Shown: positions 1-30,692 of the stretch, piece after piece
Position numbering within the stretch: the first letter of the stretch is position 1
Layout: every line of letters begins with the position of its first letter
DNA from: a virus
Lineage: Duplodnaviria > Caudoviricetes
Strand: one strand, 5' to 3'
IMG/VR virus record: IMGVR_UViG_3300042387_001262
Location: 1 to 30,692 of that record
Length of the DNA stretch: 30,692 nt
Made by a program: the position numbers and the translations under genes
The notes under the pieces: model-generated
Told to the model about the DNA's origin: nothing
Database searches by the model: none
The model's input: the letters and a program-made list of their open reading frames with translations, nothing else

Positions 1-13
1 GAACCAACTGAAC

Positions 14-532
14 ATGGAGACAGGGGAGCGTCTCCTGCGGTACTGCATGAAGCACGGGCACTGGTCCGTGTTCGAGCAGGCGAGCATGACGGTGGAGATC
101 CGAACATCCCGGGCGATTGCGGCGCAGTTGCTGCGTCACAAGTCGTTCTCGTTCCAAGAGTTCAGTCAGCGGTACTCGGAAGCGGTTGGTATCGAACCGG
201 TGGAACTGCGCCGTCAGGCTGAGAAGAACCGGCAGAGCAGTAGCGAGTTGCTACCGTACTCGGTCGAAGCGTTTATGGCGCAGGCACTAGCGTACTACGG
301 AGACCTCATCGAGGCCGGTGTTGCACGCGAATGCGCACGCATGGTGCTGCCACTCGCGACGAGCACAACCTTGTACATGTCAGGCACTTGCCGGTCGTGG
401 ATTCATTACCTGCAGGTCAGGCTGGACGAGCACACCCAGAAGGAACACCGTGAGATTGCGCAGGCGATTGAGCAGTGTTTCGCTCAGGTATTCCCGACCG
501 TACATGAGGCGCTGAAAATCGCGCACGAATAG
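14..532 (+). CDS. thyX: FAD-dependent thymidylate synthase ThyX (probably 5'-truncated by the window edge)
   Basis: HWSVFEQ, ThyX motif RHKSFSFQEFSQRY, ECARMVLP, R..W.HY..R....TQ.EH. The frame is open back to base 2 (NQLNMET), so the real start likely lies upstream. Confidence 0.93.
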   Translation: METGERLLRYCMKHGHWSVFEQASMTVEIRTSRAIAAQLLRHKSFSFQEFSQRYSEAVGIEPVELRRQAEKNRQSSSELLPYSVEAFMAQALAYYGDLIEAGVARECARMVLPLATSTTLYMSGTCRSWIHYLQVRLDEHTQKEHREIAQAIEQCFAQVFPTVHEALKIAHE

Positions 533-560
533 TCCACTCGAGCCTCACCCAACCCAGCGT

Positions 561-598
561 AAACCCCACTGAGCCAAGTGCTTGGTGGGGTTTTTTGT
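561..598 (+). terminator. Rho-independent terminator after thyX
   Basis: Stem AAACCCCAC...GTGGGGTTT with inner GAGC/GCTT pairing, followed by a T run. Confidence 0.8.
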
Positions 599-616
599 TT
601 CCCACAGAAAATCACG

Positions 617-644
617 TTGACTCACGCAATGCGCATGGCATGCT
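617..644 (+). promoter_or_regulatory. Sigma70-like promoter for the small-gene cluster
   Basis: TTGACT (617-622), 16 nt, CATGCT (639-644) preceded by an extended -10 TG; lies directly after the terminator. Confidence 0.5.
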
Positions 645-650
645 GGTCAC

Positions 651-669
651 CGTTGCGGATGACGCAACG
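651..669. promoter_or_regulatory. Palindromic operator-like site CGTTGCG-N5-CGCAACG
   Basis: Perfect inverted repeat at the predicted +1; a near-identical copy lies at 3741-3757. Confidence 0.5.
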
Positions 670-699
670 CGAACAAAACAACGAACCAAGAAACAAGAC

Positions 700-828
700 A
701 TGACCCTTCCCGAAAAAATCCAAGTCCTCGGCGCCTGCCTTTGGAAAGTCGCCACGCTCTGGTGGCCTCTCACAACCTTTGTCGTCGGCGGACTCATCGC
801 CGGCGTCATCAGCGAAAGAAAAAACTAA
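700..828 (+). CDS. Small membrane protein (42 aa)
   Basis: ATG at 700 after an A-rich leader; hydrophobic stretch LWKVATLWWPLTTFVVGGLIAGVI. Confidence 0.55.
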   Translation: MTLPEKIQVLGACLWKVATLWWPLTTFVVGGLIAGVISERKN

Positions 829-830
829 CC

Positions 831-995
831 ATGAACACACAGACAGAACACACAATGGAGTGCTCGACGTTGGCGCACCTTCGGCGAGTCATTGCAGAGG
901 CTCAGGCGACCATCGCTCAGGCGCAGGCGCAGATTGACTTGATTGAAGCGGAAGACGCTATCACCGCCAAACTGCAGAAGGAGGTGGCGCGATGA
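831..995 (+). CDS. Small coiled-coil hypothetical protein
   Basis: ATG 2 nt after the previous stop; heptad-like IAEAQATIAQAQAQIDLIE; ends in an SD-containing ATGA overlap. Confidence 0.6.
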   Translation: MNTQTEHTMECSTLAHLRRVIAEAQATIAQAQAQIDLIEAEDAITAKLQKEVAR

Positions 996-1228
996 CCGAC
1001 GAACAAATCAACGCCGCCATCTCCGCGGTGTATGGATGGGAAGCGGACTACTGCGCGTGCCTCAACGCGATGCACGAGGCGGAGAAGGTGCTGACCACCT
1101 TTGATGAGTGGGATATTTATTGCGTACACCTAGGCGACACTCAGCCATCCTGCGCAAAAGCCACCGCACGACAACGCGCAGAGGCGTTTCTACGCACGCT
1201 GGGCAAATGGGAGGAGGTGGCGAAATGA
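992..1228 (+). CDS. Hypothetical phage protein, paralog 1 (INAAI...DYC..LNAMHEAEK family, possibly ABA-sandwich-like)
   Basis: Strong SD AAGGAGGTG, ATGA overlap; C-terminal ~55 aa nearly identical to the next gene. Confidence 0.75.
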   Translation: MTDEQINAAISAVYGWEADYCACLNAMHEAEKVLTTFDEWDIYCVHLGDTQPSCAKATARQRAEAFLRTLGKWEEVAK

Positions 1229-1506
1229 CCAACCATAAAATCAACGTGGCAATCGCCGAGGCGTGTGGGTGGACGCCTGATAACCGTGGATTAGGCTGGC
1301 TTAGTCCACATGGCTATTACGCGCCAGAGCCAGACTACTGCAAAGACCTCAACGCTATGCACGAAGCGGAGAAGGTGCTGACCACCTTTGATGAGTGGGA
1401 TATTTATTGCGTACACCTAGGCGACACTCAGCCATCCTGCGCAAAAGCCACCGCACGACAACGCGCAGAGGCGTTTCTACGCACGCTGGGCAAGTGGGAG
1501 GAGGTG
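1046..1506 (+). repeat. Direct repeat ~174 bp (1046-1219 / 1333-1506, offset 287)
   Basis: Core 1079-1206 is identical to 1366-1493; a few substitutions at the edges. Confidence 0.95.
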
Positions 1507-1515
1507 CAGCCGTGA
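1225..1515 (+). CDS. Hypothetical phage protein, paralog 2 (MTNHKINVAIAEACGW...)
   Basis: SD GGAGGTG, ATG at 1225 overlapping the upstream TGA; same family as 992-1228 with an extra ~18-aa internal loop. Confidence 0.75.
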   Translation: MTNHKINVAIAEACGWTPDNRGLGWLSPHGYYAPEPDYCKDLNAMHEAEKVLTTFDEWDIYCVHLGDTQPSCAKATARQRAEAFLRTLGKWEEVQP

Positions 1516-1736
1516 GCAGTCACAACATAGAGCAGGTTGTTGGGTGCATCCCCTCGCTTGTGCAGGCGCAGACAAACGCACATGTCGTTGTTTTGCTTGT
1601 GCGGGACAGTAATGGCGAGAACCACATTGTCGCAAAGGGACAGGGATGGAAGTCCCTACTCACATCTGCTGCGGCTAGAGTGTTTAATGAAACTGCCGAG
1701 GATTCCTCGGTGGTTGGAGAGGAGGTGCAGCCGTGA
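1512..1736 (+). CDS. Hypothetical protein (74 aa, lower GC)
   Basis: GTG start in a GTGA overlap after SD GGAGGTG; ends EEVQP like the previous gene. Confidence 0.6.
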   Translation: MSSHNIEQVVGCIPSLVQAQTNAHVVVLLVRDSNGENHIVAKGQGWKSLLTSAAARVFNETAEDSSVVGEEVQP

Positions 1737-1912
1737 GCAGGGACGGACTTCCATCGTCGTTCGACGCATGGCTCACGAACAACCCGGACGAGCAACCTGA
1801 CCCGCCCGAGTGCCGGTGTTGCCAACACCTGATGGAGTGGATCGACGACGCCGACGAGTGCGGACCGTGCGGATCTTGGGAGTGCATCAACGAAGACTGC
1901 CCCGGGCAATGA
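1733..1912 (+). CDS. Small Cys-rich acidic protein (59 aa, possible zinc ribbon); not in the ORF track
   Basis: GTG at 1733 after SD GGAGGTG; MSRDGLPSSFDAWLTNNPDEQPDPPECRCCQHLMEWIDDADECGPCGSWECINEDCPGQ; ends in an ATGA overlap. Confidence 0.65.
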   Translation: MSRDGLPSSFDAWLTNNPDEQPDPPECRCCQHLMEWIDDADECGPCGSWECINEDCPGQ

Positions 1913-2055
1913 ACGCTTACCGCATCACCATCGCCATCATCCTCGTCTCCCTTGCGTGCCTTGCCGGGTACGCCTGGGAGCGGGGCAAACATAAACGCTT
2001 CGCCCGTGCATGGGCAGAGGAGATACTGAACCCGACCTACACCCTAATCAAATAA
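1909..2055 (+). CDS. Small membrane-anchored protein (48 aa)
   Basis: ATG in an ATGA overlap; TM-like ITIAIILVSLACLAGYAW followed by basic residues. Confidence 0.55.
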   Translation: MNAYRITIAIILVSLACLAGYAWERGKHKRFARAWAEEILNPTYTLIK

Positions 2056-2060
2056 CAATA

Positions 2061-3353
2061 ATGTGGATACTCCCACGACCTATCATCAACCAACTCACAT
2101 CAGTCTTTGCTCCGGGTACGGAGGCATTGACCTCGGACTCAAACGAGTGCTCCCAGATCTGCGCACAGTCGCTTATGCGGAGATCGAATCAAGTGCCATC
2201 GAGCTCTTACTTGCGCGAATGGAAGGCGGGTCGCTTGACCCGGCTCCGATCTGGAGCAATCTGCGAACCTTCCCTTGGGGCGCATTTTCTGACCGAGTGG
2301 ACATCCTTTCTGGAGGTTATCCCTGCCAACCATTCAGCAGCGCAGGCAAACGACTCGGCGCCGACGACCCCCGTCACCTCTGGCCTGCCATCGCAGACGG
2401 CATTCGACTTCTCAGACCCCGAGTGTGCTTTTTCGAGAACGTCGAGGGGCACATTACGTTGGGACTCTCCAGCGTGCTCTCAGACCTGGAGGAGTTGGGT
2501 TACGAAGTGTCGTGGGGAGTATTCAGTGCGAGCGAAGTCGGCGCTCCTCACCAGCGCAAGCGAGTGTTCGTCATGGCCTACCGCGGCGACGAGGGACCAC
2601 AAGGGAGAGAGTGGCTCAGGCAGGCAGGAGCGCAATGTTGTGCTCAAGACGTGTGGCCAAGCCGACCAGGCGAACCCCAGCAGTGGTGGGAACCACCGCG
2701 AGTTGTGGCCAACCCCGGACGCAACGCAGGCCAACGACGGAGTGCCGTGGGAGAAGTTCCATCAGGGGATGATGGAGAGGCGGGAGCGTGTAAAGCAGGC
2801 AGTGGAGGAGGGGAGGACGAAGCAGGGGAGTGGGAGGAGTCCGAACCTTTGCGCAGCGGTGCAGAACCCGCAGTGGGCGACACCGGAGGCGAAGAATCAC
2901 GTGGGCTACCAAGTGGGGCAGGACGGGAAAGTGTGGCCGAGACTTGGCAGTCAGGTGACAGCATGGGCAACGCCTCAAGCGAGGGATGCGAAGGGAGCCG
3001 AGGGCAGGATGATTCGGGAGGGCAACCACTCGGATCTGCCATCGCAAACCGAAGTTGCTCCGACGGGTCAGTGGAACCGAGACAACGGCAAACTCAACCC
3101 ACGCTGGGTGGAAACGCTGATGGGGCTTCCGGTGGGGTGGACTATGGCCTCCTGTGCCGCGCCAGTGACAATCGCACTGATGAACTCCGTATGCTCGGAA
3201 ACGGAGTCGTCCCCGCAACCGCTGCCCGAGCCTTTGCCGTCCTCGCCGCCGACCTTGCAGCAGGATGCCCCGGTCGCCCCGAGCGTCCCGTCGTTGAGTG
3301 AGATTGCCGAGACACTGAGGCGCCTCGCTGACATGATTGAGCGCATCGTATGA
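2061..3353 (+). CDS. Overprinted beta-type methyltransferase polypeptide (motif IX plus W-x-T-[PA] repeats)
   Basis: 430-codon frame open across the whole MTase; contains KLNPRWVETLMGLPVGWT (motif IX-like) and SWPTA/LWPTP/QWATP/AWATP; its stop overlaps the next gene (ATGA at 3350-3353). The true start may be internal. Confidence 0.7.
   Translation: MWILPRPIINQLTSVFAPGTEALTSDSNECSQICAQSLMRRSNQVPSSSYLREWKAGRLTRLRSGAICEPSLGAHFLTEWTSFLEVIPANHSAAQANDSAPTTPVTSGLPSQTAFDFSDPECAFSRTSRGTLRWDSPACSQTWRSWVTKCRGEYSVRAKSALLTSASECSSWPTAATRDHKGESGSGRQERNVVLKTCGQADQANPSSGGNHRELWPTPDATQANDGVPWEKFHQGMMERRERVKQAVEEGRTKQGSGRSPNLCAAVQNPQWATPEAKNHVGYQVGQDGKVWPRLGSQVTAWATPQARDAKGAEGRMIREGNHSDLPSQTEVAPTGQWNRDNGKLNPRWVETLMGLPVGWTMASCAAPVTIALMNSVCSETESSPQPLPEPLPSSPPTLQQDAPVAPSVPSLSEIAETLRRLADMIERIV
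2063..3301 (+). CDS. C5 cytosine DNA methyltransferase, alpha-type polypeptide (motifs I-VIII and X)
   Basis: SLCSGYGG (I), GGYPCQPFS (IV, catalytic Cys), FFENVEG (VI), PHQRKRVF (VIII), LRMLGNGVVP (X); no motif IX in this frame. Confidence 0.9.
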   Translation: MDTPTTYHQPTHISLCSGYGGIDLGLKRVLPDLRTVAYAEIESSAIELLLARMEGGSLDPAPIWSNLRTFPWGAFSDRVDILSGGYPCQPFSSAGKRLGADDPRHLWPAIADGIRLLRPRVCFFENVEGHITLGLSSVLSDLEELGYEVSWGVFSASEVGAPHQRKRVFVMAYRGDEGPQGREWLRQAGAQCCAQDVWPSRPGEPQQWWEPPRVVANPGRNAGQRRSAVGEVPSGDDGEAGACKAGSGGGEDEAGEWEESEPLRSGAEPAVGDTGGEESRGLPSGAGRESVAETWQSGDSMGNASSEGCEGSRGQDDSGGQPLGSAIANRSCSDGSVEPRQRQTQPTLGGNADGASGGVDYGLLCRASDNRTDELRMLGNGVVPATAARAFAVLAADLAAGCPGRPERPVVE

Positions 3354-3550
3354 CCGACGACCAAGAGATCCGCGACGAGATGCTGAGCCTAGCCACGCAA
3401 CTGGCTAGGCTGATGCTTGAACTCGATGAGCCCCAGATGACCTACCTGGCGAAGTGTACCGGGGGCAACTTCGACGGGCAGACCATCGGGATTGCCGTGG
3501 TGCTCGCTGACCCCGAGAAAGAGGCGGAGATCGACGATGAGCTCGACTAA
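3350..3550 (+). CDS. Hypothetical protein (66 aa, acidic)
   Basis: ATGA overlap with the beta frame; typical codon usage. Confidence 0.6.
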   Translation: MTDDQEIRDEMLSLATQLARLMLELDEPQMTYLAKCTGGNFDGQTIGIAVVLADPEKEAEIDDELD

Positions 3551-3770
3551 GCCCTACCGCATCCAACACCGGGAGACGGGGTGCTGGCTATCTGCCGAAC
3601 GCGACAAGGACCTCTGGGTGTCGTTTCGGGACATCCGGTGGTCAACGACGTTCCAATGCGTGGAAGAGGCCAAAGCGGCGACCAGGATGTTCAATCTGTC
3701 GCACCTGCACTTCCGCATCACCACATCGACCGAGATGCCCGTTGCGGAGAACGCAACAAATCCCCGTTGA
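3537..3770 (+). CDS. Hypothetical protein (MSSTKPYRIQHRETGCWL...)
   Basis: ATG at 3537 with GGAG upstream, overlapping the previous gene; Y-x-I-x-x-x-x-T-G-x-W pattern typical of small phage proteins. Confidence 0.6.
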   Translation: MSSTKPYRIQHRETGCWLSAERDKDLWVSFRDIRWSTTFQCVEEAKAATRMFNLSHLHFRITTSTEMPVAENATNPR

Positions 3771-3794
3771 CACGCAGTCAGACGGGGATAGATT
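3741..3794 (+). promoter_or_regulatory. Operator-like palindrome plus sigma70-like promoter
   Basis: GTTGCG-N5-CGCAAC at 3741-3757, then TTGACA (3767-3772), 16 nt, TAGATT (3789-3794). Confidence 0.6.
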
Positions 3795-3800
3795 CACCAA

Positions 3801-3873
3801 TGCCGGTGCGCGTCAGGGGTGGCACGCCCGGTCGAACGAAAGGCCCGTTCCTCGAGTGAGGGACGGGTTTTTT
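3801..3873 (+). ncRNA. Candidate ~70-nt two-hairpin small RNA
   Basis: Near-consensus promoter immediately upstream; 5' hairpin (CCGG..GCG..GTCA-GGGG-TGGC..CGC..CCGG), then an intrinsic terminator; no credible ORF. Confidence 0.45.
3843..3873 (+). terminator. Rho-independent terminator between convergent genes
   Basis: GCCCGTTCCTC-GAGT-GAGGGACGGGT followed by TTTTT. Confidence 0.85.
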
Positions 3874-3878
3874 CGTGC

Positions 3879-4541
3879 TTAGAATGGACCTTCGTCGTTG
3901 GCCGACTGCATGGGCAGGATGCGAGGACGGTAGCGCCACGCACGCATGGAGCGGCGTTTCTCGTCCTTGAGGATCACCGGTTTCCAGCCGAGGTCTTGCA
4001 GGTGCCTGGCCAGATCCAACTGCATGCGCCGGTTCTGCTTGTCCTTCGCGTACCCGAACACCTTCTCGAGGATGCGCTCAGTGGTGTAGGGGTTGGTCAG
4101 GCGCAGGTATGCCGTGAGCTTCTGCTTGGCATCATCGCCGAGCACTCGGGCCGGGCTCGAGCCGGTGCTGGCTTTCTGCCACACACGCACCGATCCTTCC
4201 TGCCTCTTGGCAATCGAGGACTTCCATCCGAGGGTGCGCATTGCGGCGCCCAGGCGCGTGCGCACGTTGAGCGACTGCTGGTCCCGAGGAATGCCCAGCC
4301 CCTCGGTGAGAATGCCCGTCAGGGTGTACGTGCAGACGTCGTCGAGGTACTCGCGCAGCACGGGAATCCAGGGCTCTTCCAGTGCGACTATCGTCTCGGT
4401 GTGCGAGAGCACCAATGCGCGAATCTCACGCACCAGTCCGAGCAGCGTATTGCGTTCTGTCGATACCGCGGCGAGCTCGGCGCGTAGGTATTGAACTTCT
4501 TCTTGGGTTGTTTGGTTATGGTTCACGGGGCAAATGTACAC
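3879..4541 (-). CDS. Stand-alone tandem winged-helix protein resembling the C-terminal domain of VapE/VirE primase-helicases
   Basis: Two internal repeats (EPW...YL...YT..GIL..GLG.......RLG.AMR.LGW...VW / YL...YT..RIL..VFG.......LA..L..LGW...AW) after an N-terminal coiled coil; the start may be the GTG at 4526. Confidence 0.65.
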   Translation of the reverse strand: MYICPVNHNQTTQEEVQYLRAELAAVSTERNTLLGLVREIRALVLSHTETIVALEEPWIPVLREYLDDVCTYTLTGILTEGLGIPRDQQSLNVRTRLGAAMRTLGWKSSIAKRQEGSVRVWQKASTGSSPARVLGDDAKQKLTAYLRLTNPYTTERILEKVFGYAKDKQNRRMQLDLARHLQDLGWKPVILKDEKRRSMRAWRYRPRILPMQSANDEGPF

Positions 4542-4677
4542 GCTACTTCATCGTCCCGCTACGGTTTTGTTGGGTAGAACGGTATGCCGTGCGTCCCAGA
4601 TTGGCTACGCGATTACACGTTGTTTTGCGTAGGTGTGAGCGGTGCAGGGTAGCCGAAAGGCAGGTAGTGGATGGGTG

Positions 4678-4974
4678 TGGGCGTAGACGGTTGGGGGTTG
4701 TAGACACTTGTGAAGACAACGGAAGTCCTTTGGATTCCATCACTTCCTCCTTGTCTACTCTGTCTACTCTCTCTTTCTAACTTATGGGGAAAAGTAGTAC
4801 AGAGGGATACAACTGCTGCAGCTACTGTGTGACAAATCAGGATTATGTTGTGCGGCGCGTTGACGAACTTGTGAAGACAAGCGATTTTTGTGGCGCAAGT
4901 CGCTGATGGCAAGCGTGATGGCGAGCGAGCGGGTTGTCTATGCCTAGGGCTGGGCGTAGACACGGGCATAGACA
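4678..4974. repeat. Iteron-like repeat cluster, candidate replication origin or genome-end region
   Basis: TAGAC/AAGAC-core units: GTAGAC 4683, 4700, 4956; GAAGACA 4712, 4873; ATAGACA 4968; inverted TGTCTAC 4752, 4761; TGTCTAT 4935. A 14-bp direct repeat ACTTGTGAAGACAA at 4706 and 4867; a 10-bp inverted repeat at 4935-4944/4965-4974; AT-richer centre. Confidence 0.55.
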
Positions 4975-4976
4975 GG

Positions 4977-5004
4977 TTGCGTGTTGCGCAGTGAGGGCTA
5001 TGGT
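4977..5004 (+). promoter_or_regulatory. Promoter for the packaging operon, probably giving a leaderless mRNA
   Basis: TTGCGT, 16 nt, TATGGT; ATG 6 nt downstream (5011); overlaps a degenerate GTTGCG-N5-CGCAGT site. Confidence 0.45.
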
Positions 5005-5010
5005 TTTGGT

Positions 5011-5289
5011 ATGAGTGCAAAGGGAAAGATAGGGGGCAGCAGGAAGGGCAAACCGAACAAGATCACGACCTCGCTCAAGGAAGCCATCCTGCAAGCCTAC
5101 GAGCGTGCTGGCGGGGTGGAGTACCTCGAGACGGTGGCCAGGCTCGACCCGCGCACGTTCCTCACGCTGCTGGGCAAAGTGCTGCCGATGCAGGTGACCG
5201 GTGCTGGGGATGGTCCGGTGCGCATCGAGGTCATCACGGGCATCGACCGTTGCCCTGACGACCCGATTGAGGACGAGGACGAGGATTGA
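5011..5289 (+). CDS. Terminase small subunit
   Basis: GGSRKGKPNKIT..LKEAIL.A....GGVEYL...A..DP..FL.LLGKVLP..VTG..GP pattern; directly upstream of TerL. Confidence 0.8.
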   Translation: MSAKGKIGGSRKGKPNKITTSLKEAILQAYERAGGVEYLETVARLDPRTFLTLLGKVLPMQVTGAGDGPVRIEVITGIDRCPDDPIEDEDED

Positions 5290-5301
5290 CCGGCACACCT
5301 G

Positions 5302-6612
5302 ATGGCATCCCAACGCATCGACCTCGGCTACTCGCCCCGGGACTGGCAGCGCAAGGTTCACCGCGGCCTCAAGCGATTCTCGGTGGTGGTCATTCATCGG
5401 CGTGGTGGCAAGACCGTCATGGCCGTGATGGAGTTGGTCCACGCGGCGCTCAAATGCACCAAGCCCGAGGGGCAGTTCGGGTACGTCGGGCCACTGCTCA
5501 AGCAGACCAAGAAAATCGCGTGGCGCTACCTCAAGCGATTCAGCTTCCCCGTCCCCGGCATCAAGATCAACGAATCCGAACTGAGCGTCACGTTCCCCAA
5601 CGGGGCGACTATCACCTTGTTCGGCGCGGACAACCCGGACTCCCTGCGCGGACTCTACTTCGACGGCGTGGTGCTGGACGAGGTCGCCGACATGAAGCCC
5701 GAGACCTGGGGCGAGATCCTGCGACCGGCCATCGCAGACCGCCGCGGGTGGGCCATCTTCATCGGCACGGTGAAGGGCGTGAACCTGCTGAGCGAGAAAT
5801 ACTTCGAGGCCATCAACAACCCCGACGAGTGGTTCGCGGCGAACTACACCTGCTACCAGACCGACGCACTGAGCCCCGACGAGATTGAATCCATGCGCAA
5901 AGACATGAGTGAGAACCAGTTCCGACAAGAGATGCTGAACGACTTCAGTGCATCCAACCCCGACCAGTTGATTGCCTTCGAGACCGTGCAGGAAGCAGTG
6001 GGCAAGCACCTGCCGGCAAGCGATTACGAGCACTCACCGCGGATCCTGGGGGTGGACGTCGCACGCTACGGTGACGACAAGTCGGTCATCTTCGGTCGTC
6101 AGGGCCTCGTATCGTTCGAGCCTCAGGTGTACCAAGGGCTCAACAACATGGAGCTTGCGGCCAAGGTGGCGCAGGCGATTGTCGAGTGGAAACCGGACGC
6201 GGTGTTCATCGACGCGGGACGTGGCGAGGGGGTGATAGACCGTTTGCATCAACTCGGGCATGCTGTTGTGGGCGTGAACTTCGGTGGCTCACCGACTAAG
6301 CCCCAGTTCGTGAACAAGCGTGGGGAGATGTGGTTTGACATGAGTCAGTGGTTGAAAGCCGGTGCGTCGATTCCGAACATCCCGCAACTCAAGATCGAGT
6401 TGTGCGCCCCCACCTACAGCTACGCCAACGCGGCGAACAAGTTCGAACTCGAGAGCAAGGACGACCTCAAGAAACGCGGCCTGCCCTCACCGGACATCGC
6501 CGATGCCCTGGCACTGACCTTCGCGTTCCCCGTCGCTCCGTCACGCGGACCGGGGGCGAACCTGCACGCCGGTGGGCATGCGCTCACCGAGTACGACCCT
6601 TTCGCTGCTTGA
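5302..6612 (+). CDS. Terminase large subunit
   Basis: YSPRDWQ adenine motif, Walker A HRRGGKT, LRG..DGVVLDE Walker B, IGT coupling motif, RNase H-like GVDVARYGDD and SPDIADALAL. Confidence 0.96.
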   Translation: MASQRIDLGYSPRDWQRKVHRGLKRFSVVVIHRRGGKTVMAVMELVHAALKCTKPEGQFGYVGPLLKQTKKIAWRYLKRFSFPVPGIKINESELSVTFPNGATITLFGADNPDSLRGLYFDGVVLDEVADMKPETWGEILRPAIADRRGWAIFIGTVKGVNLLSEKYFEAINNPDEWFAANYTCYQTDALSPDEIESMRKDMSENQFRQEMLNDFSASNPDQLIAFETVQEAVGKHLPASDYEHSPRILGVDVARYGDDKSVIFGRQGLVSFEPQVYQGLNNMELAAKVAQAIVEWKPDAVFIDAGRGEGVIDRLHQLGHAVVGVNFGGSPTKPQFVNKRGEMWFDMSQWLKAGASIPNIPQLKIELCAPTYSYANAANKFELESKDDLKKRGLPSPDIADALALTFAFPVAPSRGPGANLHAGGHALTEYDPFAA

Positions 6613-6644
6613 CGGATACGCAACGCCCCCAACGATGGAATCAC

Positions 6645-7100
6645 ATGGCACTCACCTTCCAACGCGAGCGATTCACACCCGCACTGGGAGAGGAGGCACG
6701 TCCGCTGATCCAAGGGCACCACGAGGAGGTGAGCGGACCCATCGCAGACCTGCCGGCGAGGATTCCGTTCGAGCAATACGAAGCGCTCGAGAATGCGGAC
6801 CGTTTGCGGGTGTTCACTGCACGCCGGGACGCGATGCTCGTTGGGTACAACGTGTTCGCGATGGCGATTCACCACCAGCACGGTGTGCGCTGCGCATTCC
6901 ACGACACGCTTTTCCTGCACCCATCCGAGCGAAGGGGGACATCAGGCATGCGTTTCCTGCGCTTCTGTGACGAGCAACTGCAGGCCGATGGCGCGTTCTT
7001 CGTCACTCAGCACGTGAGCGCTGGAGTGAACATCAAGCCCCTGCTCGAGCGTATGGGCTATCAGGCAGCGGAGACGATTTACATCAAACGATTGAACTGA
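6645..7100 (+). CDS. GNAT-family acetyltransferase
   Basis: VFTARRDAMLVGY beta-hairpin, LFLHPSERRGTSG acetyl-CoA motif A, LLERMGY motif B; ATG at 6645. Confidence 0.8.
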   Translation: MALTFQRERFTPALGEEARPLIQGHHEEVSGPIADLPARIPFEQYEALENADRLRVFTARRDAMLVGYNVFAMAIHHQHGVRCAFHDTLFLHPSERRGTSGMRFLRFCDEQLQADGAFFVTQHVSAGVNIKPLLERMGYQAAETIYIKRLN

Positions 7101-7102
7101 CT

Positions 7103-7408
7103 ATGGGACTTGAAACAGCAACTCTAATCGCATTGGCAGCAGGCACCGTTGCTGGTGGTGGCGCTGCAATGATCGCGGCAAACCAGAACAAGCCGAACAT
7201 CCCGAAGAGCCCGGGTGACCCCGGGCTGAAGAACCAGGACGACATCGCCACCAACGCCCAGTCGCGTCAGGACCGGGCACGCAAGCAGGCGCTCGCTGCC
7301 ACCGGTCGCACCGACACCATCCTGACGGGCTCACAAGGCCTGGGCGGGAACGGTCAGCAGCAGCAGCAGAACTTCCAGAACATGGGGAAAACCCTCCTCG
7401 GCCAGTAA
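7103..7408 (+). CDS. Small virion-associated protein preceding the portal
   Basis: MG start, Ala/Gly hydrophobic N-terminus, GRTDTILTG..G and C-terminal KTLLGQ typical of the pre-portal gene in this phage group. Confidence 0.7.
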   Translation: MGLETATLIALAAGTVAGGGAAMIAANQNKPNIPKSPGDPGLKNQDDIATNAQSRQDRARKQALAATGRTDTILTGSQGLGGNGQQQQQNFQNMGKTLLGQ

Positions 7409-7411
7409 CGC

Positions 7412-9076
7412 ATGGAGACTAAACGCCAGCAGCTAGAGAAGATGCGCATGATGCTCCGCACGGAGCGTGAGTCGTTCATGCCGCACTGGCGTGACCTGTC
7501 CGACTATGTGATGCCCCGCCGCGCACGCTACACCATCGCCGAGCGCAACAAGGGGGACCGGCGCAACAAGAAGATCATCGACTCCACCGCGACGCTCGCC
7601 ATGCGAAACCTCATGGCCGGGATGATGTCGGGGCTCACATCCCCTGCACGCCCGTGGTTCTCGCTCACCACGCCCGACCCAGGACTCGCCGAGTTCGGGC
7701 CGGTCAAATCGTGGCTCGACGATGTGACCAAGCGGATGCGCACGATCTTCCTCAAGTCGAACCTCTACAACGCACTGCCGCTGCTCTACTGCGACCAAGG
7801 CCTGTTCGGCACCTCGGCCATGGCAGTGCTCGAGGATGACCAGGACGTGATCCGCTGCTACTCGTTCCCCATCGGTTCGTACTGCCTGGCGCAGTCACAC
7901 CGGCACACCGTGGACACCTTCGTGCGCGAGTACGCGATGACGGTGCGACAACTGGTGCAGCGCTTTGGCTTGGAGAACTGCTCCCGCTCGGTTCAAGACC
8001 AGTACAACAACGGCAACATGGAGACGTGGATCGACGTGGCGCACATGATCCACCCCAACGAGGATCACGACCCGGAGAAGCTACACGCCAAACACAAGCG
8101 CTTCTCCTCCTGCTACTGGGAACTGGGCTCGGACGAAGAGGGCAAGTTCCTCGACGAGTCTGGGTTCGACGAGTTTCCGGTCATGGCTCCGCGGTGGAAC
8201 TTGACCGGCGAGGACGTCTACGGGCACTCCCCGGGGATGGACGCACTCGGGGACATTCAGCAACTGCAGGCGATGCAACGTCGCATGATTCAGAGCATCG
8301 ACAAGATGGTGAACCCGCCGATGGTGGCGCCAACCAGCATGCAGAACAAGAAAGCCTCGCTGCTGCCTGGCGACATCACCTACGTGGACACCACGCAGGG
8401 CTCGACCGGGTTCAAGCCGGCGCACGAGATTCGCATGCCCCTGCAGGAGTTGAGCGTGCTCGTCAACGAGACGCAGATGCGCATCAAGCGGTGTTTCTAT
8501 GAGGACCTCTTCCTCATGCTCGCCAACTCCGACCGGCGCCAGATTACCGCACGCGAGATCGAGGAGCGGCACGAGGAGAAGCTTCTGATGCTGGGGCCCG
8601 TGCTCGAGCGGCAGAACGAGGACCTGCTCGACCCGCTGATCGACCGCACGTTCGCCATCATGCTTCGCCGGGGTGAGGTGCCTGCGCCCCCGCCCGAAAT
8701 CTCGGGGCAGGAGCTCAAGGTCGAGTACATCAGCATCATGGCGCAGGCGCAAAAGCTTGTGGCCACTGCCGGCCTCGAGCGCTTCGTCGGGTTCGTCGGT
8801 AACCTCGCCGCGGCCAAGCCTGACATCGCCGACAAGCTCGACTTCGACCAGGTCGTTGACGAGTACTCCGACATGCTCGGGGTGCCACCGAAGATCGTCC
8901 GCGCAGACGAAGAGGTGGCCAAGATCCGTGAAGGGCGTGCGCAACAGATTGCCGCGCAGCAACGCGCCGAGCAACTGCAGCAGATCGCGCAGGGGGCCAA
9001 GCTTCTCTCCGAGACCGACATGAACGGTGATTCAGCGCTCACGCGCATGGCAGCAGCGCAAGGAGGGATGCGATGA
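7412..9076 (+). CDS. Portal (head-tail connector) protein
   Basis: 554 aa; IIDSTAT.A...L.AGMMSGLTSPARPWF, RW...GEDVYG.SPGM.AL.D, TAREI.ER.EEKL..LGPVLER. Confidence 0.95.
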   Translation: METKRQQLEKMRMMLRTERESFMPHWRDLSDYVMPRRARYTIAERNKGDRRNKKIIDSTATLAMRNLMAGMMSGLTSPARPWFSLTTPDPGLAEFGPVKSWLDDVTKRMRTIFLKSNLYNALPLLYCDQGLFGTSAMAVLEDDQDVIRCYSFPIGSYCLAQSHRHTVDTFVREYAMTVRQLVQRFGLENCSRSVQDQYNNGNMETWIDVAHMIHPNEDHDPEKLHAKHKRFSSCYWELGSDEEGKFLDESGFDEFPVMAPRWNLTGEDVYGHSPGMDALGDIQQLQAMQRRMIQSIDKMVNPPMVAPTSMQNKKASLLPGDITYVDTTQGSTGFKPAHEIRMPLQELSVLVNETQMRIKRCFYEDLFLMLANSDRRQITAREIEERHEEKLLMLGPVLERQNEDLLDPLIDRTFAIMLRRGEVPAPPPEISGQELKVEYISIMAQAQKLVATAGLERFVGFVGNLAAAKPDIADKLDFDQVVDEYSDMLGVPPKIVRADEEVAKIREGRAQQIAAQQRAEQLQQIAQGAKLLSETDMNGDSALTRMAAAQGGMR

Positions 9077-9369
9077 ATGCCGCTGATCCACAGAAGGTTG
9101 CCGAGGTCGAAGCCAAGCTCAAGCGCAAGGCCAATGTCGAAGAAGACGACCTGCGCTTTGTCATGTCCACCCCGCAAGGCCGGCGCGTGCTCTGGCGCGT
9201 GCTCTGCAATACCGGCATGCGCCGCTCAAGCTACACCGGCAACTCCGAGACCTATTTCCGTGAGGGCGAGCGCAACGTGGGGCTTCGCCTGCAGCAGGAG
9301 ATCGAGCGCATCGCGTTCGACGAGTATCTGCTGATGCTCAAAGAAGCACGTTCTCACGAGTCCGCCTGA
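9073..9369 (+). CDS. Bbp19-like head-associated protein
   Basis: DL.FVMSTPQGRRVLWRVL...G...TYFREGERNVGL; post-portal position. Confidence 0.8.
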   Translation: MNAADPQKVAEVEAKLKRKANVEEDDLRFVMSTPQGRRVLWRVLCNTGMRRSSYTGNSETYFREGERNVGLRLQQEIERIAFDEYLLMLKEARSHESA

Positions 9370-9377
9370 GTTTGTGG

Positions 9378-9409
9378 TGGACGATTCTGACTCCATGTTC
9401 CCACGCTGA
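9378..9409 (+). promoter_or_regulatory. Putative late promoter TGGACG-N18-CACGCTGA (copy 1)
   Basis: Same boxes and spacing as 15753-15784; ATG 7 nt after CACGCT. Confidence 0.6.
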
Positions 9410-9414
9410 AAATC

Positions 9415-9702
9415 ATGGCATCCGCGGTCATTCCCAAGACGAACGCTCAGGATGGGTCCACGGCTGGACCCGAAGCCGCTGCCCTGCAGATTGGCGAGAT
9501 TGCGAGCAACCGCACCACGGGAAAGATCTACATGCGCAAGGACGGCGACACGCTCGCATCGTTCAAACCCGTCGAGGATTTGGTAGTCGCTGACGTGGCG
9601 GGAGCAGCACCACTTAACTCACCCGCTTTGACTGGCACACCGACAGTCAACGGTCAACCTGTTCTGAAGAACGGTGACCAGTTAACCGGTGGAACCTACT
9701 GA
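9415..9702 (+). CDS. Short fibre/decoration protein with a shared N-terminal attachment domain
   Basis: IPKTN..GS...P....LQIGEIASN...GKIY; APLNSPALTGTPT fibre motif; ends GGTY. Confidence 0.75.
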   Translation: MASAVIPKTNAQDGSTAGPEAAALQIGEIASNRTTGKIYMRKDGDTLASFKPVEDLVVADVAGAAPLNSPALTGTPTVNGQPVLKNGDQLTGGTY

Positions 9703-9713
9703 GAGAAAACAAC

Positions 9714-10661
9714 ATGGCTAACCCCATCATCCCAAAAACAAACGGTACGCAAGGATCAACGAACGTACCTTCATCCAGCGATCTGCAGATCGCCGAAATC
9801 GCGTCCAACGCGTTTCTCGGTCGTCTGTTCCTCAAGACAGAAGACCACTCCGTCAAGGAGTTCAAGGCAGTCTCCGACATCGCACCCAGCGACATCGGCG
9901 CGGTGGCTTCCTCGAGCGTTGGTCAGGCCAACGGTGTAGCACCGCTCGACGGCAGTGCGAAGATCGACTCAAGCTACCTGCCCTCCTATGTCGATGACGT
10001 GGTGGAGTTTGCCAACGTCGCCTCGTTCCCCTCCCCTGGGGAGACCGGCAAGATCTATGTGTCAACGGACGAGAACGTCTCCTACCGCTGGAGCGGTTCG
10101 CAGTACGTTGCCATCATCTCTGGTGGCGCTCCGACCGGCAACGCCGGCGGGGACTTGGGCGGGACGTACCCGAACCCCACGGTCACCGGGCTCCAAGGCG
10201 AGTTGGTGTGGTCCACGACCCCTTCGACCGGGCAAGCGCTCGTGTACGACGGGTCAGGATGGGGACCGCAGACGCTGAGCTTCCCTGACACGGGGATGAC
10301 AGAACTGAGCGGGGACGTGAGCGCCTCGGGCAGTGGATCGGTGTCCGCTACGGTCACCAAGATCCAGGGCCAGACGGTGTCCTCGAGCGCTCCTTCCAGC
10401 GGACAGGTCCTCGCGTGGGACGGTGCGCAGTGGGTGGCGACAACGCCTCAGAACTTCATCGACACGGGCATCACCGAGCTCACGGGCGACGTGACGGCAT
10501 CGGGCAATGGTTCGCAATCGGCTTCGGTTGTGGCCTTGCGCGGCGTTGGGATCTCCTCGACCGGTCCTTCGAGCGGACAAGCGCTCGTGTATGACGGCTC
10601 CGGCTACGCTCCGACGAGCGTGGTGAAAGAGGGCGACGTCATCTCTGGCGGAACCTACTAA
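9714..10661 (+). CDS. Fibre protein with a shared N-terminal domain and three ~50-aa repeats
   Basis: Same N-terminus; GVAPLD..AKI...LPSYVDDV; three GD(L/V)...P.(S/T)GQ(A/V)L.(Y/W)DG repeats; ends GGTY. Confidence 0.8.
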   Translation: MANPIIPKTNGTQGSTNVPSSSDLQIAEIASNAFLGRLFLKTEDHSVKEFKAVSDIAPSDIGAVASSSVGQANGVAPLDGSAKIDSSYLPSYVDDVVEFANVASFPSPGETGKIYVSTDENVSYRWSGSQYVAIISGGAPTGNAGGDLGGTYPNPTVTGLQGELVWSTTPSTGQALVYDGSGWGPQTLSFPDTGMTELSGDVSASGSGSVSATVTKIQGQTVSSSAPSSGQVLAWDGAQWVATTPQNFIDTGITELTGDVTASGNGSQSASVVALRGVGISSTGPSSGQALVYDGSGYAPTSVVKEGDVISGGTY

Positions 10662-10674
10662 GCCGCGACAGTTT

Positions 10675-10709
10675 GCCGGTCCCACCTTCCACGGGTGGGG
10701 CCGGTATTT
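10675..10709 (+). terminator. GC-rich hairpin, possible partial terminator
   Basis: GCCGGTCCCACC-TTCCACG-GGTGGGGCCGGT followed by ATTT. Confidence 0.5.
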
Positions 10710-10729
10710 GAACCGAACTTCTTCAAGCC

Positions 10730-12838
10730 ATGCCGACCAATCCGATCATCCCCAAGAGAAACTCAACCGCAGGCAGCGCCACGGGCCCGCAGGCATCGGC
10801 ATTGCAACTGGGTGAAATCGCATCCAACACTTTCACGGGCAAGCTGTACATCAAGAAGGAAGACGGCACGGTCGGTGAGATCAGCGGCAGCACGTTCACC
10901 CCGACCCTCACCAGCATCACGGGCAACGGGTCCACCACAACTTTCAGCCTCAGCGGCTACTCGAGCAACGACCCAAAAAGCTACCTCGTCGTGCTCGGCG
11001 GCGTGCCTCAATCCCCTGACGGCACCGCGTACACCATCAGCAACGGGCAGATCGTTTTCTCGAGCGCACCGGCAAACGGTGTCACGGGCTTCATCGTTGG
11101 CTACCAGGCCAACGTCACGCCCAGCAGCAACTTCGCCACCGAGACCAAGACCGCCACCGCTGGGCAGACGGTGTTCACCCTCACCTCGGCCACCTACACC
11201 CCGAGCAGCGGGTCGCTTCGCGTGTTCCGCAACGGTCTCCTGCTCACCCCGGGCGACGATTACGCCGAGACCAACTCGAGCACGATCACGCTCACCTCTG
11301 GCGCCACGGTGAGCGACCAGTTTATCTTCCTGGTGGGACGCATCGCGAACGACTCCACGGTGTACCAACTGGGTGCAACCGGATCCATCTCACGCGGGGT
11401 AGCCTCGAAGCTCGGCGATGTCGTATCGGTAAAGGACTTCGGTGCGGTCGGTAACGGCACTACGGACGACACCGCGGCAATCCAGGCGGCGATTGATGCG
11501 CTTGGAACAGCCGGCGGCACCGTGACGATTGGGAACGACGGCAAGTATTTGGTTGGCTCGTCGCTGACAATCAAGGCCAAGGTGCGGTTGAAAGGGGAAT
11601 GGAGGAATCCAGACACCGTAGGGACGGCGAACGCACAGACATTTAGCACTGCCGGGTCCTGTATACGTCTCGCCTCGTCTGCGACGATTAACATGCAGCA
11701 AGGGGCTTCGATAGAGGATCTACTCATCTATCGAAACGGAATGACCTTCCCGGTTGAGAGCGGCACTGGCTATGCCGGAACGGCAATCACGGCGACAGGC
11801 AGTTCTGCGTCGCTCAGGAACTTGCTGGTGATGGGCTTCAACAAGCTATTTTATGGGCCAGGACAACGGCACGTTATCGACCGGGTGTACGGGGACAATA
11901 ACAACGGGATCGAGATCACGAACTCTCCCGACGTTTGCTACATCTCAAACTGCCACATGTGGCCGTTCGCCTCGGACACTACGATCTACCCGAGCACCGG
12001 AACCTACCGTTCGGGAATCGCTTATTACTCGCACGACACAGCAGACTGGGTAAAGTTCACCAACTGCTTCTCATACGGGTACAAGACTGGGTTCAAGATC
12101 TACAACGCGAACTCAAACACACTGATTGGTTGCGGCACGGATCAGAACTTCAATGTCACAGCCACCCACACCGATAGCATTGGGTTTGACATCAGCGGAA
12201 ACGCTAACGACACCAAACTGATTGGGTGTCAATCTGCCGCGTGCTGGTACGGCATCGTTGTTAATACCATCGCAAGTCAGAGCACCTTCATCGACTCGTT
12301 CTCCACGTGGTATCCAAAAGTTGCCGGCATCTATGTTCAGCAAGGGCGAGTTTCAATCGCTGGAGGAACAATCCGCAACACGGACTTGGGTATCTCGACC
12401 GACAATGCCTCTTCTGTGATTCACGTTGCCAACGTGAAGTTCAACGACATCGCAACCAGGCCGATCTATTCGTCCGTCGCAAACAGCACGATCTTTGTGT
12501 CCGAATGCAACTTCGGAAACTTCGCTTCCACCAGCGGCGGCGCGCTGGGATACAACACGACTGCTCAAGTCATCGCGTCGTCAGATCCACTTGTCATCCC
12601 AATGACCGGGAATGTGTTCCGAGTCTCTGGGACAACTGCGTTCGGTTCGATGAGATGGGGATGGATGGGCAGAGAGGTCACCCTGATCTTCAATGGTTCC
12701 CTAACCGTCTATTCTGCAATCTCTACCAACCAGAACATGCGCCTCTCTGGAGGAGCTAACTTCTCGGCATCGGCGAACACATCACTGACGTTAAAGCACG
12801 ATGGAGTTCAATGGTACGAAACCGGACGCAGCGCATAG
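10730..12838 (+). CDS. Tailspike/fibre with a pectate-lyase-like beta-helix (putative depolymerase)
   Basis: Shared N-terminal domain, two beta-rich linker domains, VSVKDFGAVGNGTTDDTAAIQAAID pectate_lyase_3-type start, beta-helix repeats. Confidence 0.85.
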   Translation: MPTNPIIPKRNSTAGSATGPQASALQLGEIASNTFTGKLYIKKEDGTVGEISGSTFTPTLTSITGNGSTTTFSLSGYSSNDPKSYLVVLGGVPQSPDGTAYTISNGQIVFSSAPANGVTGFIVGYQANVTPSSNFATETKTATAGQTVFTLTSATYTPSSGSLRVFRNGLLLTPGDDYAETNSSTITLTSGATVSDQFIFLVGRIANDSTVYQLGATGSISRGVASKLGDVVSVKDFGAVGNGTTDDTAAIQAAIDALGTAGGTVTIGNDGKYLVGSSLTIKAKVRLKGEWRNPDTVGTANAQTFSTAGSCIRLASSATINMQQGASIEDLLIYRNGMTFPVESGTGYAGTAITATGSSASLRNLLVMGFNKLFYGPGQRHVIDRVYGDNNNGIEITNSPDVCYISNCHMWPFASDTTIYPSTGTYRSGIAYYSHDTADWVKFTNCFSYGYKTGFKIYNANSNTLIGCGTDQNFNVTATHTDSIGFDISGNANDTKLIGCQSAACWYGIVVNTIASQSTFIDSFSTWYPKVAGIYVQQGRVSIAGGTIRNTDLGISTDNASSVIHVANVKFNDIATRPIYSSVANSTIFVSECNFGNFASTSGGALGYNTTAQVIASSDPLVIPMTGNVFRVSGTTAFGSMRWGWMGREVTLIFNGSLTVYSAISTNQNMRLSGGANFSASANTSLTLKHDGVQWYETGRSA

Positions 12839-12844
12839 CACCAC

Positions 12845-12910
12845 ATGAACGCCCAACACAACCCGCCGCCCATTGACATCGACATGCTCTGGTTCGACCC
12901 ACGGAACTGA
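12845..12910 (+). CDS. 21-aa micro-ORF, copy 1 (MNAQHNPPPIDIDMLWFDPRN)
   Basis: Duplicated at 14428-14493 with mostly synonymous differences. Confidence 0.55.
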   Translation: MNAQHNPPPIDIDMLWFDPRN

Positions 12911-12940
12911 GCGACACGGCAACAAGCATAACGACAACCT

Positions 12941-14392
12941 ATGAGCAAAGCATTTAATAACGCCACCAAGCTGAACAAACTTGTCAGCGTCACCGACTTC
13001 GGGGCGAAAGGCGACGGGGTCACGGACGACACAGCGGCGATTCAGGCTGCGATTGATTCACTAGGGGTCGCTGGCGGCACTGTTGTGATTCCAAACGGCA
13101 TGAGATGCGTCTTGGACTCTACCTTAGTTGTAAAGCCAAACGTCGGAGTTCAAGGCCCACATTTGTATGTAGGCAGCCCGCAGGACAACTCGTCTGCCAA
13201 CTACAGTCTTGTGGGCGGATCGCTCATCTTGAGCGGAACGCAAACGATTTCGATGAAAGGCGGAGCGTCTCTGTCTGGTCTGTTGATTTACAGAAAAGGG
13301 ATGACGTTCCCTCAGACCAGCGTGTCTGCATGGGTTGGTACTGCAATCACAGCAGATGGTGATGACGTTGTTGTCAACAACTGCATGATCCTTGGATTTG
13401 ACAAGGGTTTCTACTCGTATGGCCATCAACGTCCGCGTTTAACAAGTGTCTACATGGACAATGTCAACTGCGTCGAAATCGCCGAGTGCTATGACATTGC
13501 ATACATTCTCCAGTGCCACTGCTGGCCGTTTGCAACCATTGCAAATGGAACTCCTTTGATACGCCCCGGCACGGCATACCATTTTCATGATGGAGGAGAC
13601 TGGAACAAGATTACAAACTCCTTTTCATACGGATACCTTCGTGGCTTGTTCATTTCTAATGCCAACTCAATAACAGCTACAGGATGCGGGTTCGATAACG
13701 TTCCCGGAGGCCATCCAAACTCCATTGGCATTAGCGTTGCAAACGGATGCGAAGACATAAAGCTACTTAGTTGCCAAACGGCTGGGCAAGCTACTGCCGG
13801 GGTGTTCATCAACAACGCGTCTGGTTCAATTCCGCTTGTCACATTTATTCAGAACCACAGCGCGTGGGGAGGATCTTCTCACGGAGTTTTGATTTACGGT
13901 GGTGATGCAATCATTAACGGATGTTCAATTCGTGATGTGACAAATGTGGTTAGCGTTACAAGCTCAGCCTCAAGAGTCATGTTGGATAATTCTTGGGTCA
14001 AAGGCATTGCCTCAACGATAGTAAACGCAACGGTTGCGACGTCAAATGTTGTATTGGGCAACGGGAATGTCTATACAAACTTTGGCGGAGATCCAACTAG
14101 CAATTTGAGTTTAGCGTCTGTTGCAAGTGCTAGTGTTCTACTGCTTCCAAACACAAACTCGGCGTTTCACATCACCGGAACAACCAACATCGGAACACTT
14201 CTTCACGCATGGCCAGGAAGAGTTGTTACGTTGCTGTTTACCAATAACCTGACTGTCTTGCACAGCGGCCCAGGAACCGTTGGATGTATGCAGTTAAACA
14301 ACAATGCAAACTTTTCAGCTCAAAATGGAAGCTCGCTAACCTTAATCGGAGTCGGCGGCGAAGAGTGGATTGAAATCGGGCGATCCGTATAA
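12941..14392 (+). CDS. Second pectate-lyase-like tailspike, lacking the anchor domain
   Basis: VSVTDFGAKGDGVTDDTAAIQAAID; colinear with the C-terminal part of 10730-12838 (LLIYR.GMTFP, CH.WPFA, DW.K.TN.FSYGY, W.E.GRS); lower GC. Confidence 0.85.
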   Translation: MSKAFNNATKLNKLVSVTDFGAKGDGVTDDTAAIQAAIDSLGVAGGTVVIPNGMRCVLDSTLVVKPNVGVQGPHLYVGSPQDNSSANYSLVGGSLILSGTQTISMKGGASLSGLLIYRKGMTFPQTSVSAWVGTAITADGDDVVVNNCMILGFDKGFYSYGHQRPRLTSVYMDNVNCVEIAECYDIAYILQCHCWPFATIANGTPLIRPGTAYHFHDGGDWNKITNSFSYGYLRGLFISNANSITATGCGFDNVPGGHPNSIGISVANGCEDIKLLSCQTAGQATAGVFINNASGSIPLVTFIQNHSAWGGSSHGVLIYGGDAIINGCSIRDVTNVVSVTSSASRVMLDNSWVKGIASTIVNATVATSNVVLGNGNVYTNFGGDPTSNLSLASVASASVLLLPNTNSAFHITGTTNIGTLLHAWPGRVVTLLFTNNLTVLHSGPGTVGCMQLNNNANFSAQNGSSLTLIGVGGEEWIEIGRSV

Positions 14393-14427
14393 GCGGATCA
14401 CACGCAGGCAGCATCATCAAGCATCCT

Positions 14428-14493
14428 ATGAACGCCCACCAAAATCCACCACCCATTGACATCGACATGCTCTGGTTCGACCCACGCAACTGA
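14428..14493 (+). CDS. 21-aa micro-ORF, copy 2 (MNAHQNPPPIDIDMLWFDPRN)
   Basis: See copy 1; CCTATG start context like the other late genes. Confidence 0.55.
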   Translation: MNAHQNPPPIDIDMLWFDPRN

Positions 14494-14494
14494 C

Positions 14495-14791
14495 ATGCAC
14501 CACCTCGCTCACTCCCTTATCGCTCTCGCCATCCAGTCCGTCATCGCAATCGCGACCGGCAACTGGTGGACCGGCGCTGCCGCGGGGTCGGCCTACTTTG
14601 TGGGGCGCGAGTACGCCCAAGCGGAGTATCGCAACATCGAGCACCACTACGGTGGGCGCCGAGCGAACATGCCCTTCTGGGGCGGGATGCAGGCCCGGGC
14701 GTGGACGCTCAAGGGCATCACAGACTTCGTGCTGCCGACACTCGCGGTGATCGGCACAGCACTCTTAGCCAGGAGATTCAACCACCACTGA
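14495..14791 (+). CDS. Small membrane protein (98 aa)
   Basis: ATG at 14495; hydrophobic N- and C-terminal segments around a GREYAQAEYR core. Confidence 0.7.
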   Translation: MHHLAHSLIALAIQSVIAIATGNWWTGAAAGSAYFVGREYAQAEYRNIEHHYGGRRANMPFWGGMQARAWTLKGITDFVLPTLAVIGTALLARRFNHH

Positions 14792-14794
14792 TTC

Positions 14795-15742
14795 ATGCCA
14801 CTGACCACACTTCAACATCCAATGATGGCCTTCGACGGAGGGGCCTTGGGATTCCGTAACGCAATCATCAACGGGGACTGCCGCATCGCGCAGAGAGGCG
14901 GGGGCAGTATCGTCAACGGGTCTGTGGTGTACGCGGGATGCGACCGCATCTACGTCTACGCTGCAGGCTTCAGCGCCTTGAGTGGGTCGATCTACCAGTC
15001 AAGCGGATCGGCGACGTCCTCGACCTTCTGCCAGACCGCGAACATCACCAGCACGGGATCTGGAGTCGTCTCGTTCGGTCAGCGCATCGAGCAGAAGAAC
15101 TGCCAGCACTTCGCCGGCAAGACGGTCATCGTTTCAATGAAGGTGTACCAGGACAGTGGCGCGGCAGTCACCGCGGCCATCGGGCTCGGCAAGGCAGGTG
15201 CGGCGGACAACTTCAGCAGTGTGTCCACTCTCGGCGAGAGCACGGTCGGCAGCATTCCTTCGGCGACATGGGTCAGCATCAGCAAGAGTTTCGCGGTGAG
15301 CGCTTCGGACGTTGCCAACGGGATTGTGCCCTACATGGCGTTCACGGTGGGAGCGGTCACGAACAAGGGGTTCAACATCGCCGACTTCCAGATCGAGGTC
15401 GGGCCCGCTGCAACACCCTTCGAGACCAAGCCCTTGAGTTTGGAGTTGGCGCAGTGCCTGCGCTACCTGCAACCGGTGGGCGAGTTCGCCGGCAACTTCA
15501 TCACCACCACCGCGGTGCGCGGATCCATCCGCTACTTCGCGCCGATGCGCTCGGCGCCGATCCTCACCGCGGGGACGATGCAGGCAGAGGGCGTGAGCAA
15601 CCTCGCCATCTCTTCACCGTCGATCGCCAACGCAAGCTACCTGGCGGCGACGTTCAACGGGACCGTGACCGGCGCGACCGCAGGACAAGCGGCTCGAGTG
15701 GTCACGACCACAGGCAGTTCGTGGCTTTCCGCGGAACTGTAA
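14795..15742 (+). CDS. Virion/fibre protein with a carbohydrate-binding-like domain
   Basis: FRNAIINGDCRIAQRG start, QRIE, QIEVG..ATPFE....ELAQC.RY motifs common in phage tail proteins. Confidence 0.75.
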   Translation: MPLTTLQHPMMAFDGGALGFRNAIINGDCRIAQRGGGSIVNGSVVYAGCDRIYVYAAGFSALSGSIYQSSGSATSSTFCQTANITSTGSGVVSFGQRIEQKNCQHFAGKTVIVSMKVYQDSGAAVTAAIGLGKAGAADNFSSVSTLGESTVGSIPSATWVSISKSFAVSASDVANGIVPYMAFTVGAVTNKGFNIADFQIEVGPAATPFETKPLSLELAQCLRYLQPVGEFAGNFITTTAVRGSIRYFAPMRSAPILTAGTMQAEGVSNLAISSPSIANASYLAATFNGTVTGATAGQAARVVTTTGSSWLSAEL

Positions 15743-15752
15743 GTTTTTTGCA

Positions 15753-15784
15753 TGGACGGTTTTCAAACCATCTCACCACGCTGA
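15753..15784 (+). promoter_or_regulatory. Putative late promoter TGGACG-N18-CACGCTGA (copy 2)
   Basis: Identical boxes to 9378-9409 and 10 of 18 spacer positions shared; upstream of scaffold and capsid genes. Confidence 0.6.
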
Positions 15785-15793
15785 GAGAAAGCT

Positions 15794-16468
15794 ATGTCTG
15801 ACACCTTAATCGCCGGCTCTCAAGCTTCACTCACGAGCGGGCAAACCAGTGCTGACGGAACGAACCAAGCAACCCAGCAGGCCGCGGCGAGTGCCGATGG
15901 TCAAACGCAGGGACAGCAACAGTCCGCCACGTCAGCGGCCACAACCCAGAGCAATGCCACCAGTGGCAGTGCCCAGCAAACGCAGACCCAGAACCAAGCT
16001 TACGAGCTCAAGGTGCCTGAGGGTGCGAACCTGGACGCCTCATACCTCGAGCACACCAAGGCCCTGGCCAAGGAACTTGGACTCTCGCAGGAGGCAGCAC
16101 AGAAACTGGTCGAACGCGATGCGGGACTCATGTCCTCAGCAAGCGAGCGAAACATGGCCCAGGTGCGTGAGAAAACCGAACAGTGGGCAAAGGATGCCGA
16201 AGCCGACAAAGAGATCGGCGGGGGCAACTTTCAGTCGAGCGTGACCGACGCGAAAACCGCGTTGGATAAGTTCGGCACCCCCGAGTTCAAAAACCTGCTG
16301 AACCAGTCCGGGGTAGGGAATCATCCTGAGTTGATCAGGTTGCTTTCCCGGGTCGGTAAAGCCATGCGCGAGGACAAGATGGTGACCACATCATCCCAAC
16401 CCGCACGTGCCCAAAAGTCATTCGCCGAGGCTTTCTACCCGAGCATGTCGGCTAACAAATCAGAGTAA
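15794..16468 (+). CDS. Capsid scaffolding protein
   Basis: Low-complexity Q/T/S N-terminus, YELKVPEG, AKELGLSQEAAQKL, G.GNHPELIRLLSRVGKAMRED; immediately before the capsid gene. Confidence 0.85.
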   Translation: MSDTLIAGSQASLTSGQTSADGTNQATQQAAASADGQTQGQQQSATSAATTQSNATSGSAQQTQTQNQAYELKVPEGANLDASYLEHTKALAKELGLSQEAAQKLVERDAGLMSSASERNMAQVREKTEQWAKDAEADKEIGGGNFQSSVTDAKTALDKFGTPEFKNLLNQSGVGNHPELIRLLSRVGKAMREDKMVTTSSQPARAQKSFAEAFYPSMSANKSE

Positions 16469-16477
16469 CAACCTACT

Positions 16478-17473
16478 ATGGCAACACTTGCATCCAATGT
16501 GGCAACGCTCGCGGATCACGCGAAGCGCCTCGACCCAGACGGCAAAGTTCCGATGATCGTGGAACTTCTCCGTCAACGTAACTCGATCCTCGACGACATG
16601 TTGTGGAAGGAAGGGAATCTCCCGACCGGACACCGCACGACGGTTCGTACCGGTCTTCCGACCGTGACGGCACGCCGGCTCAACGAAGGGGTCGTTCCCT
16701 CGAAATCGACCACCGCTCAAATCGACGAGCAGTGCGCGATGTTCGAGGCAATCTCAGAAGTTGACGCTGACCTCGTCAAACTCAACGGCAACGACGCAGG
16801 CTTCCGCCTCTCAGAGGCTTCCGCCTTCATCGAAGCGATGAACCAGACGATGGCGCAGACGCTCTTCTACGGGAATGCCGGGATCACACCCGAGTACTTC
16901 ACCGGGTTCGCGCCTCGCTACGCTGCCCTGTCGGGAACCAACTCGCAGAACATCCTGAGCGCCGGTGGCGCCGGTTCGGACAACACGTCCATCTGGCTCA
17001 TCGCCTGGGGTGAGAACACGGTCAGCGGGATCTATCCCAAGGGCTCGAAAGCCGGCCTCATTCACGAGGACCTCGGTGAGCAGATGATCCAGACGGGAGT
17101 CGGGATCGGGACGGGGCGCATGAAGGCGTTCATTGACCGGTGGCAATGGAAGTGCGGGCTTGCCGTGCGCGACTGGCGCTACGCGGTTCGTATCGCCAAC
17201 ATCGACGTGAGCAACCTCGTGACGGAATCCGGTGCTGCCGACCTCATCAAGCTGATGATCAAGGCGATCCACCGCTTGCCGGATCTCTCCTCGGGACGTC
17301 CGGTGTTCTACTGCAACCGCACGGTGCGCGAGATGCTCGACATCCAGGCGCTCACCAAAGCGGCCTACCAGTTGAACATCGACAACGTGGACGGGAAACC
17401 GGTCACCAAGTTCCGCGGCATCCGCATCGAGACCTGCGACCAGATCCTCGAAACCGAATCCGTCGTCGCCTAA
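16478..17473 (+). CDS. Major capsid protein (BPP-1 Bbp17/epsilon15-like)
   Basis: 331 aa; N.ILDDM.W.EGNLPTGHRTTVRTGLP, GLAVRDWRYAVRIANID, FRGIRI..CDQIL.TE. Confidence 0.93.
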   Translation: MATLASNVATLADHAKRLDPDGKVPMIVELLRQRNSILDDMLWKEGNLPTGHRTTVRTGLPTVTARRLNEGVVPSKSTTAQIDEQCAMFEAISEVDADLVKLNGNDAGFRLSEASAFIEAMNQTMAQTLFYGNAGITPEYFTGFAPRYAALSGTNSQNILSAGGAGSDNTSIWLIAWGENTVSGIYPKGSKAGLIHEDLGEQMIQTGVGIGTGRMKAFIDRWQWKCGLAVRDWRYAVRIANIDVSNLVTESGAADLIKLMIKAIHRLPDLSSGRPVFYCNRTVREMLDIQALTKAAYQLNIDNVDGKPVTKFRGIRIETCDQILETESVVA

Positions 17474-17480
17474 CCCTAAC

Positions 17481-17500
17481 GCCCCCGGGCAACCGGGGGC
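17481..17500 (+). other. Perfect hairpin with a GCAA tetraloop after the capsid gene
   Basis: GCCCCCGG-GCAA-CCGGGGGC; no U tract. Confidence 0.7.
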
Positions 17501-17529
17501 ACAACCAACAATCCACAGAGAATCATCCT

Positions 17530-17982
17530 ATGATCTTCGACAGACAAAACATGTTCAGTGACGGGCAGCAAATCAGCGGCACGTCGGCAACCGGTTCAAC
17601 GGATTGCATCGACCTCGGTCCCTTCTACAGCGGAGTGGGCGGAGCGAACCTCGTGAAAGACCTCGGCGTGGGCGAAGACGTGTACCTGCAGGTGACTGCA
17701 TCGGGCGTGTCGGGCACCTCGCCAACGGTCACCATCGCGATTGAAACCGACGACAACGCGGCGTTCAGTTCGCCGGCAACGCTCGCCTCCTACGGGCCGA
17801 TTGCGCTGCCTGCTGCTGGCGGACACGTCTTCCACGTGTGCTTGCCATTCGGCGACTACCAGCAGTTCGTGCGCTTGAAGTTCACGCAGGGCGGGACATC
17901 CCCCGTGGCGACCTACAAGGCCGCACTGGTGCGTGGCGTTCAGGCGGTGCGCAACTACACGGACGCAATCGTCATCAGCTAA
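17530..17982 (+). CDS. Capsid cement/decoration protein (Bbp16-like)
   Basis: MIFD...FSD.Q......STD.IDLG...DLGVGEDVYL....TDDN..FSSP...FVRLKF; ATG at 17530. Confidence 0.8.
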   Translation: MIFDRQNMFSDGQQISGTSATGSTDCIDLGPFYSGVGGANLVKDLGVGEDVYLQVTASGVSGTSPTVTIAIETDDNAAFSSPATLASYGPIALPAAGGHVFHVCLPFGDYQQFVRLKFTQGGTSPVATYKAALVRGVQAVRNYTDAIVIS

Positions 17983-17991
17983 GGCTAGGCC

Positions 17992-18189
17992 ATGTCACAC
18001 GTTCGCGTCAGAGTCAAACGGGCCGGGTTCATCGGCAACCAGTTACGACGCCCCGGCGACGAGCTCACGCTCGCCGACGAGAAGTTCGTCAGCAAGGTGT
18101 GGATGGAGATCATCCCCATGCCGAAAGCGGAATCTCCCGCGCCCGAACCGGACGCGAGCGAGGACCCCAAACCGAAGCGCAACAAGTAG
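17992..18189 (+). CDS. Small virion-associated hypothetical protein
   Basis: VRVKRAGFIGNQLRRPGDE.......W.E pattern typical of the gene after the cement protein. Confidence 0.7.
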   Translation: MSHVRVRVKRAGFIGNQLRRPGDELTLADEKFVSKVWMEIIPMPKAESPAPEPDASEDPKPKRNK

Positions 18190-18195
18190 TCGAGG

Positions 18196-18215
18196 GGGGC
18201 GGGGAAACCCGCCCC
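18196..18215 (+). other. Hairpin with a GAAA tetraloop before the tail adaptor gene
   Basis: GGGGCGGG-GAAA-CCCGCCCC followed by a pyrimidine run. Confidence 0.6.
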
Positions 18216-18225
18216 TCTTCCTTCT

Positions 18226-18903
18226 ATGGCCACATCCATCGTTCAGATCTGCAACACCGCTCTCGCCCGGATCGGCGTGGCGACGTTCATCGACTCCATC
18301 AACGAGGCTTCGCAGGAAGCGCAGGTGTGCAAGCTTCTCTACGAGCAATGCCGCGACCGCGTGCTGCGCGAGGTGCATTGGCCATTCGCACGCGCCTTCG
18401 CCACGCTCGCCCTGGTGAGCGGCAACGAGGGCAAACCGTGGACGAACGAGTGGCAGTACGCCTACCGCTACCCCACGGACGCGGTGGTGGTGCGACGGGT
18501 GCTCACGCCACTGGGGCCCCGGCAGGCGATTGCAGAACCCTTCGACGTGGGCCAGGACGCATCGGGCCGGCTCATCTTCGCCAACATGAAGGACGCGGCC
18601 ATCGAGTACACCAAGCGGGTGGAAGACCCCGCGCAGTTCGATCCCTCGTTCACTTCAGCCCTCTGCTGGCTACTGGCCGCGGAGATCTCGATGCCCCTGT
18701 CGGCAGTGGACGGACTGCGCAAGCAGGCGCTGCAGATGTACCAGGCCGAACGCGGGATTGCCGAGCGCATCTCGTTCAACGAATCCGAGCCGGTGCGCGA
18801 CATCGACACCGAGTTCCTCAACACCCGGGGCTACGCCTCGAACAACTTTGCTGGGGATGATGCCGTGAGCAAACTCTTCCCCAGCGGCTTCACTGTTTCC
18901 TGA
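18226..18903 (+). CDS. Tail tubular protein A / head-tail adaptor
   Basis: S.VQICN.AL.RIG...I.SI.E.S.EA..C...Y...RD..L...W.FA; W.YAY.YP.D; FDP.F..AL...LA. Confidence 0.88.
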   Translation: MATSIVQICNTALARIGVATFIDSINEASQEAQVCKLLYEQCRDRVLREVHWPFARAFATLALVSGNEGKPWTNEWQYAYRYPTDAVVVRRVLTPLGPRQAIAEPFDVGQDASGRLIFANMKDAAIEYTKRVEDPAQFDPSFTSALCWLLAAEISMPLSAVDGLRKQALQMYQAERGIAERISFNESEPVRDIDTEFLNTRGYASNNFAGDDAVSKLFPSGFTVS

Positions 18904-21635
18904 TGCCAAGCAACATCCAACGCTCATTCGCCGGCGGGGAGATTGCCCCCGCGTTGTACGGTCGATCCGACCAAGGCAAGTACCAGTCCGGGCTTCGCCG
19001 GTGCGAGAACTTCACGGTGATGCGCCACGGCGGTGTCAGCAATCGCCCGGGCACCAAGTACATCGCGCAGGTCAAAGACAGCAACCGCAAGGTCCGGCTG
19101 ATGAAGTTCGTCTTCAACGCGCAGCAGACCTACGTGCTCGAGTTCGGGCACGAATACATCCGCGTCATCAAAGACGGTGTGCAACTGACCTCAGGTGGAA
19201 GCCCTTACGAGATTGCAAGCCCCTATCAAGAGGAGCACCTGCGCGACATCCAGTACGTGCAGTCGGCAGATGTCATCACGCTTGTGCATCCCAACTACGC
19301 CCCGCGCACGCTCTCGCGCACCGGCGACACCTCGTGGACGCTCGCCCAGATCACCTACGCCCCGAGCATCACGCCGCCGAGCAAGGTGGTCATCAACGGC
19401 ACGGCAGGCAACGCGAGCAGCTACGTGGTCACCTGCGTGAAGGAGTTGACCTACGAGGAATCACTGCCGAGCGACCCTGTCGGCAACACCAACGCAACGG
19501 CATCGACCTCGAACAAGAACACGATCACCGTGGGCGCCACCAAGGGCATCTACGAGTTCAACGTCTACAAGCGCATCAACGGGGTGTACGGCTACGTTGG
19601 CACCACGCGCCCCTTGGACAACAAGATGATCGTGGACTACGAGCGCAGGACGCGAGTCAGTGCGCCGACGGCAAACGGCATCTTCTTCACGCTCCCGGAT
19701 AACCACGGCTACCTGGTCAACGAATACTTGGTCATCGCCGATGCGACCAACACCGAGCTCAACAACCCGGCGTCGTCCTACCGAATCTACTCGGTCAACG
19801 GCAACGTCGTAGAGATCTCGGACGCCATCGGCGGAACGGGGCCTGTTAGCGGCGTGGCGACGGTTGGCAATCGGCTCACCCGGACGGCGACCACAGTCAC
19901 CATGAACTTCCCGACCGGGCACGAGTACAACGCAGGCGAACCGCTCTTCCTCAGCGGATCCTACCTGAGCGGGCAGTTCACCGTGCTCACCTCCGCAGCC
20001 AACTCCATCACCTTTGCCAACCCCGATTCCACCAAGCTCACGCAGGGCAGTGCCGTCGTGGCGATGAACTCGACCTTCGTGGACGATGGCATCTCGGCAG
20101 ACACTACCGACACGCCTCCGCAGGCGCGTGACCCGTTCCCAACCTCGGGCAACTACCCGGCCACGGTGTCCTACTTCCAGCAGCGCTCGGTGTTCGCCAG
20201 CACCACCAACGAACCGGAAAAGGTGTGGCTCTCGCGCACGGGCAACTTCAAGAACTTCTCCATCCGCTCGCCGCTCCAGGACGACGATGCCATCACCTTC
20301 ACCATCGCCGGCAGGCAGGTGAACGAGGTGCGCCACCTCATCGAGGTCGGCCAGATGCTCATCCTCACCTCTGGCGGGGAATGGCGCGTGATGGGCGACT
20401 CGGACGGGGTGATCAAACCCGCGGCCATCAATCTCAAGCAGGAAGGCTACTCGGGCGCGGCCAAGATCACGCCCATCGTAATCGGCAACAACGCCCTGTA
20501 CATCCAGGCCCGGGGCAACATCGCACGCGACCTGCGCTACGACCTGCAGACCGATGGCTACAACGGGCGAGACTTAACCGTGTTCGCCGCCCACATGTTC
20601 GACGGGTATCAGTTGGTGACGTGGGACTACGCTCAGATCCCGCACTCCATTGTGTGGACGGTACGCGATGACGGGGTGCTCCTGGGGCTCACCTACGTGC
20701 GCGAGCACGACGTGTGGGGGTGGCACCGTCACACCACGGACGGGGTGTTCGAGGACGTCGTATGCGTCCCGGAGGGGACCGAGGACGCCGTCTACGTGGT
20801 GGTGCGCCGCAGTCTCAACGGGGTGCCGGTACGCTACATCGAGCGCTTTGCCCCGCGCTACACCTCGCAGATGATCGACTTGGCACGCGATGCGTTCTTC
20901 GTCGATTGCGGTGCCACCTACGACGGGCTCAACACCGATTCCACGCACACCCTGACGGTGAGCGCTGGGACCGGCACGAGCGTGCGCGATGACATGTTCA
21001 TCGACGCGAACAAGGACACGTTCACCCCCTACAGTGTGGGCGATGCGTTCCAGGTTGGCGGAATACGATTCAAGGTCATCGAGTTCATCGACGAGCGCAG
21101 AGTGAAGGTGCTCCCCTCTCAGGACGTTGCGAGCGTGCCGCTTGTCTCCAGCCAGTGGACGCGCATGGTGGACTCTTTGTCCGGACTCGACCACCTCGAG
21201 GGCAAGGAGGTCGCCATCCTCGCTGACGGGGACGTGCATCCTTCGCGCACCGTGATCGAGGGCAGCATCACGCTGAACCGCCCGTGCGGGGTGGTCCACG
21301 TGGGGCTCGCCTACACCTCGACGATTCAGACTCTCGCCATCGACAACCCGGGCGGTGAGACGCTCTTCGACAAGAACAAGATCGTCTCCAAGGTCTCCAT
21401 GCTCGTGGAGTCTTCCCGCGGCATCTACGCCGGCCCCGACGAGGCGCATCTGCGCGAACACAAGCAGAGAAAGCTCGAGGACTACGGGGAGCCCACGCGG
21501 CTCACCACGGGCCTGGTGGAGATTCAGACGGTGGCGCAGTGGGACAAGCAGGGCCTGGTGATGGTGCAGCAGAAAGATCCGTTGCCCATCTCCGTCTTGG
21601 CAGTTGTCCCGCAGGTGTCCGTGTCATCAAGATAG
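18903..21635 (+). CDS. Tail tubular protein B / nozzle
   Basis: QRSFAGGEIAP.L.GR.D, N......GGV..RPGT, QSADV...HP, YP..V.YFQQR, EHDV.GWHRH.TDG, GLDHLEG.EV.ILADG. Confidence 0.9.
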   Translation: MPSNIQRSFAGGEIAPALYGRSDQGKYQSGLRRCENFTVMRHGGVSNRPGTKYIAQVKDSNRKVRLMKFVFNAQQTYVLEFGHEYIRVIKDGVQLTSGGSPYEIASPYQEEHLRDIQYVQSADVITLVHPNYAPRTLSRTGDTSWTLAQITYAPSITPPSKVVINGTAGNASSYVVTCVKELTYEESLPSDPVGNTNATASTSNKNTITVGATKGIYEFNVYKRINGVYGYVGTTRPLDNKMIVDYERRTRVSAPTANGIFFTLPDNHGYLVNEYLVIADATNTELNNPASSYRIYSVNGNVVEISDAIGGTGPVSGVATVGNRLTRTATTVTMNFPTGHEYNAGEPLFLSGSYLSGQFTVLTSAANSITFANPDSTKLTQGSAVVAMNSTFVDDGISADTTDTPPQARDPFPTSGNYPATVSYFQQRSVFASTTNEPEKVWLSRTGNFKNFSIRSPLQDDDAITFTIAGRQVNEVRHLIEVGQMLILTSGGEWRVMGDSDGVIKPAAINLKQEGYSGAAKITPIVIGNNALYIQARGNIARDLRYDLQTDGYNGRDLTVFAAHMFDGYQLVTWDYAQIPHSIVWTVRDDGVLLGLTYVREHDVWGWHRHTTDGVFEDVVCVPEGTEDAVYVVVRRSLNGVPVRYIERFAPRYTSQMIDLARDAFFVDCGATYDGLNTDSTHTLTVSAGTGTSVRDDMFIDANKDTFTPYSVGDAFQVGGIRFKVIEFIDERRVKVLPSQDVASVPLVSSQWTRMVDSLSGLDHLEGKEVAILADGDVHPSRTVIEGSITLNRPCGVVHVGLAYTSTIQTLAIDNPGGETLFDKNKIVSKVSMLVESSRGIYAGPDEAHLREHKQRKLEDYGEPTRLTTGLVEIQTVAQWDKQGLVMVQQKDPLPISVLAVVPQVSVSSR

Positions 21636-21645
21636 GAGAACCACT

Positions 21646-22155
21646 ATGGCAGCATCAGGCGGAGGATCATCAGCAGCAGCAGGGATTCAGGCGGCAGGCA
21701 CGGCGTTTAGCGCCGTGTCGTCGTACTACCAAGGCAAGTGGGCCAAGCAGCTTGCCAACTACAACGCGAAGGTTGCCAAGATGCAAGGGCAGTACGCCCT
21801 GGAGCGTGGCGAGCAGATGGGCACGCGTCAGCGCATGGCCACCGGTCAGTTGCGTGGCGCCCAGCGTGTGGCCTATGCCGGCCAGAACGTGCTGCTCGAC
21901 GATGGCACTGCCGCGCAGGCGAACGAGCAAGCCGCCTACTGGGGCGAGATTGACGCCATCACGGTGCGCAACAACGCAGCGCTCGAGGCGTGGGGCTACA
22001 AGCAGGCCGCGGTGAACAGCGTGCTCAGTGGTCAGATGTCGATGGCGCAGGGCATGGCCAACGCCACGGGCACGATCCTGGGCGGGGCAGGGCGCATTGC
22101 CAGTTCATACGAAGGATCGAGCAGCGCATCCAGTGGCAGCAGTGGCGGTGGATAA
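21646..22155 (+). CDS. Internal virion (ejection) protein, T7 gp14-like position
   Basis: Ala/Gly/Gln-rich; G.QR..YA...V..D.G.A........D..T.R.NA..EAWG; SD AGGAG. Confidence 0.75.
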   Translation: MAASGGGSSAAAGIQAAGTAFSAVSSYYQGKWAKQLANYNAKVAKMQGQYALERGEQMGTRQRMATGQLRGAQRVAYAGQNVLLDDGTAAQANEQAAYWGEIDAITVRNNAALEAWGYKQAAVNSVLSGQMSMAQGMANATGTILGGAGRIASSYEGSSSASSGSSGGG

Positions 22156-22180
22156 GAACCTTAAGGACTAGAGATTTCGT

Positions 22181-23962
22181 ATGCCAACCGCACCACTTTA
22201 CAACGGACCGCAAGTCACCCCGGGGCAGTTCTCCGGTGGGCAACTTTCCACCAACGTCGCCGACATGTCGGCCATCGGGCGCGGCATCTCGCAACTGGGC
22301 GAGGGGCTTGGCCAGATGTGGGAGCAGGAGAAGCGCAAGGCCGAGGACGAGCAACTCACGCAGGCGCTTTCCAAGGCACGCGAACTTCAGACCGCCGAAC
22401 TGTACGACCCCCAGGATGGGATCATGTACAAGCAGGGGGGCGACCTGTTCGGGATCGCCTCCGACCGGCTCAACGGGTTTCGCCAGAAACTGAGCGGCAT
22501 CCGCGAAACGCTGGGCAGCGTGCGCGTGAAAAGCCAGTTCGACCGTGCTTCCGATTCGCTCTGGCAGGAGTACAACCGCTCGGTCCAGTTGCGCGTGGGA
22601 TCCGAGCGGGAGAAGACCTCGGAAGCGGTGATGGACGGCTACGTCCGTCAAGAGGTCAACTCGGTATCGACCAACCTGCAGAACAACTTCGAAGCGACCG
22701 TCCCGCACAAGGCAGACGGAGCGCCCGATTTCACCGCCATCGACGATTCGCTGCTTCGCATCGACCTGTCGGTGAAGGACCGCGTGCAGAACGACCCGGG
22801 CGGATTCCCCGAGGGACGTGAAGCCGCGGCACGCAACCTGTCGGAGAAGAAGAAGGGCGAGGCCGTCAAACTCTACATCGACACGGCATTGGCTCAGGGC
22901 AAGACCGCCGAGGCCAAAGCGATGGTGGAGCGCTACGGGGACCTGATTCCGCTCGAGTTCAAGCCCGGGGTGATCAAGGCAGTGGAAGCGGGGACCGTTG
23001 CCGACGAAGCGCAGCAGGGCACCGACGACATCATGTTCGCGGTGGACATCCCGCAAATCAGCCTCACCGAGCAGGAGAAGCAGGCCAACGCACTCATCGC
23101 AAAGCGCTACAGCAAGGACGCGAAGATGCGCGATGAGGTGCAAAAGCGTGTCACCGCGGAGTTCAACCGGCGCAACGCCTTGCACCAGCAAAGCGTGCAG
23201 GACAGCTACAAGGACTACTACGAGCGCTTGAACAAGGGGGAGAAGATCGACCGGCTTATCAAGGAACCTCGCTTCCACACGATGGACCCGGCGCATCAGG
23301 AGATGGTCAAGAAGTTCGCCGAGGAGAAGGAGGCCGGCAAGGACCTGGGCAAGGACCTTGGGAAGATCTACCGCTTCCAGCAGCTTGCCTACAGCAACGA
23401 CGAGCGGGTGCGCGACTCGTTTCGCACGATGGACTTGGCCAAGCAGGGACTCACGCCCAAGGAGTTCGACGAGCTCTCCAAGATTCAGATCCAGCTACAG
23501 AAGGCGCACTTGGACGAGAACGCCAAAGTCGAGTACGAGAGCATCCGCAACGTCCACGAGATTTCCGAGGACGCTGCACGGGTCGCCGGGTTTGCCGACA
23601 AGAGTCAAGAGAAGTACGACTTCCAGAAGCGCCTTGAAGAGCGGGTGCGCGAAGTAGAAAAGCGCAGCGGCAAGAAGGTGGTGCCCGAGGACGTGCAGAA
23701 GATGGCCGACGAGTTGTTGCTCAAGAAGGCCGAAGGGATGCTCTCCCGCGACAAGTACCTCTTCCAGCTAACCCCTGAGGAACTGAACGACCCTCAAGGC
23801 AAGATTGCGTGGGACAAAATCCCCGATGCCGACAAGAATCGGATACGCACGCAGTGGCAGAAGTCGAAGGGTAAGACTCCAGAAAAGGAGGACATCCAGC
23901 GCTTCTACTTCAATGAAATCCGCCTGCGTCAGCAAACCCGAGGCATCAAGTTCCAACAGTAA
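22181..23962 (+). CDS. Internal virion (ejection) protein, gp15-like position
   Basis: 593 aa, predicted helical and charged; MP..P.Y start; sits between the gp14-like gene and the giant protein. Confidence 0.7.
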   Translation: MPTAPLYNGPQVTPGQFSGGQLSTNVADMSAIGRGISQLGEGLGQMWEQEKRKAEDEQLTQALSKARELQTAELYDPQDGIMYKQGGDLFGIASDRLNGFRQKLSGIRETLGSVRVKSQFDRASDSLWQEYNRSVQLRVGSEREKTSEAVMDGYVRQEVNSVSTNLQNNFEATVPHKADGAPDFTAIDDSLLRIDLSVKDRVQNDPGGFPEGREAAARNLSEKKKGEAVKLYIDTALAQGKTAEAKAMVERYGDLIPLEFKPGVIKAVEAGTVADEAQQGTDDIMFAVDIPQISLTEQEKQANALIAKRYSKDAKMRDEVQKRVTAEFNRRNALHQQSVQDSYKDYYERLNKGEKIDRLIKEPRFHTMDPAHQEMVKKFAEEKEAGKDLGKDLGKIYRFQQLAYSNDERVRDSFRTMDLAKQGLTPKEFDELSKIQIQLQKAHLDENAKVEYESIRNVHEISEDAARVAGFADKSQEKYDFQKRLEERVREVEKRSGKKVVPEDVQKMADELLLKKAEGMLSRDKYLFQLTPEELNDPQGKIAWDKIPDADKNRIRTQWQKSKGKTPEKEDIQRFYFNEIRLRQQTRGIKFQQ

Positions 23963-26900
23963 TGGCGCAAGACATTTTCGACACTACACCGGAAGATCTC
24001 CGGGCATCCATGCTCGTCGCAACCAGCACGGACCCAGAGGCGCACGCGAAGGTTGTCAACCTCGCAAACAAGCTCCAGCTTCCGCCAGAACTGGTGGCAC
24101 GCAACCCCCAGTGGGCGCAGCACCAGTCCGACCTGATGCTCGACGCGGAGAAACTCACCAAGGACTACCCTGGCACTGCCAAGTTCCTGTCGGACCCCAA
24201 CCGTGCTGCCGTCTCGCGTGACGAACTCATCCAGCACATGGCGATGGAGGACACGCTTCGCAACGCCGAGTTGCTCGAGCCTGGTCTGTTCGGCAAGGAC
24301 GTGCGCGATGCCATTGCCAAGCAACTGCGCGAGAAGGGTCACCAGATCGAGATCGTCGATGGCTCACGCCCCGTCTCCGAGTGGTTCCCAACGCTCGACT
24401 TCACTGCCGGTCAGGAAGTGGACTCGAGCACCCCGGGCGAGGTGAAGGCGTTCCAGGGCGTGGGCGGGATGGGTATCACGAACCCCGCGCAGGATACGCA
24501 GGACCAGCAGTCCCAGAAGATGGACCAGAAAGCGGTCCAGCTTTACTCGACCCCGCAAGGGTTCTGGGAGCGGATGATTACCGGCACGACCAACCTCGAG
24601 CCGGTCCCCTTTGTTGGCGCCGGCAAGGAGTTGGTGGACGTCTATGCGCTCACCCAGTTGGCCAACCGGGTCAAGGACGGCACCGCTGATGACAACGACT
24701 GGATCGAGTTACTGAAGTACGACAACGAGATCCGACGCGGCACCGACTTCGGCGGAAAGGTCGCCGCGGTGCTTGTGAACCTGCCGGCATTCGCAGGCGA
24801 GATTGCTGCCACCGGTGGCCTGTACACCGCAGGTTCTCAGGCAGCACGCAAGGCCGGGTTGTACGCGGCCAAGAAGATTCTCAACAAGAGCGCACGCGAG
24901 GTCGCAGAAAGCGCCGTGCTGCGCGGCGTGGTCAAGACCGCAGGATGGGTCGCCGGGTCCGCCGTGCAGGCCACCGTGGGGATGCCGCACCGTGTTGCGG
25001 TGGACGCCATGCAGCGCATGGTTCCCCAGTTGTCCAGCATGTCGGTCAACGAACAAGGGGAACTCGAGAAACTCGTGCTCGACTCCGAGGACGGGTTCGC
25101 CTCCGCCATTGGCAAGGCAATCCTCAACCAGAGCATCGAGGTGGGCACCGAGAGCGCAGGCGCGTTCATCGGCAAGGTGACGGGCCTGGAGGCGCTCAAA
25201 TCCGCCGTGGTCACCAAGTGGTTCAAGTTGAACCCGACCAAGGGGTGGTCGCAGTTCAGCGCACTGCTTCGCAAGGCGAAGTGGGACGGGGTGCTCGAGG
25301 AGTTCGGCGAAGAGCGACTGGGCGAGATCCTGCGTGCAGTCACCGGCCTTGAGTCGATGAAGCTCGATCCTGAGCAGTACGCAGTGGAGCTCGTCTCCTT
25401 TGCCGCACTGCCGATGGCAGGCGCCGCGGTGTACGGCCCGGGGATGGTGCGCCAGTCCCGACAACTTGCCGAGCGTGCGCAAACGCAGGTGGAGTTCTTC
25501 CGCGACTTGGGCGCCCAGTCTTCCGAGTCGAAGACCCGCACGCGGGTGCCAGGCATGCTCGGAGCGCTCGGCGACCTTGCCGCGCAGGACGGGCCCGTGG
25601 AGCGTGTCTTTGCCCCCATCGCAGCGTGGGACCAGTATTTCGCGAGCAAGGGGATTGACCCCCGTCAGGTGGCGCAGGAGACCCTTGGGGAGACCGAGAG
25701 TTACGACAAGGCACGCGAGGCCGGTCACGATCTCGAGATCCCGATTGGCGCCTACACCGAGAAGCTTGCCCCGACCGAGCACAACGAAGCGCTCGCGCAG
25801 GTGCTGCGTCTTGGCAGCGTGGACGCACCCAACGTGGTGGAGATGCAGGCCGGCCTGCAGGCAACGCAAGCCTCCGTGGAGGAGATGCTCAAGCTCAACC
25901 AAGACTACACGGCACTGAGCACCGAGAAGCAGACGCTCGCCACCGAGATAACGACCCTGCAGGAGCAGGTCAGCGCACTCCAAGCCCAGGCCGAGCAGCG
26001 CACCGCACGGATGCAGGAGATCCAGTCACAACTCCAGACGCAGGCACCGCAAGCCCTGCAGGAGATTCTGGCCGGCAACGCCCCCGCCGCGGCAGAGTTG
26101 CAGGGGTTGGCGCAGGAGTACCAGGCGCTCGCCCGGCAGGACCAGCAAGCCCAGCAGGCAGGCGCACGCATCGAGGCCATCACCGCTCGCCAGCAGGAAA
26201 TCGACAAGGAGATTGCGCGTATCGAGAAGCGCAACGCGGAAGCCAGACGCTCTGCCCCGGGGCAGGCACCCGAGGTGGTGGACATGGCCGGCGAGGTCTA
26301 CACCCAGTTGATGGCGACCAAGAACACCTCGGATAGCGTGGCCCGTGCGCACGCGAACATGTTCGCCCGGATGGCCTACATCATGGCGAACCGCTCTGGG
26401 ATGAGCTTGCAGCAGTTCAAGGACCGGTTCGTCACGCAGATCCTAGGCAGCACCAAGAACGCCACAGCACCGGCAGGCGTGACGATGTCGCAGGAGGAGC
26501 AGCAACGCGATGCAGACTACCTCGCAGCAGTTGAGGCCGGTGACATGGAGACGGCGCAACGTCTCGTCAACGAGGCCGCGAAAGCCGCTGGGTACAACTA
26601 CGGGCCCGTCTTTCACGGCACTCCGGAAAACTTCGACATCTTCGTTCCACAACTCGCCGAAGCGGCAGGCAAGGGGGTGTACTTCGCCACTGACCGCACT
26701 GCGGCAGAAGAGTACGGTGACCGAGTCGTCACCGCTTTCCTGCGCATCAACAACCCGTGGACGGGACAGTGGGCACCGGAGGACGATGAGAAGGCGCCGC
26801 AGACCGAGGCATACAAGCGTGCGCTCGAGAAGGGCGTGTTCGTTGACGACGAGACGAACACACTGAAATGGCAACGCCTTGCCGATGAGGACTCGAAGTT

Positions 26901-29900
26901 CCTCGGCGAGATTGTCCAGCAGTTGGGCTACGACGCAGTCATCTTCGAGGAGTCGGGGCACCTACCGGCAGGCGATGAGATTGTCGTCTTCAATCCCAAC
27001 CAGATCAAATCCGCTGACCCTATCACCCGTGACGCTGACGGGAATGTCATCCCCCTGTCGGAACGCTTCGACGAGGGGCAGAACAGCATCCTGTATCAGG
27101 GCGAGAACACGACTGGCACCGACATCGCGCCGGCGTTTGAAAACCTGCCCTCTTACAAGCCAAGCAAAGCCAAGGCCACTGTCGCTGAAGTCGATGGCGT
27201 CGCTACGCTTGAGATCAGCAAGGATTCGCAGAAGGACAAGCCGGTCCCAAAGGCGGCATGGGAAAGCGGAAACGAGGTTGCCCTTGGCAGGCTAGACAAA
27301 GCGCTCAAGCTGCTCGACAAGGATCCTGAGCGCATTGCCAGTGGCAAAGGCTTTGTGGAGTACCTTAACGCTGCTGGCGTGTGGGGTGTGGTGACTCCAC
27401 CACCGAGCATGATGCACGTGCTTCTCAACAAGCCAGAGATGTACGTGGATCTTCTCAACGGTGGATACCATGGCACGCGCACCGAGAAAGGCACACAGGA
27501 AGCAGCACGCGCCGGGTTGGATGGCACCGTGGAGATGCGTAACCTGCTGGCAGGAGAGGCTCCGCATCCGTGGGCCGTTGCCTTGCATCACCTCTGGGGC
27601 ATCCTTTCAAGGATGCTGGCGCCGCTCGACCAGGAAGCCATGTGGCTGCGGTTAATCACGCACAAGCCCGTTCTTGATGCCATCCAGAGTTCGATAGACG
27701 GCACTTTCACGCTGACGCCGGAACAGTGGGAAGCACGCGTGAAGCAGGCTCGCATTGAAACCGAGGCGACCTCACAGAAGCGAGGCAACAGCGCCACGGC
27801 AAACGCCAACGCTTTCTACGCGCACCTTGCCAACTGGAACGGCAACTGGGACAAGGTCGCTGACATCTACGCGTCCAAGAGCGCAGCCGAGATGGGGCGC
27901 AGGTTCTGGAAACTGAACCTTGGCAAGGTTGGCATCCGAAACAAGGTCCAGCGTTTCATCGGCCTGACCTTCGGTGTGCCGGGTGTCATCTTGGATCGCT
28001 GGAAGTTCGTCGAGCTCTGGCTTCCAACCATGATGCAGAAAGCCGGCGTCACGCGCCCCAGTGAATACTTTGCCTACTCTGGTGGCCTCACCCCAGAGGA
28101 TCCACTTGGGGTGTATGGTGTGCTTGGTGGGTTGGAAAACGACAACAATGGGCTTTCGCTTGCTCTGTATGAAGGACTTGAGAAGGTCATGCAGAAGGCC
28201 ATTGATGCTTCACCATTGTTGCAACAACACATGGGGCAGCATCAGAATCCTGGGGGAATGCACTGGTTCGGATGGAACGCCATCAAGAACGAGTCGGTGG
28301 GACATTCGTCGCTTGATTTGACCAAGCAGATTATTCAGATTCAGAAGCAGGGGAGTTCAGTCAATGCAGAAACCATCCAACAACTCATCGCCTCTGGAAC
28401 CTTCTACACCGAAGGACTCGCAGGAGCAAAGAGCATCACCCGGTTCGCCATCGAAAACGGCGTTCCGGTCGTCACCACGCGGAGTCGGGATGCCGATGGA
28501 CAACTCGGAGGACTTTCTGGATCCGCAGGAGGACGCGCAGATGGTCAAGGAGGCAGCGGAGAGACTACTGCGCAGCAAGAAGTAACGCTCAACCAGTCCG
28601 TCTTCCCTGAGACGCAGCGCACTCCGCTGCTGGCGATTCATAACATCTCCGGGAGAAACATCCTTAACGCGGCAGAGCTCGGTGGCTTGCCTGTTCCGTC
28701 CATCGGTGTCACGCGCCCCGATGCAGTCTACACCGGGTTCGGTGAGATCTCACTCATCGGCACCAAGGACCTGGCGGACCCGCGCCGCAACCCGGTGTTC
28801 AACGCCGATGCCTACACGGTGCGCTTCCCGCAACCCGAGTACGGCAAGATGAAGCAGGCCGCGGCGAACAAGATCATCAAGCCGCTGCTGCCTTTCCAGA
28901 AACTGTTTAACGACTACACCCCCGGCGAGGTGTGGCAACGCCTGGTGGAGCGTGGAGACGTCGCCAGCGCCATCGACAAGCTCTCACGCTCGGAAGCGGC
29001 AAAAGCCGCGTTCTTGGACTCCAAGGGCATCACGGTTGAACCGGTGATGTACGAACCCGCGATGAACTACGGGTGGTCCAACTCCGACACGCTGAAGGAG
29101 TACCTCACGCCCGAGCGGATGAAGCAGGCAATGGCGGGTGACGAGAACATCCGCCGAGAGCTTGTGCCGGTGGTGGAAGCCGCAATCCGTAAGGACGTTC
29201 AGAAGAAGAACTTGGACCCAGAGGATGCTGAACACCTCGTCAACCGATTCAAAAAGAACGCCTTATCAACGGATGGTGGAGTTGGATTCAACATCCTCCA
29301 CCGCATTGAAACCGACTGGAGTCGAGCGGATAAGAAGCAAGTTGATCTTGGTTCCACCAGAGATGTATTGAACGAAGCGCTGAAGGGGCGCGAGGCTGAG
29401 TTTGAGCAGTGGGTGCAGGGGATGATCCTGGCCGAAGCCGGTGAGCCCAAGCTGACCATTGGCAGGAAGAAGGTGCCGTTCACGCTTGAGAACATCGTCG
29501 ATTACATGACCTCATCCTCGGTGAAGGGGGTGGAGTCCACAATGACCTTCGGCGAGGGAAAAGCCCGTGCGATGTCCGCGGCGAAGATTGCTGACATCGA
29601 AGAGATGCGCAACCGTGCGCAGTCCGAGATTGGCACGAAGGAGGAAGTGGACGCTGCTCGTGAGAAAGCATCTAAGCTGCTTGCAGATTACCGCACCAAA
29701 GCAGCAGAGCACTATGGCTACGCCGATACATGGAGCGCATTTGACGACTCCATGAAAGCGCTCGCTAAGTGGGCGAAAGGTGCGCGGACCACGGCAAACC
29801 TGCAGAAGGCACTCAAGGCCGTTGGGTTTAAGAGCGTACCGCAGGACGTGCTTGAGTTAGGCGTTGAAGCCGGCAAGGCGTTCCTCAACGCGCCGGTCCC

Positions 29901-30692
29901 ATACTTTGAGTCCAAGCCACAACGCTCCGTTGCACTGAGCGAGTTCAAGGCAGCGGTGGTCCCCAGCGACACGCGGCAGGAAGTCCGCCAGGTGCTCGCA
30001 GATGCCGGCGTGCAGGTGTTCGACTACACGCCCTATGACGACGCATCGCGCAGAGCAGTGGTGGCGCAAGCATCGCAGGAGACGCAGACGCTTTTCCAGA
30101 ACGAGAAAAACGCACGCGGGTCTATCTCGTTCAACCCGGCGCAACGTGGTGCTCCCCGGCGTGAGTTCACCATCAGGATGCTCAGCAGTGCCAACGCCAG
30201 CACGTTCATGCACGAGGCCGCGCACTTCTACCTCGAGGTGTTCAACGACCTCGCCTCCGCACCGGACGCGCCTCAAGCGCTGCGCGAGGACTGGAACCGC
30301 ATTTCCAAGTGGCTTGGCCTGCAGGCCGGTGTCCCGATCACAGTGGACCAGCACGAGACCTTCGCCCGTGGGTTTGAGCGCTACCTGATGGAAGGCAAGG
30401 CGCCGGCAGAGGAGGTGCGTGGGTTCTTCGCCAGCATGCGCACGTGGCTTGTCAGGATCTACCGTGACCTGATGAACCTCAACGTGGACATCTCAGACGA
30501 CATCCGCGGGGTGTTCGACCGCATGGTCGCGACCGACGTTGAGATCGAGGCCGCGCAGGCACGCGAGAAAGTCGAGCCGATGTTTGGCACCAAGCCTGAC
30601 GGCATGGAGGAGGCAGCGTGGGAGCGCTACCGCAAAGCCGTTGAGAGTGCGTCCCTGCAGGCCCGTGAGCGGTTACAGACCGAGCTCGAGCG
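23962..30692 (+). CDS. Giant polyvalent internal virion protein (>2,240 aa, 3'-truncated) with ART, glycosylase-like, second ART-like and zincin modules
   Basis: ATG overlaps the upstream TAA; I found no in-frame stop to the window end on manual translation. LPD22-like N-terminus, coiled coil ~25850-26250, FHGT/GVYF/EIVVF, HEAAH at 30211-30225 and HETFARGFERYL. Confidence 0.9.
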   Translation, partial: MAQDIFDTTPEDLRASMLVATSTDPEAHAKVVNLANKLQLPPELVARNPQWAQHQSDLMLDAEKLTKDYPGTAKFLSDPNRAAVSRDELIQHMAMEDTLRNAELLEPGLFGKDVRDAIAKQLREKGHQIEIVDGSRPVSEWFPTLDFTAGQEVDSSTPGEVKAFQGVGGMGITNPAQDTQDQQSQKMDQKAVQLYSTPQGFWERMITGTTNLEPVPFVGAGKELVDVYALTQLANRVKDGTADDNDWIELLKYDNEIRRGTDFGGKVAAVLVNLPAFAGEIAATGGLYTAGSQAARKAGLYAAKKILNKSAREVAESAVLRGVVKTAGWVAGSAVQATVGMPHRVAVDAMQRMVPQLSSMSVNEQGELEKLVLDSEDGFASAIGKAILNQSIEVGTESAGAFIGKVTGLEALKSAVVTKWFKLNPTKGWSQFSALLRKAKWDGVLEEFGEERLGEILRAVTGLESMKLDPEQYAVELVSFAALPMAGAAVYGPGMVRQSRQLAERAQTQVEFFRDLGAQSSESKTRTRVPGMLGALGDLAAQDGPVERVFAPIAAWDQYFASKGIDPRQVAQETLGETESYDKAREAGHDLEIPIGAYTEKLAPTEHNEALAQVLRLGSVDAPNVVEMQAGLQATQASVEEMLKLNQDYTALSTEKQTLATEITTLQEQVSALQAQAEQRTARMQEIQSQLQTQAPQALQEILAGNAPAAAELQGLAQEYQALARQDQQAQQAGARIEAITARQQEIDKEIARIEKRNAEARRSAPGQAPEVVDMAGEVYTQLMATKNTSDSVARAHANMFARMAYIMANRSGMSLQQFKDRFVTQILGSTKNATAPAGVTMSQEEQQRDADYLAAVEAGDMETAQRLVNEAAKAAGYNYGPVFHGTPENFDIFVPQLAEAAGKGVYFATDRTAAEEYGDRVVTAFLRINNPWTGQWAPEDDEKAPQTEAYKRALEKGVFVDDETNTLKWQRLADEDSKFLGEIVQQLGYDAVIFEESGHLPAGDEIVVFNPNQIKSADPITRDADGNVIPLSERFDEGQNSILYQGENTTGTDIAPAFENLPSYKPSKAKATVAEVDGVATLEISKDSQKDKPVPKAAWESGNEVALGRLDKALKLLDKDPERIASGKGFVEYLNAAGVWGVVTPPPSMMHVLLNKPEMYVDLLNGGYHGTRTEKGTQEAARAGLDGTVEMRNLLAGEAPHPWAVALHHLWGILSRMLAPLDQEAMWLRLITHKPVLDAIQSSIDGTFTLTPEQWEARVKQARIETEATSQKRGNSATANANAFYAHLANWNGNWDKVADIYASKSAAEMGRRFWKLNLGKVGIRNKVQRFIGLTFGVPGVILDRWKFVELWLPTMMQKAGVTRPSEYFAYSGGLTPEDPLGVYGVLGGLENDNNGLSLALYEGLEKVMQKAIDASPLLQQHMGQHQNPGGMHWFGWNAIKNESVGHSSLDLTKQIIQIQKQGSSVNAETIQQLIASGTFYTEGLAGAKSITRFAIENGVPVVTTRSRDADGQLGGLSGSAGGRADGQGGSGETTAQQEVTLNQSVFPETQRTPLLAIHNISGRNILNAAELGGLPVPSIGVTRPDAVYTGFGEISLIGTKDLADPRRNPVFNADAYTVRFPQPEYGKMKQAAANKIIKPLLPFQKLFNDYTPGEVWQRLVERGDVASAIDKLSRSEAAKAAFLDSKGITVEPVMYEPAMNYGWSNSDTLKEYLTPERMKQAMAGDENIRRELVPVVEAAIRKDVQKKNLDPEDAEHLVNRFKKNALSTDGGVGFNILHRIETDWSRADKKQVDLGSTRDVLNEALKGREAEFEQWVQGMILAEAGEPKLTIGRKKVPFTLENIVDYMTSSSVKGVESTMTFGEGKARAMSAAKIADIEEMRNRAQSEIGTKEEVDAAREKASKLLADYRTKAAEHYGYADTWSAFDDSMKALAKWAKGARTTANLQKALKAVGFKSVPQDVLELGVEAGKAFLNAPVPYFESKPQRSVALSEFKAAVVPSDTRQEVRQVLADAGVQVFDYTPYDDASRRAVVAQASQETQTLFQNEKNARGSISFNPAQRGAPRREFTIRMLSSANASTFMHEAAHFYLEVFNDLASAPDAPQALREDWNRISKWLGLQAGVPITVDQHETFARGFERYLMEGKAPAEEVRGFFASMRTWLVRIYRDLMNLNVDISDDIRGVFDRMVATDVEIEAAQAREKVEPMFGTKPDGMEEAAWERYRKAVESASLQARERLQTELE
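28490..28585 (+). CDS. Nested out-of-frame 31-aa ORF (MPMDNSEDFLDPQEDAQMVKEAAERLLRSKK)
   Basis: GGAG 5 nt upstream; genome-like GC3-rich codons, while the main frame becomes a GGA-rich Gly linker over the same bases. Confidence 0.45.
   Translation: MPMDNSEDFLDPQEDAQMVKEAAERLLRSKK

Follow-up and report, generated by a model that had tools for sequence, protein, structure and literature searches.

Two overprinted viral reading frames that probably encode the two chains of one DNA cytosine-C5 methyltransferase

The locus and its surroundings

The window, by which we mean the whole stretch of 30,692 nucleotides analysed here, is a 30.7-kb linear virus record (IMGVR_UViG_3300042387_001262) with a completeness estimate of 70%, in which PHROG and Pfam matches identify ThyX, a terminase, a portal-type adaptor, a major head protein and tail genes. 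The sequencing runs that contain at least half of the stretch are lake-water metagenomes (six entries, four of them flagged as a possible source), and close relatives, found in a Verrucomicrobia MAG and in Geminisphaera colitermitum TAV2, offer a hint as to the host group of the virus. Among the listed runs with the stretch none is marked as RNA, and one, X8, is probably a DNA run. One contig spans the stretch with zero differences (run X1, possibly the source) and pieces identical to it occur in runs of other studies (X5, X6), which makes an assembly artefact unlikely.

Positions 2061–2066 read ATGTGG, and two long frames open there. The earlier note had claimed that both the ATG at 2061 and the GTG at 2063 are followed by more than 410 open codons; the first frame, which we call beta, runs for 430 codons to a TGA at 3351–3353, and the second, alpha, for 412 codons to a TGA at 3299–3301. 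Beta lies in the +1 frame relative to alpha and extends 2 nt beyond it on the 5' side and 52 nt on the 3' side, which leaves 1,239 nt common to both; over that length the third frame is broken by 12 stops. The features of the locus are as follows.

1909..2055, plus strand: upstream 48-aa ORF in the third frame, its stop 5 nt 5' of the beta ATG
2059..2066, plus strand: twin start TAATGTGG, in which a third-frame TAA overlaps the beta ATG and the alpha GTG follows 2 nt later
2061..3353, plus strand: beta, the 430-aa chain from the ATG, in the +1 frame with respect to alpha
2061..2315, plus strand: beta N-terminal extension, residues 1–85, over alpha motifs I–III
2063..3301, plus strand: alpha chain, 412 aa, GTG start, C5 cytosine methyltransferase body with motifs I–VIII and X
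2105–2125, plus strand: alpha motif I (LCSGYGG), with C where F is usual
2316..2573, plus strand: beta middle segment, over alpha motifs IV–VIII, with a long helix at residues 137–165
2321–2329, plus strand: alpha motif IV (PCQ), catalytic C88, by sequence
2435–2443, plus strand: alpha motif VI (ENV), by sequence
2552–2563, plus strand: alpha motif VIII (QRKR), by sequence
2574..3089, plus strand: beta array of four W-x-T-(P/A) modules (W172 at 2574, W216 at 2706, W272 at 2874, W302 at 2964)
2654..2707, plus strand: nearly invariant 18-aa alpha-frame element WPSRPGEPQxxWEPPRVV, in the variable region
3090..3143, plus strand: motif IX-like segment KLNPRWVETLMGLPVGWT in beta, invariant or nearly so
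3167..3235, plus strand: alpha motif X region, DNRTDELRMLGNGVVP...ARAF, including LGNGVVP, by sequence
3350..3550, plus strand: downstream 66-aa ORF, its ATG overlapping the beta stop as ATGA

The neighbours of the methylase gene are small ORFs without a family match in PHROG or Pfam, among them the upstream 48-aa and downstream 66-aa ORFs, and the methylase therefore looks like an orphan enzyme. A second in-frame TAA of the upstream ORF overlaps the beta ATG. The beta frame is open from an ATG at 2010, which was considered as its start and ruled out because homologs begin at the MW(I) position.

Further upstream, positions 979–1740 hold an array of small ORFs with repeated junctions, including a 196-nt duplication (1046–1241 versus 1333–1528, 91% identical) and a 22-nt junction of GGAGG plus start that recurs unchanged at 1498 and 1719; by its sequence it looks like a cassette array shuffled by recombination. 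ThyX is followed by a strong intrinsic-terminator-like hairpin of 14 pairs (561–600), and the one sigma-70-like promoter, 3' of the methylase gene, is at chance level only. Several palindromes containing CG have no site in the window (GTCGAC, ATCGAT, CGGCCG, CGCGCG and CGTACG, with roughly 6–16 expected of each), and k-mer bias marks AATT, CTAG, GATC and TGCA as depleted across its whole length, a pattern that suggests avoidance of several host restriction sites. No single candidate for the target site of the methylase stood out from the k-mer bias of the window.

The two chains and their parts

Alpha is readily recognized. Its residues 12–179 match Pfam PF00145 (E 1e-34), and the chain matches phrog_363 (E 5e-60), a family labelled DNA methyltransferase; against NCBIfam TIGR00675 it scores 95.1, under the cut-off of 100.65. 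The frame was expected from the earlier reading to carry motifs I, IV, VI, VIII and X and to lack IX, and this is what we find: all five are present, in columns that are invariant or nearly so among 112 sequences, and IX is absent from alpha. In the predicted model, which is confident at about residues 1–190 and 381–400, alpha aligns with M.HhaI over 198 residues (Z 18.5, rmsd 3.4), giving the large-domain fold, and matches M.HaeIII with an E of 1.3e-11. The motif X region forms helices at 370–380 and 384–399. No small domain is predicted in the alpha model, and pLDDT falls below 50 at 219–376, so that the long middle of the chain is predicted to be disordered. The 18-aa element occurs in 58 of 64 homologs, before motif IX and at a varying position.

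Beta is a more obscure protein. It matches phrog_1008 (E 1.5e-24), a family also labelled DNA methyltransferase, and scoring of 7,999 candidates gave 2,001 homologs; no match above cut-off was obtained for it in Pfam or NCBIfam. Its predicted structure has a mean pLDDT of 56.6 and gave no Foldseek match at E<=0.001, the PDB gave no sequence match, and the ESM Atlas returned only unnamed viral clusters with a low recognition score. The N-terminal extension, in which helices are predicted with low confidence, does not occur in the relatives whose betas start internally, and its profile matches 1,974 clusters (50% identity) at E<=1e-3. The middle segment, with a pLDDT of 80–86 at residues 141–160 of its helix, is common to the internally started nested betas of cultured phages, and a profile of this segment matches in Rita, Tadhana, N15, Papez, ST20 and R1.

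The modules number 0–7 per homolog, the last of them standing 28–48 aa before motif IX in 50 of 57 homologs (43 aa in the window). In C5 enzymes the TL motif stands 10–50 aa before motif IX and has the consensus PT(ILV), according to the available text of PMC2413257. Set against that consensus, the modules here read PTP or PTA: among 163 later modules W-x-T is followed by P in 140, and among 61 first modules by I or V in 18. We think it reasonably probable that the array is the target-recognition region of the enzyme.

The motif IX-like KLNPRWVETLMGLPVGWT that the earlier note had placed in beta was located there at 3090–3143. It aligns with motif IX of three canonical enzymes, and in Rita and Papez it stands at the place of the canonical IX; searching with a profile built from it did not retrieve those three enzymes, and Pfam gave no match either. 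On alignment and position, it is likely to be motif IX. Beyond it, beta ends in a helix (residues 412–429, window 3294–3353; pLDDT about 95) that most homologs lack, which has a weak match to DUF7433 under the cut-off and is possibly a captured remnant of a small downstream gene.

Conservation of both frames among homologs

When alpha is recoded synonymously, the +1 frame of the window sequence stays open over the whole gene with P=0.031, and alpha stays open under recoding of beta with P=5e-5. In a single sequence the open +1 frame thus exceeds chance only modestly, a weak signal, and for the part before motif IV, where the corresponding value in the window is P=0.31, homologs are needed to judge the overlap.

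The beta frame around motif IX is where, according to the earlier note, stops in homologs would count against the second chain; among 66 non-redundant homologs, beta runs without a break through IX in 64, the two exceptions being one that ends at a contig end and one that is frameshifted. (The frameshifted locus is L062, where at 2600–2700 both frames of the variable region are disrupted by a shift of one base, which may mark a pseudogene or an assembly error.) At the other end of the gene, stop avoidance is strict. Before motif IV, Leu and Val codons that precede A would create beta stops if they ended in G or A, and in 43 non-redundant alpha-selected sequences 0 of 112 do so, as against 74 of 193 in the single-frame genes of the window.

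Individual beta residues are also conserved. Across a tree of 66 sequences, 44 fourfold alpha sites have a median of 15 changes, and those that fix beta L38, W80, V147 and R157 have 0. C34 and R151 of beta are invariant (66/66) and W143 is found in 65/66. At L38, F76, R157 and P173 the codon varies synonymously in beta while the next residue of alpha changes, which points to a constraint on protein rather than on RNA. Judged from these substitution patterns, the beta extension upstream of motif IV is under selection in the clade of the window.

Further downstream the balance between the frames is reversed. Among 28 independent, de-duplicated close pairs, substitutions at alpha codon positions 1/2/3 are 266/119/490 over motifs I–VIII and 326/132/165 between VIII and IX, where 326 of 623 fall at beta third positions; the dominant frame therefore switches from alpha to beta between VIII and IX. 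Alpha is nevertheless kept open there, with 0 stops in 64 sequences versus about 576 expected, an expectation that derives from uniform recoding of beta and is a crude null for related sequences. The length of the variable region differs in 25 of the 28 close pairs; that this length is a multiple of 3 was dropped as evidence, being true by construction.

A shared start, and how the frames might be read

To the homologs we add a survey of the start in 78 loci picked by alpha only, including the near-identical twin of the window and some duplicates, of which 74 reach the start. In all 74 assessable loci the +1 frame has 0 stops up to motif VIII, and in all 74 a beta ATG lies 2–11 nt before the alpha start codon. 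The distance is 2 nt in 47 loci and 5 nt in 25; single loci have 8 nt and 11 nt, the latter (L040) read by eye. The 2-nt offset goes with an alpha GTG and offsets of 5 or 8 nt with an alpha ATG (CTG in two); that is, where alpha begins at ATG, the beta ATG is placed a codon or two further upstream. The two loci in which the alpha start appears to be CTG are L061 and L075 (ATGACCTGGAT). The presence of the beta ATG at several offsets indicates that the beta start has been kept through rearrangement. The 2-nt spacing of the starts in ATGTGG, which the earlier note singled out, is thus real in the window; it is not the sole solution, given the 2, 5, 8 and 11 nt within the clade, and given two other subfamilies in which alpha comes first and the spacing is mostly 4 nt.

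No Shine-Dalgarno sequence is seen at the twin start, which has A-rich sequence upstream; four small upstream genes do have one. The overlap of stop and start codons suggests that initiation at the twin start of the window is probably re-initiation after the stop of the upstream gene. Of 66 non-redundant loci, 41 have a third-frame stop no more than 2 nt from the beta ATG (as TAATG, TGATG or ATGA), so such coupling is not universal, and some of the upstream frames ending at the beta ATG are short. At the 3' end, the proposed coupling of the beta stop to the next gene is consistent with the overlap of that stop with the ATG of the next ORF (ATGA). Across loci, the next gene tends to couple to the chain that bears motif X, at the alpha stop in 32 of 55 and at the beta stop in 3 of 4. 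A TGATG after the beta stop was dropped as a coupled gene, its ATG being an alpha-frame Met.

Two further subfamilies, likewise selected by alpha, have the same whole-gene layout. In the MNELALFAGAGGG subfamily (80 loci, 49 non-redundant) the +1 frame is open and has an ATG 5' of motif I in 79 of 79 assessable loci, with a start offset of +4 in 30, and in a Shinella-like subfamily (80 loci, 7 non-redundant) this holds for 77 of 78 assessable loci. The Shinella-like genes are GC-rich and their third frame is also stop-free, so that the openness of the +1 frame says little there. The MNELALFAGAGGG subfamily has no fixed fourfold site in its extension (26 columns, minimum 4 changes), and a protein role of the extension is therefore not general. 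The simplest reading of these comparisons is that the extension mainly lets beta start at a shared initiation site, and that the constraint on its residues was gained in the clade of the window.

The survey bears on whether the 5' part of beta is translated at all. If the only beta made were one started internally, as in EcoHK31I, the 5' beta frame would be an open shadow or would reflect a constraint at the RNA level. The chance openness of this part in the window (P=0.31) agrees with that, as do the internally started forms of N15, Tadhana, Rita and Papez and the one subfamily whose extension is without residue selection. Such an account, however, meets the beta ATG in 74 of 74 loci and in several arrangements, together with the strict avoidance of stops; L38 and F76 vary only synonymously in beta, and past the start region the first Met of beta is residue 39 and the next is residue 237. 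We consider it extremely improbable, and take full-length beta as the likely product.

Whether the two frames are joined into a single polypeptide is a separate matter. Programmed frameshifting could carry ribosomes along alpha to motif VIII, into the +1 frame for the beta modules and IX, and back to alpha for X, which would restore the canonical motif order; frameshifting is left open, in the available text of Cresawn et al. 2015 (PMC4351075), for the related genes 6 and 7 of mycobacteriophage Corndog, whose overlapping coding potential is described there as allowing either two products or a frameshift. One shift would be enough for those relatives (5 of 64) whose beta carries motif X, but the window would need two. 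Frameshifting also leaves unexplained the conserved beta ATG and the selected beta residues before motif IV, as well as the missing alpha stops between VIII and IX, and a crude search for slippery runs downstream of motif VIII was negative, the single heptamer lying at 2925, inside the array. We therefore regard a frameshifted single chain as very unlikely, and the earlier suggestion that frameshifting could set subunit stoichiometry is not needed and accounts poorly for the conservation. Two separately initiated chains remain our preferred reading.

Parts that change frames

Of 64 homologs, 58 have motif X on alpha and 5 have it on beta; 1 is truncated. A Cys-rich insert near motif IX (CxxCxCC...CxxCxxHYxxCxC) was noticed in L005, L011, L018, L040 and L041, at their alpha C-termini, and in L068; in five loci this segment ends alpha, coinciding with the shift of motif X to beta, and it is possibly a zinc-binding module. 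Alpha ends early in Mundrea and in L097. Internally started betas occur in N15 gene 58, Tadhana, ST20, R1, Rita and Papez. In Rita and Papez beta-type segments also sit in-frame between motifs VIII and X, and alpha carries both IX and X; yet a nested beta with the middle segment and modules persists. This switching of parts between frames, while both frames persist, fits one enzyme made from two chains.

The same phages lend some weight to a different role for beta. Both proteins might be made with beta as a regulator, inhibitor or other partner, and with alpha working by itself or together with some host factor; neither Pfam nor structure comparison matches beta to methyltransferases, and its persistence in Papez and Rita means that it does more there than supply IX. 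Against this, alpha would be left without a predicted small domain, the beta segments are the same sequences that Rita and Papez hold in-frame between VIII and X, and the movement of motif X between chains fits one assembled enzyme. A separate job for beta is in our view unlikely.

Several of these frames have escaped annotation. Full-length betas are unannotated in phage C75C1, in Shinella PSBB067 and in the cultured Synechococcus phage Yong-M2-251 (OM868082), where beta has 371 aa and begins 7 nt downstream of the alpha start given in the record; a locus search with the Yong-M2-251 alpha as the single query protein gave no match. Within gene 58 of phage N15 (NC_001901; L188:1574–2218) we noticed an unannotated 214-aa +1 ORF with modules and an IX-like segment. 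In Escherichia phage ST20 (MF153391; L193:1303–2352) the beta frame is partly annotated, as hypothetical, and the 349-aa alpha was missed. In Streptococcus phage P0092, gp45 (L189:1457–1876) is an annotated +1 ORF nested inside a methylase that has a canonical TRD, IX and X on alpha; gp45 is a weak match to the beta middle segment and lacks motif IX.

A proposed two-chain enzyme

On the conservation of both frames, we are fairly confident that two separate proteins are made and act together as one orphan DNA cytosine-C5 methyltransferase. A single initiation region would serve both, with ribosomes picking ATG 2061 or GTG 2063, and both chains would come from one message without an internal start. 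Alpha would be the catalytic body and beta, with its modules and motif IX, the predicted small domain, or DNA-recognition half, packed on alpha via the conserved middle helix and, in the clade of the window, via the N-terminal extension. The middle of alpha would be a mostly passive linker, kept open so that motif X reaches the same chain. Other orphan phage methylases protect phage DNA from host restriction, and by analogy this enzyme may methylate the phage DNA to the same end.

The choice between the two starts could tune the ratio of the chains, a proposal to which we give slightly less than even credence. More doubtful, though worth stating, is a broader picture of a very large class of phage methylases with one ribosome landing site, in which each W-x-T-P module of beta reads a different target and start choice sets the ratio. 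If it were true, modules would be gained and lost with both frames kept open, and a phage could retune multi-site protection from host restriction inside a fully dual-coded gene.

To our knowledge, few same-strand overlaps longer than 1 kb are under selection in both frames, and in this case the overprinted pair seems to make up a single enzyme, each product being one half. At least three subfamilies have the layout, and annotation often gives only one chain, as in Yong-M2-251, C75C1 and N15. There is a practical consequence: if the annotated gene were cloned with a changed start, or recoded, beta would be lost and activity probably with it. The clade also makes the question raised for Corndog in 2015, two products versus a frameshift, testable, and it offers natural split methylases with exchangeable modules.

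Comparison with known systems

The closest parallel by description is M.EcoHK31I of E. coli HK31 (YGGCCR; Lee, Kam and Shaw 1995), an alpha/beta C5 enzyme whose alpha has motifs I–VIII plus X along with a predicted TRD, and whose beta, encoded inside alpha in another frame, has motif IX (PMC2836561 and PMC3404938, in their available text). Both chains are needed: once the beta start codons are taken out by silent changes, activity is lost (PMC2836561, likewise). The earlier note had proposed such a pair, and a second chain in an alternative frame with a IX-like segment, alongside an alpha with I–VIII and X, is indeed what the homologs have. It was also right in taking the whole-gene overlap as the unusual part: the M.EcoHK31I beta lies wholly in alpha, whereas here beta covers the full span of alpha and reaches past it by 2 nt at the start and by 52 nt at the end. 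A second difference concerns the TRD, which M.EcoHK31I has on alpha; here the selected variable region consists of tandem modules in the beta frame, and we predict a TRD on beta, since alpha 219–376 is predicted to be disordered and beta is the more constrained chain there, save for the 18-aa element that alpha keeps. The present genes are a widespread variant of the EcoHK31I design, which has so far been proven for that one E. coli enzyme; they probably work alike and depart from it in the nesting of beta and, probably, in the placing of the TRD. Two plasmid enzymes that we examined are single-chain.

M.AquI (CYCGRG) is a natural two-chain C5 enzyme in which the smaller chain has the recognition sequence and motif IX (PMC3404938, available text). 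That chain has X as well as IX, whereas the window has X on alpha, and 5 of 64 relatives have it on beta; unlike those of M.AquI, the chains of the window are overprinted along their whole length. Nested methylase pairs are annotated in Tadhana (gp54/gp55), Mundrea (gp78/gp77) and P0092 (gp44/gp45); in the first two pairs the beta segment is a homolog of the beta of the window. These three, and Corndog as described in the paper on it, share a second frame within a phage methylase, but their betas start internally. The labels of phrog_363 and phrog_1008 make no mention of overprinting or of possible subunits. For the whole-gene, twin-start form we found no account in the largely open-access literature searched, and overprinted methylases are not discussed in the available portions of PMC6070908, PMC2884959, PMC10885494, PMC3025963 and PMC5944983.

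The module array invites a further comparison. Like multispecific C5 methyltransferases, the present genes have several modules between VIII and IX whose number varies among close relatives; unlike in those enzymes, the modules are of PTP type and lie in the second frame, and their recognition role is a putative one. The multispecific enzymes are of Bacillus phage origin and are single chains with TL-type modules. Their tandem target-recognition domains were described by Trautner and colleagues, as cited in the available text of PMC2413257. Set beside all of these systems, what appears to be new here, from the comparison of sequences, is that the residues of the extension show selection in one clade and none in another, that motif X moves between the chains, and that the layout occurs in a cultured phage.

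Follow-up and report, generated by a model that had tools for sequence, protein, structure and literature searches.

The 21-codon open reading frame that stands behind each of the two tailspike genes of the virus analysed here belongs to a genuine, unannotated micro-gene family of freshwater-phage tailspike cassettes, which is narrow in range, strongly selected and accessory. The stretch of DNA that we analysed (the window, 30,692 nucleotides) is a whole 30.7-kb virus record, and near-identical DNA is present in lake-water metagenomes. Its genes include those for a terminase, a head-tail connector, a GP7 capsid protein and a nozzle (Pfam and PHROG matches), and its capsid protein is 55-56% identical to those of phiV10-type podoviruses. 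The features that concern us are the following:

10730..12838, + strand: tailspike 1, 702 aa (PF12708; PHROG tail spike).
12536..12835, + strand: GRS-type C-terminal β-sandwich of tailspike 1, a candidate partner of the peptide (AlphaFold2 mean pLDDT 86.5).
12845..12910, + strand: micro-ORF copy 1, 21 aa, 6 nt past the tailspike 1 stop and 30 nt ahead of tailspike 2.
12872..12900 (= 14455..14483), + strand: 29-nt core identical in both copies, a candidate crossover homology arm.
12941..14392, + strand: tailspike 2, 483 aa, anchorless, with a β-helix and a GRS-type C-terminal domain at 14090-14389.
14428..14493, + strand: micro-ORF copy 2, 21 aa, 35 nt past the tailspike 2 stop.
14495..14791, + strand: PHROG 1443 gene, 98 aa, hydrophobic (E 3.8e-28).

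Translation reproduces the two 66-nt ORFs and the 21-residue peptides given in the initial annotation. As had also been reported there, the copies differ at six nucleotides (codons 4, 5, 6, 7, 8 and 20), all in third codon positions, of which four are synonymous and two alter the amino acid, exchanging QH for HQ. The match returned by a repeat finder begins no more than 8 nt ahead of the ATG and closes at the stop, in agreement with the claim that similarity runs from ATG to stop, and the gene upstream of each copy is indeed a tailspike gene, both encoding a pectate-lyase-like β-helix (Pfam, PHROG). An exact core of 29 nt arose in none of 100 shuffles. Copy 1 lies in frame with tailspike 1, with one TAG between them, and the stop of copy 2 is 1 nt from the next ATG. 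Over its initial 59 nt, copy 1 is identical to the allele of one relative (L010), and 2 of 66 nt distinguish copy 2 from the second allele of another (L121). The window copies are therefore close alleles of one lineage and, because of this, are on their own weak evidence of selection. To judge from its sequence, copy 1 is likely to be a mosaic allele, its 5′ part being of the L010 type and its 3′ end and spacer of the type typical before a tailspike 2 gene.

We gathered the family by degenerate pattern scans and by two neighbour-based fetches (PHROG 1443 and the tailspike C-terminal domain), in which the peptide was not used as a query. The micro-ORF is present in 93 of 256 overlapping loci, and its carriers amount to 21 public contigs, 19 from IMG/VR (one being the twin of the window) and 2 from JGI, with 18 distinct 54-nt cores among them. 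The core consensus is PPPID[IM][DE][IML]LWFDPR[NS] followed by a stop. Peptide length ranges from 21 to 31 aa through a variable N-terminus, while the 15 C-terminal residues and the position of the stop are fixed. Over 15 codons and 17 cores, pS is 0.61 and pN 0.056, a ratio of 0.09 derived from pairwise counts that are non-independent; synonymous sites are close to saturation, and the variable columns at codon positions 1, 2 and 3 number 2, 1 and 13, of 15 each. For comparison, pN/pS is 0.09 for the lysin, 0.10 for the holin-like gene, 0.25 for PHROG 1443 and 0.50 for the N-terminus of tailspike 2. Analysed separately, the two copy positions give 0.089 and 0.098, and both are thus under selection. 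The other reading frames yield ratios of 1.6-8.6, and the aligned antisense frame one of 0.2 with stops in 8 of 17 cores. An in-frame ATG is found in 17 of the 18 distinct leaders, against 2 and 0 for the other frames. Codon identity varies freely at the conserved end, with stops divided equally between TAA and TGA (9 each) and the arginine codon being CGN in 11 and AGR in 7 of the 18 cores.

A DNA half-core search of all loci returned 16 distinct 48-mers, every one of them the motif plus a stop, and no frameshifted or extended copies. Across the family no conserved mRNA structure was found (consensus energy -2.2 kcal/mol, 0 of 8 pairs compensatory), and z-scores for single-strand folding were 0.1 to 2.2, so that stability is not above that of shuffles. 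The initial annotation had named frameshifts, stops, or conservation following an RNA or DNA structure as evidence that would speak against a gene; none of these appeared among the relatives, the exception being one lineage (L142/L143/L148) in which the ATG has been lost via fusion to a PHROG 1443 start remnant. The micro-ORF is almost certainly a selected coding sequence, and the protein-level conservation first proposed from two copies is borne out as purifying selection in the relatives by the ratio, ATG, stop and frame data. As a separate observation, at L121:2422-2440 and L135:4953-4970 the 5′ end of the allele resembles the 3′ end of the micro-ORF translated in a different frame, as if a former copy had left a rearranged remnant there.

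The family is new to the collections that we searched. Neither copy matched a family in Pfam, PHROGs or NCBIfam, searches in which a query of 21 aa has low power. Protein searches gave no match at E ≤ 10 for 102 candidates of 11-83 aa and one chance match, at E = 1, for 2591 longer candidates; none of 1.84 billion protein representatives carries the motif, and the ESM Atlas offered no lead (best 0.81). Since protein collections seldom contain ORFs so short, these blanks mean unannotated or unfused, not absent. INPHARED phages gave chance matches only (blastn, tblastn), and the GTDB genomes contain no pattern match and no PHROG 1443 relative, and hence yielded neither host nor prophage. Rfam has no match at the copies and two sub-threshold matches elsewhere, and promoter and terminator prediction at the copies gave no hit; a promoter reading was considered on account of a TTGACA within the core, yet no sigma-70 site was called. 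We discarded as unrelated chance pattern matches 33 of 40 stretches of one scan, L126/L137/L139 and L153, and, on inspection, 7 loci of one scan plus L246/L247. Small ORFs behind distant GRS domains in L166 and L170 bear a faint likeness to the motif and were left unscored by the profile. A full-text search of the literature for the motif strings returned no paper, and topical searches showed no description of the micro-ORF, both covering openly accessible main texts.

Most carriers are of a different phage type from that of the window. Their usual order is an anchored tailspike 1, an anchorless tailspike 2 beginning MSSK[AS]F, and PHROG 1443 and/or holin-like and lysozyme genes. Tailspike 1 of the window consists of a phage-specific N-terminal anchor, a shared region, a β-helix and a C-terminal β-sandwich ending in WYETGRSA. 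Its residues from about 130 to 290 are common to the tailspike 1 proteins of the carrier family, and it shares 90% nucleotide identity with the L010 tailspike over 11435-12910; tailspike 2 is 75% identical in nucleotides to that of L029. The tailspike 1 N-termini of the window and the carrier family, by contrast with the shared parts, have only 19-24 identical residues per 100. From these comparisons, the window phage likely acquired its cassette from the carrier family. The best structural match of the GRS-type domain is the C-terminal region of the Acinetobacter phage Solidus gp83 tailspike (Z 9.1, rmsd 3.1, 89 aligned; Foldseek E 1e-3). The two tailspikes of the window are paralogous (41% identical over 485 aligned residues). 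The N-terminus of tailspike 2, which reads MSKAF (in relatives MSSKAF), is short and conserved and by analogy is likely a docking peptide. The PHROG 1443 gene, for which lambda-like coliphages have 46-47% identical genes, is the usual right-hand boundary of the cassette (80 related loci) and has shrunk to a remnant in L123 and L142.

This arrangement resembles the branched dual-tailspike system of KP32 gp37/gp38, in the available part of whose description an N-terminal 'conserved peptide' is reported (PMC13352976). In both, an anchored tailspike 1 is paired with a tailspike 2 that lacks an anchor and has a short, conserved N-terminus. The KP32 docking peptide, as excerpted, is the N-terminus of the second tailspike itself, to which MS(S)KAF would be the counterpart here; the micro-ORF differs in being an extra, free-standing reading frame that has its own stop and precedes tailspike 2 by 12-30 nt.

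Several further features of these phages were observed. The C-terminal ends of the tailspikes in loci L041-L120 can be sorted into about 56 types that recur on tailspike 1 and tailspike 2 alike, which shows that domains have been shuffled very extensively in this lake phage family. In the window, the products of three consecutive tail genes (9415-9702, 9714-10661 and 10730-12838) start with similar segments, IPK.N...GS...LQ.GEIASN...G..Y.K..D, an indication that a virion-anchor module is repeated. A 196-nt direct repeat (1046-1241 and 1333-1528, 91% identical) doubles the end of a small early gene. Two ORFs of 447 and 412 aa (2010-3353 and 2063-3301) overlap almost completely in different forward frames; the latter we take, by eye, to be C5 DNA methyltransferase-like with a long insertion. 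Finally, among gene starts at 5302-22181 an SD-like motif is absent at 16 of the 18 tested and the leaders are A/C-rich, pointing to a host with SD-independent initiation.

In all 20 distinct contexts a tailspike gene precedes the micro-ORF, either directly or via one other micro-ORF (for the L128 context the tailspike was read from the near-identical L129). The spacing from the tailspike stop is 4-35 nt in 16 of these; of the remaining four, two stand behind another micro-ORF, one is ATG-less and one lies at a contig end. Downstream, where the following gene may be tailspike 2, PHROG 1443 or a holin-like gene, in 10 of the 20 contexts the micro-ORF stop overlaps the following start codon or is 1 nt away from it, and a spacer of 12-30 nt separates it from tailspike 2 where that gene follows. 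Two-copy records, with one copy per tailspike, make up 5 of 21; L065 and L169 each have a single copy, ahead of tailspike 2, whereas in L010, L075 and L129 the single copy is ahead of PHROG 1443 or holin. No copy was found outside the tailspike interval in the five whole records searched, each of which holds one or two inside it. The interval between tailspike and PHROG 1443 also houses other small ORFs. One group, found at L070:4780-4890, L075:5850-5933 and in L081, forms a second micro-ORF family of 27-36 aa with the core NLYDYCLETPVYQQLHEHW; it overlaps the start of the micro-ORF studied here in two loci and has a pN/pS of 0.05 (3 alleles). In L076, L080, L142, L054 and L061 the same slot is occupied by other small ORFs of 22-57 aa.

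The presence of the micro-ORF is patchy. It occurs in 9 of 80 PHROG 1443 loci (some of the 80 being truncated), and it stands behind 9 of the 13 distinct tailspike ends of GRS type as against 8 of 84 other ends, one wrong-frame row having been removed from the original 98. The GRS subtypes that it follows are only 34-81% identical; counted by end type, the figures are 3 of 5 GRS versus 6 of 51 others. Seven of the nine end types that have the micro-ORF are also found without it, and it is missing from 45 of 54 GRS-domain loci, 4 of them in the carrier family. Conversely, L065 and L070 are complete two-tailspike loci with intact copies and no GRS-type end. Because only 9 of 80 related loci carry the micro-ORF and 7 of 9 end types also occur in its absence, it is an accessory element, and the tailspike chaperone or plug suggested initially is not supported in an obligatory form.

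As to function, we tentatively favour, at somewhat below an even chance, that the peptide binds the tailspike as an optional cap or assembly helper. Modelled alone, it has no predicted fold (pTM 0.17), so it is likely a linear motif that acts with a partner; its exact C-terminus appears to matter, and we infer that it is translated in vivo. The unfolded product of 21-31 residues would bind the tailspike, most likely at its C-terminal β-sandwich. We rank this reading first because of the position of the ORF, the retention of one copy per tailspike and the enrichment behind GRS domains, and the fact that the ATG-losing lineage (L142/L143/L148) has no GRS-type tailspike also counts for it. Against it stand the intact copies of L065 and L070 and the many GRS loci without the micro-ORF, as well as the contrast between a near-invariant peptide and a widely varying partner domain, which would be easier to reconcile with an unvarying partner, for instance the ribosome or a host protein. 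The GRS association may, moreover, reflect physical linkage alone, because the conserved WYEIGRS codons give an upstream homology arm.

Helpers encoded behind receptor-binding proteins have precedents. Tfa-type proteins are tail-fibre chaperones encoded behind the fibre gene. In the excerpts available, gp27 of Alteromonas phage V22 and gp9 of A5 are described as intermolecular tail-fibre chaperones that are likewise encoded behind the fibre gene, and the A5 fibre is active without gp9 (PMC10579305). Like the micro-ORF, these two genes lie directly downstream of a receptor-binding protein, are mobile with the host-recognition module and can be dispensable; as excerpted, they encode folded domains cognate to one fibre tip. 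The micro-ORF peptide, in contrast to these and to Tfa, is unfolded, matches no family and is unchanged behind at least 9 tailspike ends.

A constant partner is central to a second reading, which we consider rather unlikely: that the ORF is a cis-acting nascent-peptide regulator whose conserved C-terminal residues make the ribosome slow or stall near the stop. The coupled translation of whichever gene comes next (tailspike 2, PHROG 1443 or holin) would then be tuned, setting the stoichiometry of tailspike and lysis proteins. The ribosome is such a constant partner, and the invariance of the last 15 residues and the stop, in peptides whose N-termini extend them from 21 to 31 aa, would be expected, as would the lack of any C-terminal extension even where the 12-30 nt spacers leave room. 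In half of the contexts (10/20) the next start is overlapped by the stop or is 1 nt away, and since the window genes are SD-poor (16/18 tested), translational coupling plausibly matters. Both copies are selected in two-copy genomes, though one trans-acting copy would do. Nevertheless, a conserved mRNA switch was not found (-2.2 kcal/mol, 0/8 compensatory), a result compatible with coupling that needs no structure, the three different downstream genes each function without the micro-ORF in other loci, and the identity of the stop codon is unconstrained. Pro-stop and RAPP/RAGP are ribosome-stalling endings, and the peptide has neither type. For the PPP stalling raised in the initial annotation in particular, conservation is anchored at the stop codon and not at PPP.

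Among characterized counterparts, TnaC is a bacterial ribosome arrest peptide that acts at termination. PepNL is another, according to the accessible part of its description (PMC11890864). The micro-ORF resembles both in being a very short ORF that precedes another gene and whose conserved residues extend to a fixed stop. It departs from them, as far as that description extends, in having no constant downstream gene, no conserved mRNA structure and no sequence likeness, and in residing in a phage late operon. A combined form, in which a portable 15-residue module stalling at termination would meter translation of the next tailspike or lysis gene while its codons double as the cassette crossover site, seems distinctly unlikely.

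The other constant partner would be a host protein. On this reading, also a rather improbable one, the peptide, made late, is a linear motif whose free C-terminus binds a protein of the host, its target being, for example, a defence sensor of tail proteins, a protease or an adaptor; it would travel with the cassette because both are host-strain specific. The patchy presence (9/80 loci) and the invariance of the sequence next to highly variable phage neighbours would be accounted for, as would the sufficiency of one slot, either before tailspike 2 (L065, L169) or after it (L010, L075, L129), and the carriage of the micro-ORF by two unrelated virion backbones (N-termini with 19-24 identical residues per 100). 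Weighing against a host target are the confinement of every copy to the tailspike interval in 5 of 5 whole records searched, the lack of a match to any described family in Pfam, PHROGs or NCBIfam, and the retention of two selected copies, which it leaves unaccounted for.

Whatever the peptide does, it is very probable, from comparison of the alleles, that the DNA of the micro-ORF serves as a crossover site for tailspike cassettes, with crossover taking place inside the ORF. The proposal that it provides a recombination anchor for cassette exchange is thus backed, by mosaic alleles and by one-tailspike relatives joined at the micro-ORF. The first copy of L121 and the second copy of L135 have a common upstream tailspike end and ORF 5′ end, and their cores and downstream genes differ; L169 is a multi-part mosaic of segments from several lineages. 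In L010 a tailspike-1-type gene is joined via the micro-ORF straight to PHROG 1443. The same order, tailspike-1-type gene, micro-ORF, PHROG 1443, is seen in a contig of run X8 that joins across 12868-14452, skipping 1583 nt, and L129 has one tailspike where L135 has two. In a four-gamete test 55 of 91 biallelic site pairs fail, a result that repeated change at near-saturated sites can mimic, and ORF segments correlate weakly with their flanks (rho at most 0.24). As to loss of tailspike 2 within the population of the window itself, contig depth over this gene relative to its flanks was 0.81, 0.83, 0.99 and 0.95 in four runs from which this DNA may come, values that are not copy numbers. The micro-ORF would be the right-hand crossover point at which tailspikes are swapped, added or dropped, the fixed first and second codon positions preserving the homology arm; recombination within the ORF would give rise to the mosaics and to the second copy of the window. 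The crossover role is probably a by-product, selection acting on the peptide.

A role as recombination hotspots has been proposed for conserved motifs on either side of the receptor-binding domain (Pas et al. 2023, PMC10408124), the GTTAVSL motif of Kuttervirus being one such (Sorensen et al. 2021, PMC8432352). In the available portions of these papers, as here, a short conserved stretch stands on either side of a variable tailspike domain in several phage groups; here the VSVxDFGAxGDG neck would form the left arm and the micro-ORF the right, and the mosaic joints of L121/L135, L169 and window copy 1 map to the micro-ORF, with the caveat of homoplasy. The published downstream motif is described there as a 20-nt non-coding, terminator-like sequence, and the upstream motifs lie inside the tailspike gene (PMC10408124, PMC8432352). 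Unlike the motifs so described, the micro-ORF arm is a separate gene, conserved at the peptide level with near-saturated synonymous sites, and no terminator was found at it. The micro-ORF misses at least one defining feature of each of the four systems compared.

That the locus acts purely as DNA or RNA (as recombination arm, terminator or binding site), its open frame being incidental, is very improbable and largely refuted. Mosaics do occur within the ORF, and one lineage retains the DNA without the ATG; however, near-saturated synonymous sites combined with fixed amino acids would erode DNA homology, the other frames have ratios of 1.6-8.6 or contain stops (antisense 8/17), and promoter, terminator and Rfam matches are absent at the copies. 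Extension of the tailspike C-terminus through stop read-through or frameshifting, to which the single TAG between tailspike 1 and the in-frame copy 1 of the window lends itself, is more improbable still, given that the micro-ORF shares the frame of the upstream stop in 8 of the 19 contexts that could be evaluated, close to the one in three that chance predicts, that 17 of 18 leaders supply it with an ATG, and that the motif occurs in no longer protein bar the one chance match at E = 1.

We stress that this peptide family, while new to the protein collections and literature searched, is constrained like a phage lysin. Therefore, tailspike cassettes contain selected micro-genes that gene callers miss. 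As the peptide is short enough to be synthesised, the three functional readings are separable by cheap experiments. For the phages themselves, the findings point to a mechanism of host-range shuffling in which selection on a tiny peptide would maintain a homology arm behind unrelated tailspikes.

Follow-up and report, generated by a model that had tools for sequence, protein, structure and literature searches.

Uracil-DNA glycosylase, usually the host's enzyme, is the target of Ugi, p56 and SAUGI, and its fold differs from the one considered here. Published accounts, as far as they were available, describe these inhibitors as small acidic proteins that block the DNA-binding site of a DNA glycosylase, which is also the kind of role predicted here for a nested phage peptide. 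Partner genes can share the same DNA, and Rz1, for example, lies in the +1 frame of Rz. Among the lambda Rz/Rz1 spanins and their relatives, partner genes are embedded, overlapped or separated in related phages, according to the available text of Kongari 2018 (PMC6139136). The MuF toxins of temperate phages are described in the main text of Jamet 2017 (PMC5576092), where 89.4% of MuF toxin genes precede a small putative immunity ORF and where the word "glycosylase" does not occur. Polyvalent proteins, as portrayed in the main text of Iyer 2017 (PMC5512222), combine domains such as LPD22, ART-PolyVal and PBECR5 in one giant phage protein; that text has zero occurrences of "glycosylase" or "overlap", and in the 12 of 14 passages covered neither cognate inhibitors nor nested genes are mentioned.

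The window analysed here is a stretch of 30,692 nucleotides of viral DNA (IMG/VR record IMGVR_UViG_3300042387_001262), and the system that it carries combines a putative effector/immunity logic of the MuF kind with an architecture of the Rz/Rz1 type and belongs to neither family. Relatives in which the protein ends at the module resemble the MuF toxins in having a structural-region protein, a putative C-terminal effector and a small immunity-type ORF directly after it (PMC5576092, main text). Unlike the MuF toxins, the giant protein of the window has no match to a MuF domain in residues 1-2243 (its final 1070 residues fall beyond the window), its glycosylase-fold effector may be internal, and the putative immunity gene is overprinted. 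The spanins are membrane lysis proteins, whereas the gene described here is overprinted by a linker between domains and is partnered with an enzyme domain. In comparison with Ugi, p56 and SAUGI, its product is a shorter, helical peptide, and the enzyme that it is predicted to block, of HhH fold, belongs to the phage itself. A literature search, made through listings and abstracts with subscription journals mostly absent, found no paper on the module, the peptide or the nesting.

The giant polyvalent gene and its glycosylase-fold module

The features of the giant gene to which we refer are the following.

23962..30692, + strand, giant polyvalent protein gene (continues past the end of the window; its full length is 3312 aa in G001, a complete and near-identical record)
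24004..24267, + strand, LPD22 domain, residues 15-102 (Pfam PF18834, E 3.4e-13)
26608..27018, + strand, ART-PolyVal domain, residues 883-1019 (Pfam PF18760, E 2.6e-19)
27160..28482, + strand, HhH DNA-glycosylase-fold module, about 440 aa (model pLDDT 89)
27943-27945, + strand, putative catalytic Lys, K281 (conserved 1.00 in 48 rows)
27994-27996, + strand, putative catalytic Asp, D298 (conserved 0.98 in 48 rows)
28618..29100, + strand, PBECR5 nuclease-like domain, beyond the linker, residues 1553-1713 (Pfam PF18814, E 3.5e-25)

The gene thus places several disparate conflict domains (LPD22, ART-PolyVal and PBECR5) in one polypeptide, as polyvalent proteins do, and it also encodes a HEAAH motif at 30211-30225. 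Upstream of it in the window are terminase, portal, nozzle and endolysin-like genes, and from this gene order, together with the available text of PMC5512222, the giant protein is likely to be a virion protein that is ejected. The gene just before it (22181-23962) matches PHROG endolysin families and probably encodes a virion lysozyme. Genome-bin matches to the module carry the label of Verrucomicrobia or members of that phylum in 4 of 8 cases, and such bins may be contaminated.

The module itself has no sequence match in Pfam, PHROGs or PDB sequences and no tblastn match in GenBank phages; membership of DUF7178 (PF23802) was considered and rejected, with no profile match at E up to 10 despite language-model look-alikes at 0.93-0.94. 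For its predicted structure, the best VIA-align match is the Thermotoga 8-oxoG glycosylase 3n0u (Z 10.9, rmsd 3.6, 203 aligned residues), a Z value well above the unrelated rows but under the level of about 13 below which matches of helical proteins call for caution. In a wide structure search the best 26 rows are glycosylases or relatives that, in some instances, we take to share the same fold, after which Z drops to 3.5 or less, and Foldseek returned weak matches with glycosylases first (best E 0.16). The likeness to HhH-GPD glycosylases (Thermotoga OGG 3n0u, human OGG1, EndoIII, ROS1) covers the fold over about 200 residues, the HhH Lys and an Asp 17 residues on, the module having the hairpin G-I-[KR]-N-K281 with D298 downstream; unlike the known enzymes it has large insertions, about 11% identity to them and no match at the level of sequence. 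The catalytic roles of K281 and D298 are presumed from motif and spacing in OGG and EndoIII, the bifunctional glycosylase/lyase pattern. We assign the module to the HhH-GPD fold on a moderate structural match, and base excision on DNA would be its putative activity. In composition, the last third of the module (28100-28399) has a GC content of 0.49 as compared to about 0.6 around it, and GGA is more frequent in the module than elsewhere in the giant gene; with the low GC, this could mark an imported cassette.

The nested +1 frame and its relatives

Directly behind the module, the DNA is open in two frames.

28490..28585, + strand, nested +1-frame gene (31-aa conserved core, in which the family motif [FWYML]-P-[AGMCS]-D precedes an acidic stretch and a helix)
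28489..28584, + strand, main-frame Gly/Ser linker overlying the nested gene, residues 1510-1541
28481..28484, + strand, GGAG, also the +1-frame Gly codon of the G-V-G ahead of the motif and a weak SD signal
28364..28489, + strand, open +1 frame 5' of the nested ORF; the ATG at 28364 is another candidate start and would give 73 aa

The GGAG at 28481-28484, the ATG at 28490, the TAA at 28583-28585 and the sequence of the 31-aa peptide were all found exactly as given in a preliminary description of this DNA. That description also reported GC3-rich codons in the +1 frame and a GGA-rich string in the main frame, and both observations hold: over the same bases the +1 frame has a GC3 of 0.84 and the main frame one of 0.28, as compared to 0.76 across all of the giant gene that falls within the window, and GGA makes up 8/10 of the main-frame Gly codons over the nested ORF vs 8/121 outside the module and 10/42 within it. 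Along all 3312 aa of the G001 protein, a GGA/AGA/CGA-rich stretch of this kind occurs a single time. Neither the ART-PolyVal nor the PBECR5 domain (26608-27018, 28618-29100) has a comparable GGA-rich linker behind it, so that a partner of this sort seems to be confined to the glycosylase-fold module. The preliminary description raised the possibility that the acidic peptide mimics DNA. With 8 D/E and 5 K/R the nested peptide is only mildly acidic overall; across its family, the first 22 residues hold on average 7.5 D/E and 0.6 K/R.

The module has relatives in 28 proteins that are similar in length and in 94 that are longer, a sample in which distant relatives are under-represented, and in most of them the protein ends at the point where the linker begins in the window phage. 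The DNA of 111 loci yielded 64 distinct module tails, 63 of them usable once L101, which has 41 bases past the module, had been dropped; L111 (no anchor) and L046 (cut before the peptide) were also left out. In 49 of the 63 the protein terminates at the module and in 14 it reads through into further sequence. A small cognate gene lies directly 3' of the module in 44/49 terminal tails (42 recognized by profile, 2 by motif) and in 14/14 fused tails, always in the +1 frame and including the window phage's own copy, which makes 58/63 overall, with a best background score of 6.4 bits. The expectation in the preliminary description that a +1 ORF would be conserved beside homologous modules is therefore borne out in the fused loci, and in terminal relatives the ORF is mostly a separate gene. 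Standalone copies of this small acidic gene start at the module stop or a few codons off, most commonly with an ATGA overlap; that of L009 begins KTGWPMDNSEDF and shares PMDNSEDF with the nested peptide.

The five terminal tails without a scoring copy consist of three distant, one interrupted and one variant locus, L085 and L099 being among the five. The most distant modules (L098, L102 and L103, at 27-29% identity) lack this peptide family; at each, a small acidic +1 ORF of unrelated sequence overlaps the module stop and may represent a replaced antidote. In L099 the module end is cut near 260-520 and the peptide gene is missing, the ORF that follows the cut being, we presume, transposase-like.

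With a profile made of 40 standalone peptides and no nested ones, the +1 frame of the window is matched at E 9.2e-9, the runner-up among 872 window frames having E 6.3. Applied to the fused tails, the standalone-only profile scores at least 13.6 bits in 13/14 and misses L089; this is the fair test, because a profile of all members is circular for the fused copies. Motif scans of viral contigs gave 25 matches, 22 with the module upstream and 3 in unrelated frames, and one degenerate motif scan for the peptide gave zero matches. The exact string PMDNSEDF also occurs in L114 and L118 at 1801, there as main-frame sequence within a long unrelated protein, and is treated as chance; in L114 it is flanked by what we take to be intein-like sequences. 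Identity of the nested peptide to its nearest standalone counterparts is 42-47%, that of the corresponding modules about 50%. From sequence comparison, we regard the conservation of the nested +1 ORF as coding sequence as confirmed and as beyond chance.

Among fused relatives (n=9), differing codons are synonymous in the +1 frame in 177/404 cases vs 41/440 in the main frame, counts that are pairwise and not independent, come from relatives only and skip L003; the window copy and that of G001 are identical over 28364-28585. Because changes are so much more often synonymous in the +1 frame, it appears that the linker drifts while the peptide is kept. The locus has the properties of an embedded same-strand phage gene: it is contained entirely in a second gene, is read in a different frame, is under selection of its own and has separate forms in relatives. 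If the 63 peptides are placed in the +1 frame, none requires an unavoidable stop in the read-through protein, as compared to 15/63 in the -1 frame; stops being always avoidable in +1 explains the GGA codons and fits the placement of all fused cases in that frame. In the module tree the separate-gene layout predominates, and the fused state requires at least two changes (midpoint root). The preliminary description spoke of a cassette hidden in a structural gene, which is apt for the window phage, where the gene is nested, but not for the family, where it is usually an ordinary gene downstream of a terminal module. Since most relatives end the protein at the module and keep the peptide gene separate, the nested state seems to have arisen as a side effect of fusion by read-through.

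The predicted complex and the probable role of the peptide

Complex modelling, which the preliminary description had put forward as a check, supports the proposed pairing: the module with the nested 31-aa peptide scores 0.84 vs 0.01 for the best control, and the model lays the peptide over the catalytic pocket. The mark for this score is reached by 116/157 solved and 2/215 mismatched pairs and, with alignments of our own, applies here roughly. Three runs share at least 95% of contacts, with a partner pLDDT of at least 78. Module contacts include K281, D298, the hairpin 274-277, R299, W300, H387, W388, W391, N392 and K395; those of the peptide fall in residues 1-10 and 18-26, its N-terminal MPMDNSEDF segment lying over the pocket with K281 and D298. 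The most conserved peptide positions, P2 and D4, sit in this segment, and 23/43 interface positions are at least 90% conserved vs 98/396 overall. The peptide helix packs outside the pocket, and the contacts of lowest error are helix-on-helix (module 236-246 with peptide 18-26). We know of no solved complex of this kind. Conserved pockets attract peptides in such models and binding need not mean inhibition; that the peptide would bind across the module's catalytic site is supported by the modelling.

We consider it probable that the nested peptide is the cognate inhibitor of the glycosylase-fold module, predicted as it is to lie across the catalytic pocket. The module would then be an ejected DNA glycosylase/AP-lyase that damages DNA, and the peptide, translated along with it from one late mRNA, would hold it inactive during synthesis and packaging, thereby sparing progeny DNA. 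In the older layout, the order would have been module, stop and peptide, to which further domains were presumably fused with loss of the stop; the peptide gene may have survived this fusion beneath a Gly/Arg-rich linker, in the one frame in which read-through stops are always avoidable. Of the effector-immunity pair that the preliminary description envisaged, the conserved gene, its linkage to the module, the glycosylase fold and the predicted binding at the pocket are supported; the SD argument is weak, the start may lie upstream, and the cassette is usually not hidden.

A different function for the same peptide, as a co-packaged subunit, chaperone or timer that either stabilises the domain or holds it shut in the virion and is ejected along with it, or else tunes its choice of substrate, rather than as an antidote that stays behind, would lead to the same conservation and the same predicted binding, and the position of the lowest-error contacts, on a helix pair away from the catalytic residues, would suit it. 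We nevertheless think it unlikely, since the most conserved residues of the peptide, P2 and D4, are those over the pocket with K281 and D298, and since a small gene 3' of a phage-borne toxin is generally interpreted as conferring immunity (main text of PMC5576092).

Start site, fusion and biological meaning

The preliminary description took GGAG-N5-ATG as the start signal of the nested gene. The sequence is present but is poor evidence of initiation, SD-like words being scarce at gene starts here: because such a word precedes 1/16 likely gene starts in the window (gene starts surveyed over 2010-23962), the argument for a start at 28490 is weak. SD-like words also precede 43/411 plus-strand ATGs in the window and 8/29 +1-frame ATGs of the giant gene. 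Since SD motifs are hardly used by this phage, the GGAG was dropped as strong evidence for a start.

Standalone genes with the motif (n=45) all start 2 to 23 codons ahead of its aromatic position, which Gly immediately precedes in 25/45; in the window the Met at 28490 takes the aromatic position and is preceded by G-V-G. Over the last 24 codons of the module, the +1 frame has 0 stops in 19 fused loci vs 10.6 expected, and in terminal controls the same stretch has 63 stops vs 51.4 expected, upstream openness being uninformative for the window copy, for which the probability of no stop is 0.86-0.90. Fused relatives do not share a conserved start codon: its position ranges between 0 and -32 codons, and L005, L006 and L054 have no ATG, GTG or TTG within 25 codons. 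With an open upstream +1 frame and variable starts in the fused loci, the ATG at 28364 (73 aa) is as plausible as that at 28490 (31 aa) or 28496. The Asn codon of the Asn-Gly before the module's YYTEG is AAT in 7/8 lineages (L003, L005, L007, L008, L048, L074 and L085), which creates a +1 ATG some 31 codons 5' of the peptide motif; L035 is the exception and has an ATG of its own at -10. In these lineages AAT is only 18-40% of Asn codons. A start codon may thus have been selected within the module's own coding sequence.

The stop-free +1 frame in the 19 fused loci, and the fused loci with no nearby start, would also be expected if these phages reached the +1 frame by ribosomal frameshifting near the module end, which would yield a shortened protein with its inhibitor in cis. 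This is quite improbable. Upstream starts explain the openness, an ATG, GTG or TTG being present in the open +1 frame of every fused locus shown, and the recurrent AAT before YYTEG supplies such an ATG in 7/8 lineages. No common slippery sequence is evident by eye in the fused loci, most relatives encode the peptide separately, and an early shift would delete the last beta strands of the module. The least probable reading is that the gene is functional in relatives and a silent relic in the window phage after a recent fusion: the evidence for selection does come from relatives, and SD use is weak, but the frame and motif are intact with a +1 GC3 of 0.84, the window peptide itself gave the passing complex model, and the fusion is probably not recent because the window module sits on a long branch (0.79) beside a wholly fused clade (support 89/86, moderate).

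The reading that we prefer, an inhibitor made from its own gene, yields a concrete and testable effector-antidote pair in giant phage proteins, whose self-protection is not described in the available portions of the literature searched, and it illustrates a way for an antidote gene to persist through the fusion of domains, in the guise of a linker. A peptide that blocks the pocket of an HhH glycosylase would be a new type of inhibitor, those listed in the sources available acting on uracil glycosylases or deoxyinosine repair, and its co-expression may be what renders the enzyme clonable. Nested genes of such a kind are missed by gene finders. On the broadest proposition we are evenly balanced: that phages inject an HhH glycosylase of an undescribed family as a weapon, guarded by a peptide of ~30 residues that plugs its active site (the first inhibitor for this fold), and that overprinted antidotes make many Gly/Arg-rich "linkers" of polyvalent proteins hidden immunity genes. 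If this is true, immunity genes hidden under linkers would mark which domain of a polyvalent protein is dangerous.
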